From positions 43,853 through 107,852 of the forward strand of contig DATLYW010000037.1 in assembly GCA_035574315.1 (NCBI GenBank): a stretch of DNA of 64,000 nucleotides. Reading direction: 5' to 3'. Made by a program: the position numbers and the translations under genes. Each line of letters begins with the position of its first letter. The stretch's first letter is position 1. Source of the stretch: Candidatus Zixiibacteriota bacterium (lineage in GTDB: Bacteria > Desulfobacterota > Binatia > UBA9968). The notes beneath the pieces were generated by a model that was not told the DNA's origin, did no database searches, and worked only from the letters and a program-made list of their open reading frames with translations. This document shows positions 1 through 64,000 of the stretch, piece by piece.

Positions 1-159
1 GTTCAGATATTCGCTGACGAAATGGTAGTGCTGCTGGCAGTAAAGAGCGGTCTGCTCGCGGGTGAGCTTGCCCTGCGCCCACAGCTCGAAGAACGGATGG
101 TTCTTGCTGTGCCTGCGGTCGCGCGTCGCGACCAGCTGATCGTGAAAACTAGCCGCCAT
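1..159 (-). CDS. PqqC/TenA/THI-4-like (heme-oxygenase-like fold) protein, N-terminal part only (3' end lies beyond window start)
   Basis: Reverse-complement of 1-159 reads MAASFHDQLVATRDRRHSKNHPFFELWAQGKLTREQTALYCQQHYHFVSEYLN from an ATG at about 157-159, preceded by GGAAGGAG. The HPFF...W..G.LTREQ...Y..Q.Y.FV pattern parallels the second PqqC-like protein at 33475-34227. Confidence 0.5.
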   Translation of the reverse strand, partial: MAASFHDQLVATRDRRHSKNHPFFELWAQGKLTREQTALYCQQHYHFVSEYLN

Positions 160-189
160 GACTCCTTCCCTTCGCTTTTCGTGACCGCG

Positions 190-1929
190 TCATCCCTCGC
201 CCCGTTCGAGCGTTTCCGCGACCGGCTTGAGCCGCATGTCGAGAATGGCAAGCTGCCCGGCGGCGACCGCTCTCAGCCCCCGCTCCACCGCCTTTCGAAC
301 CTCGGCCGGCTCTTCGATCGTCTCTCCATAACCGCCGAAGACGCGCGCCAGCAACGCGTAATCCGGACAGGGCGCGATGTCAAGCCCGGCGAAGCGGTTC
401 GCCCTGACCGCCCACCCCTGCGGGTAATATTTCGGAACCCCGGTTTTCTGGGATAAATAGCCCTGGTTGTTGAACATGATGATGAGGATCGGGAGCTGGT
501 GCTCCTGGGCCGCGCCGAGCGCCCCGGGCACCGGGTCGTAGTTGAACGCCCCGTCGCCGATCAGGCAGACCACGGTCCGTTTGGGGTTTGCCGATTTCAC
601 GCCGAGGGCGGTGGGCAGCCCGGTGCCGAGACCGCCGATGCAGCCTGCGAAAAACGACCCCGGGGCAAGCCCGTCCAGATAGCGGTGTACGGCGAGCCGG
701 TGCGTGATCGTTTCCTCGACGACCATCGCGTCCGGAGGAAGCGCACGGCTGATCTCGTGCGCCACCCAACGCGTGTCCATCGGCTTGGCGGCGCAGAGCG
801 CAGCCGCCTCTTCGCGCCAGCGCCGGCGCCGTGCCTCGTTGCGCTCCTTCCACGCCTCCGCCCGGCGGGCCCGCTCGGGTTCTCCGGGGGAAACGCGTTT
901 CCTCAGGGCCCGGAGCAGCTCCTCGAGCGACCTCTCGATCTCGCCCGTCAGGCAGAGGTCGGCGGCGAACCCGTGATAAGGAAGCTCCGTCCGCAGCGGA
1001 TTCTCGTCGAGCCATGCCACCCGGGCTCCCGGCCGCTCGGGCCGGCGCGACGCCGGATGCCAGGGGGCGATCGTGGCGAGCGCGAGGAACGCGTCCCCTT
1101 CGCGGAGGTATTCGGCGGGCGTATAACCGGCGTGCAGCGCATGCGCACGCGGAAAATTGATGCAGCCCGTGCTGCGGGTCTCGACGACGCCGGCGCCCAG
1201 AAGCTCGGCGATCTCGACCAGGCTTTCGACGGCGTGCGGCGTCCGGCCGGCGTCTTCAGCGATGATGATCGGATTTTCCGCGCGAGCGAGCATCTCGGCC
1301 AGCTCTTCGATCCCTTTCGGATCGGCCACCGGCGCGGGCGCCTCGATCCGATCCGAGGCGACGTCCCGCGTCATCGGCGCGAAAAGGTACTCCATCGGAA
1401 TCGACACGAACACGGGGCCGCGCGGCGCCGCCATGGCGATCCTGCAGGCGCGCTCGATCGTCGCCGGCAGGATCGACCGGGCGTTTACGCCGAAGCTCCA
1501 CTTGACGGTGGGCTCGACCAGGCGCGCCGGACCGCCCACGTCGGCCAGGTGGCCGAGCCATTGACCGCCCACGTCCGGCCCCTCTTCCTCCCCGAAGCCC
1601 ACGGACTCGCCCGTGAAAACGACCATCGGCACCTGTTCGTGCAGCGCGCCGCGCATCGCCATCGTCGCGTGCAGCGCCCCGACCGTGGTGTGGATCATGA
1701 CCGCCGGCAGTTTTCCGGTTGATTTCGCGTATCCGCTGGCCATGCCCACCGCGACCTCCTCGTGCCGCGTGCTGAGATAAAGCGGGATCCGCTCTGCGCC
1801 CGGCTCGGCGAGCGCCTCCCAGACCGGCGACCACTCCGAGCCCGGCGAGGCGAAGATGCGCTCCACGCCCATTCCGCCCAGGACGCGCAACAGCGCCTGT
1901 GCTCCCGTCAGCCCCTTCGTTTCGATCAT
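190..1929 (-). CDS. Thiamine-diphosphate-dependent enzyme (acetolactate synthase / benzoylformate decarboxylase superfamily)
   Basis: 579-aa ORF with an N-terminal TPP-enzyme pyrimidine-binding domain (GxGVERIFAxPG...EQVPMVVFTGE) and a C-terminal ThDP-binding motif (GLGTGLPxAxG...IGDGAFNY...MFNNQGY). Confidence 0.85.
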   Translation of the reverse strand: MIETKGLTGAQALLRVLGGMGVERIFASPGSEWSPVWEALAEPGAERIPLYLSTRHEEVAVGMASGYAKSTGKLPAVMIHTTVGALHATMAMRGALHEQVPMVVFTGESVGFGEEEGPDVGGQWLGHLADVGGPARLVEPTVKWSFGVNARSILPATIERACRIAMAAPRGPVFVSIPMEYLFAPMTRDVASDRIEAPAPVADPKGIEELAEMLARAENPIIIAEDAGRTPHAVESLVEIAELLGAGVVETRSTGCINFPRAHALHAGYTPAEYLREGDAFLALATIAPWHPASRRPERPGARVAWLDENPLRTELPYHGFAADLCLTGEIERSLEELLRALRKRVSPGEPERARRAEAWKERNEARRRRWREEAAALCAAKPMDTRWVAHEISRALPPDAMVVEETITHRLAVHRYLDGLAPGSFFAGCIGGLGTGLPTALGVKSANPKRTVVCLIGDGAFNYDPVPGALGAAQEHQLPILIIMFNNQGYLSQKTGVPKYYPQGWAVRANRFAGLDIAPCPDYALLARVFGGYGETIEEPAEVRKAVERGLRAVAAGQLAILDMRLKPVAETLERGEG

Positions 1930-1991
1930 GCGTTACTCCCTCGCGATCTTCCGGGCGGCCGGGGTTCCCGCCCGCCGGCCCCGACCGCTGC

Positions 1992-3011
1992 TCAGTTCAG
2001 GTTGTAGAAACGCCTGGCGTTGTTCACGAGGATATCCTTCTTCGCGTCCGGGGAAAGATCCTCGCGGCGCCAGACGATCACGGCCGATTCCGGCCAGCTC
2101 ATGTCCCAGTGCGGGTAGTCCGAGGCGTACATGAGCGTCTTCGAACCGATCTCGCGTACGACGTAGCCCATCATCTTTTCCTCGGGCTCGCAGCCGTAAT
2201 AGATGTTTCCGCCCGTGAGGTACTCGCTCGGCTTGCGCTTGCACAACGGCGCTTCGACCTTGCCGCGCTTTTCCCACTCCTCGTCCATGCGCTCCATCCA
2301 GTAAGGAATCCAGCCGCAGCCGATCTCCAGGTAGCCGATTCTCAGGTTCGGAAACTTTTCCGGGATACCGGCGAAAATCATCGCGGTGAGCTGCCGCAGC
2401 ACCGGGAACGGGTGGCCGGTGGTATGGAGGCAGATGAACTGGTCGAAGATCTCGCTTCCCGGCTCGTCGCCCCCGAACGCGTGAATCGCGATGGGCGTGT
2501 TGAGGCGCTGCGCCTCCTCGTACAGAGGATAGAATTCCGGCGAGCCGAGATTCTTGCTGTGCGCCTGCGCCGCCAGCATGCCGCCGCAAAGCCCGAGCTG
2601 AGTGACGGCGCGGTTCAGCTCCCGAGGGCATTCCGCCGGATTGTTGACCGGGAGGTTCGCCACCGCCTTGAGCCGCGGCGACGCCTTGCAGTACTCGGCG
2701 ATGTAGTTGTTGTAGGCCCGGCACAGCGCGGCGTTGAACTTCGGATCGCGGATGCGGCCGATGCCGAGGCCGCTGGTCGGATAGATCACCGCGGTGTCGA
2801 TCTCCTGGCGGTCCATGGCGGCGAGACGTTCCTCCACCTTGGCTCCCGAATGGCCCAGCGTGCCGCCCAGGTTCCGGTCGTAGGTCTCGCGCGGCAGGAA
2901 CGGCGCGGTCTGATTCCGGTAGGGAGCGTCGAGATACGGCCGGATCGCATCGTCGGTATCCCGCGCATGAGCGTCCGAGTCCAGCACTTTGAGAGCATCC
3001 CGTAATTCCAT
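1992..3011 (-). CDS. Amidohydrolase-2 family metal-dependent hydrolase/decarboxylase (ACMSD/LigW-like), paralog 1
   Basis: The track ORF runs 1992-3398, but the likely start is the internal ATG (MELRDALKVLDSDAHA) at 3009-3011, preceded by AAGGAGGAGG. Motifs DxHxH, HxxG and the C-terminal DYPHWD are typical of PF04909. Confidence 0.8.
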   Translation of the reverse strand: MELRDALKVLDSDAHARDTDDAIRPYLDAPYRNQTAPFLPRETYDRNLGGTLGHSGAKVEERLAAMDRQEIDTAVIYPTSGLGIGRIRDPKFNAALCRAYNNYIAEYCKASPRLKAVANLPVNNPAECPRELNRAVTQLGLCGGMLAAQAHSKNLGSPEFYPLYEEAQRLNTPIAIHAFGGDEPGSEIFDQFICLHTTGHPFPVLRQLTAMIFAGIPEKFPNLRIGYLEIGCGWIPYWMERMDEEWEKRGKVEAPLCKRKPSEYLTGGNIYYGCEPEEKMMGYVVREIGSKTLMYASDYPHWDMSWPESAVIVWRREDLSPDAKKDILVNNARRFYNLN

Positions 3012-3046
3012 TTCGTTTCTCCTCCTCCTTAGAGACCGCAGGCCGG

Positions 3047-4213
3047 TCAAGCATGCGCCGCCGCGGTGCCGCCGTTTCCGGACGGGCGCAGGGCGGTTTC
3101 CGGGACCCGCAGGCCGTAGAGGGTCGCTACGTTGCCGCTCAAGAGCCTCACGCGGTCCGCGGCGGGAAGATGGCCGAGGTCGCGGGCGATCACCTCGCGC
3201 GAGCGCGGCCAGGTCGAGTTCTGGTGCGGATAGTCGTTCGACCACATGCAGTTCGCGGTCCCCCACCACGAGAAGAGCCGCCCGCCCACGCGGTCGTTGA
3301 AGAACGTGGCGAAGACCTGGCGCGCGAAGTATTCGCCCGGCTCGCGCGCGATCGGAAGGGTTTCGCGGTGACGGTGGCGCCGATAGGCCTTGTCGCACTG
3401 GCCGAGCCAGAACGGCATCCAGCCGATCTCGTTTTCCACCGACACGACCTTGAGCCTGGGATAGCGCTCGAGCACCCCAGAGAAGATGATGTCGAAGAGC
3501 GCGTCCTCGATCTCGCGGGTCTGGTTGACGCCGATCCGGTAGCGCGCCATTCCGTGGGCGGTCTGCCGGTGCATGCTGTCACCGAATCCCGTCAGGATAT
3601 GGAGGTGCACCGGCATCTCGAGATCCTGCGAGGCGGCCCAGAAGCGCTCGTAGTGCGGCGACGTGAAGGGAAGCTCGGGGTCGGGCGCCTGCCAGATCAT
3701 GCTCCCCACCATGCCGTTCTTCTTGCAGCGCTCCAGCTCCGCGACCGCGTGATCGACATCGTACATGGAGATCAGAGCGATCCCGAAAAGCCGGTCGGGA
3801 GCGCCGGCGCAGAATTCGATCAGCCAGTCGTTGTAGGTCCGGAACAGCGCTTCCTGAAGCGCGGCGTCCTTGATGCAGTAGAGCCCCAGGCCAAGGCTCG
3901 GATAGAGAACTTCCGCCGAAACCCCGTCCTGCTCCATGTCTTTCATTCGCTCGGCCGTATCCCAGCCGCCTGCGCGCGCGACCGCGAAGCCGGCCCGGCG
4001 GAAGTGCTCGATGTTCTCGGCCCTCTGGCCGGCCATGAAAAGACCCCCGACCGCCTGCGCCGGGATCTCGGGAGACCCGAACATCCAGGCGTCCCGCCCC
4101 TCGTCGAAATAGAGCCTGGGCGCGCGGTCGCGGAGCGCCGGCGGCAGCCTTTTTTCCCACAGGTCGGGAACCTCGATCACGTGGGAGTCCGCCGATATGA
4201 TGATCTCCTCCAT
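3047..4213 (-). CDS. Amidohydrolase-2 family protein, paralog 2
   Basis: 388 aa: N-terminal MEEIIISADSHV, HLHIL, and C-terminal WSNDYPH are PF04909-type. The gene is tightly spaced with its neighbours. Confidence 0.8.
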   Translation of the reverse strand: MEEIIISADSHVIEVPDLWEKRLPPALRDRAPRLYFDEGRDAWMFGSPEIPAQAVGGLFMAGQRAENIEHFRRAGFAVARAGGWDTAERMKDMEQDGVSAEVLYPSLGLGLYCIKDAALQEALFRTYNDWLIEFCAGAPDRLFGIALISMYDVDHAVAELERCKKNGMVGSMIWQAPDPELPFTSPHYERFWAASQDLEMPVHLHILTGFGDSMHRQTAHGMARYRIGVNQTREIEDALFDIIFSGVLERYPRLKVVSVENEIGWMPFWLGQCDKAYRRHRHRETLPIAREPGEYFARQVFATFFNDRVGGRLFSWWGTANCMWSNDYPHQNSTWPRSREVIARDLGHLPAADRVRLLSGNVATLYGLRVPETALRPSGNGGTAAAHA

Positions 4214-4223
4214 GGCGCGTCTC

Positions 4224-5213
4224 CTATTTTTTCGCCCACAGCTGATCGAAAAAGCCGCTCTTCTCCATCTCGTTGACGAAGGAGTTGTCGATCATTTCCT
4301 GGGGTCTCACGTTTTTCGCCCGCGCGTCGGTCGCCGTCACCTCGTCGAGGATCGCCTGCAACGCTTCGGGCTTCAGGACCAGCCGGGGCTCGAGCGCCTT
4401 GATCTCGGCGTTGTAGGCCGCGTCGAGGATCGTTCGGTCGGTGAGGCGGAGCTGTTTGCCGAGCACCTTGTAGACGAACTCCCTGTCGGTATGCAGGATC
4501 CTGGCCGACTCGGCCATCGCCCTCATGAAGCGGGCGATCACGTCCCGCTTCCTGGCGATCACCGAGCGCTTCGTGACGAACGCGGTCGCCGCATAGGGGA
4601 TCTTGAGATCGGGGCCGTACACCACGTAACGGTACCCTTCCGCCAGGGCCTTGGCGTCGGAGGGGGCGGTCAGCGTGGCGACCTCGATGCGCTTGCTCAG
4701 AAGCGCCGCCAGGCTCTCCGGGTCGCCGCCGGTCTGGATGAAGCTGAAATCCTTGCCCGGGTCCATGCCGTAGCGCCGCAGCGCCTGAACGGTGAAATAA
4801 TGGGTGTTACTGCCGATCCGGCTCACCCCGATTTGCTTTCCCCGGATGTCCTCGGGGCGCCGGATGTTCCCGCCGGCGAGGATGCTCTGCGTCATGACGT
4901 TTTTCACGCCGCCCACGAACACCAGATCGGTGGCTCCCTGGATGTAGGCGCGGACGTTGCCGATCCCGCCCGTGAGAGTCATTTCGGCGTCACCGCTCAG
5001 GATGGCCGCTGTGACCACGGTCGACGACGCGATGAAAACCAGACGATGATCGATTCCGTACTTGTCGAAGATTCCGGCGGCCTGGGCGATCCACGGCATG
5101 GACTGTGACATCACGCGTGCCGAATGAATGGTGAAGAGCCTGTCTGCCGCGCGCGCGCCCGTCGCCAGCAGGCACCCGAGAAGCAGTCCGCTCAGGATTC
5201 TACGGATTGACAT
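4224..5213 (-). CDS. ABC-transporter substrate-binding protein, NMT1/THI5/SsuA-like, with signal peptide
   Basis: Start reassigned to ATG at 5211-5213 (MSIRRILSGLLLGCLLATGARA), preceded by AGGAGG. It has a secretory signal and an NMT1-type periplasmic binding fold. Confidence 0.7.
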   Translation of the reverse strand: MSIRRILSGLLLGCLLATGARAADRLFTIHSARVMSQSMPWIAQAAGIFDKYGIDHRLVFIASSTVVTAAILSGDAEMTLTGGIGNVRAYIQGATDLVFVGGVKNVMTQSILAGGNIRRPEDIRGKQIGVSRIGSNTHYFTVQALRRYGMDPGKDFSFIQTGGDPESLAALLSKRIEVATLTAPSDAKALAEGYRYVVYGPDLKIPYAATAFVTKRSVIARKRDVIARFMRAMAESARILHTDREFVYKVLGKQLRLTDRTILDAAYNAEIKALEPRLVLKPEALQAILDEVTATDARAKNVRPQEMIDNSFVNEMEKSGFFDQLWAKK

Positions 5214-5583
5214 CGAAGAGGTCCTCCTTAACCTCAAGAGGTCGATATCGCCTCCTATCCAGTGAATTCGTGGCTGCACAGACGCCGTATCATGGCGTCT
5301 GGCGGCCGAGCTATGCCGTTCGCGTCGGTTCAATCGTCGAAATTTCAATCCAGGAACGCGAAACCGGAAAACCGCAAGCCGCCGTCCTCCAGGTCTCGGC
5401 CCATTTCCGCTGGATGTCTGCCTGCCATGAAGCTCCCTGGCACGTCGCGTTCCGTCGAGCCCCCTTCTTCTACTCCTTTACGGAAGCGATTGTCAAAACG
5501 GACGGCGATGGGCTCCCGTAGCTCGCCGGGACCGGAAGCGGGGAACCATGGACTACGGCATCTCCGTCGTGCCTGGGGATCGC

Positions 5584-6612
5584 CTATCTCCAGAAGCGCT
5601 CTCTCCAGCGCGGCACGGCGTCCGGGTTGACGACGGTCTCGGGCACGCGGCCCTCGAGAACCGCGAGAATGCTCTGTGCGGCCATGCGCTGGCCCGCTTC
5701 GAGGGAGCCGGGATTGTTGCCGATGATATGCGGCGTCAGGATCAGGCGGGCCGGGTCGACGCGGCGCAGGGGATTGTCCGGCGGCAACGGCTCTTCCTCG
5801 AAGACGTCGAGGGCGGCTCCGGCGATCAGCCCATCGTTCAAGGCGCGGCAGAGATCCTGCTCGTGAAAGACCTGTCCGCGCGAGGTATTCACGATATAGG
5901 CGCTCGGCTTCATCATGCGGAGCTGCTCCATCCGGAGCATCCCGCGGGTCTCCCGGGTCAATACCACGTGCACCGTGACCACGTCCGATTCCCGCAACAG
6001 CTCCTCCAGCCCCACCTTGCGCACGCCCACCGACGCCATCGTTTCATGGGAGACATAGGGATCGTAGCCGATCAGCTTCATCTCCCAGCCGCCGAGCCGT
6101 CTGGCGACGGCTTTGCCGATGCGACCGAGCCCGATGATTCCGGCCGTCTTTCCGAGCATCAAAGCGCCGCGGTTCTCGGGCTCCTTCCATCCCCCGCCGC
6201 GCAGCCACGCCTCGTTGAGCTTCAACCGCTTGAAGAGCGCCGCGATCAGGCCGACCGTAGCCTCCGCCACTCCGAGGTAATTCTCCGGGGTCGGGCTGTT
6301 GCAGCACAGAATCCCCAGCTCGGTGGCGGCTTCGACGTCGACGGTCTCGATGCCGATGCTCGACTTCACCACCGCCTGGACGCGGGGGCAGGCGGCCAGG
6401 ACGTCTCGGCCGATGAAGTCGCGTCCCGCGGGATAGATCGCGTCGCTGTCGCCAACGAGCGCGATCAGCTCGCGCGTGTCGTAGCGAAAGGAGCGAAAGT
6501 CGTCGGCGGACTTGCCCAGCACCAGCTCGCAACCGGCTGCACGCAGGAGATCCTCAGCCAGCTTCAGGCGGGCTGGCCCCGTTACGCAGACCTTGCGACC
6601 CCGAACGCTCAA
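5584..6612 (-). CDS. D-isomer-specific 2-hydroxyacid dehydrogenase (PGDH/GyaR-like), NAD-binding
   Basis: The GxGxxG Rossmann motif (GIIGLGRIG) and the catalytic region are typical of the family. The likely start is TTG at 6610-6612, overlapping the upstream TGA as TTGA. The track ATG at 6666 would overlap the upstream gene by 57 nt. Confidence 0.75.
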   Translation of the reverse strand: MSVRGRKVCVTGPARLKLAEDLLRAAGCELVLGKSADDFRSFRYDTRELIALVGDSDAIYPAGRDFIGRDVLAACPRVQAVVKSSIGIETVDVEAATELGILCCNSPTPENYLGVAEATVGLIAALFKRLKLNEAWLRGGGWKEPENRGALMLGKTAGIIGLGRIGKAVARRLGGWEMKLIGYDPYVSHETMASVGVRKVGLEELLRESDVVTVHVVLTRETRGMLRMEQLRMMKPSAYIVNTSRGQVFHEQDLCRALNDGLIAGAALDVFEEEPLPPDNPLRRVDPARLILTPHIIGNNPGSLEAGQRMAAQSILAVLEGRVPETVVNPDAVPRWRERFWR

Positions 6613-7643
6613 GCCGCCGCTCCCTCGAGATTGTAGAGCCGTTTCGCGGCCCCGGCGAAGAGCCAACGTTTGGCTTCGTCGTCCAGATCCTCGCGCCGGG
6701 CCAGATGTTGGATGTTCTCGGGAAACTCGGAATCCCAGTGCGGGTAGTCAGACGCATAATAGACCGTCCGGTGGCCGAGGAGACCGGCTGCCGCCCCGAC
6801 GAGCGGCTCGTAGTCCTCGGCATGGAAAAAGATCCGCCCCTCCTTGAAGTACTCGCTCGGCTTGCGGCGGCAGTTCGGCGCCTCCACCCTGCCCCGTTTC
6901 TCCCACTCCTCGTTCATCCGGCCCATCCAGTAGGGGGCCCAGCTGCAACCTGCCTCCATGAAGGCCACCCGCAGCTTTGGGAAACGGTCGAAGACGCCGC
7001 GGAACATGAAGCTCGTGAGCTGCATCATCTGCGCGAAGGAATGCGACAGCGTGTGCACTTCGATGAACTGATCGAACAGGTCGCCGGCGAAGTAATGAGG
7101 GCCGCGAACGGTGGCGTGGATTCCCACCATGCAGTCGAGCCGCTCCGCTTCCTCGTAGATCGGCCAGTAGCTCTCGTGACCGAGGGGGAGGCGCAACCCG
7201 ACCGCGGGCAGCATGACGCCGACGAGCTTGAGCTCCCGGATCGCGCGGCCGAGCTCCTTGACGGCCTCGGGCACGTCCTGGAAGGGAACCAGTGCGACCG
7301 CCTTCAGGCGGGGGCTCACCTTCTGGAACTCTTCCGAGACGAAGTCGTTCCAGGCTCTGGCGTACGCGACCGCGACATCGGGCTCGCGGATCCAGCCGAT
7401 GCTGAGCCCGTTGGTCGGGTAGAGCACCGCCGTCGAAACGCCGCCCCGGTCCATGGCCTCGAGCCAGCTCTTTGCGTCGCGCGCCCGGGTGCCGAGCGTA
7501 CCGGATAGCGAACGGTCCCAGCTGTCCCGCGGCGTGAGCGTGGCCGCGCGCTTGCGGTAACGCTCCTCCATGTAGGGCTTGAGCTGGCTGTCCTCTTCGG
7601 TGATGTGTCCATCGGCGTCGATCACCTCGTAGCGTTCCGCCAT
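6609..7643 (-). CDS. Amidohydrolase-2 family protein, paralog 3
   Basis: Start at ATG 7641-7643 (MAERYEVIDADGHI), preceded by GGAGGA. HATV, EAGCSWAPYW and ASDYPHWD are conserved PF04909 features. Confidence 0.8.
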   Translation of the reverse strand: MAERYEVIDADGHITEEDSQLKPYMEERYRKRAATLTPRDSWDRSLSGTLGTRARDAKSWLEAMDRGGVSTAVLYPTNGLSIGWIREPDVAVAYARAWNDFVSEEFQKVSPRLKAVALVPFQDVPEAVKELGRAIRELKLVGVMLPAVGLRLPLGHESYWPIYEEAERLDCMVGIHATVRGPHYFAGDLFDQFIEVHTLSHSFAQMMQLTSFMFRGVFDRFPKLRVAFMEAGCSWAPYWMGRMNEEWEKRGRVEAPNCRRKPSEYFKEGRIFFHAEDYEPLVGAAAGLLGHRTVYYASDYPHWDSEFPENIQHLARREDLDDEAKRWLFAGAAKRLYNLEGAAA

Positions 7644-7952
7644 GGCGCGCTCCTCCCCGGCGCTTTTTTCTGTGTTTCGTCTACTCTTCAAGGGACCGCG
7701 CTGTCAAGCCGCGCCGCAGGACGTGGCTTGACGGTTGCGGATCCGGGCGGTAGTCTGCGGCCGTCGCCGAACAATAGACGGTATCCTGTTCCCGGCGCTC
7801 TGTCTCGAACCGCGAACCGCCGCGTGGCGGCACGGCACCAACGGTTTGAGCGCCTGAACGATTTGAAGCCTCGATGGCGATCGCGGTTCGAGCGAGCCCG
7901 GCCACGATGCTCATGTACTGGCGAGCTCATTCAGTACCCGGACGGCTCTCGG

Positions 7953-8171
7953 ATGGCTAATCTCTATTACAACGACCGCCTCATCATCGCCCACGCCTCC
8001 CTGCATCCGAGCAGCAAGCTCTGGAGCGCGGGCGCCGAGATCACGTGGAAGGTCTCCGGCTCGCGGCGCTCGCACACCATCGGCGGGCTTGGCGAGCGCT
8101 TCCGGACGGCCGAAGAGGCCGAGAAGTTCGCGATCGATCTGGCCAAGGCGTGGATCGACGCCAATCCGTAG
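7953..8171 (+). CDS. Hypothetical small protein (72 aa)
   Basis: ATG at 7953, MANLYYNDRLIIAHASLHP...AKAWIDANP. It sits alone in a roughly 650-nt gap with low coding density. No recognisable domain. The RBS is weak. Confidence 0.35.
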   Translation: MANLYYNDRLIIAHASLHPSSKLWSAGAEITWKVSGSRRSHTIGGLGERFRTAEEAEKFAIDLAKAWIDANP

Positions 8172-8299
8172 GTCGAGCACGGCGGGAACACGCCGCAGCG
8201 AAACGCGACGGTCGATCCGGCGCTCCCTCCAGGGCGGCACGGCCGGCCTGATGCGTCGGCCCCGCCGCGAAGCGCCCGTGTTTTTTCTCCCGGTCGGCG

Positions 8300-8491
8300 T
8301 CAGTCGGCGGAACAGGAGAAGGGGCTCCCGACGCAACTGACGATCTTACTCCAGTTATCCGCGAGCCTCGCTCCCACGTCCGTGTTCTTGACCCCGAGCC
8401 AAACGACCAGTGTGACGAAAAAAACGATCAAGGTGTATTCGACCAGCCCCTGTCCTTTTTCCGTTTTTCGCACGTCCCGCGCGGGCGCCAT
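8300..8491 (-). CDS. flp: Flp family type IVb pilin
   Basis: 63 aa with GQGLVEYTLIVFFVTLVV, the Flp/Fap motif (G-x-x-x-x-E-Y) followed by a hydrophobic helix. Confidence 0.75.
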   Translation of the reverse strand: MAPARDVRKTEKGQGLVEYTLIVFFVTLVVWLGVKNTDVGARLADNWSKIVSCVGSPFSCSAD

Positions 8492-8787
8492 CGCTCACCG
8501 TCTCCTTCTGCGAAGTTGTTGTCTACACGCCGAAGACCGTCACGGCACGGACCGTGCCGATTCCGATCCGAGGAATGCCCAAGGAGTTCGCTCGTCCATC
8601 GACGTCGACCGAAAGAGGTCCGAGACGTGGACAGTAACGATTTCCTGTTTTCTGTTTTTTGTTGACCTCCCGTCCTTTGAACTATCGAACCGTCCCCTAG
8701 CGGCGCGAATCTCCGCGGCATCGGTCGCTCCGTCTTCGGAGCCGCCGCACTGCCCGCATGACGGATATCGCGCCCTCGCGAACCACC

Positions 8788-9819
8788 CTACTTCGGTACC
8801 AGCACTTCCTTCAGGCGCGCGACCTGCCTGGAGTCGAGGTTGAAAAGGCCCTTGACGATCCTTTCCATCTCGTCGCCCGTGACCGGGTCCACCTCGAGCT
8901 TGGCTTTACGCGCTTCCGCGAGGAACTCGGGATCCTTGTACGTTTCAAGGAAGGCGCGCCTCAACGTTTCCACCCGCTCTCTGGGGGTCCCGGGGGGCAA
9001 AAAGTAGGGGCGCGTAACCGTCGCGATGTCGTGCACCGCGTATTTGAGAAGGTCCTTGGCGTCCTGGGTTTTGGCGTAGTCGATCGCCAGGGGCACGTGA
9101 GGCAACTCCGGGTGTTTTTTCGGCATCGCCTGGATCACCACCGCCACCTCTTTCGAGTCCAGCCCTTTACGCCAGGTGGACTTGATCGACTCCCACGCCC
9201 AGCAGCCGCCCGCGAGCTCCCCGCTTTCCGCGGCCAGCCGGATGTCCGACGTGCCCTTGTAACCGTCGACCACCTGGATCGGCAGCTTCAACGCCGCCTT
9301 GAGGGTTCGGGCGACGTCCGAAGCGGTACCGCCCGGACCGACGCCCCCGAGCTTCACCGGCTCCCTGGCGGCGAACCACGCATCGACGGTGGTGACGCCG
9401 GAGGTCCTGCTGAGGGCGCATACGGGATGATCGACCGCAGGGGCGCCGAGATACTCGAAACGGCGGCCGTCGAATTCGATACCCTTGGCTCCCATGATCT
9501 GCTGCAGGATCAGCCCGCCGATGTTGTTGCCGATCGTCAGGCCGTCCGGCCTGGCGCTCTGGTACATGAAGTTCGCCTGGATGATGCCGCCCGCTCCCGT
9601 CATGTTCTCTACGACCACGGAGGGGCGCCCGGGAATGTGCTTACCGAGATGGCGGCCGATCGCCCTGCTGTAGGTGTCGAAGCCTCCGCCGGGGCTGAAC
9701 GCGACGATCAACCGGATGCTCTTCCCCCGGTAGAACGCTTCTTGTGCCGGTGCCGGCACGGCCGCAAGCGCTGCACAGCAGCCAGCGGCGGCCAGGAGGC
9801 GCCGCAAATGTACTTTCAT
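8788..9819 (-). CDS. tctC: Tripartite tricarboxylate transporter substrate-binding protein (TctC/Bug family)
   Basis: 343 aa with a signal peptide and motifs IVxFxPGGGxD, ENxxGAGG and VDGYKG, characteristic of PF03401. Confidence 0.85.
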   Translation of the reverse strand: MKVHLRRLLAAAGCCAALAAVPAPAQEAFYRGKSIRLIVAFSPGGGFDTYSRAIGRHLGKHIPGRPSVVVENMTGAGGIIQANFMYQSARPDGLTIGNNIGGLILQQIMGAKGIEFDGRRFEYLGAPAVDHPVCALSRTSGVTTVDAWFAAREPVKLGGVGPGGTASDVARTLKAALKLPIQVVDGYKGTSDIRLAAESGELAGGCWAWESIKSTWRKGLDSKEVAVVIQAMPKKHPELPHVPLAIDYAKTQDAKDLLKYAVHDIATVTRPYFLPPGTPRERVETLRRAFLETYKDPEFLAEARKAKLEVDPVTGDEMERIVKGLFNLDSRQVARLKEVLVPK

Positions 9820-10269
9820 GATCTCTCCTCGCGGTTTCTGTCAAATTTTCGCCGGCGGTTTCCTTTCCTATTCGAAAACCGGCGACCGTGTCAAATGCAA
9901 AAGGCCGCGGGTACCGCCGACGTTCGCTTCGGCGATCCACAGCGGAATTCACAAAACTTGTGGATAAGTTGTTCACAACCCGGTGTTCGCCGGAGCGGGC
10001 CTCTGCGATGGAAGCGGCTGCGCTCGGAATGCCCAAATAATTGGCGATGCAGATGTAGAGAAATCAAAGGGTTACAGAGGTTTTAAAGCTCTCCTCGGAG
10101 CGGGCGAAGGACGAAAACCCCGTCTCGAGGCGGAAACGGCGCAGAGGCCCGCTCGGGCGGCGCCCGGAGCTTTACGTTAACGAAAAATTTTTGCGGCGCC
10201 GTAGCTTTTCGCGAAGCGCTGAAGTATGTTGGGTGCGAAGTAATGTACGCCCCCCGAAAGGAGAGCGAC

Positions 10270-10539
10270 ATGCGTCCCAGTGCCTGGGATTTTCAGAACC
10301 GGTTGACCGCCATATTGAACAGCGCCCGGCAGAACGGCCAGCCCTACATCGATGTCGAATCCGATCAGCTTCACCGCCAGGTCGACGCAAATCTGAACGC
10401 GAACCAGACGATGCCGGTGTGTTGGGACGTGATGATCCGGATGATGCGCGCGGGCGACGCCGTGCTGCGGGAACCCGCGAATGGACAGACCGGTAACCTG
10501 GTGATCCGCTACAACATCCGGGCGGCGCGGCGGGCGTGA
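10270..10539 (+). CDS. Hypothetical protein (89 aa)
   Basis: Internal ATG (MRPSAWDF...) preceded by AAAGGAGAG. It lies at the edge of an AT-rich island (10000-10260) in an otherwise GC-rich region. No domain recognised. Confidence 0.35.
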   Translation: MRPSAWDFQNRLTAILNSARQNGQPYIDVESDQLHRQVDANLNANQTMPVCWDVMIRMMRAGDAVLREPANGQTGNLVIRYNIRAARRA

Positions 10540-10582
10540 CGCAGGTCCGCGCGCCGGTTCTCGCGCGCCACGGCGCGGCGGC

Positions 10583-11017
10583 TCATTCGGCCTCGCCCGG
10601 CTCGATGCTCAGCACCCGCACCTCGAAGTTCAGCACTTTTCCCGCCAGCGGGTGGTTGAGATCGAGGACCACGGTATGATCCTTGATCTCGTGAACCCGC
10701 ACGGAAAAATCCTCGCCGTGCGGCCCGCGAGCGCGCAGCACGGTGCCGACGATCAGGCCGCTCGCGGGAATCTCGTCTCGCGGCACTTCCTTGAAGTAAT
10801 CGGCGTGCACGGGACCGTAGCCGTCCTCGGGCTGGACCCGCAGGCGCCTCTTTTCGTTGATTTCCATCCCCGACATCCCGTTCTCCAACCCGGGGATGAT
10901 CTCATGCCGCCCGTGCGTGTAGGTCACGGGCTCCTCCCCCACGTTCGTCTCGAGGACGTTTCCCTCCTCGTCCGAGAGCGTGTACTCGAAGCTCACGACG
11001 GAACCGTCTTTGATCAT
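10583..11017 (-). CDS. FKBP-type peptidyl-prolyl cis-trans isomerase (SlyD/FkpB-like)
   Basis: The real start is ATG at 11015-11017 (MIKDGSVVSFEYTL...), preceded by GGAAGGAGAG. 144 aa. The long 244-aa track ORF is an upstream extension. FKBP domain with an inserted flap (IF) region. Confidence 0.8.
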   Translation of the reverse strand: MIKDGSVVSFEYTLSDEEGNVLETNVGEEPVTYTHGRHEIIPGLENGMSGMEINEKRRLRVQPEDGYGPVHADYFKEVPRDEIPASGLIVGTVLRARGPHGEDFSVRVHEIKDHTVVLDLNHPLAGKVLNFEVRVLSIEPGEAE

Positions 11018-11281
11018 CTTTCTCTCCTTCCTGCAGGAGCGTCCTGCTTCGGATACGCTTAGAACGACGCGGACGGAATGTCTGTGCCGTTCGGGACGAA
11101 GGGTCGCGCCGGGGTGCAACCCGATTCGGGGAGCCGGAGGCAGGCGCCGCCGGCCTTTGGCGTTTCGGCGATTGTTTTGATCGGCGAGTCTCGCTTTGAA
11201 ATTTGCGAACGGTCCCAGCGTAGGCCTTTCGCGGCGTTTTGTCAACGCTTGGCCCGCCAGGCACAGGCAAAAAACGATCGT

Positions 11282-11310
11282 TTGACAACGGGCGCCGGAC
11301 CGCGTATAGT
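11282..11310 (+). promoter_or_regulatory. Sigma70-type promoter (TTGACA-N17-TATAGT) for the RRM gene
   Basis: TTGACA at 11282-11287, a 17-nt spacer, then TATAGT at 11305-11310. This implies a leader of roughly 190 nt before the ATG at 11507. Confidence 0.5.
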
Positions 11311-11506
11311 GCATCATCTTCTTCAGTATACGGCCTTCTGATGAGGAGCATGCGATCGCGAAGGCCGGATTCGGTCTCTCCTTGCGAAAAGAAACCTAAC
11401 GGACACCGACCAGAGCTCGGTTTCCTCGCGAAACTCCTGTTCTGCTCCAATTAGCTTCTAGTCTCAGGGTACAGACGCCTTAATTCTCTCTTTCAAGGAG
11501 GAGAAC

Positions 11507-11818
11507 ATGAGTAACAAATTGTACGTCGGCGGTTTGCCGTACTCGGTAACGAGCGACCAGCTGCAGGAAATCTTCGCCAGCCACGGGACGGTGGAATCCG
11601 CCGCGGTGATCGCGGACAAGTTCACCGGCCAGTCTCGCGGCTTCGGCTTTGTCGAGATGAGCAGCGGCGCGGAGGCGCAAAGCGCCATCCAGGCGCTCAA
11701 CGGAACGGAGCTCGAGGGACGCACGCTGACGGTCAACGAAGCGAAACCGCTGGTCCGGCGGGATGCCGGCCGCGACGGCCGGACCCACGGAAACCGCAGC
11801 GGGCGCAACCGCTGGTAG
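11507..11818 (+). CDS. rbp: RNA-recognition-motif (RRM) RNA-binding protein with a Gly/Arg-rich tail
   Basis: RNP2 (KLYVGGL) and RNP1 (RGFGFVEM) motifs are present, with a C-terminal RGG-like tail. The RBS is AAGGAGGAG. Confidence 0.9.
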   Translation: MSNKLYVGGLPYSVTSDQLQEIFASHGTVESAAVIADKFTGQSRGFGFVEMSSGAEAQSAIQALNGTELEGRTLTVNEAKPLVRRDAGRDGRTHGNRSGRNRW

Positions 11819-11833
11819 TCTCCTAAAAGCAGC

Positions 11834-11866
11834 AAAAAGGGGCAACGGGTCGGTTTGCCCCTTTTC
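11834..11866 (+). terminator. Rho-independent terminator after the RRM gene
   Basis: AAAAGGGGCAAC-GGGTCGG-TTTGCCCCTTTT: a GC stem followed by a T-tract. Confidence 0.6.
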
Positions 11867-11923
11867 CGTCGGGATTGCGCCTGGTCCTTCCGCGGCGCGT
11901 CGGATCCCCAGTTCTGGCCAGTC

Positions 11924-12862
11924 ATGGGAACCGATATTCGGATCGGCACCTGCGGATACGCCTATCCCGGCCCGCCTCCGAAGGGCTGGTTCGGCGCGTT
12001 TTATCCCGAAGGAATGCCGAGCCGCTGGGACCCTCTCGAATACTACGCGCGGATCTTCACGACCGTCGAGATCAACTCGAGCTTTTACGGGCCGCCTTCT
12101 GAGCGGACCGCCGCCGCCTGGGCGAGCAAGACCCCGCGCGATTTCCTTTTCACCCTGAAGCTCTGGCAGAAGTTCACGCACCCTTCGAGAATCGGGCACG
12201 GTTCGTCCGCCGGGTCCTGGGAGCCGGTCGGTCCGGCGGATGTCGACAAGATGCGCGCCGCCCTTGACCCCCTGCAGGACGCCGGCAAGCTCGGCGCGCT
12301 GGTTCTGCAATATCCTCCGAGCTTCGACCGGGCGCCGCAGAACCTGGAGCGCCTGGAGTCCACGCTCTCGCTGTTTCCATACTGTCCCAAGGCGATCGAG
12401 CTGCGCCACAAGAGCTGGAGCGACGAGCTGGAGAAGACCCGCGAGATCGTCGAGCGCCATCGCGCGGCCTGGATCGTAATCGACGAACCGAAGTTCGCCG
12501 CTTCGATCCGCCAGCCCTTCGAGCCGGTCGGTTCGTTGTTTTATTTTCGCGCCCACGGCCGCAACGCCAGGACATGGTGGCGCCACTCGGAAAGCTGGGA
12601 GCGCTACGACTACTGCTACTCGCGCGCCGAGATCCGCCAGCTCGCGGCGAAGATCGCAAACGCCTCGTCGCGCCCGGGCCTGCGCGCGTCCTTCGTGTTC
12701 TTCAACAACCACGCGCGCGCCAGCGCGGCGGCCAACGCCGTCATGATGGCGCAGGAGCTGGGCGTGCCGCTGAGGGCCATGCCTCCCGAGGCGATGCTCG
12801 CGCAATTCCCCGAGCTGATACCCGGCGGGAGCGGCGTTGACTTGGCCGGACGCCGCCGTTAG
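11924..12862 (+). CDS. DUF72 (YecE-like) family protein
   Basis: Start at ATG 11924 (MGTDIRIGTCGYAY). The track's TTG at 11855 lies inside the terminator. The IGTCGY...FYP signature identifies DUF72. Confidence 0.75.
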   Translation: MGTDIRIGTCGYAYPGPPPKGWFGAFYPEGMPSRWDPLEYYARIFTTVEINSSFYGPPSERTAAAWASKTPRDFLFTLKLWQKFTHPSRIGHGSSAGSWEPVGPADVDKMRAALDPLQDAGKLGALVLQYPPSFDRAPQNLERLESTLSLFPYCPKAIELRHKSWSDELEKTREIVERHRAAWIVIDEPKFAASIRQPFEPVGSLFYFRAHGRNARTWWRHSESWERYDYCYSRAEIRQLAAKIANASSRPGLRASFVFFNNHARASAAANAVMMAQELGVPLRAMPPEAMLAQFPELIPGGSGVDLAGRRR

Positions 12863-12910
12863 AATCCGCGACGTGCTCCGCGAGGCGGAGCCGACGCGCA
12901 AGGAGCCGCT

Positions 12911-13270
12911 ATGATTCTCTCACGAAACGCCGACGTGCGGGCTTTGACGGTCAAGACGATCGAAGGAAAGCCGATGCGAGGCGAGCTGCTCGTCAAGCCC
13001 CTGATCAAAGGCGACGAGATGACGCTTCTCGAAATCCACTACGAGCCCGGCGTCGGCGCCCCGCTTCACGTTCACTCCCACGAGTCGCTCGCCTATGTGG
13101 TCAAGGGCAAGGTCAAGATGACCGTGGGCCAGGAAGAATACATTCTGGGCCCGGGGGACGTCTGCCGCCATCCGCAGGGCGTGCCCCACGCAGTCGAGGG
13201 GCTGGAGAACTCGATCGTCGTCGAGATCAAGTCTCCGGCGCCCGAGATCGCGAGCTTCCTGGGCACTTGA
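12911..13270 (+). CDS. Cupin domain protein
   Basis: 119 aa with the two cupin His motifs (HVHSHESLAYVVKG ... PHAVE). Confidence 0.7.
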   Translation: MILSRNADVRALTVKTIEGKPMRGELLVKPLIKGDEMTLLEIHYEPGVGAPLHVHSHESLAYVVKGKVKMTVGQEEYILGPGDVCRHPQGVPHAVEGLENSIVVEIKSPAPEIASFLGT

Positions 13271-13310
13271 GATCGACTTCGGCTCGCCGCGGGCCGACGA
13301 GGAGTCGCGC

Positions 13311-13664
13311 ATGGCCGGACAGGCAAAGTACATCATGATCGCAAGCATGGACGTGGACCCCGATTACGAGGCGCTGTTCAACGAGGTGTACGACCGGGAG
13401 CACGTTCCCTATTTGAGCCAGGTCCCGGGAGTTGTTTCGATCAAGCGCTACCGCCGCGAAGAGCTGACGATGAACATCGGCGGGGAGCGCAAGACGATCC
13501 GACTGGAAAACGAGCCGAAATATACGGCGATTTACGAGCTCGAAAGCCCCGAGGTCCTGACCAGCAAGGCCTGGGACGAAGCGGTCGAGAAGGGACGCTG
13601 GCCGTCGCAGGTGCGGCCGCATACCAGGAACCGCCGGCACGTGCTGCTCAAGCTCATGGACTGA
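13311..13664 (+). CDS. Hypothetical protein (117 aa), possible dimeric alpha/beta-barrel fold
   Basis: No clear motif. The size and composition resemble the EthD/ABM-like small proteins that often sit next to cupins. Confidence 0.4.
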   Translation: MAGQAKYIMIASMDVDPDYEALFNEVYDREHVPYLSQVPGVVSIKRYRREELTMNIGGERKTIRLENEPKYTAIYELESPEVLTSKAWDEAVEKGRWPSQVRPHTRNRRHVLLKLMD

Positions 13665-14127
13665 CCTTCGCGCCGCGTTCCAGCGCTCTTTCGATCTCCC
13701 CGCCGATCCTGTCCCCCTCTTCCCCGCGGACGTTCTTTTCGTAGAGCGGGAAAAGCTGGCGTTCTTCCGCGCGGATGTGCCGCTCGAGGAGGTCTCCGAG
13801 GTCGAACAGGCGCCTGGCCGCGTCGCCGGTTTCCTCGAGCGCCTCGAAGGCGGCGGCGAGTCGCCGGTGCTCCGCGACGAGCCGGTCGATCAGGGCTCCG
13901 CTGTCGGCCGCCCGCGCGCGCAGCCAGGGGAACAAAACCTTCTCCTCGGCGCAGAAATGAGGGACGAGATTGCGCTCGTAGAACTCGCGCGCCTCCCGCA
14001 CCCGCTGCCGCACCCCTTCGGCTCCCGCCGGGCGGATCTGTCCGAGCGCCTGCTTGCGGCAGCGAAGCGCCAGCGCCAGACCGTGGTGGTGGTCGTGCGA
14101 GAGCGGTATCAGGCTCGGATGACGCAT
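13654..14127 (-). CDS. Hemerythrin-like (HHE cation-binding) domain protein
   Basis: The true start is ATG 14125-14127 (MRHPSLIPL...). The 437-aa track ORF is a GC-driven extension. H...E...H spacing (HFCAEE..., HRRL, HIRAEE...LFP) is typical of hemerythrin HHE. Confidence 0.55.
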   Translation of the reverse strand: MRHPSLIPLSHDHHHGLALALRCRKQALGQIRPAGAEGVRQRVREAREFYERNLVPHFCAEEKVLFPWLRARAADSGALIDRLVAEHRRLAAAFEALEETGDAARRLFDLGDLLERHIRAEERQLFPLYEKNVRGEEGDRIGGEIERALERGAKVSP

Positions 14128-14144
14128 GACGCCACAGGGGCCGG

Positions 14145-15320
14145 TCAAATGACCCGCTTGGCCCGAAGGTCCGCGACCGCGGCGTCGTCGTAGCCGTGCG
14201 CTTTGAGGACTTCTTCGGTGTGCTCGCCCAGGACGGGCGGCGGCCGGTCGATACGCGGCGGCGTGCGGCTGAGGTCGACCGCGCTGCCAACCATTTTTAC
14301 CCTGCCCATCCGCGGGTGCTCGACTTCCACGGGAAAGCCGTACTCCCGCACCTGGGGATCGGCGAAGACCTCGTCCAGCGTGTTGAGCGGGGCCGCGGGA
14401 ACGTCCGCGGCCTGGAGCTTCTGCAGCCAGTCCTCCCGGCGGCCACCGCGAAAGATCTCCTGTAGCATCTCCGACAACGCGTCGTGGTTTTCGATACGGC
14501 CCTTGCGATCGCGAAAACGGGGATCGTCGGCCCACTCCGGCCTGCCGGCCACCTGAAACATGGCGCGCCAGAACTTGTCCGGCGAGGACATGTGGAGGAC
14601 GAACGGCCGCCCTTCGGAGTCGACAAACGCGAAGACTCCGGCGGTCCTGGTCCGGTGAGCGCGTCGCGGCACGTGTCCGGTCTCGAAATAGCGCGCGGCG
14701 TTTTCGCCGACGAACGAGATCGAAGCGCGCAGCAACGACGTCTCCACCCGCTGTCCTTTGCCGGTCGCCATTCGATGCACCAGGGCGGCGAGGATCCCGT
14801 AACAGGCGTAGATCCCGGTGAGGTGATCGGAAAACGAGATCCCCATACCCTGAGGCCTGTCCGGATCCGTGAGCAGGCTGAGGAGCCCGCTTCGCGCCTG
14901 ACCGATCGTGTCGTAGCCGGGCAGGTCCCGGTACGGCCCCTTTTGCCCGAACCCGGAAATCGAGCAATAGATGATCTCGGGATTGACCTCGCGCACGTGG
15001 TCGTAACCGAGGCCGCGCTTGTCCATGGTTCCGGGGCGGAAATTCTCGATGAGGACGTCCGCGCGCGCCGCGAGCTGGAGCGCCACCGCACGGGCCTCAT
15101 CCCGCCGGAGGTCGAGCGTGACGCTCTTCTTGTTGCGGTTGAGGCTGCAAAACGTCGCGGAGTAGTTGCGATCGCCCCACCCCCGGAACGGGTCGCCGCG
15201 CTCGGGTTCCTCGATCTTGATCACCTCCGCGCCCATGTCGGCCAACAGCTGGCCGGCAAAAGGCCCCGTTACGTAGCTTGCCATCTCGATGATCCGTATC
15301 CCGGCGAGCGCTCCGCTCAT
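14145..15320 (-). CDS. CoA-transferase family III (CaiB/BaiF) protein
   Basis: GIRIIEMASYVTGPFAGQLLADMGAEVIKIE is the hallmark N-terminus, and the catalytic Asp region is conserved. The start is probably MSGALAG at 15320. Confidence 0.85.
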   Translation of the reverse strand: MSGALAGIRIIEMASYVTGPFAGQLLADMGAEVIKIEEPERGDPFRGWGDRNYSATFCSLNRNKKSVTLDLRRDEARAVALQLAARADVLIENFRPGTMDKRGLGYDHVREVNPEIIYCSISGFGQKGPYRDLPGYDTIGQARSGLLSLLTDPDRPQGMGISFSDHLTGIYACYGILAALVHRMATGKGQRVETSLLRASISFVGENAARYFETGHVPRRAHRTRTAGVFAFVDSEGRPFVLHMSSPDKFWRAMFQVAGRPEWADDPRFRDRKGRIENHDALSEMLQEIFRGGRREDWLQKLQAADVPAAPLNTLDEVFADPQVREYGFPVEVEHPRMGRVKMVGSAVDLSRTPPRIDRPPPVLGEHTEEVLKAHGYDDAAVADLRAKRVI

Positions 15321-15522
15321 ACGATGCTCCACACAAGTAAGGTGGGGTCCGTGGCTGCCGGCTGGCGCGTCCCGTTCGAAGAAGAGCCGACCCGGAACCC
15401 AAGGCCGCGGACCCGAATCATCAGTGAGTCCGTAAGAGGCTCGCCCAAGCGGTCCCGTTTCGATGCCTGGGCGCCAACGAGCTCACAAATAGCTCTTAGC
15501 TAGCCGCGCCCGGCGTCCGAAG

Positions 15523-16275
15523 TCAAGGATGGGTGTCGCCGCCGGAGCCGCGGTCCGGCGCAAGGCGATCTTCGAGACCCAGGCGCCGGCCGACGAAGGC
15601 GGCCGCCGGAGGCAGGACGACCGCGAGCAGCCCGAGAAGAACCCACGGTCCGGGATCCCCGGAGGCAAAAGCGGCTTCGAGCTGGACGCTGGCAAAGGTA
15701 AGCGCGAGCCAGCCCGGAATGCGACCCAGCAGGCTGGCGCCGAAAAAGTCGGCGAAGCGTATCCCGGCGGCGCCGACGAAAAGGTTCACCAGGGTAAAGG
15801 GCGCGACAGGCAGCAGCCGGAGCACGAGGACCGTGAGAAAGCCGCGGCGTGCCGCGTGGCGGATGACGGACTTCAACCGCGGAGCGGTAAAGCCCTCCAG
15901 CACTTCCCGGCCCGCGAGCCGCCCGATGGTAAAGGCGACTGCGGCGCTGACGAGCCACCCGGCCAGCGCGTAGAGATTTCCCGCGATCGGCCCGAAGGTC
16001 ATGACGGTCGCGAGGGTCAGAGCCGTCGCCGGAACGAACGCGAGGCTGGCGAGGACGTAGGCGCCGACGACCACGTACGCGGCCGCCGGATCATTTCGGA
16101 TCGACTCCTGCCACGCGGCGATTGCCGCGGGATCGATCCAGGCGGCGAGCGGGGTCCAGCGCCAAAGCAGGAAGAGCAAAAGGAAAAGGAGCGCCGCGCC
16201 CGCACGCTTGCAGCGGCCAGCGAAGGCAGGTTCCGGCGTAATCGGAGCCGGCCGTGAAAGCGATTGATCGCGCAT
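15523..16275 (-). CDS. DedA/TVP38/TMEM64 (SNARE-associated) family membrane protein
   Basis: A multi-TM protein with the DedA-type re-entrant motif region (GxxxVxxxRLLPxxP). The exact start is uncertain. Confidence 0.65.
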   Translation of the reverse strand: MRDQSLSRPAPITPEPAFAGRCKRAGAALLFLLLFLLWRWTPLAAWIDPAAIAAWQESIRNDPAAAYVVVGAYVLASLAFVPATALTLATVMTFGPIAGNLYALAGWLVSAAVAFTIGRLAGREVLEGFTAPRLKSVIRHAARRGFLTVLVLRLLPVAPFTLVNLFVGAAGIRFADFFGASLLGRIPGWLALTFASVQLEAAFASGDPGPWVLLGLLAVVLPPAAAFVGRRLGLEDRLAPDRGSGGDTHP

Positions 16276-16555
16276 GTGGTTTCAGGTTAAAGGGTCGGCC
16301 CTGTTGGCGCAAGCCTTCCACGGGAGCCGCTGTGCGGTTTCCACTTCTTCGCGTCGATCCCGGATTCAGGTTGCCGTCGACGCGGGCACCCTGGCCGCAC
16401 CGCCTCCCCTGCGCAGCGGAGGCGACGATCGGGCCACTTCGATTAAACGCCGGTGCTCGATTGAACGGCGAAGCGGCGATAGGTCGACGAACGTTGCAAT
16501 AATTGACTGCGGGCAACCCCCGTGTTACGAAGCAAAAACTTCGCGAGGAAGACAC

Positions 16556-18043
16556 GTGGGGCTGAAATTCGAGGAGTTGAGATCGCTGGATCTGCGCCGA
16601 TGCGCCAGCGCAGGAGATATCGTCGCCGCGATGCGCCACTGCGCCTTCGGAGCGCGCATGCTGGGAGAGATGGCGACGACTCTGCACCAGTTGATCCTCG
16701 ACCGCGAGCGGCCTCTGGTGATCTACGACGGCCTGCCGGATTCCCCCCTGGGCCGTCTTCTCGCGCGCTTCGTCGAGCGCGGCTGGTGCCGCAAGATCCT
16801 CCGGCCCGAACAGTACGCCCGGCGCGCAAGCGGCAAGGAGACGGTGCTGGTGGTCGGCGGATTCTCTGAACGGCACGCCGACGCGGTCTACCGCAAGCCC
16901 TCGCGCGCGCTGTTCATCAATCAGTTCGATCTCGCCCGCCCCGGCCAGATCCGGGACGGCTACTTTCCCGACGCGGTCTTCGCCGATCCGCGGCTGGTGC
17001 TTCCGGTGATCGACTGCGCGCTTACGGAATGGCTGGACGGGCGGCGCTGGTCGGCGGGTCGGCTGCTCGCGAGCCTCGGCGCCTACGGCGGCGTCGCTTC
17101 GCAGGTCGCTCGGGCGGCAACCGCGCTGCAGCGGATGGTGCAGGATCGCGACTGTCTCCGCTTCCTGACCGTCAGCGGAGCGATGACGGTCGGCAAGATG
17201 GACCTGGTGATCTGCGACATGATCGAGCACGGTTTCATCGACGCGATCACCTCCACGGGCGCGCTCATGGCTCACGGCCTGGTGTCGTCGATCGGGCTCA
17301 AGCACTACAAGTACGATCCGTCCTACGACGACACGACGCTGGCGCGCCACCGCCTGAATCGCGTGACCGACACCCTGGAACCGGAAACCAACCTCGACAG
17401 CGTCGAAGAGGTGATCGGCAAGGTGATCGAGCCGATCGACGGATCACGCCCGATCAGCCCCGCGATCCTGAACCGGCACATCGGGCGATACCTCGCGCGC
17501 CGGTTTCCGCGGGAGCGCGGCATCCTGAAGTCCGCCTACCAGCACGGCGTTCCGGTCTTCGTTCCCGCCTTCGTCGACTCGGAGCTGGGAAACGATCTCT
17601 ACATCCACAACCTCAAGCGCCGCCGGCGCGGCCGCAAGCCGATCCTGATCGACCACGAGATCGACAGCAGGGAGCTGATTCGCCTGGTGACCGGGGCGAA
17701 GCGATTCGGCATCTTCACGATCGGCGGCGGCGTGCCGCGCAACAACGTCCAGAACGTCGCCCCCTTGATCGAGATCATCAACGAGCGGCTGGGAGCGATC
17801 TATCCGGAGCGCCGCTTCCACTACGGCATTCGCATCTGCCCCGACCGGCCGCACTTCGGCCATCTGTCAGGGTGCACCTATTCGGAAAACGAGTCCTGGC
17901 GCAAGGCGGCGCCCGACGGCGTCTACGCGGAGGTGCAGGCGGACGCGACGCAGGTGTGGCCGTTTCTCGTGAAATTTCTGATGGACAACACCGCGGGCTC
18001 CGGCCGGACCGCCCGCGACGGCGAAAGGAGGAAGAAACCGTGA
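16556..18043 (+). CDS. Deoxyhypusine synthase-like protein
   Basis: The DHS core motif VSGAMTVGKMDLVICDMIEHGFIDAITSTGALMAHGL...KHYKYD matches the archaeal/eukaryotic DHS GAMVPAGMR...IDVxVTTGANLTHDL...KHYKG. The likely start is GTG at 16556, preceded by GAGGAAG. It carries a roughly 120-aa C-terminal extension. Confidence 0.7.
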   Translation: MGLKFEELRSLDLRRCASAGDIVAAMRHCAFGARMLGEMATTLHQLILDRERPLVIYDGLPDSPLGRLLARFVERGWCRKILRPEQYARRASGKETVLVVGGFSERHADAVYRKPSRALFINQFDLARPGQIRDGYFPDAVFADPRLVLPVIDCALTEWLDGRRWSAGRLLASLGAYGGVASQVARAATALQRMVQDRDCLRFLTVSGAMTVGKMDLVICDMIEHGFIDAITSTGALMAHGLVSSIGLKHYKYDPSYDDTTLARHRLNRVTDTLEPETNLDSVEEVIGKVIEPIDGSRPISPAILNRHIGRYLARRFPRERGILKSAYQHGVPVFVPAFVDSELGNDLYIHNLKRRRRGRKPILIDHEIDSRELIRLVTGAKRFGIFTIGGGVPRNNVQNVAPLIEIINERLGAIYPERRFHYGIRICPDRPHFGHLSGCTYSENESWRKAAPDGVYAEVQADATQVWPFLVKFLMDNTAGSGRTARDGERRKKP

Positions 18044-19023
18044 AGCCGCGGGCCATCCTGGTGTTCGTCTTCTGGACGCTTTTCCATGCGGACGCGCGAT
18101 CGCAGGAAATCGTCGACATCGCCCACAGCGCGCTCTCGGCATCCCAGGCGATCCTGTTCGTCACCCGGGACGCCGGCATCTTCAGGAAGTACAACCTCGA
18201 ACCGCGCATCATTTACATCGTCGGCGGGCCCACCAACACGGCGGCCTTGATCTCGGGGAGCGTCGACTTCAACATCTTCGCCGGCCCGGCCTCGGTCGCC
18301 GCCAATCTCGGAGGCGCGGATACCGTGCTCCTCATGACGTTCGTGAACACCCTCGAGCACGCGGTCTTCACGCACCCGTCGATCACGAAACCCTCCGATC
18401 TCAGGGGCAAGCGGATCGGCATCGCCCGGCCCGGCTCGGCTGACCACTACGCGGCGACCGTCGCGTTGAGAAAATGGAATCTCGATCCGGAAAAATCGGT
18501 GAACCTCATCTCGATCGGCGGTCCACCCGACCGCTACCTGGCGCTCCAGGCCGGGCGCGTGGACGCTATCCTCATCCAGCCCCCGCTGACGACCCGGGCC
18601 CAGAAGGCAGGCTTTCAGCGGCTCGCCGCTCTCGTCGACTTCGGCGTCGACTACGTCGGTACCTCGCTCGGCACCACCCGCGCCGTGATCCGGAAGAAAG
18701 AAGAGCTGGTGCGCCGCGTGGTCTCGGCTTTCGTCGAGGGCATTCATTTCTACAAGACCAACAAGGAAGCGAGCCTCAGGACGATCGCCAGGCTCATGAG
18801 AACCCAGGACGCGGAGGCTCTGGAGGAAGCCTACAGCGCGTATGCCGTGAAGTTCATGGCGCGCGTTCCCTACCCGACCACCAGGGGAGTGGAAGCCGTG
18901 CTCGAGGACCTGGCCAAGAACAACCCGAAGGCCAAAGGCGCGGACCCCCGCCGATTCGTCGAGCCGCGATTCTTAAAGGAGCTCGAGGACAGCGGCTTCA
19001 TCAGCCGGCTCTACGGGAAATAG
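18040..19023 (+). CDS. NMT1/SsuA-like ABC substrate-binding protein (signal peptide)
   Basis: GTG start at 18040-18042 overlaps the TGA of the preceding gene (GTGA) and is preceded by AAAGGAGGAAG. It has an N-terminal hydrophobic signal and a periplasmic binding fold. Confidence 0.7.
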   Translation: MKPRAILVFVFWTLFHADARSQEIVDIAHSALSASQAILFVTRDAGIFRKYNLEPRIIYIVGGPTNTAALISGSVDFNIFAGPASVAANLGGADTVLLMTFVNTLEHAVFTHPSITKPSDLRGKRIGIARPGSADHYAATVALRKWNLDPEKSVNLISIGGPPDRYLALQAGRVDAILIQPPLTTRAQKAGFQRLAALVDFGVDYVGTSLGTTRAVIRKKEELVRRVVSAFVEGIHFYKTNKEASLRTIARLMRTQDAEALEEAYSAYAVKFMARVPYPTTRGVEAVLEDLAKNNPKAKGADPRRFVEPRFLKELEDSGFISRLYGK

Positions 19024-19042
19024 TCGCCGGAGACCCTCGGCT

Positions 19043-20761
19043 TCAGCGCGCGGGCTCGACGTCGAGCGCCGACCGTTCGGTGCCGACCGCGATCCGGTCG
19101 TGCACCTTGCGGATGCCGGATACCCCATGGGCGGCGCTCACGGCTGCGGCCCTCTGACTGTCGGATGCGACCCGGCCGCTCAGGTAAGCCGTGCTCCCGG
19201 TAACCGACACCTCGACACCGCGGACGGCCCGGGCATGGATCGCCTTGAGGATCTCGAATTCCAGCCGCTCGTCTCCGCGCTCGAGGTCGACTCGCGGGGC
19301 GGATTCGACGGCAACCCGGTCGATAACCGACGTGACAGCCGGCACCGCGCGCACCGCCCGCAGCGCCGCCTGCTTCTGGCGTTCGGTCGCCACGCGCCCC
19401 TCGAGACGGGCGATGCCGTCCTTGACGGAGACCCTGACCCCTTCGATCGCCCGGTTCGCGATCGCGCGCCGCGCCAGGTCCTCCGCGGAAGCCGAGCCAT
19501 CGTTTTTATCGTCCGCCGGGAAAGGCCGGGCTGGGGCCCCACGTTCCGCAGTTGAATCCTTCGGCGCCGCGACGGCTGCAGAATCGGACAGCGACTCCGT
19601 CGGGATCTCGCGTTGGGCGGGAACAGGGGCCTGGTGTTCCGCTTCCCGAAGCGTGCTCGCGCCGGGCGGAACAGAGAGCGGCGCGTCGCGGTCGACTCTC
19701 GCCTGCGCCAGGCGCCGGCTGAGATCGGAGAGCGCGGAGTCGAAGCTCGGATAGAGCATGGCGCCTGCGACCGCGGTCGCGACCGCCGCAGCCGTCCCGC
19801 TCCAGAGCGCCGCACGGTCTCCCCGCCGCCGCCGGCCGGCGACCGTCGCCTCGAATTCCGGGAACTCCCTCCTTCCCTCCCCCGCCTCCACGGAGAGAAG
19901 AGAGGTTGGCGACGGCTGCGTGTCGGCCGGAGCGGCTTTTTTCGCACCGGGAAGCAGGCGAAGATCGACGGCTGCCTCCTCCACCATCGCCCGGCTCACT
20001 CGCTGCCGCGTTGTGGCGTACCCGGTGACCAGTGCCTGATCGCAAAGCAGGTTGATCAGCCGCGGCACCCCGCGGCTGTATTTCCACACCGCGCGGACCG
20101 CCCCCCGATCGAAAAGCGCTTCTCGCCCGCACCCGGCCCGCCTGAGGCGCATGCCGATGTAGCTGTCGACTTCCGCTTCTCCCAGGGATTTCAACCGCAA
20201 CCACAACGCCACCCGCTGCCGCAACTGCCGCATGTCCGCTCCCGCCAACCGCTCCTCCAGCTCCGGCTGTCCCGCCAGCACCATCTGCAAGAGCTTTTCC
20301 TTTTCTGTCTCGAGATTGCTCAGCAGGCAGAGCCCCTCCAACGCCTCCTCGCTCAGCTCCTGCGCCTCGTCGATCAAAAGCGCCACCCGCCGACCCCTGC
20401 GCGCCCGGGACGCCAAATATTCCCGCAAACAGCCCCATGCCGCCCTCCACCCTTCGCCCATGTTCCCCAACCCAAGCTCCCCTCCTATCTCGCGCAACAA
20501 CTCGTGGAATCCGACCTGGCCGCTCACCCCGCTCACGCAGGCCACATCGACGTCCTCTGCCAGCGCTCCCATCAGCCGCCGCAACAGCATCGTCTTGCCC
20601 GTCCCGACCTCCCCCACGAGCACCACGATCCCCTTGCCTTGCTCCACTCCGTAGCGCAACCCCGCAAACGCCTCCCGATAGATCTCGTTCTCGTAATAAA
20701 ACCCAGGGTCCGGCGTCACGCTGAACGGCCGCTCGCGAAAACCGAAGTACTCCAGATACAT
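19043..20761 (-). CDS. ExeA/GspA-like AAA ATPase (AAA_16) with a central TM/linker and two C-terminal BON (OsmY-like) domains
   Basis: The N-terminus MYLEYFGFRERPFSVTPDPGFYYENEIYREAFAGLRYGVEQGKGIVVLVGEVGTGKTMLL matches ExeA. It is followed by a Pro/Ala-rich linker with a hydrophobic segment. Two repeats (VSVKDGIARLEGRVATERQKQAALRAVRAVPAVTSVIDRVAV and VEVSVTGSTAYLSGRVASDSQRAAAVSAAHGVSGIRKVHDRIAV) fit the BON domain. Confidence 0.75.
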   Translation of the reverse strand: MYLEYFGFRERPFSVTPDPGFYYENEIYREAFAGLRYGVEQGKGIVVLVGEVGTGKTMLLRRLMGALAEDVDVACVSGVSGQVGFHELLREIGGELGLGNMGEGWRAAWGCLREYLASRARRGRRVALLIDEAQELSEEALEGLCLLSNLETEKEKLLQMVLAGQPELEERLAGADMRQLRQRVALWLRLKSLGEAEVDSYIGMRLRRAGCGREALFDRGAVRAVWKYSRGVPRLINLLCDQALVTGYATTRQRVSRAMVEEAAVDLRLLPGAKKAAPADTQPSPTSLLSVEAGEGRREFPEFEATVAGRRRRGDRAALWSGTAAAVATAVAGAMLYPSFDSALSDLSRRLAQARVDRDAPLSVPPGASTLREAEHQAPVPAQREIPTESLSDSAAVAAPKDSTAERGAPARPFPADDKNDGSASAEDLARRAIANRAIEGVRVSVKDGIARLEGRVATERQKQAALRAVRAVPAVTSVIDRVAVESAPRVDLERGDERLEFEILKAIHARAVRGVEVSVTGSTAYLSGRVASDSQRAAAVSAAHGVSGIRKVHDRIAVGTERSALDVEPAR

Positions 20762-20770
20762 CCCGGCCTC

Positions 20771-22999
20771 TCACCCGGCGAGCTTGTCGCCCTCCCCGGA
20801 CGGAGCGCTCGCGCTGGCCCGCGCCGCAAGCACCGAAGCTCCCGGCGGGCGGCGTCGACCGTGGCGGCCGGTGAAGAGCGCGTGCAGGGCGCGCATGCTC
20901 CCCGGGTCGCAAAGCAGCCTTCTTTTCTCGGCCGCGGTAAGCGTCTCCAGTCCCAGCCTGAGCGCTTTCGACAGCAGTCCCCGATTCAGCGGCCGCGGAA
21001 CGCTTCCCGCCCGGCCGCGAAGACGGAGGTGAAGGGCGTTGGCGTACGGATCCATGACGGCACGGGCGAATCCGCGGGCATCGGCCCGCTGCGCTTGCAG
21101 CTCCGCCAGAGTCTTCTCGAGGTCGAGCAGAACGGGCGGCGGCGCCGATTCTTCGGGAATCACGAACAGGCGCCAGCGCCTGAAGCGGCGGCCCAGGGCG
21201 ACGCGGCTCGAATAGACGGAGAGCGTCGCCGAGAGCAACAGCGAGGCCGCTACGGGCGCGAGCCACCAGCCATAGAGCGTATTTACCCGCGTCACGATGC
21301 CGATCCAGAGAAGGGAAAAGAGCATCGACGTCCCGTGGTAGCGGAGGGCTTCCCCCCAGCCGATCTCGCAGTCCTCGCGCCGCTGGCTCCCCCACGCGAT
21401 CCGGCGACCGAGGAGCGTGGCGACGACGAACTTGCTGTGGAACCACATCCGGACCGGCGCGAGCATCATCGAGATCACGATCTCCAGCGCCACGCTGGCG
21501 CAAAGCGCCGCGGCTCCCCCGAAAAGATCGGCGCGGCGCTGCCGGACGATCAGCGCGAGGGCGAGGAGCTTCGGGAGCAGCAGGAGCACGGCGGTCGTGC
21601 CGACCAGCGCGATCGCCCACTGCGGATTCCACCGGGGCCAGAGCGGAAACAACGCGGGCTGCGGCGAGAAGTAGCTGGGCGGCAGGAGCGCGTCGGCGGT
21701 GATTTCGGCGGTGCACAGCACGAGAAACAGGAACCACAGCAGCGCCGAAACGTAGGACATCACGCCCATGAGGAAGACGTCGCGATGTCCGCCCCGGATT
21801 CCGTCGCCCGCCAGCAATTTCAGGTGCTGCAGGTTTCCCTGGCACCACCGCCGGTCGCGCTTCAGCTCGTCGAGCAATGTGGGGGGCGTTTCCTCGTAGC
21901 TACCGGACGGCTCGCAGAAAAGCCACACTTCCCAGCCCCCACGGCCGATCAGCGCGGCCTCGACGAAGTCGTGGCTCAGGATTTCCCCGCCGAGCGGAGG
22001 CTTTCCCGGCAGGCGCGGCAGGCCGCAGTGAGCGATGAACGGCGCGATGCGCAGGATCGCGTTGTGGCCCCAATAGCAGCTTTCGCCGAGCTGCCAGAAA
22101 TAAAGGCCGGCTGCGAGCATCGGCCCGTACGCCCGGTTGGCGAACTGCTGGACGCGGGCGAAGAGCGATTCCCGGTTAACGGTAGCGGGCAGCGACTGGA
22201 GAATGCCGACGCGCGGGTTGCGCTCCATCGTCCGCGCCATGCGGACGATGGTCTCGCCGCTCATCACGCTGTCCGCGTCGAGGACCGCCATGTAGTCGTA
22301 ATCCCTTCCCCAGCGGCGCAGGAAATCCGCGATGTTGCCGCTCTTCCGCTTGATCCTGGCCCTGCGGTGCCGGTAGAAAAGGCGGCCGGAAGCTCCCAGT
22401 CGGCGGCACGCACGGGCCCAGGCGAGCTCTTCCTCCACCTGGATGTCCGGATCCGAGGTGTCACTGAGCACGAAAAAGTCGAAGCGGTCGATCTCTCCCG
22501 TGGCTTCGAGCGAGCGATAGACGGCTTCCAGGCCCGCGAAAACGCGCTCCACGTTTTCGTTGCAAATCGGCATCAGAACCGCCGTTCGCGAGCGCAGCGG
22601 AGCCCGCTCGCTCCCGCGCTCGAGCCCCGCCGTCACCGTCCGGGTGCCGTGTTTCCACAGCGTGGCGAAGCCGGCAACGGCCGTCCAGAAGCCGAGCGAG
22701 ATCCAGGAGAACAGAACACCGAAAAGCGTAACGAGCATCAGCTCGGATCGGTCGAGCCATGGATAGGGAAAGGTCTGCGTCAGCGACCAGCTGGCGAGAA
22801 CCGTCTGCGATGAGATCAGAAGCGCCAGCATGGCCCGCCGGCGCCGGACGCGCCGCTGCCAGTGGGGTCTCGCCTCCGGCGCCGCCGGCTTCTCCAACGG
22901 CGTTCGGAGCGTCGCACGGGCGAGCGCGCGCCACAGGCGCCGGATCGGGTTTCTCTCCATCCGGGGCGGGGAAATCGATATCCGGTGGATCGCCGGCAT
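20771..22999 (-). CDS. opgH: Glucans biosynthesis glucosyltransferase H (OPG synthase)
   Basis: A GT2 membrane glycosyltransferase with DAD, RDRRWCQGNLQH (QxxRW) and flanking multi-TM blocks, collinear with MdoH. The start is uncertain (candidate ATGs at about 22999 or 22960). The track ORF extends to 23191. Confidence 0.85.
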   Translation of the reverse strand: MPAIHRISISPPRMERNPIRRLWRALARATLRTPLEKPAAPEARPHWQRRVRRRRAMLALLISSQTVLASWSLTQTFPYPWLDRSELMLVTLFGVLFSWISLGFWTAVAGFATLWKHGTRTVTAGLERGSERAPLRSRTAVLMPICNENVERVFAGLEAVYRSLEATGEIDRFDFFVLSDTSDPDIQVEEELAWARACRRLGASGRLFYRHRRARIKRKSGNIADFLRRWGRDYDYMAVLDADSVMSGETIVRMARTMERNPRVGILQSLPATVNRESLFARVQQFANRAYGPMLAAGLYFWQLGESCYWGHNAILRIAPFIAHCGLPRLPGKPPLGGEILSHDFVEAALIGRGGWEVWLFCEPSGSYEETPPTLLDELKRDRRWCQGNLQHLKLLAGDGIRGGHRDVFLMGVMSYVSALLWFLFLVLCTAEITADALLPPSYFSPQPALFPLWPRWNPQWAIALVGTTAVLLLLPKLLALALIVRQRRADLFGGAAALCASVALEIVISMMLAPVRMWFHSKFVVATLLGRRIAWGSQRREDCEIGWGEALRYHGTSMLFSLLWIGIVTRVNTLYGWWLAPVAASLLLSATLSVYSSRVALGRRFRRWRLFVIPEESAPPPVLLDLEKTLAELQAQRADARGFARAVMDPYANALHLRLRGRAGSVPRPLNRGLLSKALRLGLETLTAAEKRRLLCDPGSMRALHALFTGRHGRRRPPGASVLAARASASAPSGEGDKLAG

Positions 23000-23212
23000 C
23001 GAGATCGGCCTGGGTTTCCTTCGCTCCCCGGAGTGCGGTTCGCCGTGGCGCTGGCCGTCGCTCGTGAGCGACCATGGCTCGATGCCGGTCCGGCGCGAAT
23101 CCCCGTGACAGCGGAGCCAGCGTTCGGCCGCACGGCCGTCACGCCACACTCCGAGATTGTCCGACCGGTTGCGGCTGTCCGAACTGCCCATGAACCCCTG
23201 CTTCTCCTTGAA

Positions 23213-24784
23213 CTATGGATCGACCCGGTACGCCCAGGTCTCGGTCAGCGTGTCGCCGCCGTTTTGCAGGAACGCGCGGAGCTCGAGCGGCTTGTCGCCG
23301 GGCGGCCTGATTTGAAACGCCGCTCGCCAGCCGCGCGTGACCGGGTTCTTGAAGACGTTCTGCTGGACGAGCTGGCCGTCGGCTCCGACGCTGATGACCG
23401 CCCGAACCGGAGCGCCCGCTGAAAGCGCCCGCAGTTTCCCGCCGTCGAAATCGACGACGAAACGCAGCAGATCCTCCCGGTCGCCTCTGCCGATACGCGT
23501 GGCGGTGGCCCGGCCGGAAGACGGTTCCAGCGGGTCCTCGCTCTGGAACTGGATGCGATAGGCGAAGTCGATCGGCTGGCCCACCTGCGGCAGAGACTTC
23601 GGGATCCAGTAGGCGACGATGTTGTCGTTGATTTCCTTCGGGCTCGGAATCTCGACGAGCTTGACGTATCCGGATCCCCAGTTGCCGATCGGCTTGATCC
23701 AGGCGTTGGGGCGCAGCTCGGGACGGGTTTCGAGGTCCTCGTAGCTCTGGAATCGCCGGTCACGCTGGAGCAGCCCGAAGCCGCGCGGGTTGTCGACGTG
23801 GAAATAGCTCACGCGCAATCGTTCCGGGTTCACGAGCGGCCTCCAGATCCACTCGCCCGTGCTGGAGGCGATCAGCAAGCCGTCGGAGTCGTGGACCTCG
23901 GGACGCCAGTCGCCGGTCCGCGCCTTCTCTTCCCCGAAAAGGAACATGCTGGTCAGAGGGGCGATTCCCAGCTCGCGCACCCGCCTGCGCTCGAAGAGAC
24001 GCCCCCGCACCTCGACGACGGTTCGATCGCCGGGCCGTAACACGAATTCGTAAGCTCCCGCGAGGCTCGGGCTGTCGAGCAAGGCGTAGAGGCGGATTCG
24101 CTGCGCCGACCTGGCCGGGCGCTCGATCCAGAATTCCCTGAAACTGGGAAATTCCTCGCCGGTCGGAAGTCCGGTATCGATCGCCAGGCCGCGGGCGGAA
24201 AGCCCGAAGACCTGATGCCTCGCCACTGCGCGAAAATAACTGGCGCCGGCGAACACCAGCACGTGATTCTGCTCGCTCCGTCTGTAGAACGGGTAAGTGA
24301 TGCGAAAGCCGGCAAACCCGAGGTCGACGGGAACGCGGCTGCCGAATTTATTGCGGCCGTAGTCGAAAAGCTTCGGGGAAAACGGCACCTTGTAGACGCC
24401 GTTTTCGTTCAGGACGTTGATGCCCACGCTGTGGGTGTAATAGAGGCCGGGGTGGATGAACTGGATCTGAAAATTTCCCCCGGAATCGCGCCACAACGAG
24501 TGCTCGGTCCGGAAACGAATGTCGCGGTACTCGTCGTAGGTCACCTGCTTCAGGAAATCGGGGATCTGCTGCGGCGGCCGGAACGCCTCCGCGGCAAGCT
24601 TCCGGGCGATCCGCGACACCTCGTCGAAGCCGAAACGGGCGTTGCCGAACGCAGGGGGCGCAAGGAGAAAGAGCGCCAGGCTCAAGCAGGACGCGCGTTT
24701 CCTGATCACTGCGTGAAAAAAAGCGAAGCCGGAACTCCAGCGCCGTTGCGGCCGGCTGGCGGCTTCAGGAGAATTGGACGCCAT
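23213..24784 (-). CDS. opgG: Periplasmic glucan biosynthesis protein OpgG/OpgD (MdoG family)
   Basis: A roughly 520-aa MdoG-family periplasmic protein (FRFxxE...FLFGE...WRPxVHDSDGL). There is an N-terminal signal region with an RR pair (RPQRRWSSGF). The start is probably ATG 24784 (AAGGA RBS). Confidence 0.85.
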   Translation of the reverse strand: MASNSPEAASRPQRRWSSGFAFFHAVIRKRASCLSLALFLLAPPAFGNARFGFDEVSRIARKLAAEAFRPPQQIPDFLKQVTYDEYRDIRFRTEHSLWRDSGGNFQIQFIHPGLYYTHSVGINVLNENGVYKVPFSPKLFDYGRNKFGSRVPVDLGFAGFRITYPFYRRSEQNHVLVFAGASYFRAVARHQVFGLSARGLAIDTGLPTGEEFPSFREFWIERPARSAQRIRLYALLDSPSLAGAYEFVLRPGDRTVVEVRGRLFERRRVRELGIAPLTSMFLFGEEKARTGDWRPEVHDSDGLLIASSTGEWIWRPLVNPERLRVSYFHVDNPRGFGLLQRDRRFQSYEDLETRPELRPNAWIKPIGNWGSGYVKLVEIPSPKEINDNIVAYWIPKSLPQVGQPIDFAYRIQFQSEDPLEPSSGRATATRIGRGDREDLLRFVVDFDGGKLRALSAGAPVRAVISVGADGQLVQQNVFKNPVTRGWRAAFQIRPPGDKPLELRAFLQNGGDTLTETWAYRVDP

Positions 24785-25353
24785 AAAAGATAAGTCCTTT
24801 TTGCGTACGGGCAAGCCCCATGCCATCGGCGGGAGGCCGGGTAAGCTACCGAAACATGGTTCTTGTGTTGCGGCGGGCGGCGCTACGGCACCCTCGATGC
24901 AGGGGTTGCCCTACAGGCACGGAGGGAAAATCCGCGAAATCGGGAGCGGTCGCGCTGACTCGGTCCTGACGGAACAACAACCGGGACAGGCGGAACGTGT
25001 GACGCAATCCGGTTACGGCCGCGGCGATCCTCGCGGAGTCCGTCGAGATTTCTCCACTGCCGAAAGAACCGAGCTTCGGAGCCGGAGCGCGGCAAAGGGA
25101 GAGGAGGTCTTCCGCCCGCCGCTCGAGTCGTTGCGGGAATGGCCAGGGGAGGCGCGGAAGCGATCCCGAAGCCGGCGCGCTCGACTTCCCACCGCGCTGC
25201 GAGAAGTGCGGCTTTTGAGGCGCTGCGCACGATTTCGCGCAAAGGAACAGCGCCGTGCGGCACGGCGCCTCTCGATCCGCCTGGACAAGCGGCCGGAAAT
25301 CCTCTACAGAATGAAGGCGCACCTGAGGGCACAGGAGGGGCACGCTCGTCGCG

Positions 25354-26841
25354 ATGCGGCAGGATTTGATCCGCAAGGGGTGGTTTCCCGCGTTCCTTTT
25401 CCTTCTCCCGATCCTGCTCTACGCCGGCTGTACGACCGGCGTCATACCCGCCACGGGGGAAAAGCGTTATCTCGGCTACAGCTGGGAGCAGGAGGTCAAT
25501 CTCGGCCGCAAGGCGAGCAAGGAGGTGGCCGCGGCCTTCGGCCTCTATCGCGACCCGGGGCTCGAACGCTATGTCGAGGAAGTCGGACGACGGGTCCTGG
25601 CGCGAAGCCATCTCCGGCGGCCGGAAACGGACCCCGAGATTCGCAACACCCCGGTCACCTTCCAGATCCTCGACAGCCCCGTGATCAACGCCATGGCGCT
25701 TCCCGGAGGGCACATCTACGTCACCCGCGGAATGCTCGCTCACTTGAACAGCGAGGATCAGCTCGCCTCGGTTCTGGCGCACGAAATCGGCCACGTGAGC
25801 GCCCGCCATGCGTCGCGCCAGGCGTGGCAGCAACAGCTCGGACAGGGGCTTCTCCTGGGAGGCGCGCTCATCGGCCAGATCGTCGGCCTGCCCGCAGAAC
25901 AGATTCTCAACCTCGGAGGAGCCGCGGCGCAGCTGATCTTTCTCCGCTACAGCCGCGAGGACGAGCTGGAGGCGGACCGCCTCGGCGTGGAGTACACCTC
26001 GCTCGCCGGATACGACCCGACCGCGGTCACGGGACTCTTTGAATCCCTCGATCGAATGCAGGAGAAGGAAGGTCAGGGGCTGCCCAATTTTCTGTCGACG
26101 CACCCCAATCCAGGAGACAGGATCGCCCGAATCCGGCAGTGGAGCAGCGGCCGGCGGAGCGAGCGCCCGCGGGACGGCCGGTACTTCGACGCGATCGACG
26201 GCATGGTGTTGGGGGAAGATCCGCGACACGGGTTCGTCGAGCGCGACGTCTTTTACCATCCGGATCTGCGCTTTCGCTTTCCCGTCCCGCGTGGCTTCCG
26301 CGTCGTGAACCAGCCTGCACAGGTGATCATGGTCGAAGGCGCCAGGCGCGCGATCCTCGGCTTTGCGTCATCCCCTGAAAAATCGCCCGAGGCGGCCGCT
26401 GCGCGATTCGCCCGGCAAGGCGGACTGCGTGTTCTCGACAACCGCCGAGCGCGCTCGAACGGGCTTCCCGCCGTCGCCCTGCTGGCGGATGCGAAGATGC
26501 AGAACGGGCGGGTCGCGAGGCTGCTCGCTTATTTCGTCGAGTTCGGCGGAAACGTCTACCATTTCGTCGGCTATACCTCTCCGGAAGCTTTCGGCGCGTT
26601 CCGGGGCGTATTCCTGCGGACGATGGAGGGCTTCGGAGAGCTGCGAGACCCGGCCATGCTGAGCCGCCAACCCGTGCGCCTCGCAACGCTGCGCGTCTCC
26701 CGCCCGGCACGGTTTCGCGCCTTGATCCCCCGGGGCGCTCCCGGCGAAATGACCCCGGAGGATCTCGCCATTCTGAACCAGGTGCGGCTCGACCAAATGA
26801 TCGAGCCCGGCACGGTGCTGAAGTTTCCCCGTTCCTTTTGA
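25354..26841 (+). CDS. M48-family zinc metallopeptidase lipoprotein (BepA/LoiP-like) with C-terminal LysM-like domain
   Basis: Lipobox LLYAGC, HEIGH plus a downstream E (EDELEADR), and a C-terminal LysM-like segment (TPEDLAILNQVRLDQMIEPGTVLKFP). Confidence 0.8.
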   Translation: MRQDLIRKGWFPAFLFLLPILLYAGCTTGVIPATGEKRYLGYSWEQEVNLGRKASKEVAAAFGLYRDPGLERYVEEVGRRVLARSHLRRPETDPEIRNTPVTFQILDSPVINAMALPGGHIYVTRGMLAHLNSEDQLASVLAHEIGHVSARHASRQAWQQQLGQGLLLGGALIGQIVGLPAEQILNLGGAAAQLIFLRYSREDELEADRLGVEYTSLAGYDPTAVTGLFESLDRMQEKEGQGLPNFLSTHPNPGDRIARIRQWSSGRRSERPRDGRYFDAIDGMVLGEDPRHGFVERDVFYHPDLRFRFPVPRGFRVVNQPAQVIMVEGARRAILGFASSPEKSPEAAAARFARQGGLRVLDNRRARSNGLPAVALLADAKMQNGRVARLLAYFVEFGGNVYHFVGYTSPEAFGAFRGVFLRTMEGFGELRDPAMLSRQPVRLATLRVSRPARFRALIPRGAPGEMTPEDLAILNQVRLDQMIEPGTVLKFPRSF

Positions 26842-26973
26842 TCCCCGGCGGCCGCCCCGTCGAATGGAATCCGCCGCGCGATGTTGTATGATGGAGCGGG
26901 CCTGCGCCTTCCGGCCTTCGGCGTCCGGCCAACGGAGCGTCATCCGGCCGATGCCGAGCGCCGGTCGAAACTC

Positions 26974-28113
26974 ATGGCATCCCATTCATCCGAGAGTGCG
27001 ACCCTGTCGCAGGGAGCCGACGGGACGGTCCGCTGCTCCGGCGCGTGGAAGGCGGGCAACGTGCCGGAGCTGGAGCGCCGGGTCGCCGCGCTGCGGCCGC
27101 CCGCCGCCGGCGGGCAGATCTGGGAGATGGGCGGGATCACCGCGATGGACACAGCGGGAGCCTGGCTCGTGCGCCGCTCGATTCGCCGTTTGGAGCAACG
27201 CGGCGCGCGCGTGGAGCTTCGCGGCCTCCGTCCGGAGTTCGACGAGCTGATCCGCTGGGTGTCGCGCAACGGCTCGCCGGAGGATACCGCGGCCGGCAGG
27301 CGGAAAGCGGGTCTCGTCGAAAGCCTGGGCCGCCTCGCGTGGGAGATTCAGGCCCAGGCCTTCGGCTTTCTCTCGTTCCTCGGACAGAGCATGCTGGTGC
27401 TGGCGCGGCTCGCCGTTGCGCCGCACCGGATGCGCTGGCAGGCGTTTTTTTACAACCTCAAGGCCGGCGGACTGGAGGCGATTCCGATCGTGGGTTTGCT
27501 TTCGTTCCTGATGGGAATCGTCATCGCGTATCAGGCGGCGGTGCAGCTGCGGCCGTACGGGGCGAACGTCTTCATCGTCGAGTTCGTGGGAATCGCCATG
27601 CTCCGGGAGATCGCCCCGGTGATCACCGCGATCATCGTCGCCGGCCGCTCCGGCTCCGCTTACACGGCGCAGATCGGTACGATGGAAGTGACCGAAGAGG
27701 TCGACGCGCTGCACACGCTGGGAATCGGGCCGCTGGAGCTGCTTGTCGTCCCGAAGGTGCTCGCGCTCGCGCTGGCGCTGCCGCTGCTGACGGCGTTCGC
27801 CGACGTGACCGGCGTGCTCGGCGGAATGGTCGTGGCCAGCACGCAGCTGAACGTCCCTTTCGACGTGTTCCTCGACCGCTTCAAGAGCGTCATCTCCCTC
27901 ACCAATTATCTGATCGGCGTCGGCAAAGCCCCCGTCTTCGCGTTCATCATCGCGATGATCGGGTGCTACCAGGGATTTCGGGTGAGCGGCAGCGCCGAAA
28001 GCGTCGGCCGCCATACCACGATCAGCGTCGTTCAGGCCATTTTTCTCGTGATCGTCTTCGACGCGCTCTTTTCGATCCTCCTCAGCTGGATGGGGATCGG
28101 GCTCTTCGCGTAA
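26974..28113 (+). CDS. MlaE/YrbE-type ABC permease with an N-terminal STAS (MlaB-like) domain
   Basis: The N-terminal roughly 100 aa form a STAS-like domain (VRCSGAWKAGNVPELERRVAAL...MDTAGAWLV). The rest is an MlaE permease core. The start is probably ATG 26974 (MASHSSE). Confidence 0.75.
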   Translation: MASHSSESATLSQGADGTVRCSGAWKAGNVPELERRVAALRPPAAGGQIWEMGGITAMDTAGAWLVRRSIRRLEQRGARVELRGLRPEFDELIRWVSRNGSPEDTAAGRRKAGLVESLGRLAWEIQAQAFGFLSFLGQSMLVLARLAVAPHRMRWQAFFYNLKAGGLEAIPIVGLLSFLMGIVIAYQAAVQLRPYGANVFIVEFVGIAMLREIAPVITAIIVAGRSGSAYTAQIGTMEVTEEVDALHTLGIGPLELLVVPKVLALALALPLLTAFADVTGVLGGMVVASTQLNVPFDVFLDRFKSVISLTNYLIGVGKAPVFAFIIAMIGCYQGFRVSGSAESVGRHTTISVVQAIFLVIVFDALFSILLSWMGIGLFA

Positions 28114-28118
28114 CGGCC

Positions 28119-28907
28119 ATGGATTCGAACGGACGGGAAGCGGTCGTGGAGGTCCGGGACGTCAGCACCCGCTTCGGCGCCGCCGTGGTTCACGATCGCA
28201 TCAGCCTGACGGTGTACCGCGGCGAGATCTTCGCAGTGGTCGGCGCCAGCGGCAGCGGCAAGTCCATGCTGCTGCGCGAGATCATCATGCTGCGCCGGCC
28301 GGACGCCGGGTCGATCCGGCTGCTGGGCCGCGAGGTGACGACACTGCACGAGACGGATGCGCTCGATCTCAAGCGTCGCATCGGCGTGCTCTTCCAGCAC
28401 GGCGCGTTGTTCAGCGCTCTGACGGTGGCGGAGAACATCGCCGTGCCGCTCCGGGAGCATACCCGCTTGAGCGCGGACTTCATTCGCGAGATAGTGGCGA
28501 TCAAGCTCGACTGGGTACGCTTTCCGCGCGACAGCGTTCACAAGTACCCGAGCGAGCTGAGCGGAGGCATGCTCAAGCGGGCGGCTCTGGCCCGGGCCAT
28601 TGCGCTGGATCCGGAGCTGATTTTTCTCGACGAGCCCACGGCCGGCCTGGACCCTGCCAGCGCGTCGGCGCTGGACGAGCTGATCCGGCAGCTGAAATCG
28701 ATTCTGGGCCTCACGGTAGTGATGGTGACCCACGATCTGGATTCGCTCTGGCAGGTCGCGGACCGCGTCGGCGTTCTCGGCGACGGGAGAATCCTTCAGG
28801 TCGGCACGATGGAGGAGCTGTCGCGGTCGGACCACCCGGCGGTGGCGGAATACTTTCGCGGCGTCCGCGGCCGCGCGGCGCGGGAGCAGGCATGGAACCA
28901 AAGGTAA
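28119..28907 (+). CDS. MlaF-type ABC transporter ATP-binding protein
   Basis: Walker A GASGSGKS, signature LSGGMLKR, Walker B LIFLDEP. The start is ATG 28119. Confidence 0.85.
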   Translation: MDSNGREAVVEVRDVSTRFGAAVVHDRISLTVYRGEIFAVVGASGSGKSMLLREIIMLRRPDAGSIRLLGREVTTLHETDALDLKRRIGVLFQHGALFSALTVAENIAVPLREHTRLSADFIREIVAIKLDWVRFPRDSVHKYPSELSGGMLKRAALARAIALDPELIFLDEPTAGLDPASASALDELIRQLKSILGLTVVMVTHDLDSLWQVADRVGVLGDGRILQVGTMEELSRSDHPAVAEYFRGVRGRAAREQAWNQR

Positions 28908-29815
28908 GCTACACCCTGGTCGGCGCCTTCGTTCTGGTCTTCGGAGCGGTGCTGATCGTCATCGTCCTGTGGCTGGTGAAAAAAGGGCCGCAGGTTCGCT
29001 ACCGGGATTATCGGGCTTATTTTCGGGAGTCGGTGTCGGGATTGAACGAAAACGCGGCGGTGAAATATAAAGGAGTCAACGTCGGCAGGGTGAAGGAGAT
29101 CCGGCTCGACCCGCAGGATCCCGAACGGGTCCGGCTCACCCTCGAGATCGACGCCGGCGCCCCGATCAAGGAAGATACCGTGGCGACGCTGGGCAGCCAG
29201 GGATTGACCGGTTTGGCGTTCGTCGAGCTTTCCGGCGGGACGCGCGAGGCTCCGCTGCTGGAGGCGCGGCCCGGCGAGGACGTTCCAGTGATCCGGACGC
29301 GGCCGTCGCTGTTCATGCGGCTGGATCAGTCGGCCTCCACGCTGCTCGCAAACCTCAACCGGGTCGCCGAGAGTATGGCCGAGCTGACCGACGAGGAGGG
29401 TCGCCGGTCGCTCAGGCAGATCGTCCGGGATGTCGGCCATCTGGCCGCCGGCCTGAAGGAGCGCGAAAAGCAGCTCGGGCAGCTCTTCGCCAGCGCGGAC
29501 CGGACGCTCGAGAGCGCTCGCGAGGTCACGGCCGAGCTTCCGGCCCTGGTCGCGCGCGTGTCGCGTGCGGTCGGCGCGCTCGAGGAGATGGCGGAGCAGA
29601 TCGGCCGGACCGGCAAAACGGTGGACGCGATGGTTGCGGGGAGCCGGGAAGACGTCCGGCGCTTCACCAACGAGACGCTGGCAGAGACCGGCGTTCTCGT
29701 CGCCGATCTGCGCCGCCTGACCGAACGGCTGCAACGAATTGCACGCGAGGTGGAGCAAAATCCGAGGTCGCTCCTCTTCGGCCGCCGGCCGCCCCCGCCG
29801 GGGCCGGGGGAATAG
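28892..29815 (+). CDS. MlaD/MCE-domain protein
   Basis: An N-terminal TM helix, then an MCE domain (VKYKGVNVGRVKEIRL), then a coiled-coil tail. It overlaps the mlaF stop by 16 nt. Confidence 0.8.
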   Translation: MEPKVSYTLVGAFVLVFGAVLIVIVLWLVKKGPQVRYRDYRAYFRESVSGLNENAAVKYKGVNVGRVKEIRLDPQDPERVRLTLEIDAGAPIKEDTVATLGSQGLTGLAFVELSGGTREAPLLEARPGEDVPVIRTRPSLFMRLDQSASTLLANLNRVAESMAELTDEEGRRSLRQIVRDVGHLAAGLKEREKQLGQLFASADRTLESAREVTAELPALVARVSRAVGALEEMAEQIGRTGKTVDAMVAGSREDVRRFTNETLAETGVLVADLRRLTERLQRIAREVEQNPRSLLFGRRPPPPGPGE

Positions 29816-29816
29816 G

Positions 29817-30449
29817 ATGGGGTCGCCCGAAATCCGCCGGATCGTTGCGCTCACCCTGGCCGTCGCCTGGGTCTCGGCCTGCGCGGTTTTTCCCGAGGCA
29901 CCGAATCGCCCGACCAGCCGTTACCGGCTCGCCCTTGACGGCGCCAACCCGGTGTCGTGGCCGCAGTGCCCGTCTCCCGCCGGCGTCCTGGTCGTGAGCG
30001 CGCTGCGCGACGAAGCCGCAGTAGCCTCCAACGGGATCGCATACCTCCTGCGGCCGCACGAGGTGAAATACTACGCCTACAGCCAGTGGGTGGAGGACCC
30101 CGCGCGCCAGCTTCTGCCTCTCGTGATCCAGGCCCTCGAGCGGACCAACTGCTGGACCACGGTCACGCACGCGGAAAGCGGGTTGCGCGCGGACTATCGG
30201 CTCGACGCGGAGATCCTGCAATGGCAGCAGGAATTCTTTCCCACACCGAGCCGGGTGCGGCTCGCCTTTCGCGCCGAGCTGGTGGCGCCGTCGGAGCGCG
30301 CCATCGTCGCCTCCCGACGTTTCGAGCTGGTCGAGGAGGCCGAAACCGGCGACGCCTACGGGGCGGTCATCGCGAGCAACCGGGCCGTCAACCGCTGGCT
30401 GCTGGCGCTCGCCGAGTGGGCGAAGGCGGCCGCTTCGCAGAGACGCTGA
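29817..30449 (+). CDS. ABC-type transport auxiliary lipoprotein component (DUF330-like)
   Basis: ATG 29817 ([22 protein letters not shown], lipobox), about 210 aa. It sits immediately after the MCE gene, as is typical for this family. Confidence 0.55.
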
Positions 30450-30457
30450 ACGCAGCC

Positions 30458-30775
30458 GTGGCGTGGGCTTATCTCGTGATCGCCGGCATCCTGGAGGTCT
30501 GCTGGGCGATCGGCCTCAAATACAGCGACGGCTTCGCGCGGCCGTGGCCGTCCGTCGCGACCGTGGCGGCGATGGCCGCAAGCTTTTATTTTCTGGCGCT
30601 GGCCGTGAAGGCGATTCCGGTGGGGACCGCCTACGCCGTCTGGACGGGGATCGGCGCCGCGGGCACCGCAATGCTGGGCATGCTGCTCTTCTCCGAGTCG
30701 GCGGCGCCCGGGCGCTGGTTGTCCATCGCGCTGATCGTCGCGGGAATCGTCGGCCTGCGGCTGAGCTCCGAGTAG
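30458..30775 (+). CDS. sugE: SMR-family small multidrug efflux protein (SugE/EmrE-like)
   Basis: GTG start ([23 protein letters not shown], compared with SugE MAWIYLLIAGLLEV...), 105 aa, four TM helices and a conserved Glu. Confidence 0.8.
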
Positions 30776-31356
30776 CCCCGCACCACGAAAGAGGTGACGA
30801 ACGCCTCGACGAGGGCCGCCAGCAGCAGCAACGGCACGATCACGCTCCAGAAGAGCCTGAGGCCGTTGCCGAGATCGTTCGTCAGGCTCGACTCGAAGCT
30901 TCCGAAAAGGCGCTTCAGCGCCCGGCTCCCGATCAGGATGCCGGCGCTGGCGCCGAGCAGAACCGCGGGAAGCTCGAAGATCCCGTGCGGCGCGATCGCG
31001 AGCAGCGACAATGCCACCCCGCGCGCCTGGATCGAGGCGTAGAAGACGAAGCCCAGCGCGAAGCCGTTGAGCAGCAGGAAGCCGACCGGGAGAACGGCGC
31101 CGGCGAAGCCGAGCACGAGCACGAGCAGGGTCTTGAGGCCGTTGTTGAGGAAGATCGCGAGCGCGAGCGCGGGCTTCGGCAGCGCCCCCAGAGTCCGGGC
31201 GAAGACCCGGAGCGATTCGCGAAACGCAGATCCGAACTCGAGCGTGTGCGCCGCCGCCAGCGCGCCGATGATCGCGCCCGCCGCCAGCAGCGAGACGCTG
31301 ATCTTCAAGTGGGGCTGGAGCTGCCGAAGATAAGCGCGTTGTTCCGGCCGGAGCAT
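30631..31356 (-). CDS. SpoIIM/DUF95-like membrane protein
   Basis: A multi-TM protein. The start is probably [10 protein letters not shown] at 31356. Its 3' end overlaps sugE convergently by about 145 nt, which is unusual, so one boundary may be wrong. Confidence 0.45.
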
Positions 31357-31460
31357 GGTCCCGCGATGATAGCAGATCGCTCCCGGGAATTCACCCGCTC
31401 CCGCCGCTTGACAAGAGCCGGCCCGCTCCATATGGTTCGTGGCCGAAGGACAGGCCCGCC

Positions 31461-32378
31461 ATGGTGATCGATTGCCACGCCCACGTCATGCCCAAGAGCT
31501 GGTTCGATCCGAAGTCGCCGCCGTCGATCTTCGATCTGGACCGCCTGTTTCGCGAGCAGGACGAGGCCGGGGTCGACCTCACCGTCTTCGGCAACAACTG
31601 GATCCGCTCGCCGCAGGGCGCCGATCCGCTGCGTGTGGTCAAGGAGTTCAACGAGCACGCCGCGGAGCTGACCTCCAGGCACCCCAGGCGACTCCTCGGC
31701 CTCGCCTGCTCGGTGCCGTTCGACGACGGCGAGATTCTCAAGGAGACCGAGCGGGCGATCAAGCAGTACCGGCTGAAGGGCATCATGATCAATTCCAGCG
31801 TCAACGGGGAATACCTCGACTCGCCGCGCGCCGAGCCGTTTTTCGCCCTGGTGTCCGAGCTGGACGTGCCGCTCTTCGTGCATCCGCCGAAGTTCACGAT
31901 CGGCAACGAGAAGATGGAGATCTTCAGGCTGCCGGAGATGCTCGGCCGTCCGTTCGACACCACGCTGTCGCTCACGCGCTTCATCTTCAGCGGCGGCTTC
32001 GAGCGCTTTCCGAACCTGAAGATGGTTTGCGCTCACGTGGGGGGCGCGCTCCCGATGCTGCCGGGGCGCTACGGCTTCGGATACGAGCTGAGAAAAGATT
32101 CGACCTTCGGGCCGTGGGAGCCCGACGTGATGACCCGTCCCCCCGCCTCTTATATCGAGCAGCTCTACTTCGACACGGTCTGCTATCACCCCCCCGCCGT
32201 GCAGTGCGCTATCGATACGGTCGGCGTCGATCACGTGGTATTCGGCAGCGACTCTCCGCCGGTCCCGCTCCCGCTCGCCCGGGCCGTGGATACGGTGCGG
32301 CGGCTCCGCATTGCGGAAAGCGACAAGCAAAAGATTCTCGGCGGCAACGCGGCCCGGTTGCTTCGCCTGGCGGTCTGA
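31461..32378 (+). CDS. Amidohydrolase-2 family protein, paralog 4
   Basis: The N-terminal MVIDCHAHV and C-terminal VFGSDSP are PF04909 hallmarks. Confidence 0.8.
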   Translation: MVIDCHAHVMPKSWFDPKSPPSIFDLDRLFREQDEAGVDLTVFGNNWIRSPQGADPLRVVKEFNEHAAELTSRHPRRLLGLACSVPFDDGEILKETERAIKQYRLKGIMINSSVNGEYLDSPRAEPFFALVSELDVPLFVHPPKFTIGNEKMEIFRLPEMLGRPFDTTLSLTRFIFSGGFERFPNLKMVCAHVGGALPMLPGRYGFGYELRKDSTFGPWEPDVMTRPPASYIEQLYFDTVCYHPPAVQCAIDTVGVDHVVFGSDSPPVPLPLARAVDTVRRLRIAESDKQKILGGNAARLLRLAV

Positions 32379-32389
32379 GCGGCGTTCTC

Positions 32390-33436
32390 CTACCAGCCGG
32401 CGGCGGCGACTTCGGCGATCGCCTGCAACGCCCGCTCGATATCCTCGCGATCGACGTCGAGGTGCGTCACCATGCGCACCCGCGTGCGATCGACGGGGCC
32501 GCCGAGAACCCTGCGCTCGGCGAGCCGCGCGAGGAACTCCGCAGCGGTGAGCCCGGTCTCGCCCACGTCGTAGAGCACGATGTTGGTCTGGACTTTACGC
32601 TCGTCGATGCGGATGCGCGGCAGCCGCGCCAGGCCGGCGGCGAGCGCCCGCGCGTTCTCGTGATCGATGTGCAGCCGCTTGGGCCCCTCTTCGAGCGCCA
32701 CCAGACCGGCCGCGGCGAGCACGCCGACCTGGCGCATCCCGCCGCCGAGCATCTTGCGCAGCACGCGGCAGCGCTCGATGAAGTCGCGCGACCCGACGAT
32801 CATGGAGCCGACCGGCGCGCCGAGGCCTTTGCTCAGGCAGAACTGAACGGAATCGCACTTGCGCGTCATCTCGGCCACGTCCTCGCCTAGATAGACGGCG
32901 GCGTTGAAGATGCGCGCCCCGTCGAGGTGCACCCGGAGCCCGGCCTCGTGAGCGCGATCGCAGATTTCGTGCACGAGCGGAGTCGGATAGACTGTCCCTC
33001 CGGCCATGTTGTGCGTGTTCTCGAGCGCCACCAGGGCGGTCTGCGGCCGGTAATAGGCCTTCTCCCGGATCGCCGGCGCGATCCGCTCCCACGTGAGGAT
33101 GCCGTCCTCCCCGGCGACGACCCGGGGCAGCACGCCGGCGATCGCCGACATCGAAGCCATCTCGTAGTTGTAGACGTGCCCGGCGGCTTCGCAGATCACC
33201 TCCTGCCCGCGCGTGGTCTGTGCCATGAGACAGACGAGGTTTCCCATCGATCCGGACGGCACGAACAGCCCCGCCTCGCGGCCGAAGATCTCCGCGGCGC
33301 GCGCCTGGAGGCGGTTCACCGTCGGGTCTTCGAGGTAGACGTCGTCGCCAACCTCGGCTTCCGCCATGGCGCGCCGCATCGCCGGCGACGGCCTGGTCAC
33401 CGTGTCGCTTCGCAAGTCGATCACTTTCTCGCCCAT
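32390..33436 (-). CDS. ltaE: Low-specificity L-threonine aldolase
   Basis: The real start is ATG 33434-33436 (MGEKVIDLRSDTVTRPS...), preceded by GGAGGGG. It has PLP-dependent fold-type I with the threonine aldolase N-terminal signature and a K in SKGLGAP. The 568-aa track ORF is an artefactual extension. Confidence 0.85.
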   Translation of the reverse strand: MGEKVIDLRSDTVTRPSPAMRRAMAEAEVGDDVYLEDPTVNRLQARAAEIFGREAGLFVPSGSMGNLVCLMAQTTRGQEVICEAAGHVYNYEMASMSAIAGVLPRVVAGEDGILTWERIAPAIREKAYYRPQTALVALENTHNMAGGTVYPTPLVHEICDRAHEAGLRVHLDGARIFNAAVYLGEDVAEMTRKCDSVQFCLSKGLGAPVGSMIVGSRDFIERCRVLRKMLGGGMRQVGVLAAAGLVALEEGPKRLHIDHENARALAAGLARLPRIRIDERKVQTNIVLYDVGETGLTAAEFLARLAERRVLGGPVDRTRVRMVTHLDVDREDIERALQAIAEVAAAGW

Positions 33437-33474
33437 ACTCCCCTCCGGAGCCCGGGCCCCGCGGCGGCCGGTCG

Positions 33475-34227
33475 CTAACGCACGCCGTCTTCGATCTCCC
33501 GGATGACCTCCTGCGCGAGCGACGGCCGGACGAACGCGTTGTAGATCGCGTCGTTCTGCAGCCACATGATGTCGGCCCGCTGCCGCACCGCCTCGCGCAT
33601 CTCGTGCTGCAGGTGCGGCTCCATGCAATAGCGCCGGATCACGTCGATGACCATGCGCCCGTGTCCCTCGTCGTGGTACTCGTGCGCCCGGAAGAAATCC
33701 AGGCTCTCCCTGGGAATCCACGGATAGTGGCGCTCCAACGCCTCGCGCTCCTCGCGCATGCGCTGCGGCCCCCCGCCCTCGAAGACCAGGCCCGTGCCGA
33801 TCGCCACCGCCCAGTGGCTCTGCTGGACCAGCGAAACGTACATCTCGAGAGCCGCCCGGACGGCCGGCAGAGGCTCGTAGCTCAGGATGTCGTCGCGCGC
33901 GATTCCCAGCCCTTCGGCGAACCGGACCCAGAGCTCCCGGTGGCTCGGATACTTGCCGCCGAAGAGGTCCTCGCCTTCCTCCTCGACCATGTTCTCGAGC
34001 AGCATGCGACGCAGCTCGGGAACCGGGCACTTTTGATAACGGATGCCGAAGAAGCGATGGATGTTGCGGAACTCGTGGAACTGGTTCATCGCCCACGCTT
34101 GCAGCTGCTCTCGCGTGAGCCTGCCCGAAAGCAGCAGCTGGCGGACGGGATGAACCCGCGGGTGGCGCTCCCGCAGCGCCCGCTGGAGATCCTCGATCAG
34201 CTCGTCCGGCTGTAGCAAAGCGGTCAT
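33475..34227 (-). CDS. PqqC/TenA/THI-4-like iron- or haem-oxygenase-fold protein
   Basis: Start at ATG 34225-34227 (MTALLQPDEL), preceded by GGAGGAGG. HPRVHP...LTREQLQAWAMNQFHEF and the EYHDEGHG motif are consistent with PF03070 family proteins. Confidence 0.6.
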   Translation of the reverse strand: MTALLQPDELIEDLQRALRERHPRVHPVRQLLLSGRLTREQLQAWAMNQFHEFRNIHRFFGIRYQKCPVPELRRMLLENMVEEEGEDLFGGKYPSHRELWVRFAEGLGIARDDILSYEPLPAVRAALEMYVSLVQQSHWAVAIGTGLVFEGGGPQRMREEREALERHYPWIPRESLDFFRAHEYHDEGHGRMVIDVIRRYCMEPHLQHEMREAVRQRADIMWLQNDAIYNAFVRPSLAQEVIREIEDGVR

Positions 34228-34358
34228 AACTCCTCCTCCGGCCCAGGAATCCGTGGTATCCGGCGCCCTCAGCCTAGCGCTGAACCGCCGCCGCAATCAA
34301 CAGGCCCCGGGCGCCGCGCGCGGTTGTCTTTGGTCCCGTCGTTGACTAACATAGAGCC

Positions 34359-35123
34359 GTGGTTTCCGTGTCGCTGCGCGGCCTGACGAAACGGTACGGC
34401 TCCGTCACCGCGGTCGACGGAGCGAACCTGGACGTCCGCGCCGGCGAGCTGCTCGTGGTCGTCGGCGAGAGCGGCTGCGGCAAGACGACGACGCTGCGGC
34501 TGATCGCGGGTCTGGAGCAGCCCGATGCCGGCACGATCTTCATCGGCGGCGTGCCGGTGAACGATGTTCCAGTCGGGCGGCGCGGTGTCCAGATGATCTT
34601 CCAGAGCTACGCGCTCTGGCCGCACATGAAAGTCTTCGACGAGAAGCGCTACACCAACCTGACGCTGCCCCTCAAGGTCCGGAAATGGCCGGCCGAGCGG
34701 ATCGCCGGGTTCCTCCGCCCCCTGGCCGAGAAGCTCGGCATCGACCGGTCGTTCTTCCTGAGAAAGCCGCCGGAGCTTTCCGGCGGCGAGCAGCAGCGCG
34801 TCGCCCTGGGGCGCGCCATGGCGACGTCGCCGCGCATCCTGCTCATGGACGAGCCCCTGAGCAACATCGATCCGCCCAACCGGCTCAAGATGCGCGCCGA
34901 GATCGTCAGGTTTCACCGCGAGCACCGGCTCACGACCGTCTACGTCACCCACAATCTGGCCGACGGGATCGCGCTGGCGGACCGCATCGCGGTCATGCGG
35001 CTGGGCCGGTTCGAGCAGGTCGACACGCCGGAGAACCTGCTGCGCCGGCCTGACACCCAGTATGTCGCCGACTTCTTCGAAGCGGAGCGCCTCAGGAAGC
35101 GGCCGGTCCTCGAAGGAGCCTGA
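34359..35123 (+). CDS. ABC transporter ATP-binding protein (orphan, PotA/MalK-like NBD)
   Basis: Walker A GESGCGKTT, signature LSGGEQQRV, Walker B LLMDEP, H-loop. There is no adjacent permease. Confidence 0.8.
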   Translation: MVSVSLRGLTKRYGSVTAVDGANLDVRAGELLVVVGESGCGKTTTLRLIAGLEQPDAGTIFIGGVPVNDVPVGRRGVQMIFQSYALWPHMKVFDEKRYTNLTLPLKVRKWPAERIAGFLRPLAEKLGIDRSFFLRKPPELSGGEQQRVALGRAMATSPRILLMDEPLSNIDPPNRLKMRAEIVRFHREHRLTTVYVTHNLADGIALADRIAVMRLGRFEQVDTPENLLRRPDTQYVADFFEAERLRKRPVLEGA

Positions 35124-35911
35124 TGCGTCCCGGGCTCGCGGCGTCGCTGCTCCTCGCTGCGCTCGGCGCCGCAGCCACCGCGGCCGGGGCCTCCTGCCGC
35201 GACCCGGACGTCGCCGGCGGATTTCCACGGCAGGCTCATGCCGCGAGCCCCGACGCGCTGATCGAGTACTTCGGCCACAACTTCTTCCAGATCACGAGCA
35301 AGCGGGGCACCCGGATCGTCACCGACCCGCTGGCCCCCGGGATGCACCCGACTCCGGCGCTGAGGCCCCACGTGGTCACGATCGGCCGCGAGCACCCCAA
35401 CCACAATTATGTCCAGCTGGTGCAGGGCAATCCGGTGATTCTTCGGGGCCTGGTCGACTACGGCGCGGAATGGAACAAGATCAGCACGACGGTGGGGGAC
35501 GTGCTGATCTACTCGCTGCCGATCTACCAGCAGCAGTTCGGCAACGCACTCAAGGGCGCCGCCTTCGTTTTCGACCTGGGCCTCCTCTGCATCGCTCATC
35601 TGGGCGACCTCAGCCACAAGCTCGCGCCGAGCCAGCTCAAGGCCCTGGGGAAGGTGGACGTGGCCATGATTCCGATCGGCGGCACCTTCACGATGCCGCC
35701 GGCGACGGCGCGGGAGGTGCTCGATCAGCTGAAACCCAAGATCGCCATTCCGATGCACTACCGCGAAGACATGGCGCTGCTGGGCATGTTCCTGGAGGGG
35801 CTGCCCCACCGGCGCCTTGGAACCCACAGCTTTCCCGTGAGCAAGAGCGCTCTCCCCGCCCGCACCGAAATCGTCGTGCTCAGCCCCTGGGCCGGGAGGG
35901 AAGACCGTTGA
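35123..35911 (+). CDS. MBL-fold metallo-hydrolase, secreted
   Basis: A signal peptide, then HxHxDH-like IAHLGDLSH and MBL-fold signatures. The start overlaps the preceding stop. Confidence 0.65.
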   Translation: MRPGLAASLLLAALGAAATAAGASCRDPDVAGGFPRQAHAASPDALIEYFGHNFFQITSKRGTRIVTDPLAPGMHPTPALRPHVVTIGREHPNHNYVQLVQGNPVILRGLVDYGAEWNKISTTVGDVLIYSLPIYQQQFGNALKGAAFVFDLGLLCIAHLGDLSHKLAPSQLKALGKVDVAMIPIGGTFTMPPATAREVLDQLKPKIAIPMHYREDMALLGMFLEGLPHRRLGTHSFPVSKSALPARTEIVVLSPWAGREDR

Positions 35912-35926
35912 GACGGCGGCCGGCCG

Positions 35927-36916
35927 TCAGATCTTGAAAGCCTCCAGGGTCTCTCGGGCGAACAGCTCGTCGAGAACGAGCGGCGCCGCGACAAGCCCTT
36001 GCTCGTGCAGATAGCCGTTGAGGGTTTCGAGATTCCGGCGGTTGGGCTCGAGGCCGTAGGGCCAGTAATCCTCCCCCATCAGGTCGCGGATCTCCTCGTA
36101 TTCCGCCGCCGTCCACGGCAGGCTCACGCGCAGCACGTTGGTATCGTAGAGCTCGCGCATGCACCGATCCTTCGCCTCGCAAAACGCCTTGTAGAGCGCT
36201 TGCGCCACCCAGGGAAAAGCCTCGTAGACGGCCCGGCGAACGACGACGACGTGCATCAACGGGAACAAGCCGGTGCGCCGGTAGTAGTCCATCTCCGCTC
36301 GCTTGTAGTCGGGAAACAGCCGGCGTACCTTCGGGGAGCCGGCGACGAAGCAGCTCGGCATGCGCGGCGACATCATGGCGTCGATCTCGCCCGTTTCGAT
36401 CATGTCGTTGAGCGTGCGGTCCGGAATGCTTTCGATCCGGATGCGCGGAGGCAGCTCGAAATCGACCCGATCCTTGCGGCCCGGATGCTCTTCGCCCGCC
36501 TGGACCCAGAAGATCTCCTCCGGCGCGACGCCGTACTCGTGCTGGAGCAGGCCGCGCAGCCACACGGCGGCGGTCATGCTGTACTCCGGTACGCCGACAC
36601 GCTTGCCGCGCAGGTCCTCGGGACGCGTGATCCCGCGCTCGGCGTTCACGAAAATGCAACGGTGGCGAAACGTCCTGGAGGGGAAAACCGGGATCGCCAC
36701 GAAAGGCCGCCGGCCGCGTCCCGCGGCGATCAGCAGCGCGCCGAGCGAGAGCTCCGACGCGTCGAACTCCTCGTATTTCATCATGCGCCAGAAGATCTCC
36801 TCGACCGGCATCACCAGGTAGTTGAGGTCGATCCCTTCGGGTTTGACCGCGCCTTCCCGCAGGGGCCGCGTGCGGTCGTAGTCTTCGCAGGCGAGGGTCA
36901 GCAGGATCCTTTTCAT
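35927..36916 (-). CDS. 4,5-dihydroxyphthalate decarboxylase-like protein (cytoplasmic NMT1/PhtD fold)
   Basis: 329 aa with no signal peptide. Its periplasmic-binding-protein-like fold resembles the PhtD family. Confidence 0.55.
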   Translation of the reverse strand: MKRILLTLACEDYDRTRPLREGAVKPEGIDLNYLVMPVEEIFWRMMKYEEFDASELSLGALLIAAGRGRRPFVAIPVFPSRTFRHRCIFVNAERGITRPEDLRGKRVGVPEYSMTAAVWLRGLLQHEYGVAPEEIFWVQAGEEHPGRKDRVDFELPPRIRIESIPDRTLNDMIETGEIDAMMSPRMPSCFVAGSPKVRRLFPDYKRAEMDYYRRTGLFPLMHVVVVRRAVYEAFPWVAQALYKAFCEAKDRCMRELYDTNVLRVSLPWTAAEYEEIRDLMGEDYWPYGLEPNRRNLETLNGYLHEQGLVAAPLVLDELFARETLEAFKI

Positions 36917-36932
36917 GGCGCCGCTCCCGACG

Positions 36933-37577
36933 TCACGAACGCTGCGCTTCGTCGACGAGCTTCACGAAATGCTGCAGCTCGTTCACGAGCCCGCCGTGCC
37001 TCTTCTGGGCCAGCGTGGCGGCGAGATAGGCGCTGCCGAGGCAGATCCCGGTCGCTCCGGCCTGGACGTAGTCCTTGACGTTGTCGAGGCCGACCCCGCC
37101 GGAGACCATGAAGCGCATCTCCGGGAACGGGCCGGCCATCTGGCGAAGGAAGAGCGGTCCGCCGACGCAGTCCGCCGGGAAGATCTTCACGAGGTCCGCT
37201 CCCGCCCGGTGCGCCGCGAGGGCCTCGGTCGGCGTGGCCGCGCCGGGGATGCAGGCGGCGCCCGCTTCGTGGCAGACCGGGACCAGCTCCAGCTCGAGGG
37301 TCGGGGCGACGATGAACTCAGCCCCCGCCTCGAGAGCCTGGCGCGCCTGCTCCTTGGTGAGCACGGTTCCGGCCCCCACGCGAAGCTGGCCCTGGCGCGC
37401 CAGTGTCCTGATGATGTCCAGCGCTCCGGGGACGCTGGAAGTGATCTCGATGAACTTCACTCCGCTTTCCGCCACGGCCCGGGCGATGGCGAGCGCGTCC
37501 TCGGAGGTCCGGGAGCGCACCACCGCGACCAGACGCCGGCGTTCCATCTCGCGCACGATCTCCCCTCGTTCCATCAC
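36933..37577 (-). CDS. eda: KDPG / 4-hydroxy-2-oxoglutarate aldolase
   Basis: 214 aa. LVAVVR...IEIT and a Schiff-base Lys region (KIFPA) are typical of Eda. Confidence 0.8.
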   Translation of the reverse strand: MMERGEIVREMERRRLVAVVRSRTSEDALAIARAVAESGVKFIEITSSVPGALDIIRTLARQGQLRVGAGTVLTKEQARQALEAGAEFIVAPTLELELVPVCHEAGAACIPGAATPTEALAAHRAGADLVKIFPADCVGGPLFLRQMAGPFPEMRFMVSGGVGLDNVKDYVQAGATGICLGSAYLAATLAQKRHGGLVNELQHFVKLVDEAQRS

Positions 37578-37587
37578 GCAAAAACTC

Positions 37588-38355
37588 CTAGCTGAGGCTC
37601 AGCCCTCCGTCCACGATCAGAGTCTGTCCCGTGACGAAGTCTCCGCCCGTGATCAATCCCAGGATCGCTGCGGCGACGTCGTCCGGGCTGGCGATGCGCC
37701 GGAGCGGGTAGGCGTTTGCCGCCTTGGCCACGACCTCGCGGTACTCCGCGCCGAAATGTCCGCTCATCCAGGGCGTGTCCGTGAAGGCCGGTGCGACGCA
37801 GTTGACGCGGACGCGCGGCGCCAGCGCCACCGCCAGTCCCCGCGTGAGGTAGATCAGGGCCGCCTTCGCCGTACCGTAGGCGAGCGAGGAGATCGTCGGC
37901 GGGGCAAGGATTCCGGAGATGGACGAGACGTTGACGACCATTCCTTCGGCCTCCGCCAGGAGCGGCGCGGCGGCGCGCGTGGCGCGAAACGCTCCCTTGA
38001 CGTTCACGTCGAGGATCTCGTCCCAGATCTCGTCAGTAAGCCCGTCGAGATCGGAGAGCGCCACCCAATGCGTGAGCCCCGCGTTGTTGACCAGGACGTC
38101 GAGCCGGCCGAAATGATCGCGCACCCGATCGACCATCCGTCTCACTTCGTCGTCGCGCTTGAGGTCCGCCTGTACCGCCAGCGATTTCACGCCGTCCCGC
38201 TCCATCCGGGCGGCGAGGTCCACGGCTTCCCTGGCGGACTTCCGGTAATGGATCGCCACGCCGGCGATTCCCGCCGCGCAGAGCATGCGCACGACCGCTC
38301 CGCCGATACCACCCGCGCCCCCGGTCACGAGAGCCACCCTGCCGTCGAGTTTCAT
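37588..38355 (-). CDS. SDR-family oxidoreductase
   Basis: TGGAGGIG cofactor motif, NNAG, and the YxxxK catalytic motif. Confidence 0.85.
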   Translation of the reverse strand: MKLDGRVALVTGGAGGIGGAVVRMLCAAGIAGVAIHYRKSAREAVDLAARMERDGVKSLAVQADLKRDDEVRRMVDRVRDHFGRLDVLVNNAGLTHWVALSDLDGLTDEIWDEILDVNVKGAFRATRAAAPLLAEAEGMVVNVSSISGILAPPTISSLAYGTAKAALIYLTRGLAVALAPRVRVNCVAPAFTDTPWMSGHFGAEYREVVAKAANAYPLRRIASPDDVAAAILGLITGGDFVTGQTLIVDGGLSLS

Positions 38356-38487
38356 GATCCGCTCCAGGGGCGGCCAAGGCCGCCCGTCTTCAATGTGCCG
38401 CCGCGCGGTTCAGCAGTCGGAAAGGCCGAAGGTTCTGTCGATCGACACGAAAAACGGGACCTGCCAACCTGGAACTTCGAACGCTCT

Positions 38488-40221
38488 TTATTTCCGCGCC
38501 TCTCGCCGCCGCAGCGCGGCGGTTTCCTCCTCGTCGATCGTCCAGTCCTCCGGTAGCCGCACGAGCGCGGCGGGATCGCCGCGATAGCGGATCGCCACGC
38601 CGTACGCTTCCCGCGCCTGCTCCGGCGAGACGTACCCTTCGATCACGTCCCAGAGCACCCTGGCCGGCTCGCGCTCGAGCGGGTCGCCGAAGCCCCCGCC
38701 GCCGGGCAGGTTCAGATGAACGACGTCGTCGTTCTTGAGATCGACCATCGCCTTGGGATGCAACCGCGTGCCGTCGTGCAGAAAAACCTCTCCCGGCGCC
38801 CCCTCCTTGCCCCCGAGCAGGCCGGGCGCCGGGTACTTCGTCCGGTCGGCGATCGAGCTTACGCTCCAGCGCCCCCGCCCGCGCCGCGCGAACTCGGTGC
38901 ACTGGCCGAGCCCGCCGCGCCATTTTCCCGGCCCGCCCGAATCGCGGCGCAGCTCGCGCTTCTCCAGCACCACGGGGGAAAGGCTCTCGATCACTTCCGC
39001 GGGCACGCCCGCCACCCCGCTCGGAAATCCGACCGCGCTCAGACCGTCCTTGGACGGCCGCGCGCCGGTGCCCCCTACCTGGAAGACGGTCAGCGTGAAA
39101 GGCGGGTTATCGCCGCGCCACACGCTCAACCAGATCGGGTCCGCCCCCGGCGCCATCAGTCGGCCCGGGAGGGCTCCCGAAAGGGCGGCGAAAATCGCGC
39201 TCGGCAGGAAGTGGCCGATCACCTGGCGGCTCGCCACCGGCGCCGGCTCGAGCGCGTTGAGAATGCTTCCCGGAGGCGCGCTGACGCGCACCGGCCTGAA
39301 GCTTCCCTCGTTGTGCGGCACCTCCGGGCAGATCGCCGCCTTGATCGCGAAGCTCGCGTATGCGTGGGTGTAGTTGAAAACCACGTTGATGCCGCGCGAG
39401 CTCTGCGGCGAGGAGCCCGCGAAATCGATCGCGATCTCGCCGTCGCCGACGGTCACGGCGCAGCGGATGAGGATCGGCTCCTCGAAACCGTCGCTCCAGG
39501 TCTCGCTCGTCCAGCGACCGCGCGGCAGCTTGCGGATCTCGCGCCGCACCGCCTCTTCCGAGCGGCGCACGATCTCGTCGGCGATCGGATCGATGCTTTC
39601 GAGCCCGAACTCGTCCATCATCTCGAGCAGCGCCCGCCCCCCGGCGTCGTTGCAGGCGGTCTGGGCGTAGAAGTCGCCGATCACCTCGTCGGGTTGCCGC
39701 ACGTTGGCGCGCACGATCTGCATGAGGATCTCGTTGGGCGCGCCGCGGTCGAAGAGCTTCATGATCGGCAGGCGCAGCCCTTCCTCGTAGACCTCGCGCG
39801 CTTCGGCCGACAGAATCCGTCCGCCGATGTCGGCGCTGTGGCAGGTATTGGCGAACAACGCCACCGGCCGGCCGTCCTTGAAGATCGGCGTCGTGATCGT
39901 GATGTCGTTGATCTGGCCGGCGGTCATCCAGGGATCGTTGGTGATCAGCACGTCGCCGGGCGCCAGCTTCTCGGGCGGAAAGGCGGCCAGGAAATGCTTC
40001 ATCGACGTGGCCATCGCGTTGATGTGGCCGGGAGTGCCGCTGATCGACTGCGCGATCATCCGCCCGCGCATGTCGAACAGACCGCAGGCGAGGTCCTGGC
40101 TCTCGCGCACGATCGTGCTGAAGGCGGTGCGGATCAAGGCGTCCTGCTGCTCGTTCGCGACCGACAGCAGCCGGCTCCAGATGACCTCCAGCGTGATCGG
40201 ATCTATCGCTTTAGCTCCCAT
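38488..40221 (-). CDS. hyuB: Hydantoinase B / oxoprolinase family protein
   Basis: 577 aa. The N-terminus DPITLEVIWSRL...RTAFSTIVRES is the canonical HyuB start. It overlaps hyuA by 11 nt. Confidence 0.85.
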   Translation of the reverse strand: MGAKAIDPITLEVIWSRLLSVANEQQDALIRTAFSTIVRESQDLACGLFDMRGRMIAQSISGTPGHINAMATSMKHFLAAFPPEKLAPGDVLITNDPWMTAGQINDITITTPIFKDGRPVALFANTCHSADIGGRILSAEAREVYEEGLRLPIMKLFDRGAPNEILMQIVRANVRQPDEVIGDFYAQTACNDAGGRALLEMMDEFGLESIDPIADEIVRRSEEAVRREIRKLPRGRWTSETWSDGFEEPILIRCAVTVGDGEIAIDFAGSSPQSSRGINVVFNYTHAYASFAIKAAICPEVPHNEGSFRPVRVSAPPGSILNALEPAPVASRQVIGHFLPSAIFAALSGALPGRLMAPGADPIWLSVWRGDNPPFTLTVFQVGGTGARPSKDGLSAVGFPSGVAGVPAEVIESLSPVVLEKRELRRDSGGPGKWRGGLGQCTEFARRGRGRWSVSSIADRTKYPAPGLLGGKEGAPGEVFLHDGTRLHPKAMVDLKNDDVVHLNLPGGGGFGDPLEREPARVLWDVIEGYVSPEQAREAYGVAIRYRGDPAALVRLPEDWTIDEEETAALRRREARK

Positions 40222-42280
40222 TTCTGAACTCGACGATAATGTTGAGGTGTCGATCCACGACCGCGTGGCCGCGTGCGCCGATGATCAGCGTCGACTCCCG
40301 CTCCTCGACGATCGCCGGCCCTTCCAGGACGGCGCCGGGCGAAAGCGCGTATCGGTCGAAGACCGGCGTCTCGACGAAACCGCCGCGCTCGGGGAAATAG
40401 GCGCGCCGCGAGCCCTTGCGGGCGCCCGCGGCCGATCCGCCGCGCGGGAGCTCGATCTCGGCCTCCGGCACCGGGCCGGTTGCGACCACGCGCCAGTTGA
40501 TGATCTCAAGGGGAACGTCCGGGCCGCGCCTGCCGTAGAGCGCCCGGTAGGCGGTCTCGAACGCCGCGGCGATCTCCGGGACATGGCCCGCGCCGAGCCG
40601 CCCGCCCGGAAGCGGCACCGAGACCTCGTGCCCCTGGCCCACGTAACGCATATCGGCGGTCCGCTGATAAGAGATCTCCCCGGGCGCGAGTCCCGAGCTT
40701 TCCAGCACCGCTCTGCCCTCCTCGGCCATCTCGTCGAGCAACCGGTTCGCCAGCGCCCAATCCTGGTTGTCGAGGCGGCTGTAGGCGCTGCGCACGAAGT
40801 CGAAGGCCAGCGGTGCGGAAAGCAGGCCGAACGTCGAGCCGACGCCGGCGCCGAACGGCGAGATCAACGCGGGGAGGCGAAGAATCTCGGCGACGCGATA
40901 GCCGTGCACCGGCCCGGCCCCGCCGAAAGCGTAGAGCGGCATGCGGCGCGGATCCTTGCCGCGCTCGCCGAGGTGCGCGCGCGCGGCGTTGGCCATGTTC
41001 TCGTTGACGATCTGATGGATGCCCCAGGCGGTTTCCTCGGCGCTTTTCCCCAGGGCGGCGCCGAGGCGCGCGAGGGCGGCGCGGGCGCCTTCGTGGTCGA
41101 GCGCCATCCTGCCGCCGAGGAAGTAACCGGCGTCGAGATAACCCAGAATCAGATCGGCGTCCGTCACCGTCGGCTCGGTTCCTCCCCGGCCGTAGCAAAC
41201 CGGTCCCGGATCGGCGCCGGCGCTTTCCGGCCCGACCTTCAACAGGCCCAGAGAGTCGACGCGGGCGATGCTGCCGCCGCCGGCGCCGATCTCGATCATG
41301 TCGATTACGGGAATGCGGATGGGCAGGCCGCTCCCCTTGCGGAAGCGGTAGACGCGGTCGACCTCGAACTCGTGAGCCTTCAGCGGTCGCCCGCCCGCGA
41401 TGGCGCAGAGCTTGGCGGTCGTGCCTCCCATGTCGAAGGACAGCAGATCGCGATGGCCGCAGCGCGCGCCCGCCCGGGCCGCCGCCAGCGCCCCCGCGGC
41501 CGGGCCCGACTCGAGAAGGCGAACGGGAAAGCGCGCCGCGGTCTCGCGGGTGGCGATCCCGCCGCTCGACAGCATCACGAAGAAACTCCCCCCAAAGCCG
41601 ATGCGATCGAGGCGCCGCTGCAGCTCGGCGAGATAGGAGGAGACCCGTTCCTGGACGTAGACGTTGGCGAGGGTGGTGCTCGAGCGCTGGAACTCGCGGA
41701 TCTCGGCGACCACCTCGGAGCTGAGCGAGACGCGGATCTCGGGCGCCACTTCCGCGATGATCTCGGCCGTGCGGCGCTCGTGCGCCGGGTTGCGAAAGCT
41801 GTTCAGATAGGAGACCGCGATCGCCCGCACGCCCCGGTCGCGCAACTCGGCGACGAGCCGCCGCACGAACTCCTCGTCGAGAGGTCGCAGCACCGACCCG
41901 TCGGCGGCCACCCGCTCGGGGACGTCGAAGCGCAGGTGGCGCGGCACCAGGGGCCTGGGCAGCTCGAGGTTGAGGTCGTAGAGCTCGTAGCGGTGCTCCC
42001 GCCCGATCTCGACCGCGTCGCGGAAGCCGCGGGTGGTGAGCAGCGCGGTGCGCGCCCCCTTGCGCTCGATCAGCGCATTGGTGACCAGCGTGGTGCCGTG
42101 GATCAGGACCCCTCGCTTCCCGTCGCGGCCCTCGGCCAGCGCCGGCCCGAGCACGTTTTCCACGGCCAGGCTCGGGTCACCGGGGGTGGTGAGCGTCTTT
42201 CCGATGACCGCCCGCCCGTCCTCGCCGACGAGCAGCATATCGGTGAAAGTACCGCCGATGTCGATGCCGACACGAAACAT
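40211..42280 (-). CDS. hyuA: Hydantoinase A / oxoprolinase family protein
   Basis: 689 aa. The N-terminus MFRVGIDIGGTFTDM is canonical for HyuA/N-methylhydantoinase A. Confidence 0.85.
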   Translation of the reverse strand: MFRVGIDIGGTFTDMLLVGEDGRAVIGKTLTTPGDPSLAVENVLGPALAEGRDGKRGVLIHGTTLVTNALIERKGARTALLTTRGFRDAVEIGREHRYELYDLNLELPRPLVPRHLRFDVPERVAADGSVLRPLDEEFVRRLVAELRDRGVRAIAVSYLNSFRNPAHERRTAEIIAEVAPEIRVSLSSEVVAEIREFQRSSTTLANVYVQERVSSYLAELQRRLDRIGFGGSFFVMLSSGGIATRETAARFPVRLLESGPAAGALAAARAGARCGHRDLLSFDMGGTTAKLCAIAGGRPLKAHEFEVDRVYRFRKGSGLPIRIPVIDMIEIGAGGGSIARVDSLGLLKVGPESAGADPGPVCYGRGGTEPTVTDADLILGYLDAGYFLGGRMALDHEGARAALARLGAALGKSAEETAWGIHQIVNENMANAARAHLGERGKDPRRMPLYAFGGAGPVHGYRVAEILRLPALISPFGAGVGSTFGLLSAPLAFDFVRSAYSRLDNQDWALANRLLDEMAEEGRAVLESSGLAPGEISYQRTADMRYVGQGHEVSVPLPGGRLGAGHVPEIAAAFETAYRALYGRRGPDVPLEIINWRVVATGPVPEAEIELPRGGSAAGARKGSRRAYFPERGGFVETPVFDRYALSPGAVLEGPAIVEERESTLIIGARGHAVVDRHLNIIVEFRNGS

Positions 42281-42372
42281 GATCGCTTTCCCGCTGCGCG
42301 ATATGCGATATCACTTCCCCGGAGGCCGGACGCGCGCTACCGAATGCTCCGGACGCGGGGCGGAAGGGATTT

Positions 42373-43389
42373 TCACGACTGGGCGAACAGATCCATGACG
42401 CGTTGTGTCTGATGCGCCGCGGCCGGCCGCAGCAGCGGGAGCTTGACGCCGGCGTCGCGATACTCCTGAACCCGCTTCTTGACCTCGTCGGGCGTTCCGC
42501 TCGCGGTCATCCCTTCCACGTAGGAATCGGGAACCGCCTTGATCAGGGCCTCCATGCCGCCCGCGGCGTAGGCCTTTTCGAAGAGCGGAATGTCCTCCTT
42601 GCGGATGTAAGGCTCGCCCACGCGCATCTTCGGGCCGGCGATGAACTTGATCTGGACGGGGTCGAGCTTGGTCGCCACTTCCCACCGCACAGCGTCGAGC
42701 GCCTTCTTGTGGTCGTCCTCGACCGAGCAGTTGATGATCTGCGCCACCTCGAAACGCGAGAAGTCGCGTCCGGCCCGCTCGGCGGCCTCGCGGACGATCT
42801 TCAGCGCGTTGACGGTGTACTCCGGCGAGCAGACGGCGTTGAGCACCACGCCGTCGCCGATCTCTCCCGCCAGCCGCAACCCCACGGCGGCGGTCGCCGG
42901 AACGTACAGCGGGATGCTCGCCCGGACCGGCTTCCAGCCGAGACCGACGTTGTCGAACCTCACGTACTTGCCGTGGTAGGAGACCTTTTCCCCGGTCAGC
43001 AGGAGCCGGATCGACTCGATGTACTCCCGGAGCACCTCGGGCGGCGTGGCGCCGACGTCCGTCGGCAACGCGTGCACCAGGGCGTGGCTCCGCGTGCAGG
43101 CGCCGGGCGCGAGCGTCATCCGCCCGCCGGTCAGCTCGTCGAGCGTCGCCAGGGACTGCGCCATGACGACCGGCCCGCGCAGCCGGACGATTTGCGTGGA
43201 GCCGAGCTTGAGCCTGCGCGTGGCCAGGCCGATCGCCGCCAGCGACGTCACCGAGTCCCGCATGAGCTCGATGGTCTCCGAGAAGAAGGCCATCTCGAAG
43301 CCGCGCTCTTCCGCCTGCCGCATGACGTCGGCCATTTCCCGCACGTCGGTGAACTTTCCGTAACCCAGCGCGTATCCGACTCTGGCCAT
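42373..43389 (-). CDS. LLM-class (luciferase-like) flavin/F420-dependent oxidoreductase
   Basis: 338 aa TIM-barrel LLM signatures (N-terminus MARVGYALGY, GRMTLAPG). Confidence 0.8.
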   Translation of the reverse strand: MARVGYALGYGKFTDVREMADVMRQAEERGFEMAFFSETIELMRDSVTSLAAIGLATRRLKLGSTQIVRLRGPVVMAQSLATLDELTGGRMTLAPGACTRSHALVHALPTDVGATPPEVLREYIESIRLLLTGEKVSYHGKYVRFDNVGLGWKPVRASIPLYVPATAAVGLRLAGEIGDGVVLNAVCSPEYTVNALKIVREAAERAGRDFSRFEVAQIINCSVEDDHKKALDAVRWEVATKLDPVQIKFIAGPKMRVGEPYIRKEDIPLFEKAYAAGGMEALIKAVPDSYVEGMTASGTPDEVKKRVQEYRDAGVKLPLLRPAAAHQTQRVMDLFAQS

Positions 43390-43486
43390 TCGCTTCTCCT
43401 TCTCGACGGACGATAGCTCGAAGCTTAGCCGAGCGACCGGGCAGCGTCAAACCGCGGCGGGCGGCCGGGCCGGCGGACGGAGCGGC

Positions 43487-44467
43487 TCATCGGTAAAGCT
43501 GCTTGTAGAAGCCCGAAGCCTCCAGCTCCTTGACGAACCGGTCGTCGTAGAAGCTCTCCGGCTTCGCGCTCTTCGCCCTCGGGTTGCGCGGCGCGATCTG
43601 ATTCAGCACCTCCTGCACGCCTTCGCGGGTGTTGTAGGGGATGCGCTCGACGTAATCCAGCGCATACTGATAGACCGCGTCGACCACCTTCGGATCGGTG
43701 GCGCGGGCGAAACGGCGGATCGCCCTCCGGCTCAGCTCGGGATCGGAGAACAGCCGCGCCACTCCTTCCGAGTAGGCTTTCATGAAACGGCGGATCAGGT
43801 CCTCGTTGGCCTGGATGAAGGAGCGGCGCGCCATCCAGGCGTCGTGCGGGAAGTAGATGCCGGCCTTGCCCATGTTCAGCAGCACGCGCGCGCCCGCCTC
43901 CTGTGCCCGCAGATTCGCCGGACTGGAGAAAGGCGCCGCGACGATCGCCCGCGTCTTCAGAGCCGCGGCGGCCGCGAAGAGGTCTCCCATCTGGATCAGC
44001 GTCACGTCCCGGTTCGGATCGAGGCCGTGCCGGTGCAGCACGTAGCGGATCGTGAAGTCGGTCGACGAGCCGAAGCGGGTCACCCCGACCGCCTTGCCGC
44101 GCAGGTCCTCGATGCTCTTGATCTCCGGCAGCGCCATGATGTAGAAAGCCGGCACCTTCGCCAGCGCTCCGATCATCACCACGTCCGCTCCCGCCAGCGC
44201 GGCGTCGACCGCCGCGTTGCCCGCCGCCGCGGCGAGCGGGAGATCGCCCCCGAGCATCGCCTGAACCATCTTCGATCCGGAAGTGATCAGGATCAGCCGC
44301 GGATCGATCCCGTGCTTGGCGAGAATGCCGCCTTCTTCAGCGACCCACAACCCGGCCTTGATGCCGGTGATCGCCGTGTAGCCGATCGCCAACGTCTCCG
44401 CCGCCGGCCTTCCCGGTACCGAGAGCATAGCTACGAGGAGCAGGAGCGTGCACGCTCTTTTCGCCAT
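43487..44467 (-). CDS. NMT1/SsuA-like ABC substrate-binding protein (signal peptide)
   Basis: Start ATG 44465-44467 (MAKRACTLLLLVAMLSVPG), preceded by GGAGG. It is the third secreted NMT1-type SBP in the window. Confidence 0.7.
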   Translation of the reverse strand: MAKRACTLLLLVAMLSVPGRPAAETLAIGYTAITGIKAGLWVAEEGGILAKHGIDPRLILITSGSKMVQAMLGGDLPLAAAAGNAAVDAALAGADVVMIGALAKVPAFYIMALPEIKSIEDLRGKAVGVTRFGSSTDFTIRYVLHRHGLDPNRDVTLIQMGDLFAAAAALKTRAIVAAPFSSPANLRAQEAGARVLLNMGKAGIYFPHDAWMARRSFIQANEDLIRRFMKAYSEGVARLFSDPELSRRAIRRFARATDPKVVDAVYQYALDYVERIPYNTREGVQEVLNQIAPRNPRAKSAKPESFYDDRFVKELEASGFYKQLYR

Positions 44468-44609
44468 ACGCCGGAGCCTCCTTGACAGTTTTCTGGTTCC
44501 CGGTTCCGGGCTTCCTCTCGTCCCGGTCTTCGGTCGCCCGTCCGTTTTTCCGTAAAGGAGTACTACACACCCGCCCGCGCACGGTGTCAAACGGTCGGTT
44601 GTGCCGCCC

Positions 44610-45608
44610 TCAGCCCGCCCGTCGGGCGGCGCGGGCGCGATACGCCGCGGCGAGGGCGTCGAGATGGCGCTCGAGCTGCTCGTAGCCCGCGTCGCGCGGC
44701 AGCTCTTTCAAGCCTGCGATCAGCTCTTTCAAGCTCTCCGTTTCGCGGTACAGCCCGGCGATGCGGTCGTAGTAAAGATAGTACGCGAGGTCGTGGCTGA
44801 GCTTCGCCTCGACGGCGGTTTCGGCGTGCTGGTCCCGCAGCTCGCGCCAGAAGCGTACCCGGTAGACCGGAAGCGCCTCGACCAGTCCGAGCAGCCGCGT
44901 CTTGACCCGCTCCGGGTCGTCCTCCTGCACCCCGCGCACGACCTCAGCCGCGAGCAGGTTCAGCTCCCGCGACAGCCGCCTGTCTTCCTCCACCGCCGCC
45001 ACCGCCCGCCGGGCGTTTACTTCGTCTCCGAGGCTGCGGAAGAACTCCACCGCTGCAAGCGCCGCCAGTGGCGTAACGACCGCCTCCTCGATCTCCCACG
45101 GGAGGTCGAAGTTGGCGTCACCGTGAAGGTCCTCGTGCAACACGACCACCACGCGCCGGAGCAGGCCCTCGCGCGCGAAGGCCGACGTCGCGCGCGAGCG
45201 GGCGTCGGCGAACTCGTTCCCCTGCCGGTAGTAGACGCTGTAACGGTCAACGCGGTAGACCTGCTCGAGCCGGCGAGCCTGCGGCGGCCCGGAAAGCGCG
45301 ATCGCCAGGCGAACGTCGACCGGCCGCCGGACCGCGATCGTTCCGGCGCGCTGCAGCCAGAACCAGACGATCGAAGGCGCGTCGGCGTCGTCGGCGGCGC
45401 GGCGCAGCGCATCCGTCGGCACGATGCCGATACTCCGCGCGAAAGTTTTGACCTCCTCCGCCATGCGCACCGTCCCGCGCAGGCCGGCGTATCGTTCAGG
45501 GGAAAGATCCAGGGCTGCGCACGACGCAAGCCACAGAGCGGCCCCCAGGCAGCCGAGTCCTCGCCCGGCGGCCTTCGAGCGGAAAGACGACCCGAAAAGG
45601 CGGCTCAC
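44610..45608 (-). CDS. Lipoprotein with HExxH motif (putative zinc metallopeptidase / predicted-aminopeptidase-like)
   Basis: Lipobox WLASC and an HEDLH motif. The size and organisation resemble PF10023-type predicted aminopeptidases. Low certainty. Confidence 0.4.
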   Translation of the reverse strand: MSRLFGSSFRSKAAGRGLGCLGAALWLASCAALDLSPERYAGLRGTVRMAEEVKTFARSIGIVPTDALRRAADDADAPSIVWFWLQRAGTIAVRRPVDVRLAIALSGPPQARRLEQVYRVDRYSVYYRQGNEFADARSRATSAFAREGLLRRVVVVLHEDLHGDANFDLPWEIEEAVVTPLAALAAVEFFRSLGDEVNARRAVAAVEEDRRLSRELNLLAAEVVRGVQEDDPERVKTRLLGLVEALPVYRVRFWRELRDQHAETAVEAKLSHDLAYYLYYDRIAGLYRETESLKELIAGLKELPRDAGYEQLERHLDALAAAYRARAARRAG

Positions 45609-45617
45609 GCGGCCCCC

Positions 45618-46499
45618 CTAGGCGGCGAAGAGCGAGGCGATCGGCACGCTCCGCGGGATGGCGCCGGTTGCGACGAGCATCTCCATCTCCGCCTGGAAGA
45701 TCTGTTGCTCCTCGTCGGTCCAGGTGAACTCGATCCGGGGGTAGCGCGCCGAGGCGAGCAGGGCGTCCCGGTCGCCGCCGTAGCGGCGCACGAAGGCTTC
45801 CCCGATCTCCTCGAGATGGCGCTCGCTGTAGGCGAACGAGTCGCGAAACGCCCGAAGCACCGATTCCTTCGATTCCGGATGGCGGGCGAGCCACTCTTCG
45901 CGCACGGCCACCATATGCTTGATCATCTGTTCGAAGCCGGTCAGGCGCATCCACGCCTCGCCGTCCGTGTAGAGGCAGCGGACGTCCGGCGCCGATTCGC
46001 CGCGAAAGAAAAATTGATCCAGGAGCACCACCGCGTCGACACGCCCGCTCCGCAGCGCCTCGAGCAGCTCTTCCTGGGGCCGGGCTTCCCAGCGCAGGGT
46101 CGCGTCGTCGACGCCCCACGCGCGCCGCAGCAGATAACGATGGATCGCATGCGGGCCCTGGTGCGTCGCGATGAGGGCGCCCGCGAGGTCCTGCGGCTTG
46201 CGGATCGGACCGTCGCGGCGCACGAAAACGCCGTTGCCCTTGAGCGTCGATTTCCACTCGGTCGCAAGCCCGACGATCGGGGCGCCTTCGAGCTTTCGCC
46301 GGAGAAAATTGGCGACGTAGAGATTGGCGACATGGACGTCGCCCCGAATCAACGCTTCCTCGAGGGCGCGGCTCGGAGGATCCGGTACTTCGACCACCTC
46401 GATGCGCAGCCCCGGCGGGCGGACTTTCCCGGCCGCCAGCGCGTAGTAGGTCCTGAACATGCAGAAACGGTTGCGGTAATGCGCGACCGTCAGCTCCAT
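45618..46499 (-). CDS. Cytoplasmic NMT1/THI5-fold protein (PhtD-like)
   Basis: Start ATG 46497-46499 (MELTVAHYRNRF), with no signal peptide. It overlaps the upstream M20 gene by 10 nt. Confidence 0.5.
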   Translation of the reverse strand: MELTVAHYRNRFCMFRTYYALAAGKVRPPGLRIEVVEVPDPPSRALEEALIRGDVHVANLYVANFLRRKLEGAPIVGLATEWKSTLKGNGVFVRRDGPIRKPQDLAGALIATHQGPHAIHRYLLRRAWGVDDATLRWEARPQEELLEALRSGRVDAVVLLDQFFFRGESAPDVRCLYTDGEAWMRLTGFEQMIKHMVAVREEWLARHPESKESVLRAFRDSFAYSERHLEEIGEAFVRRYGGDRDALLASARYPRIEFTWTDEEQQIFQAEMEMLVATGAIPRSVPIASLFAA

Positions 46500-47746
46500 A
46501 TCTTTCTCCGGGCCGGGACGACCGCCGCGCGAGGTTTGGTGCAGATATCCAGCGCCGCCAGCGCGTACACCTTCGTGCAGTTTACCATGTTCTCGATGCC
46601 CACGCCGCGGCGCAGGCCGCTCGGGGTGTCCCACTCCGCCGGCGCCTTGGTTTCCGTCGGATCGACCAGGTGCGTGCCGAAGCCCGGGCCGTAGGTGATG
46701 CTCGGAACCCCGTACGCGGCGATGCGCGAGCCGTCGCTCGTGATACCGTAGCGGACCGGCTTCGAATAGGGAACCGGCGTTCCGAAGACTCTCTTGTGCG
46801 CCCGCTCCATCGCCTTGACGACGTATTCGCTCTTCGGAATCTCGTAACCGTCGGTCGAAAGATAGAGATCGACCCGGACGTCGAGAATGTCGCCGTCGCG
46901 CCTGCGCACTTTTTCACACACCTGCTCGAGCTCCCTCCGGATCTCCATCGGCGGGGTTCCCGGCAGGGTCTTGACGATGACGAAGAGATCCGTAGTTGGC
47001 CGCGTTCCCGGCTTGAACGGATTGCCCCCCTCGATTGCGCCGATCTGCACGGTGGGCAGCATGAACTTGTGCGTGTACTTGCGCTGGTACTCCTTTTCCC
47101 AATCCTGGATCGCCTGCGCCACCCGCGCGGCGGCGAGCACGAACCGGGTGGCCTTGCCGTCGACGCTCACCCGGGCCCACACGAGCCCGGCGTTGCCGAT
47201 TTGCAGGTGCAGCCCCGTCGGCTCCCCGATGATGCACATATCCGCAGTGACGCCGTGATCCATCATATAACGAGCGCCGATTCCCGCTCCCCGATAGCTC
47301 TTTCCCTGGAACCTCCCGATCGGGGCCTTCTCGATCTCGCCGACGACACCGGAAATGATCACGTCGCCCTTAAGCCGAACCCCCGCGCGCTGGATCGCGG
47401 CCACCGCCTCGAGATAGCACGGGAAGGCCGCTTTCATGTTGACCAGCCCCCGGCCGTAGACCCGGTCGTCCTCCACCTTGGTCTCCTGCGGGCTGTCGAA
47501 GTGATCCAGGTGCGCGCAGAACATCAGCGTGGCGCCGCCGCCGGTGCCCTTGAGCCTGCCGATCACGTTCGGCCGCCCCTCTTCGACCTCCTGATACTCG
47601 ACCTCCATGCCGAGCTCCGCGAATTCCCGCCCGAGGTATTCGGCGAACTCTTTCTCCTCGCCTGTGAGGCTCACGATGTTGGCGGCGTTGCACGCAAGCT
47701 CCACCAGACGCTGCCGGTCGACCTGTTCGAGGACCTGCTCTTCCAT
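46490..47746 (-). CDS. M20-family metallo-amidohydrolase (ArgE/DapE/N-carbamoyl-amino-acid amidohydrolase-like)
   Basis: Start ATG 47744-47746 (MEEQVLEQV), preceded by GGAAGGAG. HxDxF (CAHLDHFD) and GEPTG, with a dimerisation insert. The 527-aa track ORF is an extension. Confidence 0.8.
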   Translation of the reverse strand: MEEQVLEQVDRQRLVELACNAANIVSLTGEEKEFAEYLGREFAELGMEVEYQEVEEGRPNVIGRLKGTGGGATLMFCAHLDHFDSPQETKVEDDRVYGRGLVNMKAAFPCYLEAVAAIQRAGVRLKGDVIISGVVGEIEKAPIGRFQGKSYRGAGIGARYMMDHGVTADMCIIGEPTGLHLQIGNAGLVWARVSVDGKATRFVLAAARVAQAIQDWEKEYQRKYTHKFMLPTVQIGAIEGGNPFKPGTRPTTDLFVIVKTLPGTPPMEIRRELEQVCEKVRRRDGDILDVRVDLYLSTDGYEIPKSEYVVKAMERAHKRVFGTPVPYSKPVRYGITSDGSRIAAYGVPSITYGPGFGTHLVDPTETKAPAEWDTPSGLRRGVGIENMVNCTKVYALAALDICTKPRAAVVPARRKIWS

Positions 47747-48071
47747 TCCCTGCTCCTTCCGTTCGTTGCCGAGATTGCGTTCATGTTCTGTAACACACCC
47801 GCCGATGGCTGCCAACGAGCGGAGTTGACGCGCGACGATCTTTCGCTTAGTAAAATGGCTTGCGGTTTTGGGTTCCTGGCCTTCGGGTCGAACTTTTTGA
47901 ACCCTGACCGGCCGCAAAGCGGCCCCGTCGGACGCCGCGCAGCGGTCGGATCGGTACTTCCGTGCGGATCGCGCTCGACATCGACGGCGTGCTCGCCGAT
48001 TTCCTTTCCCCTTTTCTGCGGCTGCCGGCTTGTCGCGCCGGCGCGGCCGGGCTCTGAGGAGGGTTCCTGCC

Positions 48072-48797
48072 ATGTACGGATGGCGCGCAAAGATCGGTCA
48101 CGTCGCCCCGTCGCGCGGCGACACGCTGGTCTACGAGTTCTACCGGATGCTGCCGGAGGGCTTCATGCTGCTCAACAGCACGGGGACGATCCGGCAGCTG
48201 GTCGATGCCGACTTCGACCGCCAGCTCGAGCGCATCGAGGAGGCGACGGCGGACCTCGTCGAGAACAGGTGCGACGCGATCATCATCGGCGGATCGCCGC
48301 TCTTTACCAGGCTCGGCTACGGCAGCGACACCGCGATGGGCCAGAAGCTCACCGCGAAATTCGGCGTGCCCGTATCGCCCGGGATCACCGGCGAGGTGGA
48401 GGCCCTGCGCACCCTCGGGATCCGCAAAGTCGTGGTCGCCACGCCGCACGAGGAGACGCTCAACCTGAGAATGAAGGCGTTTCTCGAGGCTTCCGGCTTC
48501 GAGGTGCTCAAGATCGAAGGCTACGGCGTGCGCAAGAACGCCGACCTGACCGACATGCCGGTCCATGCCGCCTACCGGATCGCCAAGCGCCTCTACGAGC
48601 AGGCGCCGGCGGCCGACGGCGTTTTCGTGCCGTGCCCTCGCTGGCCCACGATCGCGGACGTCGATCTCCTGGAGCGGGAGATCGGAAAGCCCGTGGTGAC
48701 GAGCTGCCAGGCCTACATCTGGCACGCGCTGCGGCTCGCGCGCGTGAAGGAAAGGATCGCCGGCTTCGGCCGGCTGATGGCGACGCTGGCCGGTTGA
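48072..48797 (+). CDS. Asp/Glu/hydantoin racemase family protein (maleate isomerase / arylmalonate decarboxylase-like)
   Basis: Start MYGWRAKIGHVAPS at 48072. Two Cys-containing half-site motifs (IIIGGSPL, VPCPRWPT). Confidence 0.7.
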   Translation: MYGWRAKIGHVAPSRGDTLVYEFYRMLPEGFMLLNSTGTIRQLVDADFDRQLERIEEATADLVENRCDAIIIGGSPLFTRLGYGSDTAMGQKLTAKFGVPVSPGITGEVEALRTLGIRKVVVATPHEETLNLRMKAFLEASGFEVLKIEGYGVRKNADLTDMPVHAAYRIAKRLYEQAPAADGVFVPCPRWPTIADVDLLEREIGKPVVTSCQAYIWHALRLARVKERIAGFGRLMATLAG

Positions 48798-48874
48798 CGG
48801 CCGCTCGCCGGCTAGCAGTTTCTGCTTGCTAGCTCCCGCTTCCCTGTCTCGAAGCGCGAGGGCTGAAGTGTCCG

Positions 48875-49627
48875 CTATTTTCGTCCGCCGAACACTTCCT
48901 TAAGAAGCCCGGTGACCCGCGCTGCCGGATCGGTGCGGATTTTCCTCTCCTCCTGCGCCACGACGTAAAACAGCCCGTCAATCGTCTTTTCAGTGACATA
49001 GCGGTTGATGTCGAAACTGATGCTTTCGGTGAACGGGATCTCTCTGTAGCGTGCGAGCAGATCCTCGTACCGGCGAACGACGTTCGTCTCCTTCATCGCC
49101 CGCTCGACGGTGGGACGAAACGCGGCGTAGAGCTTTTTGGAGGTCTTTGCCCTGAAGTAGTCGGTGGCGGCGGTGTCGGAACCCTGCAGGATCGAGCGGG
49201 CGTCCTCGAAGGTCATCTCGCCGATCGCCTCCCAGAAAATCTCCTTGGCGAACGGCACCGCCTTCTCTGCGGCCCGGTTCATGCTCAAAACGAATTCGTC
49301 GAGCTGCGGTCCATAGCCCACGAATCGCAGCGGCGTTTCGATCGCGCGGAGCTGAGCGGGGAGGAGGATCTTGATCGCTTGGTTGGCGAAGAAACCGTCG
49401 GTCCGGCCCGTCTGCAGCACCGCGTTTTCGGTGCCGATTTTGAGCGCCTCGCGCAGCCCCGCGCCGATTCTCGCTTCCCCGCGAGCCGTCGGCGGAGCGT
49501 CGAGACCCTTGAAGATTTCTCCCAGCTGCGCGGCCGTGTTCCCCGAAGGCGCGAGCAGCGCCGCAACGAGCGCAAGGCCCGCCGCCAGCGTACTTGGCGG
49601 CCGGAAGCCCGCGGGATCGCAGCTCAA
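48875..49627 (-). CDS. Secreted hypothetical protein (DUF4197-like)
   Basis: A signal peptide and a roughly 230-aa helical protein. Its start overlaps the upstream stop as ATGA. Confidence 0.4.
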
Positions 49628-50001
49628 GGAGACCTCGGTCGTTCCGGAGCGAGGCCGTCAACGGCGGCGGCGAACAACACGTCGGTCAGGAGATTGAAAA
49701 CCTCCTGCTTCGCCTCCCCGGGCGCAAGCTGGTAGGCCGTTCGCAGCGGATGAAGCGCTTCCCGCCACTGACGCAGGCTCAGGTGCGACCGCCCGAGGTA
49801 CAGATAGGCCTGGGCGAAGTTGGGATCGTCATGAATGGCTTGCTCGAAATAAGGGATGGCTTCGCGGAACTGCCCCCGGTTGAACAGAGCCACTCCCTGC
49901 TGGAAGCTCGCTTGCGCGGGGTGGAAAAGGTCGATCGCGGCACAGCCTGCGAGCCACAGGAGGAGAAACCCGGGCGCCAGAACGGCGGGCTTGGCGCGCA
50001 T
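49624..50001 (-). CDS. TPR-repeat lipoprotein
   Basis: Lipobox LLWLAGC and two or three TPR-like repeats (FQQGVALFNRGQFREAIPYFEQAI, AQAYLYLGRSH). Confidence 0.6.
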   Translation of the reverse strand: MRAKPAVLAPGFLLLWLAGCAAIDLFHPAQASFQQGVALFNRGQFREAIPYFEQAIHDDPNFAQAYLYLGRSHLSLRQWREALHPLRTAYQLAPGEAKQEVFNLLTDVLFAAAVDGLAPERPRSP

Positions 50002-50047
50002 TTCTTCGTTTCCCCCGGGAGGTCGTCCGGGCGACGGGCCGACGCGG

Positions 50048-50380
50048 CTATTCGCCCTTTGCGAACGCCGCCTTCAGCATCGATTCCAGCTCGCCTCGCT
50101 CGTGCAGCTCGTGCAGGATGTCGCAGCCGCCGATGAACTTCCCGTCGATGAAAACCTGCGGGATCGTCGGCCAGTTGGAGTAGCGCTTGATTCCCTCGCG
50201 AATCCGCGGGTCGGCCAGCACGTCCTCGGTGGCGAAGGGATAGCCGTACGATCGAAGGATCTCGACCGTGTGGGCGGAGAAGCCGCACTGAGGGAAATCG
50301 GGCGATCCCTTCATGTAAAGCATCACCTTGTTTTTCTTTACCTTCTCGTCGATCTGGTTGAGGATGTCATCCGCCATCAT
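50048..50380 (-). CDS. grxD: Monothiol glutaredoxin (Grx4/GrxD, CGFS type)
   Basis: CGFS active site in KGSPDFPQCGFS, WPTIPQVFI, and C-terminal GGCDI. Confidence 0.85.
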   Translation of the reverse strand: MMADDILNQIDEKVKKNKVMLYMKGSPDFPQCGFSAHTVEILRSYGYPFATEDVLADPRIREGIKRYSNWPTIPQVFIDGKFIGGCDILHELHERGELESMLKAAFAKGE

Positions 50381-50397
50381 TTCCTCCCGACGCCGCC

Positions 50398-50652
50398 TCA
50401 GCGGCCGAGCTTCTCCCACTGGGACGGCGTAAAAAGTTTGAGCGTCAGCGCGTGGATACGCTGATCTTGCATCGGGTCGCGGAGCGCCTCGTTGACCATC
50501 CGGTGCTGCTCGAGCAATCCCTTGCCCTCGAACGCCGGGGACACGATCAGGAGCTGCCAGTGGTCGCCCCCTCCGGTGAGATCCTGCAGCTCGATGGTCG
50601 ACACCGGAAAGGCTTTTTCCAGCGTATTCTTGATCTCTTCGGCGGTGATCAC
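50398..50652 (-). CDS. bolA: BolA-family protein
   Basis: 84 aa with a BolA fold (GGGDHWQLLIVSPAFEGK...H). It is the classic partner of Grx4. Confidence 0.8.
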   Translation of the reverse strand: MITAEEIKNTLEKAFPVSTIELQDLTGGGDHWQLLIVSPAFEGKGLLEQHRMVNEALRDPMQDQRIHALTLKLFTPSQWEKLGR

Positions 50653-50700
50653 GCCCGAATTGTACCGGGTCGCGACCGCCCTTTCAAGCGAGCGGCGCTC

Positions 50701-51210
50701 TCAGGACGAGCCGGGCTGAGGATCGAAGTCGCTGCGGACCTTTTTCATCATTTCTCTCAGGTCGATTCGCAGCTCGTCGAGCGTCGGCCGGCCCACGTAC
50801 CAGTAGCCGCAGTACAGGTTGTGGATCGTGAGATCCGGCAGCAGCGAAAAGGTATAGGGGATCGCCGTTACCCCGCGGCTCCTGGACGTCTCGGTCATGT
50901 CGAGCGACCGAACGATCTTACGGTCGTGGTCGCTCAGAAACGGAAACTCGGCTCCCAGCCCGGCCCGGAATGCCGCGCTGACCTCGGGCGGGTCCACGCT
51001 GGCGACGGCGAGCCTGCAGTAGCTGACCGCCAGCTCCCTCTGGAACTCCACTAAACGGCGCAACTGCACCTGGCACTTCGGTCACCAGTAGCCGCGGTAG
51101 AAGCAGAGAATCAGGGGGAAATTGCCGGCCAGCTCCGACAGCCGGACGGACCGGCCGTCGTGGTCGACGAATTCCAGATCGGGAAGCTGCCCGCCGATCG
51201 AGTACTTCAT
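50701..51210 (-). CDS. Peroxiredoxin/BCP-like (AhpC/TSA, thioredoxin-fold) protein with an in-frame TGA at 51082-51084: candidate selenoprotein (U-P-K-C)
   Basis: ATG 51208-51210 (GGAGG 5 nt upstream) opens MKYSIGGQLPDLEFVDHDGRSVRLSELAGNFPLILCFYRGYW. Then comes TGA, then PKCQVQLRRLVEF... in the same frame for 126 more codons, including the BCP-like FPFLSDHDRKIVRSL block. The TGA occupies the first Cys of a W-C-P-x-C redox motif. Confidence 0.55.
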
Positions 51211-51267
51211 GGGAACCTCCGCGCTTCTTTTCGCTGCGCTGCTTTTACCGCGGGCGACTCCGGGCCG

Positions 51268-52020
51268 TCAAATCCCCGTTTTCCGCCAATCGCGCGCTTC
51301 GAGCGCCTGCCCGGTCACAGCGGCAGAGGCGTCCGAGGCAAGATAGACGAAGACCCCGGCGATCTCCTCCGGCGCCGGGAGCGACAACGGATCCTCCTCG
51401 GGATAGGCCGCGGCGCGCATCGCGGTTCGTGTCGGGCCCGGATTGACCGAGTTCACACGAACGCCGTATTCGCGAACCTCCTCGGCGACCATCTGCGTCA
51501 ACCCTTCCAGCGCGAACTTCGAGGCGCAGTAAGCGCCCCAGCGGGGCTTGCCGACGCGTCCGACGCCGGAGGACACGTTGATGATCGAACCGCTGCGGCG
51601 CGGAATCATGATCCTGAGGGCCTCCTGAATCAGCAGAAACGGCCCCGTAAGATTCACCCGGAGCACCTCTTCCCACGCCGCCCGCGGGTACTCCACGATC
51701 GCGACGCGCGGTCCGAGCAGGCTCGCGTTGTTGACCAGGATGTCGAGCCCGCCGAAACGCTCGCGCGCTGCGCGCATCAGCTCGTCGACGTCCTCCGCCC
51801 GGCCGACGTCGGCGCCGACGGCGATCACCGTCGCGCCTGCGCCGCGAAGCTCCGCTTCCGCCGCCCGCAGCGCCTCCACGCCCCGCGCACAGATCAGGAC
51901 CGCGGCTCCGGCGCGGGCGAAGGCAAGCGCCACCGCCTTGCCGATGCCCCGGCTGGCGCCGGTGACCAGGGCCGTTTTGCCGGCGAGCGGTTTTTCGATC
52001 TCGCTTCCCATGCGAGGCAT
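51268..52020 (-). CDS. SDR-family oxidoreductase
   Basis: TGASRGIGKA, NNAS, YCASK (YxxxK). Confidence 0.85.
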   Translation of the reverse strand: MPRMGSEIEKPLAGKTALVTGASRGIGKAVALAFARAGAAVLICARGVEALRAAEAELRGAGATVIAVGADVGRAEDVDELMRAARERFGGLDILVNNASLLGPRVAIVEYPRAAWEEVLRVNLTGPFLLIQEALRIMIPRRSGSIINVSSGVGRVGKPRWGAYCASKFALEGLTQMVAEEVREYGVRVNSVNPGPTRTAMRAAAYPEEDPLSLPAPEEIAGVFVYLASDASAAVTGQALEARDWRKTGI

Positions 52021-52048
52021 GCTATACCATAATCGCGGAGCACTCGGA

Positions 52049-52960
52049 ATGAACGCGCATCACCGGCTGGTCCTCTACATGCTCCTCGCGCTGCTGCTCA
52101 CCTGCGCCGTCAGCCCGTGGATGGCGGCGGGAGCCGACTGGTTTCTTCGCGATTCGGCCGACCGCTATCCCTTCTCGCGCATCTTCAACCGCACCTTCAT
52201 GGTCTCCGGTTTCGTCCTGTTCGTCGCCGGGCGGAAATTTCTCCGCGTCGGCGGCCTCGCGGGGATTGGACTGGAACGCCGGCCCGGGGCCGCGGCCGAG
52301 ATCGCGACCGGCTGGTCGCTCGCCACCGGCTCCGTGGCGGTGCTGGTTGCGGGGCTCGTTGCCTTCGGTATCTTCACCCCTTTCTTCCGCCTGGCGCCCG
52401 GCGAGTCCGTTCGCCGCGTCGCCGACGCGCTTGCCTCGGGTTTCTTCGCAGGGTCGCTCGAGGAGGTCTTCTTTCGCGGCATCCTGTTCAAGGGGCTTCT
52501 GGCGTCCGGAAAAACCGCGCGCGCCTTCGTGCTGGCCAATCTTTTCTACGCCCTGATTCATTTCGTGAAGCCCGGCGAGCGCTATTTTCTCGATCGTCCC
52601 GACCCGTGGGCGGGCTTCCGGCACCTGGCCTACACTTTTTCCCCGTTTCTCGATCCCGCGGAGCTGTTGCCGGGAGCCGTCGGGCTGTTCCTGATCGGCC
52701 TGGTCCTGAGCTACGCCTTTCTGCGGAGCGGCGCGCTCTACCTGTCGATCGGCCTCCACGCCGGGTGGGTCTTCGGTCTCAAGATCATCCGTGTCTTCGG
52801 CGACTACCGCCGTGACGATCTCGGGTGGCTCTTCGGCGAGACCGATCCCAAGCTCGTCAGCGGCGTCGCCGCCTGGATCGGCATCGCCCTCGTCGGCGCC
52901 GCGGTCCACTACCTCACCCGCCCCGGCGCAATCGATCGGCACGCTCGAGGAGGGGCTTGA
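52049..52960 (+). CDS. CPBP-family intramembrane metalloprotease (CAAX protease/Abi)
   Basis: SLEEVFFRG (EExxxR), FxxxH and a downstream H motif in a multi-TM protein. Confidence 0.7.
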   Translation: MNAHHRLVLYMLLALLLTCAVSPWMAAGADWFLRDSADRYPFSRIFNRTFMVSGFVLFVAGRKFLRVGGLAGIGLERRPGAAAEIATGWSLATGSVAVLVAGLVAFGIFTPFFRLAPGESVRRVADALASGFFAGSLEEVFFRGILFKGLLASGKTARAFVLANLFYALIHFVKPGERYFLDRPDPWAGFRHLAYTFSPFLDPAELLPGAVGLFLIGLVLSYAFLRSGALYLSIGLHAGWVFGLKIIRVFGDYRRDDLGWLFGETDPKLVSGVAAWIGIALVGAAVHYLTRPGAIDRHARGGA

Positions 52961-53544
52961 GCTTTTCCGCGATCCGTCCGGCGATGAGGCGGTAGCCCTC
53001 CGCGTTCGGATGAATGCGGTCGGAGCGGAGCGCGGGATCGGAAAGGATGCCGCTCATGACGTCGGGCACATAGAGCGCCCCGAGCTTTTCCGCCACCTCT
53101 TCGAAGAGATCCGCGTACTCGTCCGCGAACAGGCCGAGGCGGATGCCCGCGACAACCACCATCGCGCCCCGCTCCTGGACCCGGGCGACGATTGCGGCGA
53201 GATTTTTCTTCGTTTCCGCGAGCGGCACCTTTCGCAGGAAATCGTTTCCCCCGAGGAGCACTACGACCACCCGCGGGTCATGCTCGAAAACGTCCTGCTC
53301 CACGCGCGCCAGGGCTTCTCCCGAGGTGTCCCCGCGCCGGCCGGTGTTCACCACCGCCATGCCCAGCAGGCGCCCCAGCTCCGACGGATAGTCCCGGCCC
53401 GCTTCGGCGCCGACGCCTTCGGTCAGGCTGTCGCCGAAGCAGACTACCGTCCGTCCCGCCGAGCGGAGGTTGCGGATCGAGCCGTACGGATCGCCGCCGC
53501 ACCCGAGCAGCGCGCATGCCAGCAGCAGCGCCGCGGCCGCTATC

Positions 53545-54633
<1,089 letters not shown>

Positions 54634-54637
54634 GGCG

Positions 54638-56365
54638 TCACTCGCGGCCGCCCGCCAGATCGCGGCCCGCCGCCCAATGCACCGCCAGGATGACGGCGAA
54701 GGAGACCAGCAGGAGAAAAATACCGAGGACCGAGATCGCGCCCACGAGCCCCTCTTCCTTGAGGTCGAAGATCACCACCGACACGACCTTGGACGCCGGC
54801 GAGAACAGGAGGATCGACGCGCTGAGCTCGCGGATCACGCCGATGAAAATGAAGCACCAGGCGGCGATCAGGCCCGAGCGCGCCAGCGGCGCGGTCACGT
54901 CCTTGAGCGACGTCAGCCGGTTCGCGCCGATGATGCGGCTGGCGTCCTCGAGCTCCGGGTGGATGCTCTTGAAGGTCGACTCCGCCTGGGAAAAGCCGAT
55001 CGGCATCTCCTTGGTGAGATAGGCGACGAAGAGGATCCACACCGTGCCGTAGAGGACGATCGGCGGCCGCGTGTAGACGATGAACAGCGCGACGGCGAGC
55101 ACGATCCCGGGGATGACCAGCGGCGCCAGAGCGAAGAACGACAGGAAGCGGGCGCCCCGCAGGATGTTGCGGTTGGTGATGTAGGCGACCAGCGTCGCCA
55201 GCAGCGTTCCCGCCGTGGCGGTGAGGACGCCGAGCTTGAAGGTGTTGAAGATCGCCCGCTGCGTGTCGGTGTACTGGAAAAGGACGAACTTGAAGTTGTT
55301 CAGCGTGAAGTTGTCCCAGTCGAGCGGCACCGCCCAGGCTTTCGAGAACGCCGCCTTGAGCAGGATCCAGTAGGGCAGGAAAATCGACAACGAGAGGACG
55401 CCCCCAACCAGCAAAAAGGCCGGGACGCGCGCCCATCCCAGCCGCACCAGCCGCCGCTGCCCACCCTTGCCGCCCACTGTGCTGAAGCCGCGCCGCCCGA
55501 GGATCTTCTTCTGCAGCGCGATCAGAGCCATCGTGGCCAGCAGGAGCGGCACCGAAAAGGCCGCCGCCAGGTCGAGCCGCGGCGGATACTGGAAGAACGT
55601 CCAGATCTGGGTGGTGATCGTGTGAATGCCGGCGGGCAGCCCGAGGATCGCCGGCGCGCCGAACAGCGACAGGGAGTGGAGAAAGGCGACGATGAAGCCG
55701 CCGAGCAGCGCCGGCAGCGCCAGCGGCAGAGTGATCGTGCACGCCGTCCGCACCTTGCTCGCGCCCAGGATCACCGCCGCGTCCTCGAGGTCCGAGGAGA
55801 TCAGCTCGCAGACGTTGGCGATCATGGAAAAAACGTAAGGGAAGCTGTAAAGGGCCATCACGAAGATGAGCCCTTCGAGGGTGAAGATATTGAAGAGAAA
55901 GCCGTCGCTTCCCGTGAGTGCACGGTAGAGCTTGTTGAGCGCTCCCGCGTTCGGCCCGGCCAGCAGCGTCCACGCGAACGCGCCCAGGAACGGCGGCGTA
56001 ACGAACGACGCCATGACCAGGGCGCGCACGCACCGCTTCAGCGGAAGGTCGGTGCGCGTCACCAGCCACGCCATCGACCCGCCGGCGGCCACCGCGATGA
56101 TCCCGACCCAGAACGAGACGACGATCGTGTTCCAGATCGCCTTGAGGAACGCGGCGTTGGTAAAGACCTCGACGTACTTGCGGAGCGTGATCCCGGTCTC
56201 GTCCACCAGGCTCGTGCTCACCAGCGAAGCGAGCGGGAGCACCATGAGAAAGACGAGCAGCAACGCGACGCCGGCCCACACGGGCAGCGTCGCGTCGCGC
56301 GTCGCGAGCCCGAGCCGCACGGCGGCCCGTGCCCGGCCGATCGTTTCCGTACCGGCGATCGACAT
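54638..56365 (-). CDS. ABC transporter permease, fused two-domain (FbpB/AfuB-like)
   Basis: 575 aa and roughly 12 TM segments, with two EAA-like loops. This is the typical Fe(III)-type duplicated permease. Confidence 0.85.
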   Translation of the reverse strand: MSIAGTETIGRARAAVRLGLATRDATLPVWAGVALLLVFLMVLPLASLVSTSLVDETGITLRKYVEVFTNAAFLKAIWNTIVVSFWVGIIAVAAGGSMAWLVTRTDLPLKRCVRALVMASFVTPPFLGAFAWTLLAGPNAGALNKLYRALTGSDGFLFNIFTLEGLIFVMALYSFPYVFSMIANVCELISSDLEDAAVILGASKVRTACTITLPLALPALLGGFIVAFLHSLSLFGAPAILGLPAGIHTITTQIWTFFQYPPRLDLAAAFSVPLLLATMALIALQKKILGRRGFSTVGGKGGQRRLVRLGWARVPAFLLVGGVLSLSIFLPYWILLKAAFSKAWAVPLDWDNFTLNNFKFVLFQYTDTQRAIFNTFKLGVLTATAGTLLATLVAYITNRNILRGARFLSFFALAPLVIPGIVLAVALFIVYTRPPIVLYGTVWILFVAYLTKEMPIGFSQAESTFKSIHPELEDASRIIGANRLTSLKDVTAPLARSGLIAAWCFIFIGVIRELSASILLFSPASKVVSVVIFDLKEEGLVGAISVLGIFLLLVSFAVILAVHWAAGRDLAGGRE

Positions 56366-56376
56366 CGGTCAGCCTC

Positions 56377-57396
56377 TTACGCGCCGAAAAACTGCGTGAA
56401 CCGCTTCTTGATCTCGGCGTTTCTCTTCTCGAGCTCGTCGGGATCCGCGTTCAGGAGCTTGAGGTCCTTCAGTTTCGGCTTGTCCGGCGGATAGGTGACG
56501 GCCGGATGACCGGTGTACAGCCCCTCACGATCGGCGAGCAGCTGTTGCGATTCGCGGGCGAAGATGAACTCCATGAAGAGCTTTGCGGCGTTGGGGTGCG
56601 GAGCGTCCTTGGCGACGGCCACCGGGGAGACCACGAGCGGGACTCCCTCCGCCGGGTAGACGATCTTGATCGGATTTCCCTGCTTGAGCGTCTTGTAATA
56701 GAAGTACTCCGCCCCGTTCACGCCGATCGGGCGCTCCCCCGACGCCACCACGCCGGCGGGATCGTTGGCCGACTGCACCAGGTGCAGGCTGTTTTTCGCC
56801 AGATCGCGAAAGTAGTCCCAGCCGTAGAGGTTCACCAGAGCGAGCACGTGCGTCATGATGATCCCGCTGTACCCGGGATGGGCGCTCACCATCCTGCCCT
56901 TCCATTTCGAGTTGAGCAGGTCTTTCCAGGTCTTCGGCGCGTCTTTTTCGGGCACGACCTTCGGGTTGTGCGCGATCACCGAGAGCGTCGCCCTCATTCC
57001 GAAGTAATAGCCGTCCTTGTCCTTGAATCCGGAGGGAAAAGGCTCTACCCCGCGCGGCGTGTACTTGAGCAGCATTCCCTTTTCCTTGAGCAGCACGAAA
57101 TGGCCGGCGTCGGACGTATGGATGATGTCGGCGTTCTTGATGCCCGCTCCGGCCTCCTGCATCACCCTCTGCAGCACGCGCTGCGACCCCGTGCGATGGA
57201 CCTCGACGTCGACGCCCGGGTATTTCGTGCGGAACGCGTGCGCGATCGCGGTCGAGGAAGGGATCGCCAGAGAGGTGTACCAGACGACCTTGCCCTCTTT
57301 TTTCGCGGCCTGGACGAGCGCGGCATCCTGGGCGAAAGCGACCGACACGCCGCCGAGACACCAAACGGCCGCCAGCGCGGCAACGAGCCTCATCAT
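56377..57396 (-). CDS. ABC transporter substrate-binding protein, Fe(III)/SBP_bac_1-like (FbpA/AfuA family)
   Basis: A signal peptide and an extracellular solute-binding fold. It is first in the SBP-permease-ATPase operon. Confidence 0.8.
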   Translation of the reverse strand: MMRLVAALAAVWCLGGVSVAFAQDAALVQAAKKEGKVVWYTSLAIPSSTAIAHAFRTKYPGVDVEVHRTGSQRVLQRVMQEAGAGIKNADIIHTSDAGHFVLLKEKGMLLKYTPRGVEPFPSGFKDKDGYYFGMRATLSVIAHNPKVVPEKDAPKTWKDLLNSKWKGRMVSAHPGYSGIIMTHVLALVNLYGWDYFRDLAKNSLHLVQSANDPAGVVASGERPIGVNGAEYFYYKTLKQGNPIKIVYPAEGVPLVVSPVAVAKDAPHPNAAKLFMEFIFARESQQLLADREGLYTGHPAVTYPPDKPKLKDLKLLNADPDELEKRNAEIKKRFTQFFGA

Positions 57397-57491
57397 GGAT
57401 TCTTACCTCCTTCCTGTGAGCATGGATCCCCTGAGCCCAATCCTCCATAGCCGACAGGCTTCGATGACGCAAGCGCCCCGCCCGCCCCGTC

Positions 57492-58865
57492 TCACCCCGC
57501 CCGCAGCAGCTCCGTCAGCTCCCGGATCGACGAAAGCTCCTCCAGCGAAGAGACGGCGGCGATGATTCGTTCCGCCCTCGATTCCGGCAGGGCGAGGCGA
57601 GCGTTCGCGCGGAACTTCTCCTGCAGCTCTTCCGGCGGCAGCGGCCACTCGGGTCCGCCCCGCGGGTGCGGCTGGTTTTCCTCGAGGACCGTCCCGTCGT
57701 CGAGCACGACCCGCACGTGGCCCGAGAAGTGGCGGGGGTAGTCGATCGACGGGTCCAGCTCGTAGCGGACCTTTGCCGCGAGCGCGAGAATTTGCGGATC
57801 GCGGATCGCCGCTTCGGAGAATTCTTCCAGGCCGGCTCTTCCACGCACCAGGATCGCGGCGATGCTGTACGGCAGACTGAACTTGGCGCCGTAGGAGGTC
57901 GCCGGCCGCCGCTTGCTTTCCAGCGGTTCCCAGAGCCGGTGCACCGGCCCTTCGGCCGTCCGGCAGACGATCTCCGCGATGCGTGCCGGGACGAGACCGT
58001 GCTTCTGCCGGAGCCTCAGAGCGCAATCCATGTAGGGATGGGATATCGAGCCGCAGGGATACGACTTGAACGTCAGCCGCGGGGTTTCCCAGGCCCGGCC
58101 GAGCTCCGCCAGCCCTCGAAAATCATAGTCGTCCGGACCCCCGAAGCAGCGATAGAAGCCGTGGCGGCCCTCGAAGACCGTCGCCGGTCCGCGAAAACCC
58201 TGAGCCGCGAGCCAGGTCGCGATCACGCCCGCGTGGGCCGACCAGCCCGGGTGGAGGCGCTTGGTCCAGGTCCCGTCGGCGAGATACTCGATGATGCCCG
58301 AGCTCTGGCTCCCGCACAGCCCGAGGGCATCGACCCATTGCGGCTCCGAGAGGCGGTAGAGCTTCCCCGCCGCAGCGGCCGCGCCGAAGGTGGAACAGAC
58401 CGCCGTCGGATGAAAGCCGCGCGCATGGAACCTCCCCGGCGCTACCAGACCGACCTTGCAGAGCACCTCCGTCGCGGCGATCGCCGCTTCCAGCACGGCG
58501 GCACCGCTGGCGTCCACTTCCTCGCCCACCGCCAGAGCCGTCGTCACCGCGCAGCATCCCGTGTGGACGATCGCTTCCTCCAGCGTGTCGTCGTAGTCCA
58601 GCCCATGGGCGAGAGTCCCGTTTGCCAGCACGGCGTTGGGCGCCGCCGCCCGGATCCGCGACCCGATCACGGTACTGTGCGGCGCCCCGCCCAATCGCTC
58701 GGCGACCCCGCAGACCATTCTCCCGAAGTCCATCGTCGACGAGGCCAGTGCAACGCCGAGCGTGTCGAGGAAAACGAGCTTCGCCTTGGCCGTAACCTCA
58801 GGCGGAACCGCGCCCAGCTCGAGCGAGGAGACGAAACGGGCTATCTGCTGCGAACAGGTCTCCAT
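57492..58865 (-). CDS. MmgE/PrpD family protein (2-methylcitrate dehydratase-like)
   Basis: 457 aa, PrpD fold signatures (DxLG...HGxDYDD). Confidence 0.8.
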   Translation of the reverse strand: METCSQQIARFVSSLELGAVPPEVTAKAKLVFLDTLGVALASSTMDFGRMVCGVAERLGGAPHSTVIGSRIRAAAPNAVLANGTLAHGLDYDDTLEEAIVHTGCCAVTTALAVGEEVDASGAAVLEAAIAATEVLCKVGLVAPGRFHARGFHPTAVCSTFGAAAAAGKLYRLSEPQWVDALGLCGSQSSGIIEYLADGTWTKRLHPGWSAHAGVIATWLAAQGFRGPATVFEGRHGFYRCFGGPDDYDFRGLAELGRAWETPRLTFKSYPCGSISHPYMDCALRLRQKHGLVPARIAEIVCRTAEGPVHRLWEPLESKRRPATSYGAKFSLPYSIAAILVRGRAGLEEFSEAAIRDPQILALAAKVRYELDPSIDYPRHFSGHVRVVLDDGTVLEENQPHPRGGPEWPLPPEELQEKFRANARLALPESRAERIIAAVSSLEELSSIRELTELLRAG

Positions 58866-60289
58866 GCCTGAGCTCTCCTCTGCGCCGGCCGTGCTCTGGG
58901 CCGCTCGCGCCCTCCGGCGACGGCGCGCAGGAGCGGATCGATCGGGCCCCCGGACTTCAGCCGCGTGACCGCGTCGATCGCCTCATCGATGCGAGGCTTC
59001 GGCAGCACCAGGCGCGCGCAGTCGCGGAACTTCTCGCACAACTCCTCCCATGTCATCGGTTTTTCGGGATGTCCGCGGGCGACATCGTATCGGCCCTCGA
59101 TGACGGTGCCGTCCTTCAGATGAACCCGCACCCGCGAGCGAACCTGATCGTAGCCGAGCGCTTCCAGCTCCTCGTCGACATAGAGTTTCACCCGCCGCAT
59201 GAGATCGACGACTTTCGGGTTCCGGACCTTGGCGTCCCTGAACTGCGCGATTCCGGCCTTGCGCTCCAGCACCCCGATCGCCATGCAAAACGGGATGCTG
59301 AACTTCCCCTCGAGCGCGGTCTTCGGCATCGGGTAAATGAGCGCGTTCGGAACGTTCGAGTTGGTTCCCACCTCGATCGAAGCGATATCCTCGGGACGAA
59401 GGTCGTGCTTCTTGACGAGATCGAGGATCAGATCCTGGGCCGGGTGCGAGAGCGAGCCCGACGGATAGGGCTTGATCGAGATCCCCGGCTCGACCAGGAA
59501 GTAGGGACGACCGAGCCTTCCCGAGATCTTGGCGGCGTCGTAGCCGCCCGCCATGGCATTGTAGAATCCCCTGGGAGCCTCGAGGATGTTCGGCGCCGCG
59601 GTGTGGCCGGCGCGTGCCAGCAGCGCCGCCATGGCGCCGTTTTCGGCCGCGCGTCCGGCATGGAGCGGCTTGGTCATCGTGCCGAAATTTTCCCGCAACC
59701 CCCCGGCCATGCTCGCCGCGATTCCCAGAGTCCGGGCGAGCGCCTCCGGTCCCAAGCCGAGGATCCTGGCGCACGCCGCCGCGGCCCCGAGGCCCCCGAT
59801 GGTCGCCGTCGAGTGAAACCCCGACTGATAGTGGCGCGGGTTGATCGCGTCGGCGATCCGGCACTCGACCTCGACTCCCAGAACGTATGCCAGCAGGAGG
59901 TCCCGCCCTCCCGCCTTTTCCCGCTCGGCCAGCGCAAGGGCCGCCGCCAGAACGGGCGTCGTCGGGTGGGTGAGCAGGCCGTAAACCGCTTCTCTGGACG
60001 TCGAGAGCTGGGTGTCGTCGTAATCCATCGCATGGCCCGCCACACCGTTTACCAGCGCGGCCATCGGGGCCGGAGCTTTCCAGCCGTGCCCCAGGATGCT
60101 CGCCTCCTCTCTTCCGCCCATCTCGCGGACGTACGCCTGGATGATGCGCGCCCCCTTTTCCGTGGAACCCGCCAGCGCCACACCCAGACCGTCCAGGATG
60201 AAGCCTTCCGCCAGTCGGATGACCTCCGCAGGGAGATCGCGGTACCTGGTCCTGGCGACGAAATCGGCTATCTCCTGCGTGATCCCCAT
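58841..60289 (-). CDS. MmgE/PrpD family protein, second paralog
   Basis: 482 aa, the same family (FILDGLGVALAG...HAMDYDD). It overlaps the downstream paralog by 25 nt. Confidence 0.8.
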   Translation of the reverse strand: MGITQEIADFVARTRYRDLPAEVIRLAEGFILDGLGVALAGSTEKGARIIQAYVREMGGREEASILGHGWKAPAPMAALVNGVAGHAMDYDDTQLSTSREAVYGLLTHPTTPVLAAALALAEREKAGGRDLLLAYVLGVEVECRIADAINPRHYQSGFHSTATIGGLGAAAACARILGLGPEALARTLGIAASMAGGLRENFGTMTKPLHAGRAAENGAMAALLARAGHTAAPNILEAPRGFYNAMAGGYDAAKISGRLGRPYFLVEPGISIKPYPSGSLSHPAQDLILDLVKKHDLRPEDIASIEVGTNSNVPNALIYPMPKTALEGKFSIPFCMAIGVLERKAGIAQFRDAKVRNPKVVDLMRRVKLYVDEELEALGYDQVRSRVRVHLKDGTVIEGRYDVARGHPEKPMTWEELCEKFRDCARLVLPKPRIDEAIDAVTRLKSGGPIDPLLRAVAGGRERPRARPAQRRAQAWRPVRSR

Positions 60290-60471
60290 CGTTCTCCTCC
60301 GGGTCTGCTCGGCCCAGGTCTGCCGCCACGCGGCGCTTCGCCAACAATCAAAAACCGGATACTCTTTATTAGTGGAAGCCTGGTTGCCGCTGGCTTCCCT
60401 TTAAATATTAAAACCGGGTGAAAAACAAGAGATTTTCGCCGTTCCGCCATGATGCCTCGGCCGTGCGGCTG

Positions 60472-60500
60472 TTGACACGGCGAGGGCCCTGGGCTAGCTT
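60472..60500 (+). promoter_or_regulatory. Candidate sigma70 promoter (TTGACA-N17-TAGCTT) upstream of the SAM riboswitch
   Basis: TTGACA at 60472-60477, and a -10-like TAGCTT 17 nt downstream. Confidence 0.45.
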
Positions 60501-60514
60501 ACCCGATTGTCTGG

Positions 60515-60630
60515 GCACCTTATCCAGAGTGGTGGAGGGATCGGCCCTTCGAAGCCACAGCAACCGGTTCCTGAAGAGGGAACGCTGGTGCTAATTCCCG
60601 CTCCCGGCAACGGGAGAAAGATAAGGTGAG
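60515..60630 (+). ncRNA. SAM-I (S-box) riboswitch aptamer
   Basis: CTTATCCAGAGTGGTGGAGGGATCGGCCCTTCGAAGCCACAGCAACC...GGTGCTAATTCCCGCTCCCGGCAACGGGAGAAAGATAAGG matches the S-box consensus cUCUUAUCaAGAGnGGuGGAGGGAcuGGCCCgAuGAAgCCcrGCAACC...GGUGCUAAuUCC...GAuAAG. P1 is CTTATC/GATAAG. Confidence 0.8.
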
Positions 60631-60636
60631 GGTCGA

Positions 60637-60672
60637 CCTCTTCTTATCTTTGCGATGGAAGAGGTTTTTTTT
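60637..60672 (+). terminator. Riboswitch expression-platform intrinsic terminator
   Basis: CCTCTTCTTATC-TTTGC-GATGGAAGAGG followed by T9. The 5' arm (CTTATCT) can alternatively pair with the P1 3' strand (AGATAAG) as an antiterminator. Confidence 0.6.
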
Positions 60673-60687
60673 TGGTACGAGACGGCG

Positions 60688-61455
60688 ATGAGCCTGACCG
60701 CCGAGCAGATCGAACGCTACAGCCGCCAGATCATGATTCCGGATCTCGGGGGCGCGGCGCAAATCCGCCTGCGCCGAGCCCGCGTGCTCGTGGTCGGCGC
60801 AGGGGGCCTCGGCTCCCCGGCCGCGCTCTACCTCGCCGCAGCCGGCATCGGAGGGCTCGGGCTGGTCGACAGCGACCGCGTCGAGCTGTCGAACCTCCAG
60901 CGGCAGATTCTCCACTCGACGGCGGACATCGGCCGGCCCAAGGTCGAGTCCGCACGGGAGCGCCTCCGGCAGCTCAATCCAGAAGTCGCGGTGGAGACTT
61001 ATCCCCTGCGTCTCGAGGCCGACAATGCCGCGGAGATCTTCGCCGGCTACGACTTCATCGTCGACGGAAGCGACAACTTCGCCACCAAGTTCCTGGTCAA
61101 CGATCAGGCGGTTGCCCTGGGAAAACCGTTCTCGCACGCGGGAATCGTGCGGCTCCAGGGCCAGACCATGACGGTCATTCCGGGAAAGAGCGCCTGCTAC
61201 CGCTGTGTCTTCCGGGAGCCTCCTCCGCCGGCCGAGATTCCGGGGTGTCAGCAGGCCGGAATCCTGGGGGCGGTGGCCGGAACCATCGGCTCGATCCAGG
61301 CAGCCGAAGCCATCAAGGTGCTCGCCGGGATCGAGGAGGGCCTGCTCACCGACCGCTTGCTCACCTTCGACGCCAGGGCGATGAAGTTCCACGCCGTGGA
61401 GGTTCGGAGGGACCAGAGCTGCAGCGCCTGCGGAGGGCTGCGCCCGCAACTGTAA
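60688..61455 (+). CDS. ThiF/MoeB/MoeZ-family E1-like adenylyltransferase
   Basis: Start MSLTAEQIERYSRQI. VLVVGAGGLGSPAALYLAAAGIG nucleotide-binding motif, and a CxxC...CxxC zinc site (CYRC...CSAC). Confidence 0.8.
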   Translation: MSLTAEQIERYSRQIMIPDLGGAAQIRLRRARVLVVGAGGLGSPAALYLAAAGIGGLGLVDSDRVELSNLQRQILHSTADIGRPKVESARERLRQLNPEVAVETYPLRLEADNAAEIFAGYDFIVDGSDNFATKFLVNDQAVALGKPFSHAGIVRLQGQTMTVIPGKSACYRCVFREPPPPAEIPGCQQAGILGAVAGTIGSIQAAEAIKVLAGIEEGLLTDRLLTFDARAMKFHAVEVRRDQSCSACGGLRPQL

Positions 61456-61528
61456 GGCGGGGCTCGAGGCGCCGGTCGGTGGAAGTGAAAGATGTTCTGA
61501 TTTAAACTGGTCAAGGAGGTTTGATTTT

Positions 61529-61807
61529 ATGGCAGTTAGAGTCCGCGTGCCCACGCCGCTTCGCAAATTCACGCACGGCGCGGACGAGGTCGATGCTCAG
61601 GGGAGCACGGTCAAGGCGATCGTCGAGGACCTGGAAAGGAAGTTTCCGGGAATCAAGGAGCGGATCTGCGACGAGAACGGGAAGATCCGGCGCTTCGTGA
61701 ACGTCTACGTCAACGGCGACGACATCCGTTTCCTGCAAAACCTCGAGACCTCTCTCAAGGAAGGGGACAGCATCTCCATCGTCCCCGCCATCGCGGGCGG
61801 CCGCTGA
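61529..61807 (+). CDS. MoaD/ThiS-family sulfur-carrier protein (CysO-like), C-terminus ...AIAGG-R
   Basis: 92 aa, a beta-grasp-type sequence ending in GG followed by one extra Arg. The RBS is AAGGAGG. Confidence 0.65.
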   Translation: MAVRVRVPTPLRKFTHGADEVDAQGSTVKAIVEDLERKFPGIKERICDENGKIRRFVNVYVNGDDIRFLQNLETSLKEGDSISIVPAIAGGR

Positions 61808-61821
61808 GCCGGAGCGGAGGC

Positions 61822-62823
61822 ATGGCATCGATCAGTCCCGTGCTGCGCCCCGTCCCGGAGGAGAGGCGGGAGCTCAGAAAGGTCGAATCGGTCCTCGAGC
61901 TGATCGGCAACACACCGTTGCTCGAGATCCGCAGGATCACCGAAGGATTGCCCTCCGGGGTGCGCATCTTCGCCAAGCTGGAAGGCTTCAACCCCGGCGG
62001 CTCGGTCAAGGACCGGGCCGCGCTGCGCATGGTGCAGGAAGGGATTCGAAGCGGGAAGCTGACGCGTGGAAAAACGATCCTGGATTCCACCTCGGGCAAC
62101 ACCGGCATCGCTCTGGCGATGATCGGCTGTGTCCTCGGCTATCCCGTGGAGCTGGTCGTTCCCGGCAACGTGAGCGTCGAACGCAAGCACATCCTGCACG
62201 CTTACGGCGCCAAGGTCACTTTCAGCGATCCGCTCGAGGGCTCCGACGGCGCCATCCGCCTGTGCCGCAAGATCTTCGAGCAGAATCCGGCGCGCTACTT
62301 CAAGCCCGACCAGTACTCGAACCCGATGAACCCGCAGGCGCACTACGAGACCACTGGACCGGAGATTTACCGACAAACGCGCGGCCGGATCACCCACTTC
62401 GTCGCCGGGATCGGCACCGGGGGAACGATCATGGGCGTGGGCCGCTATCTCAAGGAGGTCGACCCGTCGATCCGTGTCATCGCCGTCGAGCCGGACGACG
62501 CGCTTCACGGGCTCGAAGGCCTGAAGCACATGGCGAGCTCGATCGTGCCCGCGATCTACCACGAAGAAGAGCTCGACGACAAATTCCCCGTCTCAACGGA
62601 AGACGCCTACGCAATGGTCTACCGCCTGAGCCAGGAGGAAGGCGTGCTCGTGGGGCAATCTTCCGGTGCGGCGATGTTCGCCGCGCTCAAGCTCGCGCGC
62701 CGGCTGGAGTCCGGCACGATCGTGACGATCTTCCCCGACTTCGGCGACAAATACCTGAGCACCAATCTCTGGGTGGGCTGGCGCGACCGGATGGCGGTCG
62801 GCAATCTGAAGTTCGCGATCTGA
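61822..62823 (+). CDS. Cysteine synthase family PLP enzyme (CysK/CysM-like, candidate thiocarboxylate-dependent sulfhydrylase)
   Basis: PLP Lys in NPGGSVKDRAA, and GNTG, GTGGT loops. Confidence 0.85.
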   Translation: MASISPVLRPVPEERRELRKVESVLELIGNTPLLEIRRITEGLPSGVRIFAKLEGFNPGGSVKDRAALRMVQEGIRSGKLTRGKTILDSTSGNTGIALAMIGCVLGYPVELVVPGNVSVERKHILHAYGAKVTFSDPLEGSDGAIRLCRKIFEQNPARYFKPDQYSNPMNPQAHYETTGPEIYRQTRGRITHFVAGIGTGGTIMGVGRYLKEVDPSIRVIAVEPDDALHGLEGLKHMASSIVPAIYHEEELDDKFPVSTEDAYAMVYRLSQEEGVLVGQSSGAAMFAALKLARRLESGTIVTIFPDFGDKYLSTNLWVGWRDRMAVGNLKFAI

Positions 62824-62841
62824 AGACCGTCCGGGCCGCGG

Positions 62842-63306
62842 TCAGGGCACCGTGGCCCAGATCGAGATCACCAGAGCGCCGCCCTCGTGCGGCGGCCCTC
62901 CGAGCAGGAAGTTCCCTTTGTTTTGCAGCCGGACCGTGGTATCGAGCAGCCGCTTCTGCCCTTCCGTCAGGCTCACCTTGAGAGCGATCTGACGGTTGCG
63001 AAAAGCCTCCGGGGTCACGGTCAGGGCGCGGCCTCCCGGAATCTCGAAAACCGCCTTTCCTTTCCACGGCACGTTCTGTGCCTCCTCCCCGACGAGCCGG
63101 TAAGAGCGGTATTTCATCACCTTGAGCTGCTTTTCGAGCGGGGCCAGGCGCCCGTCGAACTCGTCGCTCTGATTGCTCGCGAGGATCGTTCCGATCTTGA
63201 TCTCGACCGCGGGCGCGGCGCTCTCCGCGCCGAGCGCCGGCGCGCCCGCGCCGAGGAGCGTGCTAAAAAGCAGGGCTCGCGTCGCTGTTTTCCACGGGAG
63301 CTTCAT
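62842..63306 (-). CDS. Secreted hypothetical protein
   Basis: 154 aa with a signal peptide (LLFSTLLGAGAPALGA). No domain recognised. Confidence 0.4.
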   Translation of the reverse strand: MKLPWKTATRALLFSTLLGAGAPALGAESAAPAVEIKIGTILASNQSDEFDGRLAPLEKQLKVMKYRSYRLVGEEAQNVPWKGKAVFEIPGGRALTVTPEAFRNRQIALKVSLTEGQKRLLDTTVRLQNKGNFLLGGPPHEGGALVISIWATVP

Positions 63307-63802
63307 CGTCGTCTTCCTGGTTCTGGTACAGCCAAATGACCGTGGTTTTCGTTTCGTCCTCGCGGAACAGGCCGACGCTGCGCCCGTGGGCGTTGATCGA
63401 TTCCACGACGGTGAAGTTGCCGCGGGAACCGGCTCTCCAGCTCGAAAGCAACGGCTCCAGGGAGACGACCCCGATCAGCACCGCGATCAGCGCCGGGACC
63501 GCCCAGACCAGCCGCGGCGACGCGAGCGCGTCACGCAAGCTTTCCACGACCCGCTCGCGCCGGGAGCGCCGCTCCGCGATCCTGCCCGCAACCGCGCGCC
63601 AGAAGGGGTCGAACGCGGGGCGCGGCGCCCGATCGCGGAGCACGCTCCGGAGCGATGCGTTCAGCCTTTCCAGCCGCCGCCGCTCCGCCTGGCACGCCAC
63701 GCACTCTTCCAGGTGCGCACGCACCGATTCGCCCTGCGCGCCTCCGATCTCGCCGTCCAGCCACGCTCCGAGCAGCTCCCTGGTGTTCTCGCACGCCGTC
63801 AT
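63263..63802 (-). CDS. Anti-sigma factor (zinc-finger, single TM)
   Basis: N-terminal HLEECVACQ (HxxxCxxC), a central TM helix, and ATGA-type overlap with the upstream sigma-factor stop. Confidence 0.6.
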   Translation of the reverse strand: MTACENTRELLGAWLDGEIGGAQGESVRAHLEECVACQAERRRLERLNASLRSVLRDRAPRPAFDPFWRAVAGRIAERRSRRERVVESLRDALASPRLVWAVPALIAVLIGVVSLEPLLSSWRAGSRGNFTVVESINAHGRSVGLFREDETKTTVIWLYQNQEDDDEAPVENSDASPAF

Positions 63803-64000
63803 AGGAACCCGCCCAGCTTCTCCTGCAGCTTCTTGCGGGCGTAGTGCAGGCGGCTCATCACGGTGCCCTCGGAGCAGCCCAGAACTTCCCCGATGTCCTT
63901 GTAGGACATCCCTTCGATGGTTCTCAGCACAATGACGGCTTTGTGCTCTGGAGTCAAATCATTGATCGCGGCGATCAGCCCCTCCCGCAGCTCCCGGTCG
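63796..64000 (-). CDS. ECF (sigma-70 family) sigma factor, C-terminal part (5' end beyond window)
   Basis: The reverse-complement reads ...DRELREGLIAAINDLTPEHKAVIVLRTIEGMSYKDIGEVLGCSEGTVMSRLHYARKKLQEKLGGFL*, a region-4 HTH. Confidence 0.7.

Follow-up and report, generated by a model that had tools for sequence, protein, structure and literature searches.

Positions 1-7643 of the window (the whole 64-kb stretch of DNA analysed) carry Module 1, an operon conserved among uncultured bacteria of the Binatia type. The reading that we consider most likely, at a probability of about one half, is that its enzymes break down or salvage, in an O2-dependent manner, a small compound that an NMT1-type lipoprotein binds in the periplasm. 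Three PF04909 proteins, ARO_A, ARO_B, and ARO_C, which resemble amidohydrolase-related dinuclear oxygenases (AROs) rather than decarboxylases, are central to this reading.

Organization and conservation of the operon

Seven closely packed minus-strand genes encode, in order along the window, the TenA/PqqC-like protein HDO1, a ThDP enzyme, ARO_A, ARO_B, an SBP, a dehydrogenase, and ARO_C, the product of the first gene of the operon (Table 1). This content, as listed in the original prediction (three PF04909 proteins, a ThDP enzyme, a PqqC-like protein, a D-2-hydroxyacid dehydrogenase, and an SBP), was verified by Pfam, and the gene calls match the public ones for a Logan contig that has this sequence. 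The intergenic spacers measure 30, 62, 35, 10, and 370 nt, largely as described before (4-35 nt or overlaps plus one gap of 370 nt), except for the 62-nt spacer. These short spacers, the overlap of the ARO_C stop with the TTG start of the dehydrogenase gene (TTGA), and the Shine-Dalgarno sequences preceding each start support that Module 1 is a co-directional operon. In the search bearing on the 370-nt spacer, no consensus promoter or terminator was found; this spacer, which is not conserved at the DNA level across related loci and the place of which is taken there by extra SBP paralogs, may contain an internal promoter. The left window edge is not the end of the operon: on contig L001, of identical sequence, HDO1 is complete as a 234-aa TenA/Haem_oxygenas_2 protein and is followed by AH1, a 481-aa chlorohydrolase/deaminase-like Amidohydro_1/3 protein. 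The Module 1 operon contains no ABC permease or ATPase gene, and no Rieske ferredoxin or reductase gene was found across the 64-kb window.

Table 1. Features of Module 1 and of the cluster at 31461-38355 (Module 2)
Feature	Position	Strand	Basis
HDO1 N-terminus, TenA/PqqC-like, first 53 codons	1-159	-	Pfam TENA_THI-4; cut by left window edge
ThDP enzyme, 579 aa, benzoylformate-decarboxylase-like	190-1929	-	Pfam TPP_enzyme_N/M/C
ARO_A, PF04909, 339 aa	1992-3011	-	Pfam; start set to ATG at 3011
ARO_B, PtmU3-like PF04909, 388 aa	3047-4213	-	Exact gene in public record
NMT1/THI5 (SsuA/TauA/PhnD-type) SBP, 329 aa	4224-5213	-	Pfam NMT1, NMT1_2, Phosphonate-bd
Spacer of 370 nt, dehydrogenase to SBP gene	5214-5583		Sequence
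D-isomer-specific 2-hydroxyacid dehydrogenase, 342 aa	5584-6612	-	Pfam 2-Hacid_dh, 2-Hacid_dh_C; public 342-aa gene call
ARO_C, PF04909, 344 aa	6609-7643	-	Pfam; motif; identity to ARO_A
AH2_D, classical PF04909, 305 aa, ACMSD/LigW type	31461-32378	+	Pfam; PDB search
Threonine-aldolase/GntG-family PLP aldolase	32390-33445	-	Family search
HDO2, TenA/Haem_oxygenas_2, HO-like	33475-34296	-	Family search
ABC ATPase and MBL-fold hydrolase	within 34359-38355	+	Family search
Cytoplasmic SBP-fold protein ("PhtD-like")	35927-36916	-	Weak NMT1/Phosphonate-bd match
KDPG/KHG aldolase	36933-37577	-	Family search
SDR	37588-38355	-	Family search

The gene order of Module 1 recurs on dozens of independent MAG contigs, arguing that the clustering is not due to chance. 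The co-occurrence of PF04909 genes with ThDP and PqqC-like genes, on which the original prediction drew, is strongly conserved: of 55 related loci, nearly all of them in Binatia MAGs, 46 have an ARO_A ortholog immediately 5' of the ThDP gene, and the full window-like gene set is present in 13 of the 25 loci with wide flanks. Because the loci all belong to MAGs of a single phylum, the synteny may partly reflect shared ancestry rather than selection. Among ThDP homologs of ≤60% identity, which have a differing gene context, such neighbours are absent (0/17). Two architectures recur, in which the D-2-hydroxyacid dehydrogenase and an ornithine-cyclodeaminase/mu-crystallin-family (OCD) dehydrogenase alternate upstream of a common SBP-ARO_A-ThDP core; this alternation fits a 2-oxo acid as the substrate of the ThDP enzyme. 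The short variant, which has the OCD-family dehydrogenase, contains ARO_A without ARO_B; where present, ARO_B always adjoins ARO_A. In the short variant, a flavin reductase gene lies next to HDO1, and one contig has two Rieske ferredoxin genes adjacent to the operon; both observations fit redox enzymes that need electron donors.

The three PF04909 proteins

Based on PDB searches, the best match of ARO_B is PtmU3 (1.3e-52), followed by DitZ (1.5e-31), and ARO_A and ARO_C match 8SM7, 8SM9, and AibH2 at 1e-25 to 1e-31. The decarboxylases ACMSD, LigW, and gamma-resorcylate decarboxylase match the three proteins only at 1e-12 to 1e-19; the E-values of the best oxygenase matches are lower by 6 to 37 orders of magnitude. 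All three proteins have D-x-H and D-x-P-H in place of the H-x-H-type site of decarboxylases; no characterised PF04909 hydrolase or decarboxylase is stated to have the D-x-H and D-x-P-H-x-[D/E] motifs (PMC13154177). ARO_A (LDSDAH ... DYPHWD) and ARO_C (IDADGH ... DYPHWD), which share 45% identity, contain the complete ARO set of D-x-H and D-x-P-H-x-D. ARO_B combines D-S-H with a variant C-terminal DYPHQN, with Asn where AROs have Asp/Glu. These C-terminal motifs are kept in the orthologs of ARO_A (DYPHWD, 53/53), ARO_B (DYPHQN, 31/32), and ARO_C (D[YFW]PHWD, 21/21). As candidate dinuclear (Fe/Fe or Mn/Fe) oxygenases, ARO_A and ARO_C bear every sequence hallmark of the AROs, and ARO_B belongs with the PtmU3 clade but has lost the final acidic residue; that it fails the strict ARO motif counts against our preferred explanation.

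In common with AibH2, SfbO, PtmU3, DitZ, and B6JH23/8SM7 of Afipia carboxidovorans, which include their best PDB relatives, the three proteins have the PF04909 TIM-barrel, the N-terminal D-x-H, and a mid-barrel His (..AIH..) and Glu (..LE.G..W.P), which are conserved and align with residues of 8SM7, AibH2, SfbO, and PtmU3; moreover, the operon looks catabolic, as for aib and dit. However, identity to any characterised member is just 25-35%, three ARO-type genes occur in one operon, and the metal-preference residues of ARO_A and ARO_C are mixed, i.e., an aromatic gamma4 (Trp; Mn-type) is paired with gamma1 Ala/Gly and gamma2 Tyr (Fe-type), and match neither published class.

ARO_A and ARO_B also resemble AibH1H2, the heterotetrameric hydroxylase of Rhodococcus wratislaviensis, in that two neighbouring PF04909 genes encode proteins with ∼26-28% mutual identity, of which one (AibH2/ARO_A) has the full site and the other (AibH1/ARO_B) lacks the acidic last motif residue (PMC7782822). 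By analogy, ARO_B may serve ARO_A as an accessory subunit, the part that AibH1 plays for AibH2, or else be a weakened oxygenase. However, ARO_B is much closer to PtmU3 than to AibH1 (6e-10), and the short operon variant has ARO_A without ARO_B; an ARO_A/ARO_B complex is putative. The loss of the acid is no proof of a mononuclear site because the D342A variant of AibH2 remains able to bind both metals (PMC10401708).

A candidate oxidative route and its alternatives

HDO1, previously labelled PqqC-like, is better described as CADD-like. Its best PDB matches, 9pj4 and 1rcw (2e-24 and 1.5e-18), are both pABA synthases, and in an alignment with CT610 and 9pj4, the six metal ligands (E..H / E / H-x3-D-x2-H) are kept; they are invariant across 40 orthologs. 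NCBIfam scores are below cut-off for both CADD (97 bits; TIGR04305 cut-off, 200) and PqqC (39 bits). Tyr27 and Lys152 of CADD are Phe and Leu, respectively, in HDO1 and its orthologs. CADD Y27F yields no pABA (PMC9522330), and with these two replacements HDO1 cannot make pABA from its own tyrosine. Thus, HDO1 is predicted to be a heme-oxygenase-like dimetal oxidase with full ligands and without the self-sacrificial Tyr and neighbouring Lys. It shares the seven-helix HO-like family with the self-sacrificing 4-aminobenzoate synthases CADD/CT610, its closest solved relatives, but differs in that its gene shares an operon with those of oxygenases and a decarboxylase.

The best PDB match of the ThDP enzyme is benzoylformate decarboxylase (BFDC; 5e-34). 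The enzyme retains the BFDC catalytic residues: it has equivalents of Ser26, Glu47, His70, and His281, none of which varies across 85 homologs; BFDC-type residues are found in carboligating relatives, too. It scores 416 bits for NF006203 (cut-off, 456) and is far under the cut-offs of the equivalogs for BFDC (215 versus 493 bits) and Xsc (133 versus 676 bits). The best curated match of the dehydrogenase is phosphoglycerate dehydrogenase (PGDH; 235 bits), followed by glyoxylate reductase (213 bits), both below cut-off. The SBP has a lipoprotein-type signal peptide (LLLGC), matches SsuA_fam below cut-off (65 bits), and has weak similarity to TauA in the PDB; related loci contain one to four tandem SBP paralogs. 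Overall, none of the Module 1 enzymes has a characterised ortholog, all curated NCBIfam matches being below cut-off.

A catabolic role, as originally proposed, is still the best reading, for an imported compound. We propose that one or more AROs would hydroxylate unactivated C-H bonds of this compound; that the D-2-hydroxyacid dehydrogenase, or in the short variant the OCD-family dehydrogenase, would yield a 2-oxo acid; that the BFDC-like ThDP enzyme would decarboxylate this acid to an aldehyde; that HDO1 would contribute another oxidation, either a C-C/C-N cleavage or an N-oxygenation; and that AH1 would remove an amino or amidino group. The order of these reactions is purely inferred. Because the operon lacks a ferredoxin or reductase gene, the reductant would come from elsewhere. 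The middle segment resembles the mandelate pathway (D-mandelate dehydrogenase and BFDC) in combining a D-2-hydroxyacid dehydrogenase and a ThDP enzyme with Ser26, His70, and His281 in one operon; however, the ThDP enzyme is ∼50 residues longer, and mandelate racemase and benzaldehyde dehydrogenase are lacking.

Alternatively, but rather unlikely, the operon could serve organosulfonate or organophosphonate catabolism. The SBP would import an anionic sulfonate or phosphonate, the PGDH-like dehydrogenase and the ThDP enzyme would convert a sulfo-/phosphono-lactate-type intermediate through a 2-oxo acid to an aldehyde, the dimetal oxygenases would perform oxidative C-S/C-P chemistry, and a neighbouring molybdopterin oxidoreductase would dispose of sulfite. 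The matches of the SBP to SsuA_fam, a taurine SBP, and Phosphonate-bd and that of the dehydrogenase to PGDH fit this idea, as do a Fer4/NrfD/molybdopterin complex after AH1 in ∼10/21 loci and the ARO SfbO, which acts on aminoethylsulfonates and has a cofactor that 2-aminoethylphosphonate perturbs (PMC10811679). However, every SBP match is far under cut-off, the ThDP enzyme is not Xsc, ARO_A and ARO_C have Thr and His at the positions of the sulfonate-binding Arg232 and Arg235 of SfbO, and the Mo enzyme has no specific family match and is missing from half of the loci.

It is also unlikely that the operon is biosynthetic, with its AROs and its HO-like oxidase modifying a secondary metabolite or cofactor in the manner of PtmU3, DolJ, BesC, and SznF. 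PtmU3, the closest solved relative of ARO_B, is biosynthetic, ∼1,600 of ∼17,000 putative AROs map to predicted BGCs (PMC13154177), and characterised HO-like dimetal enzymes are described as mostly biosynthetic (PMC13108848). Yet no PKS, NRPS, terpene synthase, ligase, or exporter gene is present in or beside the operon, which encodes one to four exported binding lipoproteins and a dehydrogenase-decarboxylase pair typical of degradation.

Very unlikely is the original proposal, in which the PF04909 paralogs act as non-oxidative decarboxylases or hydrolases (of the ACMSD, LigW, gamma-resorcylate, or iso-orotate type) and, in concert with the ThDP and PqqC-like enzymes, break down a hydroxylated aromatic or heterocyclic acid. 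This verdict concerns the enzyme types; such an acid as the substrate is neither favoured nor disfavoured. Membership in PF04909, the presence of decarboxylases among the weaker PDB matches (LigW, 2.7e-19 to ARO_A), and the similarity of the ThDP enzyme to an aromatic 2-oxo-acid decarboxylase would agree with it; however, the D-x-H and D-x-P-H motifs and the oxygenases as nearest relatives speak against it for all three proteins, and the only decarboxylase-type PF04909 protein is in Module 2, unlinked to the Module 1 operon. Finally, salvage of the thiamine pyrimidine moiety (HMP) by a ThiY-like NMT1/THI5 SBP, a TenA-like protein, and the ThDP enzyme is highly improbable: the Pfam names NMT1/THI5 and TENA/THI-4 do share one operon, but no TPP riboswitch was found in the whole window or in 7500-8900, the neighbourhood has no thi genes, HDO1 retains every ligand of the dimetal site and is nearest to CADD rather than thiaminase II, and three oxygenase-type genes play no part in salvage.

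The cluster at 31461-38355

Module 2 had been considered a paralogous version of Module 1. AH2_D has an N-terminal H-A-H without the ARO motif and matches ACMSD (3e-34) and LigW (1e-28), DitZ being its sole ARO match (9e-5); it is 24-26% identical to the other three PF04909 proteins, and HDO2 is 27% identical to HDO1. Module 2 occupies both strands with at least four transcription units and runs on into hydantoinase B/A genes. Its synteny is kept in about 30 metagenome loci, in none of which AROs or a ThDP gene lie beside it. Judged from these comparisons, Module 2 is a separate conserved cluster, not a copy of Module 1. Of the families assigned to it earlier, PF04909, PqqC-like, threonine aldolase, KDPG aldolase, and SDR stand; the supposed PhtD-like decarboxylase has no signal peptide and matches no curated family. 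Module 2 also contains the genes for the ABC ATPase and the metallo-beta-lactamase-fold protein, which were missing from the earlier list.

Layout of the module-1 operon

The genes of module 1, the minus-strand operon at the left end of the window, are co-directional, and the gene set given in the original prediction was confirmed. Because the G+C content of the window is ~66%, genes were called from third-position G+C and then checked by Pfam. Two starts were corrected: ARO_A, one of the three PF04909 proteins of the operon, starts with ATG at 3011, and the dehydrogenase gene starts at a TTG whose overlap with the ARO_C stop gives TTGA. The same gene lengths are called on a public contig of identical sequence (ARO_C, 344 aa; dehydrogenase, 342 aa; the NMT1/THI5-type binding lipoprotein, SBP, 329 aa; ARO_B, 388 aa). 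Besides the TTGA overlap, the spacers measure 30, 62, 35, 10, and 370 nt, and a Shine-Dalgarno-like GGAG precedes every start.

Features of module 1 and of the module-2 cluster
Feature	Position	Strand	Basis or content
ARO_C (PF04909)	6609-7643	-	third-position G+C and Pfam
D-2-hydroxyacid dehydrogenase	5584-6612	-	third-position G+C and Pfam
NMT1/THI5-type binding protein	4224-5213	-	third-position G+C and Pfam
ARO_B (PF04909)	3047-4213	-	third-position G+C and Pfam
ARO_A (PF04909)	1992-3011	-	third-position G+C and Pfam
ThDP enzyme	190-1929	-	third-position G+C and Pfam
HDO1, TenA/PqqC-family, first 53 codons	1-159	-	third-position G+C and Pfam
Module-2 cluster	30631-42280	both	hydantoinase A/B, SDR, KDPG/KHG aldolase, cytoplasmic SBP-fold protein, MBL-fold hydrolase with ABC ATPase, HDO2 (HO-like, dimetal-type) and GntG-family PLP aldolase, ACMSD-like PF04909

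L001, a second contig identical in sequence, continues past the window edge and encodes the complete 234-aa TenA/Haem_oxygenas_2 protein (HDO1) followed by a 481-aa Amidohydro_1/3 protein (AH1); thus, the operon extends beyond what is visible in the window. Look-ups of the exact proteins returned no record for ARO_A, with either start, or for the PF04909 protein of module 2; the source assembly breaks inside ARO_A, and coverage of the window genome's own sequence ends at AH1. A scan of the 370-nt and 1.1-kb spacers for promoters and terminators found nothing, and in related loci neither spacer was conserved at the DNA level. No regulator gene adjoins the operon, and no TPP riboswitch or other RNA element was detected near it. 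In the 1.1 kb upstream (7644-8787), gene calling gave just two very small genes (72 and 63 aa), and nothing there matches Pfam or Rfam.

Metal-site motifs and relatives of the operon proteins

The best-matching solved structures belong to the amidohydrolase-related dinuclear oxygenases (AROs). AROs are O2-activating Fe/Fe or Mn/Fe enzymes, and their hallmarks, an N-terminal D-x-H and a C-terminal D-x-P-H-x-[D/E], are found in no characterised PF04909 hydrolase or decarboxylase (PMC10811679, PMC13154177). ARO_A, ARO_B, and ARO_C match Pfam PF04909 with E-values of 2e-33, 6.5e-23, and 1.7e-30, respectively, and have the ARO scaffold, i.e., a PF04909 TIM-barrel with at least ~200 residues ahead of the C-terminal motif, which lies at ~residue 295-330. 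The D-x-H motif, which is located in the first beta strand and provides two site-1 metal ligands, is present in all three proteins (LDSDAH in ARO_A, SADSH in ARO_B, and IDADGH in ARO_C), is kept in their orthologs, and aligns with the D-V-H of 8SM7 and the D-S-H of PtmU3. The C-terminal motif with the site-2 ligands reads DYPHWD in ARO_A and in 53 of 53 orthologs from related loci; it is also DYPHWD in ARO_C and D[YFW]PHWD in all 21 of its orthologs from related loci. In addition, the module-1 paralogs align at another His and another Glu that are conserved among solved AROs. Judged by these alignments, ARO_A and ARO_C carry both hallmark motifs.

Searches against sequences of solved structures set the PF04909 proteins clearly apart. 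For ARO_B, the best matches were PtmU3 (1.3e-52) and DitZ (1.5e-31), followed by ACMSD (1e-15). ARO_A and ARO_C matched 8SM7, 8SM9, AibH2 (6M1W_B), SfbO (8SM6), and PtmU3 at 1e-31 to 1e-22, and decarboxylases at 1e-19 to 1e-12. The original prediction had related the three proteins to non-oxidative decarboxylases; this reading is not borne out, as the nearest solved relatives are oxygenases and none of the three has an H-x-H-type site lacking the ARO motifs. Because the fold is common to all PF04909 members, a predicted structure would not tell an oxygenase from a decarboxylase.

The residues associated with metal preference (PMC13154177, Table 1; assigned by our own alignment) are Ser, Tyr, and Gln in ARO_B; Ala, Tyr, and Trp in ARO_A; and Gly, Tyr, and Trp in ARO_C. 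By these residues, ARO_B looks diiron-type, and ARO_A and ARO_C look mixed. A neighbouring Rieske ferredoxin is typical of low-potential AROs and not a defining feature; no gene for a Rieske ferredoxin (PF00355) or a reductase is present in the 64-kb window, and two divergent Rieske ferredoxin genes lie beside the operon in one contig only (L004, the same as L026).

ARO_B has a D-S-H as in PtmU3, but its C-terminal motif is DYPHQN, as in 31 of 32 orthologs from related loci. Hibi et al. (PMC7782822) reported that only binuclear members keep the acidic residue at the last motif position and that AibH1, which binds a single zinc and is the non-catalytic partner of AibH2, lacks it. In AibH2, the D342A substitution left all metals bound and diminished activity (Powell et al., PMC10401708). 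These precedents suggest that ARO_B may serve as an auxiliary subunit or else be an oxygenase of weakened or variant type. Its identity to the adjoining ARO_A is 26.5%, close to the 28% reported for the pair of AibH1 and AibH2. Among the 127 nearest full-length 50%-cluster representatives (from proteins P0121-P0270), the last motif position is Asp in 48 and Glu in 29 (77 with either), Asn in 13, Ala in 11, Ser, Gly, and Val in 5 each, and Gln in 3. Because ~1/3 of these relatives have neither Asp nor Glu here, the published D-x-P-H-x-[D/E] misses part of the PtmU3-like clade and leaves out a conserved subclade whose motif ends in Asn.

HDO1 had been called PqqC-like in the original prediction. 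Its nearest relatives are instead self-sacrificing 4-aminobenzoate synthases of the CADD type (9pj4, 2e-24; CT610/CADD, 1.5e-18); HDO1 is not PqqC, as it scores 39 bits against the PqqC model TIGR02111 (cut-off 240), for which HDO2, the heme-oxygenase-like (HO-like) protein of module 2, reaches 106 bits, and there are no pqq genes nearby. In an alignment to 1rcw, 8va9, and 9pj4, all six dimetal ligands are present in HDO1; in CT610, we take these to be Glu81, His88, Glu142, His174, Asp178, and His181 (numbering counted on the 1rcw alignment). Consistently, LGDEEN..RH, GLESQ, and H-x3-D-x2-H are present in 39-40 of 40 HDO1 orthologs. At the aligned CADD positions, Tyr27 is replaced by Phe and Lys152 by Leu; the pattern NHPFF occurs in 26 of the 40 ortholog ORFs, with no match to it in the other 14. 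Tyr27 of CADD is the residue that is cleaved to make pABA, and the Y27F mutant yields no pABA (PMC9522330). The CADD-like ligands together with the Tyr27-to-Phe replacement argue that HDO1 is a dimetal HO-like oxidase acting on some other, presumably free, substrate.

The best solved relatives of the ThDP enzyme are benzoylformate decarboxylases (BFDC; 5e-34). It has the three ThDP-enzyme domains and, when aligned to Pseudomonas putida BFDC, the counterparts of Ser26, Glu47, His70, and His281; in BFDC, Ser26, His70, and His281 are catalytic, and Glu47 activates the cofactor. PGSEW, RHEE, IHTTVG, and PWHP are invariant in 85 homologs. The protein scores below the cut-off of all curated equivalogs tested in NCBIfam: 416 of 456 bits for the nearest model (NF006203, "ThDP-requiring protein") and 215 of 493 for BFDC (NF005485). 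Sulfoacetaldehyde acetyltransferase (Xsc; TIGR03457) was rejected at 133 bits with a cut-off of 676. The dehydrogenase, a generic D-2-hydroxyacid dehydrogenase, reaches the cut-off of neither of its best matches, PGDH and glyoxylate reductase. AH1 falls just short of the "chlorohydrolase family" model (408; cut-off 416) and carries the H-x-H typical of the deaminase group. The SBP has a lipoprotein signal peptide and, among solved structures and curated families, weak similarity to SsuA and TauA that gives no clue to its ligand.

Conservation of the operon and its proposed role

A 143.5-kb MAG contig at NCBI, labelled Zixibacteria, encodes a protein 100% identical to the ThDP protein. The ThDP protein also has hundreds of relatives at 70-80% identity, of which the named ones are almost all from Candidatus Binatia. 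The NCBI label of the source contig is "candidate division Zixibacteria", and the labels Verrucomicrobiia, Udaeobacter, Chloroflexota, or Alphaproteobacteria are given to several related loci whose proteins are 70-80% identical to those of Binatia; such odd labels likely reflect mis-binning or mislabelling of MAG contigs. A search of a plasmid collection with the ThDP protein returned only two distant, uninformative matches.

Mapping of the operon proteins by tblastn onto 80 loci from GTDB species representatives revealed two architectures. Variant I, as in the window, comprises ARO_C, the dehydrogenase, SBP (1-4 copies), ARO_B, ARO_A, ThDP, HDO1, and AH1. Variant II comprises an ornithine-cyclodeaminase/mu-crystallin-family dehydrogenase, SBP, ARO_A, and ThDP and, further on, SBP, HDO1, and a flavin reductase. 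The original prediction had proposed conserved co-occurrence of PF04909 genes with ThDP or PqqC-like genes as a check, and this co-occurrence was found: the gene immediately upstream of the ThDP gene is ARO_A in 46 of the 55 loci with a ThDP protein of at least 64% identity and enough flank, and ARO_A is upstream in none of the 17 loci with ThDP homologs of 57-60% identity. One locus with a homolog at 58-60% identity, in which the gene lies among sulfotransferase and glycosyltransferase genes, is uninformative on the substrate. HDO1 is present in 24 of 32 loci with 9 kb of downstream sequence, and the complete window-like set in 13 of 25 loci with wide flanks. In about half of the variant-I loci, AH1 is followed by a Fer4/NrfD/molybdopterin oxidoreductase set (L003, 14533-18933; L004, 14231-18607; and ~8 others) without a specific match among curated families, and we rejected a sulfite dehydrogenase on this ground.

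The invariant core across the variants consists of SBP, ARO_A, the ThDP enzyme, and HDO1. Upstream of it, a 2-hydroxyacid dehydrogenase (variant I) alternates with a member of an amino-acid/ketimine dehydrogenase family (variant II), from which we infer a 2-oxo acid as the ThDP substrate. We suggest that an imported compound would be hydroxylated by the ARO(s) and converted to a 2-oxo acid, from which the ThDP enzyme would release an aldehyde, and that HDO1 and AH1 would carry out further oxidative and deaminating steps. We assign this model a probability of about 0.5.

Among the alternatives, a sulfonate or phosphonate route would fit the SBP type, the PGDH-like dehydrogenase, and the chemistry of SfbO; however, both arginines of the SfbO-type sulfonate pocket are absent in ARO_A and ARO_C and the ThDP enzyme is not Xsc, making this route unlikely. 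A biosynthetic role is slightly less probable still, given that core biosynthetic genes are absent and that exported binding proteins are embedded in the operon. The decarboxylase model of the original prediction is improbable in light of the ARO motifs and the oxygenase relatives of the module-1 PF04909 proteins. Finally, thiamine salvage, against which the predicted metal-binding ligand set of HDO1 also speaks, is rejected because there is no TPP riboswitch near the operon.

Beyond the 2-oxo acid model, we speculate, as a rather unlikely but more far-reaching joint reading, that the operon of this uncultured phylum could encode a multi-oxygenase pathway not recognised before. In it, a recalcitrant small molecule would be processed in series by as many as three ARO-type enzymes, a single CADD-derived dimetal enzyme, and a BFDC-like decarboxylase. 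ARO_B and ARO_A would then form a PtmU3-clade/AibH2-like heteromeric hydroxylase with an auxiliary subunit lacking the last acidic residue, and HDO1 would be a CADD-lineage enzyme turned from self-sacrifice to turnover on a free substrate. If true, this would imply new ARO and HDO chemistries and a ferredoxin-independent electron supply to them.

The definition of the ARO superfamily dates only from 2024-2026, and most of its members are still annotated as "amidohydrolase", the error also made in the original prediction. To our knowledge, substrates are known for only a handful. Catabolic operons with AROs, i.e., aib and dit, are already known, and all proteins of the present operon belong to described superfamilies; the novelty lies in bringing together two complete AROs and a conserved Asn variant with a BFDC-like enzyme and a CADD-like oxidase that lacks the sacrificial tyrosine, and this combination is confined to an uncultured phylum. 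We found no description of the cluster in the papers searched, and the Binatota genome paper does not mention amidohydrolase, benzoylformate, thiamine, sulfonate, mandelate, or taurine. With ~17,000 AROs predicted (PMC13154177), two complete AROs, a variant ARO, and a CADD-like oxidase beside a decarboxylase offer a compact system, amenable to experiment, in which to look for new C-H oxidation chemistry and to learn which compounds Binatia degrade.

Module 2 and other genes of the window

The families listed for module 2 in the original prediction are present, but they do not form a single operon; rather, the genes are distributed over at least four transcription units on both strands and include those for an ABC ATPase, a metallo-beta-lactamase-fold protein, and hydantoinase A/B. 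With 449 bits (cut-off 230), the aldolase falls in the GntG family. AH2_D, the PF04909 protein of module 2, matches ACMSD (3e-34) and LigW (1e-28), with DitZ as its sole ARO match (9e-5), and has the classical decarboxylase site (VIDCHAH, with CHAH) and no D-x-P-H. HDO1 and HDO2 are 27% identical, and AH2_D is 24-26% identical to the AROs. In metagenome contigs anchored on HDO2, the whole module-2 arrangement is kept in ~30 long loci, none of which has orthologs of ARO_A, ARO_B, or ARO_C or the ThDP gene; conversely, no module-2 proteins were found beside module 1 in the mapped related loci. The idea of paralogous pathway modules therefore does not hold, since module 2 is conserved separately and never with ARO or ThDP genes: modules 1 and 2 share superfamilies, not a pathway. 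Module 2 is best described as a conserved multi-strand cluster (loci L086-L165).

NMT1-type SBPs without adjoining permeases are strikingly common in this genome. Two of them flank a 332-aa protein without family match at 42373-48797, a catabolic-looking stretch that also encodes an F420/LLM-class luciferase-like oxidoreductase, an M20 peptidase, and an arylmalonate-decarboxylase/EutA-like protein. At 53545-60289 (minus strand), a complete ABC importer (SBP, fused permease, and ATPase with a TOBE domain) is followed downstream by two tandem genes for MmgE/PrpD-family paralogs (457 and 482 aa). A strong match to the SAM riboswitch RF00162 (60517-60627, plus strand; 90 bits, gathering score 44) is located directly upstream of genes for a ThiF-family adenylyltransferase (60655-61455) and a PALP, cysteine-synthase-like protein (61822-62823); 60517-62823 may be a SAM-controlled, sulfur-carrier-type Cys/Met biosynthesis unit. 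The 589-aa deoxyhypusine-synthase-family protein encoded at 16274-18043 (plus strand) has its DS domain at residues 264-567, preceded by an N-terminal extension of ~260 aa without family match. At 19043-24826 (minus strand), MdoG and an 806-aa, MdoH-like family-2 glycosyltransferase form a pair of the osmoregulated periplasmic glucan type, after which comes an AAA/STAND-like ATPase that has two BON domains.

Follow-up and report, generated by a model that had tools for sequence, protein, structure and literature searches.

Described gene sets for osmoregulated periplasmic glucans (OPGs) consist of opgGH plus opgB, opgC, opgD and opgE. To our knowledge, the accessory genes all encode enzymes, none of them an ATPase or a BON protein, and we know of OPG operons studied almost solely in Proteobacteria. 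OpgC is a succinyltransferase (PMC4726272), OpgD an OpgG-paralogue glucanase of family GH186 (PMC10514313) and OpgE a phosphoethanolamine transferase (PMC3818809).

ExeA/GspA of Aeromonas and Vibrio, which acts with ExeB/GspB, is an assembly factor for the type II secretin. ExeA multimerises after its periplasmic domain grips the cell wall, and complex formation requires the ATPase domain (PMC4098917). BON domains are found in tandem in OsmY and DolP (YraP) of E. coli. OsmY is a soluble protein and DolP a lipoprotein of the outer membrane; both lack an ATPase. A review of BON architectures makes no mention of ATPase fusions (PMC11747388), and a search of the papers available to us returned nothing that joins OpgH with a BON domain, ExeA with a BON domain, or OPGs with ExeA.

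Layout of the opgGH locus

We analysed a window of 64,000 nt; by window we mean this whole stretch and not just the opgGH-exeA(BON) feature. Three open reading frames lie on the minus strand, where the first-pass annotation had placed them (Table 1). The first two are clear orthologues of the described opgG and opgH and follow each other in the usual order, which at least 40 related loci share. OpgH scores 848 bits against the MdoH profile NF003958 (cutoff 419) and matches Glyco_trans_2_3 and Glycos_transf_2 in Pfam. Both genes allow a choice of start codon: opgG begins at the ATG at 24826 or at Met15 (24784), and opgH has an alternative start at Met65 (22999). The OpgG of the window is 69-70% identical to Binatia OpgG.

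The third gene had been described as tightly joined to opgH, and the gap is exactly 9 nt. The junction (...ggg TGA gaggccggg ATG tat...) includes a Shine-Dalgarno-like GAGG, and a terminator scan predicted no terminator-like site there. Such a short gap with a likely ribosome-binding site implies co-transcription and coupled translation. The opgG/M48 intergenic region contains no match to the sigma-70 consensus (the DNA is 67% GC), and hence the operon promoter is placed there only tentatively.

Table 1. Coordinates of the opgGH-exeA(BON) locus and of the parts of its third gene product.
Feature	Position	Strand	Description and evidence
opgG (mdoG)	23213..24826	-	operon gene 1, periplasmic glucan biosynthesis protein; PF04349 MdoG, E 2e-188, residues 65-534
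opgH (mdoH)	20771..23191	-	operon gene 2, membrane GT2 glucan synthase; NF003958 MdoH
opgH/third-gene junction	20762..20770	-	9 nt between opgH stop and third-gene ATG
Third gene, exeA(BON)	19043..20761	-	572 aa, ExeA-family AAA+ ATPase, predicted bitopic; tandem BON module predicted periplasmic
Cytoplasmic AAA+ domain, residues 1-270	19952..20761	-	AAA_22, TIGR03015; pLDDT >90
Predicted single transmembrane helix, residues 316-337	19751..19816	-	hydropathy, AlphaFold helix
Juxtamembrane helix (340-358) and Pro/Ala-rich disordered linker (~359-425), predicted periplasmic	19487..19750	-	pLDDT
BON domain 1, residues ~426-494	19280..19486	-	PF04972 stretch; pLDDT ~90
BON domain 2, residues ~497-560	19082..19273	-	best PF04972 stretch
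opgG/M48 peptidase intergenic region	24827..25353	.	divergent; likely site of operon promoter

The 572-aa protein and its relatives

HMM searches, hydropathy and an AlphaFold model (mean pLDDT 74.8) agree with the architecture proposed earlier for the third product: an ATPase, a hydrophobic segment with a linker, and two BON domains. In Pfam, AAA_22 matches residues 41-172 (E 8e-26), and AAA_16 also matches. All 72 homologues compared keep Walker A (GEVGTGKT, residues 50-57), Walker B (LLIDEAQ, 128-134) and conserved Arg residues unchanged. An NCBI MAG protein that is 100% identical is annotated merely as 'AAA family ATPase'.

The best Foldseek matches of residues 1-270 are MuB, ORC/Cdc6 and TnsC (E-values as low as 1.7e-12; target-normalised TM-scores of ~0.72-0.75). 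These proteins are ATP-dependent assembly switches, not unfoldases. They are soluble and act on DNA, and the likeness extends to the fold and, probably, to the way they work (nucleotide-gated oligomerisation), but no further.

The sole hydrophobic segment of the protein (residues 317-337) is only moderately hydrophobic (Kyte-Doolittle peak of 1.49, residues 318-336). AlphaFold models a helix at 316-336, RRRR stands on the N-terminal (predicted cytoplasmic) side, and in the alignment homologues are hydrophobic at this position as well. We infer a single-pass topology with a periplasmic C-terminal part. The linker (pLDDT <50 for residues 359-422) varies strongly in length and sequence between homologues.

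PF04972 matches two stretches (63.3 bits with a cutoff of 27, E 2.5e-17). Residues 434-556 of the BON tandem align to E. coli OsmY across both domains (PDB 8rjx, residues 40-169; E 3.4e-5), and the OsmY equivalog NF007858 scores 28.7 bits where 174 are needed. Whereas OsmY is soluble and DolP sits in the outer membrane, the BON pair of the window is predicted to be tethered to the inner membrane through the helix and a long linker. BON1 aligns to the sole BON domain of most homologues. Because BON1 shares 46% identity with BON2 and a single BON is the rule among relatives, the pair is, on sequence grounds, the product of a duplication inside the ExeA-BON family. Such a duplication arose more than once. 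Hence two BON domains are not a fixed feature: most members of the family make do with one.

OsmY is induced at high osmolarity, and OPGs accumulate at low osmolarity. The step from BON via OsmY to an osmotic role, taken in the first-pass annotation, is a connection by name; the fold of BON domains is of a lipid-binding or chaperone type, and the BON2 domain of DolP binds anionic phospholipid (PMC7806268). A phmmer search with the BON part only, across 1.84 billion representatives, returned mostly multi-BON proteins of ~500 aa and gave little information on the ATPase fusion.

ExeA and the window protein have in common an N-terminal AAA_22-type cytoplasmic ATPase. ExeA also has one transmembrane segment and a large periplasmic domain touching an envelope layer, and the window protein is predicted to be laid out likewise. 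E. coli GspA contains AAA_22 too, plus PG_binding_1 and a C39-like domain. The window protein differs in having two BON domains in place of PG_binding_1 (PF01471), for which it gives no match, and in having no C39-like domain. BLASTP against E. coli GspA aligns the Walker A region only (E 0.04), and a scan of 43 ORFs of the window found no gspB-like, secretin, T2SS or pilus gene. Since it lacks a peptidoglycan-binding domain, has neither GspB nor a secretin nearby and resembles E. coli GspA in Walker A only, the 572-aa protein is not a canonical GspA.

Could it nevertheless assemble a secretin whose T2SS or type IV pilus is encoded at another site in the genome? In JGI, homologues bear the name 'general secretion pathway protein A', and the AAA_22 domain and bitopic layout would suit an ExeA-type factor (PMC4098917). 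However, both extra domains of GspA are absent, the sequence similarity stops at Walker A, no partner gene was found among the scanned ORFs, and the gene downstream of exeA(BON) is a convergent NMT1-type binding-protein gene. We consider a secretin factor very unlikely.

The nearest curated family is TIGR03015, the XrtA/PEP-CTERM-associated ATPase, which aligns end to end over residues 1-267 (E 4e-75) at 252.7 bits, below the cutoff of 324.5. Relatives score 118-293 bits overall, those from Binatia 287-293, and all stay under the cutoff. The earlier designation as a canonical ExeA/GspA ATPase thus holds at the superfamily level but not beyond it, with TIGR03015 below its cutoff and E. coli GspA matched in Walker A only. 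Like the window protein, the TIGR03015 ATPase is tied to a polysaccharide locus and not to a secretin. A PEP-CTERM/exosortase-associated ATPase that serves exopolysaccharide export would explain why this family is the best curated match. Yet the model covers the ATPase domain only, without the transmembrane-plus-BON extension, every score is too low, and no exosortase, PEP-CTERM or Wza/Wzc-type gene occurs among the window ORFs scanned. This reading is highly improbable.

A role as a stand-in for OpgC or OpgD, suggested previously, is implausible because the domains found are ATPase and BON only; the 572-aa protein contains no acyltransferase, MdoG-like glucanase or glycoside-hydrolase domain.

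Synteny of ExeA-like genes with opgGH

We searched in two directions, with ExeA-family proteins (85 loci) and with OpgH (68 loci). Co-occurrence of ExeA-BON genes with opgH appears in one direction but not in the other: an ExeA-like gene adjoins opgGH in 19 of the 68 OpgH-centred loci, and opgGH is near none of the 85 ExeA-centred ones. Seven of the latter are ExeA-BON loci found from the window protein itself, all of them orphans in unrelated contexts; opgGH is likewise absent near the other ExeA-family loci (0/78). The proteins closest to the window protein over its full length are the two-BON proteins P0002 and L006, both orphans. Partial ORFs 5' of two orphan genes (L005 and L007) show no similarity to opgH tails.

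A search centred on ExeA-BON alone (including 80 genome loci) would have led us to dismiss the synteny wrongly; only the OpgH-centred scan revealed it.

Together with the window, the 19 loci sort into three well-supported OpgH lineages, all from uncultured soil bacteria. The first is a Binatia clade, which we call Y (bootstrap 200/200). Every Y contig with enough downstream DNA has one to three tandem ExeA paralogues after opgH. These carry BON, BON and SH3_3, and the genes that flank them differ from contig to contig. The clade is shallow (OpgH identity of at least 73%), and therefore we treat its many contigs as a single lineage. The second lineage comprises the window and L151, and the third L113 and L114 (200/200 each). 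In L114 the ExeA gene is divergent from opgG, still adjacent to it. Merely 8 of 200 bootstrap replicates place the Y clade and the window as OpgH sisters. The adjacency is therefore not unique to this contig, since ExeA-BON adjoins opgGH in three OpgH lineages that the bootstrap separates.

In a neighbour-joining (NJ) tree of the ExeA proteins, which unlike the OpgH tree (also NJ) carries no support values, the ExeA-BON proteins of the three lineages are not each other's nearest relatives. That of L114 belongs to a distinct subfamily. Since the proteins are not nearest relatives and the L114 subfamily is separate, the pattern points to repeated recruitment of ExeA-BON to opgGH.

The link also has gaps. 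L151, the closest OpgH relative of the window (OpgG 78% and OpgH 71% identical, similar GC), has no ExeA gene, and an ABC transporter follows opgH instead. About 34 other opgGH loci contain no ExeA gene within the sequence covered. Because of these loci, and because homologues from the ExeA-BON search are never near opgGH, the link between opgGH and ExeA-BON is facultative, as judged from gene content.

Chance adjacency, or the arrival after opgH of a mobile or defence-type STAND/AAA NTPase, would be in line with weak Pfam matches to nSTAND and NACHT families and with an IS element near the ExeA array of L152. However, these Pfam matches lie below their cutoffs, the GC3 of the third gene is that of its neighbours, and chance does not account well for an adjacency that recurs in three lineages. 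We regard this explanation as scarcely credible. PADLOC matches of the 572-aa protein reach at most 23 bits (the best, to TRIP13, is marginal) and cover only the P-loop region, and for this reason we rejected a defence-system reading.

We also considered the C-terminal tail of OpgH (~698-772) as a marker of ExeA-linked synthases. We rejected it because the tail is also retained in many loci without the link and belongs to the canonical MdoH model.

A candidate role in the envelope

Since the gene is joined to opgGH and the pairing recurs in three lineages, ExeA-BON is probably a lineage-specific envelope accessory. Our preferred reading, for which we would call the chances about even, is a three-gene operon opgG-opgH-exeA(BON) whose third product assembles itself, under an ATP switch, into an inner-membrane scaffold that organises OpgH/OpgG or the periplasm. 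The product would be bitopic, with a MuB/TnsC/ORC-type AAA+ domain of the ExeA/GspA superfamily (closest to the TIGR03015 PEP-CTERM-associated ATPases), one transmembrane helix, a periplasmic linker of ~85 residues and two BON domains. If ExeA of Aeromonas is a guide, ATP binding may drive self-assembly into a multimeric inner-membrane platform. The BON module would replace the peptidoglycan-binding domain as the periplasmic grip. It would most likely contact a membrane lipid or an envelope protein, because BON, known from DolP and OsmY, is a phospholipid-binding, chaperone-type fold. Co-produced with the glucan synthase, ExeA-BON could help to order or modulate the OpgH/OpgG machinery or the glucan-filled space of the periplasm.

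Alternatively, ExeA-BON may be a general envelope or stress factor, for example a membrane tether or an inner-membrane-anchored periplasmic holdase, that merely shares a transcript or neighbourhood with opgGH. Its position after opgH would then reflect co-regulated envelope genes and no role in glucan synthesis. The family members, mostly orphans in varied contexts, agree with this, as do the orphan state of the closest two-BON relatives and the missing ExeA gene in L151. The L114-type subfamily, moreover, associates with mlaC even without opgGH: in two such loci its ExeA-BON gene is divergent from mlaC-DUF4168. But the gaps after opgH are tight (9 nt in the window, 7 nt in L153), and it is hard to see how three OpgH lineages, with ExeA genes from two or more subfamilies, would arrive at this adjacency to opgGH without selection for linkage. 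We consider a general factor possible, if on the unlikely side.

Genes of the mla type recur around these loci. mlaC follows opgH in 14 loci, and in the window mlaE-mlaF-mlaD and an auxiliary lipoprotein gene lie 2 kb upstream of opgG. In our reading, ExeA-BON belongs to a Binatia-centred envelope neighbourhood of glucan and lipid genes, with mlaC recruited. Genomically, opgGH is linked in a reproducible way to a predicted inner-membrane-spanning ATPase and, in related loci, to mlaC. This link suggests that glucan synthesis in Binatia and their relatives sits inside a larger envelope-maintenance module.

A bolder version of the scaffold reading, which we think improbable but worth stating, makes ExeA-BON (and the SH3_3 paralogues of Binatia) a dedicated ATP-gated partner of OpgH/OpgG. 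This partner would couple glucan synthesis to the state of the membrane, its BON domains reading or gripping phospholipid, with mlaC as the recurrent third neighbour. If true, ExeA-BON would found a new class of OPG accessory factors and provide the first assigned function for a very large pool of non-secretin ExeA-like ATPases of environmental bacteria. The organisms are uncultured, and hence the value of the locus is for now that of a testable hypothesis, with opgGH as a concrete partner for probing the function of an ExeA-like ATPase.

Soil metagenomes are rich in ExeA-like ATPases whose periplasmic domain has been swapped (BON, SH3_3, SPOR, PG-binding). By default these ATPases are labelled 'general secretion pathway protein A', and the opgGH locus shows that this label is unsafe.

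Layout of the operon and anatomy of its third product

The three ORFs opgG, opgH and a third gene, which encodes a 572-residue protein, abut on the minus strand of the window (see table). The ORF coordinates and domain calls of the first-pass annotation agree with our ORF map and with the Pfam and NF matches. Only 9 nt separate the opgH stop from the ATG of the third gene (TGA-gaggccggg-ATG, with a GAGG motif), and terminator prediction gave no terminator-like site at this junction.

Coordinates of the features discussed
Feature	Sequence	Position	Strand	Remarks
NMT1-type binding-protein gene	window	ends 19023	plus	downstream of the third gene, convergent with it
third gene, 572 aa	window	19043-20761	minus	AAA_22 (residues 41-172, E 8e-26), AAA_16, two BON stretches (E 2.5e-17)
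opgH	window	20771-23191	minus	NF003958 MdoH, 848 bits vs cutoff 419
opgG	window	23213-24826	minus	PF04349, E 2e-188
M48 peptidase gene	window	25354-26841	plus	divergent from opgG, upstream of it
MlaE with fused N-terminal STAS domain	window	26881-28113	plus	Mla-like operon
ABC ATPase (mlaF)	window	28110-28907	plus	Mla-like operon
MlaD	window	28892-29815	plus	Mla-like operon
ABC_trans_aux lipoprotein gene	window	29739-30449	plus	Mla-like operon
tandem ExeA paralogues	L153	3788-5398 and 5659-7224		
opgH-mlaC loci	L100, L103, L107, L109, L111, L113, L114, L116, L117, L118, L122, L135, L149, L150	e.g. L109:2567-3226		

On the convergent side, the ORF at 17029-19023 (plus) overlaps the preceding gene. 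Its NMT1 match is confined to the C-terminal part, from about residue 370, and hence the real binding-protein gene probably starts near 18050-18100. Its stop codon lies 19 nt from that of the third gene. A 589-residue protein is encoded at 16274-18043 (plus); it carries a deoxyhypusine-synthase domain (PF01916) at residues 264-567 only, and its N-terminal 260 residues have no Pfam match.

An AlphaFold model of the third protein, built with a 72-sequence alignment, is confident for residues 1-270 (pLDDT > 90). Helices at 316-336 and 340-358 are followed by disorder (359-422), then by BON1 (426-476), modelled with confidence, and BON2, modelled less well. The sole hydrophobic segment (317-337, Kyte-Doolittle 1.49) is preceded by RRRR, and homologues have a hydrophobic stretch at the matching position. 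These features suggest a bitopic protein with its N-terminus inside. All 72 homologues share Walker A (GEVGTGKT) and Walker B (LLIDEAQ) without change, along with several conserved Arg, Asn and Gln residues; the ATPase is probably active. Foldseek groups the N-domain with MuB, ORC/Cdc6 and TnsC, all of them nucleotide-gated assembly switches.

The BON pair aligns to E. coli OsmY over both domains (8rjx, E 3.4e-5), and its two members are 46% identical. The two-BON layout highlighted in the first-pass annotation is not conserved: a single BON is found in most of the relatives that bear this domain. The two BONs of one homologue, P0002, are 82% identical, which points to a separate, recent duplication.

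Among curated families TIGR03015 (PEP-CTERM-associated ATPase) fits the third protein best. The alignment runs end to end, yet its 252.7 bits fall short of the 324.5-bit cutoff, and the relatives likewise stay below it. E. coli GspA combines AAA_22 with a C39-like domain and PG_binding_1, and BLASTP finds only the Walker A region common to both proteins (E 0.04). Of the ExeA/GspA hallmarks, the third protein shows neither the peptidoglycan-binding domain nor the GspB/secretin partnership; the 43 window ORFs scanned include no gspB-like gene, secretin, T2SS, pilus or exosortase gene. Other relatives carry SH3_3, SPOR or PG_binding_1 where BON would be. In databases, proteins of this family go under the names 'AAA family ATPase', 'ExeA family protein', 'BON domain-containing protein' or 'general secretion pathway protein A'. 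The third protein counts as ExeA only loosely. The most fitting description is an ExeA-superfamily ATPase whose periplasmic module is of another kind.

Recurrence of the opgGH-ATPase block

Scanning metagenome contigs with OpgH yielded 65 loci, 15 of which have an ExeA-like gene directly after opgH on the same strand (tblastn). In loci L113 and L114 the ExeA gene is instead divergent from opgG. Pfam confirmed AAA_22 plus BON (ExeA-BON) in L086, L089, L096 and L114, and showed a further tandem paralogue that ends in SH3_3 (ExeA-SH3); some contigs hold three tandem copies. OpgH homologues led to two further linked loci. The first, in an NCBI Binatia MAG (L153), has the order opgG, opgH, a 7-nt gap, ExeA-BON and ExeA-SH3; the second, an ENA contig, has the same array. 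Flanking genes vary (NMT1, methyltransferase, DUF427, MEDS), and the conserved part is the opgGH-ExeA block only.

Tandem arrays of two to three paralogues follow opgH on the Binatia contigs L087, L089, L094/L096, L132, L152 and L153. The first one or two paralogues end in BON and the last in SH3_3, with 50-77% mutual identity. In L152 (10586-12203) the ExeA-BON gene is broken into ORFs of 104 and 433 residues, indicating a frameshift or an assembly error, and an insertion sequence (DDE_Tnp_1) lies about 0.9 kb past the array. Two other loci (L099:8678-10120 and L115:2909-4186) have a PF10091 'putative glucoamylase' (E 1e-75) right after opgH. Endo-beta-1,2-glucanases presumably belong to this family, and such an enzyme would suit a role in processing OPGs (osmoregulated periplasmic glucans).

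Searching from the ATPase gives a different picture. Among 5.8 billion proteins, the window protein itself was found in an NCBI MAG labelled Zixibacteria, together with about 30 clusters of AAA_22+BON architecture at 37-43% identity. Six ExeA-BON neighbourhoods that we looked up contain orphan genes in unrelated surroundings; P0002 and L006, which have two BONs, are orphans too. We also collected 80 ExeA-family loci from species-representative genomes; tblastn found OpgG or OpgH in 0 of 85 ExeA-family loci.

The OpgH tree (NJ, 556 columns, 200 bootstrap replicates) bears on the independence of these cases. The Binatia clade with tandem paralogues is recovered in 200/200 replicates; its OpgH proteins are at least 73% identical and all informative members are ExeA-linked. 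Equally firm (200/200 each) are the window with L151, L113 with L114, and that pair with the unlinked locus L108. Only 8/200 replicates place the tandem clade next to the window as its sister. The closest relative of the window, L151 (OpgG 78%, OpgH 71%, GC 66%), lacks an ExeA gene and carries an ABC transporter behind opgH. An ATPase-domain NJ tree, which carries no support values, does not group the proteins of the window, the tandem clade and L114. About 75 clusters form a second ExeA-BON subfamily around the L114 protein.

The adjacency thus occurs in three OpgH lineages, with at least two ExeA-BON subfamilies and in two orientations, and for each of these lineages there is a close relative that lacks it. 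Hence a facultative partner, recruited and lost more than once, fits the pattern better than chance or simple inheritance. For the window protein, we give a true functional tie to the OPG/envelope module roughly an even chance, and a smaller one to the weaker reading, an independent envelope factor that only happens to lie beside opgGH.

A proposed role next to glucan synthesis

In ExeA, peptidoglycan binding by the periplasmic domain triggers assembly of large multimers (PMC4098917). Beyond the observed anatomy and synteny of the third gene, we infer how its product might oligomerise, what its BON domains might bind and how it might affect OPGs. By the logic of ExeA, the protein would assemble itself, gated by ATP, into a scaffold in the inner membrane. 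A flexible linker of about 85 residues carries the BON domains, whose partner would be either membrane lipid or a protein of the envelope. The third protein would share a transcript with OpgG and OpgH, and it would organise or tune either glucan production or the periplasmic compartment.

Of the first-pass annotation, the architecture survives, as does the proposal of an envelope module tied to OPG genes. Its case for an osmotic role is built on the name OsmY. It had also suggested a stand-in for OpgC, a succinyltransferase (PMC4726272), or OpgD, a GH186 paralogue of OpgG (PMC10514313); the domains of the third protein lend this no support. Our literature search found no paper joining OpgH or OPG with ExeA or BON, and a review devoted to BON proteins is silent on fusions to ATPases. 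New here are the BON module on an ExeA-superfamily ATPase and its genomic partner, opgGH. The facultative link and the uncultured hosts limit its significance.

mlaC and the wider neighbourhood

An MlaC homologue (PF05494, E 5e-49) lies right after opgH in 14 opgGH loci, often with DUF4168 next, and the opgGH-mlaC linkage may be interesting in itself. In two loci without opgGH, the ExeA-BON gene of the L114 subfamily and an mlaC-DUF4168 operon point away from each other; in L114 opgGH sits between the two. All three pairwise adjacencies (opgGH with mlaC, ExeA-BON with mlaC and opgGH with ExeA-BON) are thus observed. The window has a Mla-like transporter operon 2 kb upstream of opgG, beyond the M48 peptidase gene; no mlaC was seen within the window. 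OPG substituents in E. coli derive from membrane phospholipids (PMC3818809), and the BON domain of DolP binds anionic phospholipid (PMC7806268). It is reasonable to hypothesise a lipid/glucan envelope module.

The loci L155 (1-9653), that of P0299, and L156 have L114-type ExeA-BON and lack opgGH. Their divergent operon encodes mlaC, DUF4168, SLT, a Gly-zipper protein, a response regulator and a BON-only protein, and the ExeA-BON gene usually precedes a Pect-lyase_RHGA_epim (beta-helix) gene.

The source MAG is labelled 'candidate division Zixibacteria' at NCBI (window; P0001, P0121). Among named homologues, those nearest to OpgH and to ExeA-BON come from Candidatus Binatia MAGs, and the window, like Binatia loci, is rich in NMT1-type binding-protein, Amidohydro_2 and TctC genes. 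The Zixibacteria label may be wrong.

Follow-up and report, generated by a model that had tools for sequence, protein, structure and literature searches.

The interval 51210..50701 on the minus strand of the window (the whole 64-kb stretch of DNA analysed) very probably holds a single 169-residue selenoprotein gene, in which UGA codon 43 would be recoded by SelB and an mRNA hairpin and whose product is most likely a selenol/thiol oxidoreductase of the AhpC/TSA fold. The internal stop codon of this mis-annotated redoxin gene almost certainly encodes selenocysteine (Sec). Direct translation gave one frame of 169 codons, from M1 to S169, closed by a terminal TGA (50703-50701) and interrupted only by an in-frame TGA at codon 43 (51082..51084), which lies in the context G-Y-W-TGA-P-K-C. 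Read as Sec, as its conservation and the alignment of Cys-containing relatives suggest, this codon supplies the first position of a U-P-K-C motif, and the invariant TGC of codon 46 (51073..51075) supplies the second, putatively resolving Cys of U-x-x-C. The start codon ATG occupies 51210-51208 and is preceded, 5 nt upstream, by the Shine-Dalgarno sequence GGAGG (51216..51220). The coordinates assigned to the start, the Shine-Dalgarno sequence, the TGA (51084-51082), the terminal stop and the hairpin in the original prediction proved exact.

Replacement of U by C in the translated product yielded a single Pfam match, AhpC-TSA (PF00578), which covers residues 5-128 and spans the TGA (E 1.3e-19; 70.8 bits versus a cut-off of 26), in agreement with the earlier proposal of one thioredoxin-fold gene in which UGA replaces the first Cys of a W-C-x-x-C type motif, giving U-P-K-C. 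The domain begins at residue 5, and the N-terminus, MKYSIGGQLPDLEF, contains no hydrophobic segment; indeed, neither a ResA-like signal peptide nor a membrane anchor was detected in it. The encoded protein, hereafter the Sec redoxin, is a cytoplasmic AhpC/TSA-fold protein. Across the 64-kb window, 273 raw pairs of same-frame ORFs split by a TGA were counted, six of them coding-like on both sides, and the evidence provided by the single sequence alone (split ORFs and local folding, the latter with z -1.0 to -1.4) did not exceed chance. No second selenoprotein was identified in the window, the other TGA-split candidates being adjacent genes that share a frame by chance. In contrast, comparative data lift the TGA-split gene far beyond chance, since the TGA is found in 43/43 orthologous loci and codons 47-51 lack any synonymous variation.

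The 43 orthologous loci that carry TGA at codon 43 belong to different GTDB species, mostly represented by uncultured MAGs labelled Binatia or Deltaproteobacteria. The same codon is also TGA in three distant homologs (L044, L045, and L046), whose identity to the C-terminal part is 45-59%. Patterns used in the locus search were back-translated with Cys and were thus not biased toward TGA; neither TGC nor TGT occurred at codon 43 in any of the 46 sequences, and every close relative seen was a Sec form. Upstream of the TGA (codons 2-42), pN was 0.18 and pS 0.73, which corresponds to a dN/dS of about 0.08, and downstream of it (codons 52-160) dN/dS was 0.079, so that the upstream flank is under protein-level selection as strong as that acting on the downstream flank. 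The frame and the positions of the start and the ribosome binding site are conserved in the 40 loci compared, with a purine-rich GGAG or GAGG at the same distance from a conserved ATG/GTG in most of them, and the Cys of codon 46 is invariant (40/40 sequences).

A candidate bacterial SECIS element was located immediately downstream of the UGA. Its putative core, GGUGC-AGUU-GCGCC (14 nt; 51057..51070, minus strand), overlaps codons 47-52 and forms a 5-bp stem with a 4-nt loop, AGUU, whose second and third nucleotides are G and U. The distance from the UGA is 11 nt to the start of the hairpin and 16 nt to its apical loop, a SECIS-like spacing. The 11-nt spacer (51071..51081) has an identical length in all 43 loci as well as in L044 and L045, whereas its nucleotides differ among loci at codon 44 and in wobble positions. 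Codons 47-51 (CAG GTG CAG TTG CGC) showed zero synonymous variation in 40 sequences, and no other run of several adjacent codons among the 160 analysed is free of synonymous change; all other degenerate codons vary, with the exception of the isolated T83. The hairpin is under RNA-level constraint and displays the strongest nucleotide conservation within the gene.

All 55 core-stem cells in the compared sequences were paired. Four loci (L012, L030, L032, and L042) exhibit a U.G to U-A change in the stem, and L044 carries a G-C to C-G change, the only compensatory one, so that covariation support amounts to a single compensatory event. RNAalifold recovered the 5-bp hairpin together with a weak 3-bp helix, and detected no conserved lower stem including the UGA. 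In L046, a second TGA occupies the position of the second Cys and the hairpin is a different one. The core hairpin has a minimum free energy (MFE) of -6.5 kcal/mol; a value of -10.7 kcal/mol is reached both by the 7-bp version that some homologs possess and by the window sequence in its 48-nt context. Local fold stability did not differ significantly from that of shuffled sequences (z -1.0 to -1.6), and the argument for the hairpin therefore rests on conservation. Originally described as weak on its own, the element is indeed thermodynamically weak in its core, yet it proved highly conserved.

The candidate element shares several features with the SECIS of Escherichia coli fdhF, including the start 11 nt after the UGA, the G+C-rich stem and the small apical loop with G and U. 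Furthermore, the GCACC variant of the 3' arm, found in four loci, is what we take to be the corresponding arm of the fdhF SECIS. The minimal fdhF hairpin comprises about 17 nt with a bulged U; the candidate is shorter (5 bp plus a 4-nt loop) and, unlike the fdhF element, has no conserved lower stem that includes the UGA. A search of the whole window against Rfam gave no match at the hairpin, the sole match being a SAM riboswitch. To our knowledge, Rfam holds no general bacterial SECIS model, and this null result at the hairpin is thus uninformative. In the published bSECIS model, the stem comprises 4-16 bp and the loop 3-9 nt with a G within the first two positions, the distance from UGA to loop is 16-37 nt, and the MFE is -7.5 kcal/mol or lower (PMC13188914). 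The hairpin fits this geometry, with a stem of 5 bp (7 bp in some homologs), a G in the loop and a UGA-to-loop distance of 16 nt that coincides with the lower bound of the model (PMC13188914), while the MFE of the core lies above the -7.5 kcal/mol limit.

Three other explanations of the internal TGA were weighed against selenocysteine insertion. That the codon is a true stop, belonging to a decayed pseudogene or arising from a sequencing or assembly error for TGC/TGT, corresponds to the view adopted by gene callers, as reflected in the MAG annotation and in the 117-142 aa tails that make up the best 120 database relatives, and would suit the L041 homolog, which has additional stops and a frameshift. 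The same TGA is found, however, in 43/43 independent assemblies from different species and in the three distant homologs, and an independent Logan assembly of run SRR7882662, from whose reads the MAG may nevertheless also derive, shows the same split into 42 and 122 aa. Moreover, a dN/dS of about 0.08 on each side of the TGA and the retention of start, ribosome binding site and protein sequence on both sides, despite saturated synonymous sites, would be unexpected in a decaying gene. The conservation data effectively refute this explanation, whose probability is negligible. Alternatively, two products could be made, a 42-residue peptide and a protein of 119-122 residues initiated at GTG48 or TTG50, with the conserved nucleotides acting as a restart or initiation signal. 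Both codons are invariant, which makes a restart site formally available, gene callers choose downstream starts, and Sec machinery was not detected in the window or in the related loci sampled. Nevertheless, the AhpC/TSA domain is continuous over residues 5-128, and a protein starting at residue 48 would lose the first strands and the entire active-site motif, whereas each Cys-type relative consists of one polypeptide that carries Cys at precisely the position of codon 43. In addition, the variable 11 nt that precede GTG48 show no purine-rich Shine-Dalgarno sequence, the compensatory change in the hairpin is not predicted by an initiation signal, and the second TGA and different hairpin of L046 fit Sec rather than restart. 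Taken together, these data render separate products highly improbable.

Read-through of the UGA without Sec, by near-cognate insertion of Trp or Cys or by another form of hairpin-stimulated programmed read-through, was also considered. Stable structures downstream of a stop codon can generally stimulate read-through, and none of the Sec machinery turned up in the 64-kb window and the related loci that were sampled. Indeed, selA, selB and selD were detected neither in the window nor in about 400 kb of related loci, as judged from Pfam searches of about 60 window ORFs and from SelD/SelA/SelB regular-expression motifs scanned over 466 kb, and ARAGORN found no tRNA, including tRNA-Sec, in the window or in 42 loci. 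These null results do not count against selenocysteine, since the DNA covered, 64 kb from the source and at most 12.5 kb from any related organism, is a small part of each genome. Against read-through without Sec, codon 43 corresponds to the catalytic Cys of the relatives, a position at which Sec is a well-known substitute, and U-x-x-C in PF00578 is an established selenoprotein signature (PMC13188914; PMC2398784). The hairpin also fits the bSECIS geometry, with a G-U-containing loop at 16 nt. Insertion of Trp would replace the nucleophile and leave the enzyme inactive, and insertion of Cys would be achieved more simply by TGC or TGT, which are found in 0/46 sequences. Such read-through is accordingly very unlikely. 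A genome-wide reassignment of UGA was excluded because TGA terminates 27 of the 47 Pfam-supported genes in the window, the Sec redoxin gene included, and is thus an ordinary stop codon here.

The alignment of Cys homologs at the UGA, anticipated in the original prediction, was borne out. Among the 53 motif-bearing relatives (50%-identity clusters), the Sec position is occupied by Cys in 51 and by Asp in two. At the position of codon 46, all Cys-type relatives have Asp or Glu, so that their motif is C-P-K-[D/E] and never CxxC, suggesting that the chemistry of the closest Cys relatives may differ from that of the Sec form. In a profile search against solved structures, U43 and C46 fell on the CxxC cysteines of ResA, and P118 (50857..50859), a Pro that is invariant superfamily-wide and in its column of both alignments A2 and A4, aligned with the Pro of ResA 'PLPTTF'. 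In the profile alignment with 3c71, 'GyfCpkd' was paired with 'GTWCPHC' and 'aiPytf' with 'PLPTTF'. As the Pro of this ResA segment is the cis-Pro, P118 would likewise be a cis-Pro facing the active site. The active site of the Sec redoxin, composed of U-x-x-C and a cis-Pro-type position, thus appears to resemble that of a ResA-type thiol:disulfide oxidoreductase placed within a peroxiredoxin-like fold.

Evidence on the fold came from a Cys relative, P0137, used as a stand-in for the Sec redoxin. In its AlphaFold model (pLDDT 91.7), Cys56 directly precedes a helix formed by residues 57-75, and the best fold matches were BCP/PrxQ and ResA, with E values of 3e-12 to 8e-12 and TM scores of 0.70-0.87 against 5epf and 3hjp, and, for ResA, a TM score of about 0.84 when normalised to ResA. 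According to this model, the Sec redoxin would adopt a Prx-type thioredoxin fold. BCP/PrxQ proteins (PDB 5epf, 3hjp, 2cx3) gave the best matches in both sequence-profile and fold comparisons, and C46 falls on the position of their peroxidatic Cys. However, the PxxxTxxC...R signature of these enzymes is missing: the peroxiredoxin Pro, Thr and Arg positions correspond to R39, U43 and P118 in alignments to 5epf, 2ywn and 2cx3, the Arg of 'VKRTTFVID' (5epf) and 'AKRAVFIV' (2cx3) being aligned with the invariant P118, and the Cys relatives have Asp or Glu where the peroxidatic Cys would lie. By alignment, the peroxiredoxin catalytic residues are thus absent from the Sec redoxin, which, with neither the PxxxTxxC motif nor the catalytic Arg, does not conform to a canonical BCP/PrxQ peroxiredoxin. 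The term peroxiredoxin/BCP-like, applied to this gene at the outset, describes the fold correctly but not the chemistry. With ResA/TlpA (PDB 1st9, 3c71), the Sec redoxin shares the placement of U43 and C46 on the Cys pair of W-C-x-x-C and of P118 on the 'PLPTTF' Pro. It differs from them in having neither signal peptide nor membrane anchor and in possessing an additional conserved helix at the C-terminus (about residues 143-158, as aligned to the model); its score against the NCBIfam ResA model was 23.3 bits versus a cut-off of 170.

Selenoproteins of the kind represented by the Sec redoxin have been known from bacteria since 2004. Prx-like thiol:disulfide oxidoreductase selenoproteins of PF00578 with UxxC/UxxU motifs have been predicted in Geobacter, Syntrophus and Desulfotalea, and their counterpart in ocean metagenomes is 'Prx-like 1' (PMC13188914 Table 1; PMC1794560; PMC2398784). 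Common to these proteins and the Sec redoxin are PF00578, U-x-x-C with Sec for the first Cys of a CxxC-type site and a SECIS within the coding sequence right after the UGA, as well as the UxxU variant, seen here in L046. In contrast to them, the Sec redoxin clade has no curated NCBIfam model, derives from the uncultured Binatia- or Deltaproteobacteria-labelled MAGs mentioned above, and consists, as far as its close members are concerned, entirely of Sec forms, with Cys relatives of the C-P-K-[D/E] type. Its assignment to these selenoproteins is made at the level of kind, rather than of the orthologous group to which the prototype WP_010940744.1 from Geobacter sulfurreducens belongs. The best NCBIfam match was NF040769, 'SelL-related redox protein' (E 5e-12), to which the Cys relatives scored 26-29 bits; membership of the Sec redoxin was rejected, its 45.8 bits being below the cut-off of 120. 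SelL and the Sec redoxin both have a Prx-like thioredoxin fold in which the redox motif occupies the same position, and the UxxU that defines SelL occurs in L046, but the Sec redoxin contains one Sec instead of two. Our literature search retrieved no link of Binatia or Binatota to selenocysteine, and the deep-Sep paper makes no mention of the Sec redoxin family.

In the mechanism that we propose, UGA codon 43 would be recoded as selenocysteine via the standard bacterial route, in which SelB with Sec-tRNA(Sec) would bind the mRNA hairpin GGUGC-AGUU-GCGCC within the coding sequence. By analogy with the modelled Cys relative, U43-P-K-C46 would cap the N-terminus of the first long helix and face P118. 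Judging from motif and fold, the product is most likely a selenol/thiol oxidoreductase. Its oxidised substrate, which could be a disulfide or a sulfenic acid and possibly a peroxide, would be attacked by Sec43; resolution of the adduct by Cys46 would then yield an internal selenenylsulfide, and re-reduction would be carried out by a thioredoxin- or glutaredoxin-type system.

The neighbours named in the original prediction were identified by Pfam at the expected positions, all on the minus strand. An SDR gene (51268..52020; adh_short, 2.7e-61) lies 57 nt upstream, a BolA-family gene (50398..50652; BolA, 2.8e-17) 48 nt downstream, and a monothiol CGFS glutaredoxin gene (50048..50419; Glutaredoxin, 1.3e-21; 'PQCGFS' in its translation) overlaps the end of bolA. 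In about 34 of 42 loci, the first gene downstream of the Sec gene is bolA, synteny of the glutaredoxin gene is conserved across loci, and an SDR gene is found upstream in most loci, at a variable distance of 0.7-4.5 kb. The proposed redox operon was thus supported as conserved synteny but not as a transcription unit, since several genomes have unrelated genes inserted between the Sec gene and bolA, and the spacer contains a promoter-like match. The genes inserted in L011 were considered as redox or selenium genes and rejected, their products being NMT1-type binding proteins, a methyltransferase, a GDSL lipase, a carbamoyltransferase and SxtJ. From the conserved neighbourhood we infer that the Sec redoxin may be functionally tied to the bolA-grxD pair.

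As had been foreseen, gene callers split or miss the gene. Database matches at E <= 0.001 comprised 1357 clusters, made up of truncated Sec forms and some share of Cys-type relatives; the best 120 of these were all truncated Sec forms of 117-142 aa. Six database relatives that were inspected start at codons 48-51, and the record of the source MAG is a 122-aa hypothetical protein. This widespread family is present in databases only as a tail devoid of the active site, usually under the name 'peroxiredoxin' or 'hypothetical protein'.

We tentatively envisage, as a rather unlikely scenario, that these proteins form a Sec-only clade in an uncharacterised superfamily of R-G-x-x-C-P-[KR]-[DE] redoxins, in which Sec would have been gained together with the resolving Cys (D/E to C, with a second Sec in one branch), the 14-nt SECIS would then have become fixed and remained nucleotide-identical down to 45% protein identity, and adjacency to bolA-grxD might tie selenium redox chemistry to iron-sulfur handling by monothiol glutaredoxin and BolA in the Binatia lineage. 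The 14-nt invariant natural SECIS, 11 nt past the UGA, represents a very small element that is directly testable in E. coli. The current understanding of selenoproteins is left unchanged, UxxC thioredoxin-fold proteins being the commonest predicted class of bacterial selenoproteins. Nevertheless, the full-length Sec form corrects the truncated database records and implies the use of selenocysteine in the lineages of the host MAGs.

Re-reading of the reverse strand reproduced exactly every coordinate of the original prediction. The redoxin gene (51210-50701, 169 codons) begins with an ATG at 51210, preceded by a GGAGG ribosome-binding site (51220-51216, read directly from the sequence), and translation showed it to be interrupted after 42 codons by an in-frame TGA (51084-51082) in the context G-Y-W-TGA-P-K-C. 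The terminal TGA (50703-50701) lies in the same frame, 126 codons past the internal one, and a hairpin, GGTGC-AGTT-GCGCC (51070-51057), was read directly 11 nt past the internal TGA. With this TGA read as Cys, one Pfam AhpC-TSA match (E 1.3e-19, 70.8 bits) bridges it across residues 5-128, and therefore both ORFs are pieces of a single domain, as had been claimed. TGA-separated ORF pairs in the same frame are common in the window (66% G+C), and the lone sequence is not beyond chance.

When genomes, one for each GTDB species, were scanned with back-translated peptide patterns that had Cys at codon 43, 42 loci were obtained, chiefly MAGs labelled Binatia or Deltaproteobacteria. Codon 43 was TGA in all 43 sequences (these loci plus the window), inside W-U-[P/G/A]-K-C (U, selenocysteine), and the position of the start codon and of a purine-rich ribosome-binding site was kept among orthologous loci. 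Upstream of the TGA, codons 2-42 showed a pN of 0.18 and a pS of 0.73 (dN/dS ~0.08), and downstream codons 52-160 gave a dN/dS of 0.079; thus, the same protein-level selection operates on both sides of the "stop". A variant genetic code was excluded, since TGA is the commonest stop in the window and terminates 27 of its 47 genes, the redoxin gene included. Gene callers shorten this family everywhere, as had been anticipated: the best 120 protein-database matches are all 117-142 aa long, and the six inspected among them all start at codons 48-51. One locus (L041, 6001-6485) keeps the TGA at codon 43, but its reading is further broken by an extra stop in frame near codon 76 and by a frameshift just past "MPY"; it is either a decaying copy or reflects mistakes in the assembly of a long-read MAG. 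The Cys-type relative L047 is likewise frameshifted, at a T-run.

Full-length relatives were recovered by searching the C-terminal piece against 1.8 billion cluster representatives. Among the 53 relatives bearing the R-G-x-x-?-P-x-? motif, the position of the UGA is occupied by Cys in 51 and by Asp in 2, in agreement with the Cys-for-Sec alignment expected for a selenoprotein. Where the window protein has C46, 52 of them have Asp or Glu and one has Ala; Cys does not occur there, and therefore the U-x-x-C motif is specific to the selenocysteine clade. We consider it highly probable that the UGA at codon 43 encodes selenocysteine. A more distant TGA homolog (L046), uncorroborated and known from a single short metagenome contig of 563 bp, contains two in-frame TGAs (W-TGA-P-K-TGA, hence U-P-K-U, a UxxU as in SelL) and a different hairpin, GGAAUUG-GUC-CAAUUCC, located 30 and 21 nt downstream of the first and second UGA, respectively. 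Some Cys-type relatives (P0124, P0133) are ~280 aa long with a C-P-R-D motif; the C-terminus of P0124 matches cold-shock-domain models (CspD, E 6e-11) and its C-terminal segment is shared by P0133 in the alignment, an unusual combination of redoxin and cold-shock domain.

Codon-by-codon analysis of 40 sequences revealed zero synonymous variation in codons 47-51 (CAG GTG CAG TTG CGC), whereas all remaining degenerate codons of the gene vary, with the exception of T83. This stretch is thus under nucleotide-level constraint on top of coding, coincident with the hairpin. The 5-bp stem was recovered by RNAalifold, and its sole change in the 43 sequences, a G->A substitution in four loci, converts a U.G pair into U-A. 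In a homolog 59% identical (L044), the hairpin reads GCUGC-AGUU-GCGGC: a G-C pair is replaced by C-G, a compensatory change that leaves loop and 11-nt spacer as they are, and in another with 45% identity (L045) the identical 14 nt are retained; the stem variation seen is pairing-preserving, with covariation amounting to one event. In its spacing (11 nt) and its G-U loop, the hairpin is reminiscent of the minimal E. coli fdhF element. The original prediction had called the hairpin weak on its own, which holds for its stability, the local fold not exceeding shuffled controls in stability (z -1.0 to -1.4), but not for its conservation. In the published bacterial SECIS model, the stem measures 4-16 bp, the loop has 3-9 nt and carries G within its first two positions, usually with G or U next, and 16-37 nt separate UGA and loop (PMC13188914). 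The geometry of the hairpin (stem of 5-7 bp, AGUU loop, 16 nt from UGA to loop) falls within this model, although the core by itself, at -6.5 kcal/mol, does not attain the limit of -7.5; the 7-bp version reaches -10.7. Judged from sequence, the behavior of the hairpin fits that of a SECIS element.

In profile searches against solved structures, U43 and C46 fell on both Cys of W-C-x-x-C in ResA, and the invariant P118 aligned with the Pro of ResA "PLPTTF", which we take to be the cis-Pro. Against the BCP/PrxQ motif PxxxTxxC, U43 falls on Thr and C46 on the peroxidatic Cys, whereas P118 falls on the catalytic Arg and R39 on the Pro position. In the AlphaFold model of the Cys-type relative P0137 (pLDDT 91.7), the homologous Cys directly precedes a long helix, and its best structure matches are BCP/PrxQ and ResA. 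Together, these alignments and the model point to a predicted thiol:disulfide oxidoreductase layout on a peroxiredoxin-like scaffold. The earlier description as peroxiredoxin/BCP-like is therefore apt for the fold but not for the chemistry, since the PxxxTxxC motif and the catalytic Arg of canonical peroxiredoxins are both absent. No signal peptide was found in the window protein, so it is predicted to be cytoplasmic.

The gene is preceded by an SDR gene and followed directly, on the same strand, by genes for BolA and a CGFS glutaredoxin and then for a TPR protein and DUF4197. The order redoxin/bolA/grx is held in ~34 of the 42 loci, and synteny extends over ~10 kb; these loci clearly represent one lineage. 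Several of them carry 2-4 kb of unrelated genes between the redoxin gene and bolA or SDR. In the window, the 48-nt spacer before bolA contains a sigma-70-like match (TTGAAA-17-TACAAT, 10/12 positions, 50659-50687, reverse strand) whose -10 ends 7 nt before the bolA GTG, and therefore bolA-grx may have its own, possibly leaderless, transcript. Because of the shared-lineage synteny, the inserted genes and this promoter-like match, this linkage does not establish an operon: the "redox operon" proposed originally is supported as conserved gene order, and a functional tie with BolA/Grx is only a hypothesis. The taxonomic labels of four loci (L001, L002, L028, L030: Eisenbacteria, Udaeobacter, Chloroflexota, Verrucomicrobiia) and of the window's own protein record (P0001, Zixibacteria) conflict with gene content. 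These loci and the window share the ~10 kb synteny with Binatia/Deltaproteobacteria MAGs, with neighbours ~80% identical at the protein level; probably, the labels are unreliable or the bins contaminated.

Elsewhere in the window, a SAM riboswitch (Rfam RF00162, 90 bits, 60517-60627, forward strand) lies directly upstream of forward-strand genes for a ThiF-family protein (60655-61455), a ThiS-family sulfur carrier (61529-61807) and a PLP-dependent PALP enzyme (61822-62823). The region 60517-62823 resembles a cluster for Cys/Met-type biosynthesis that is under SAM control and depends on a sulfur-carrier protein. Gene families recur often in the window: Amidohydro_2 is represented by three genes and the NMT1/THI5-like substrate-binding proteins by four or five (3047-7691, 31461-32378, 35927-36916, 43487-46634); NMT1-like genes also adjoin the redoxin gene in L011. 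The window further contains a hydantoinase A/B pair (38488-42280) and, side by side, two MmgE/PrpD paralogs (57492-60289). A 589-aa ORF (16274-18043, forward strand) has a deoxyhypusine synthase domain confined to its C-terminal half (residues 264-567) and no Pfam match in its N-terminal 260 residues; its start may be mis-set, or it may be a fusion.

No selA, selB, selD or tRNA-Sec gene was found in the window or related loci, which represent <2% of each genome. "Prx-like thiol:disulfide oxidoreductase" selenoproteins (PF00578, UxxC/UxxU) have been predicted from 2004 on and form a high-confidence family (PMC13188914; PMC1794560), and in ocean metagenomes "Prx-like 1" (pfam00578, UxxC) ranks with the most abundant families of selenoproteins (PMC2398784). 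The redoxin gene shares their defining features, PF00578 and UxxC. Membership in NCBIfam SelL_rel_redox was rejected (45.8 against a cut-off of 120 bits), no curated family model covers the protein or its Cys relatives, and a literature search returned no paper tying Binatia to selenocysteine. The gene is thus a new, unannotated member of an already predicted kind of Prx-like selenoprotein, and it is of value mainly for the correction of annotation, as a sign that these MAG lineages use selenocysteine, and as the source of a putative SECIS that is both natural and compact.
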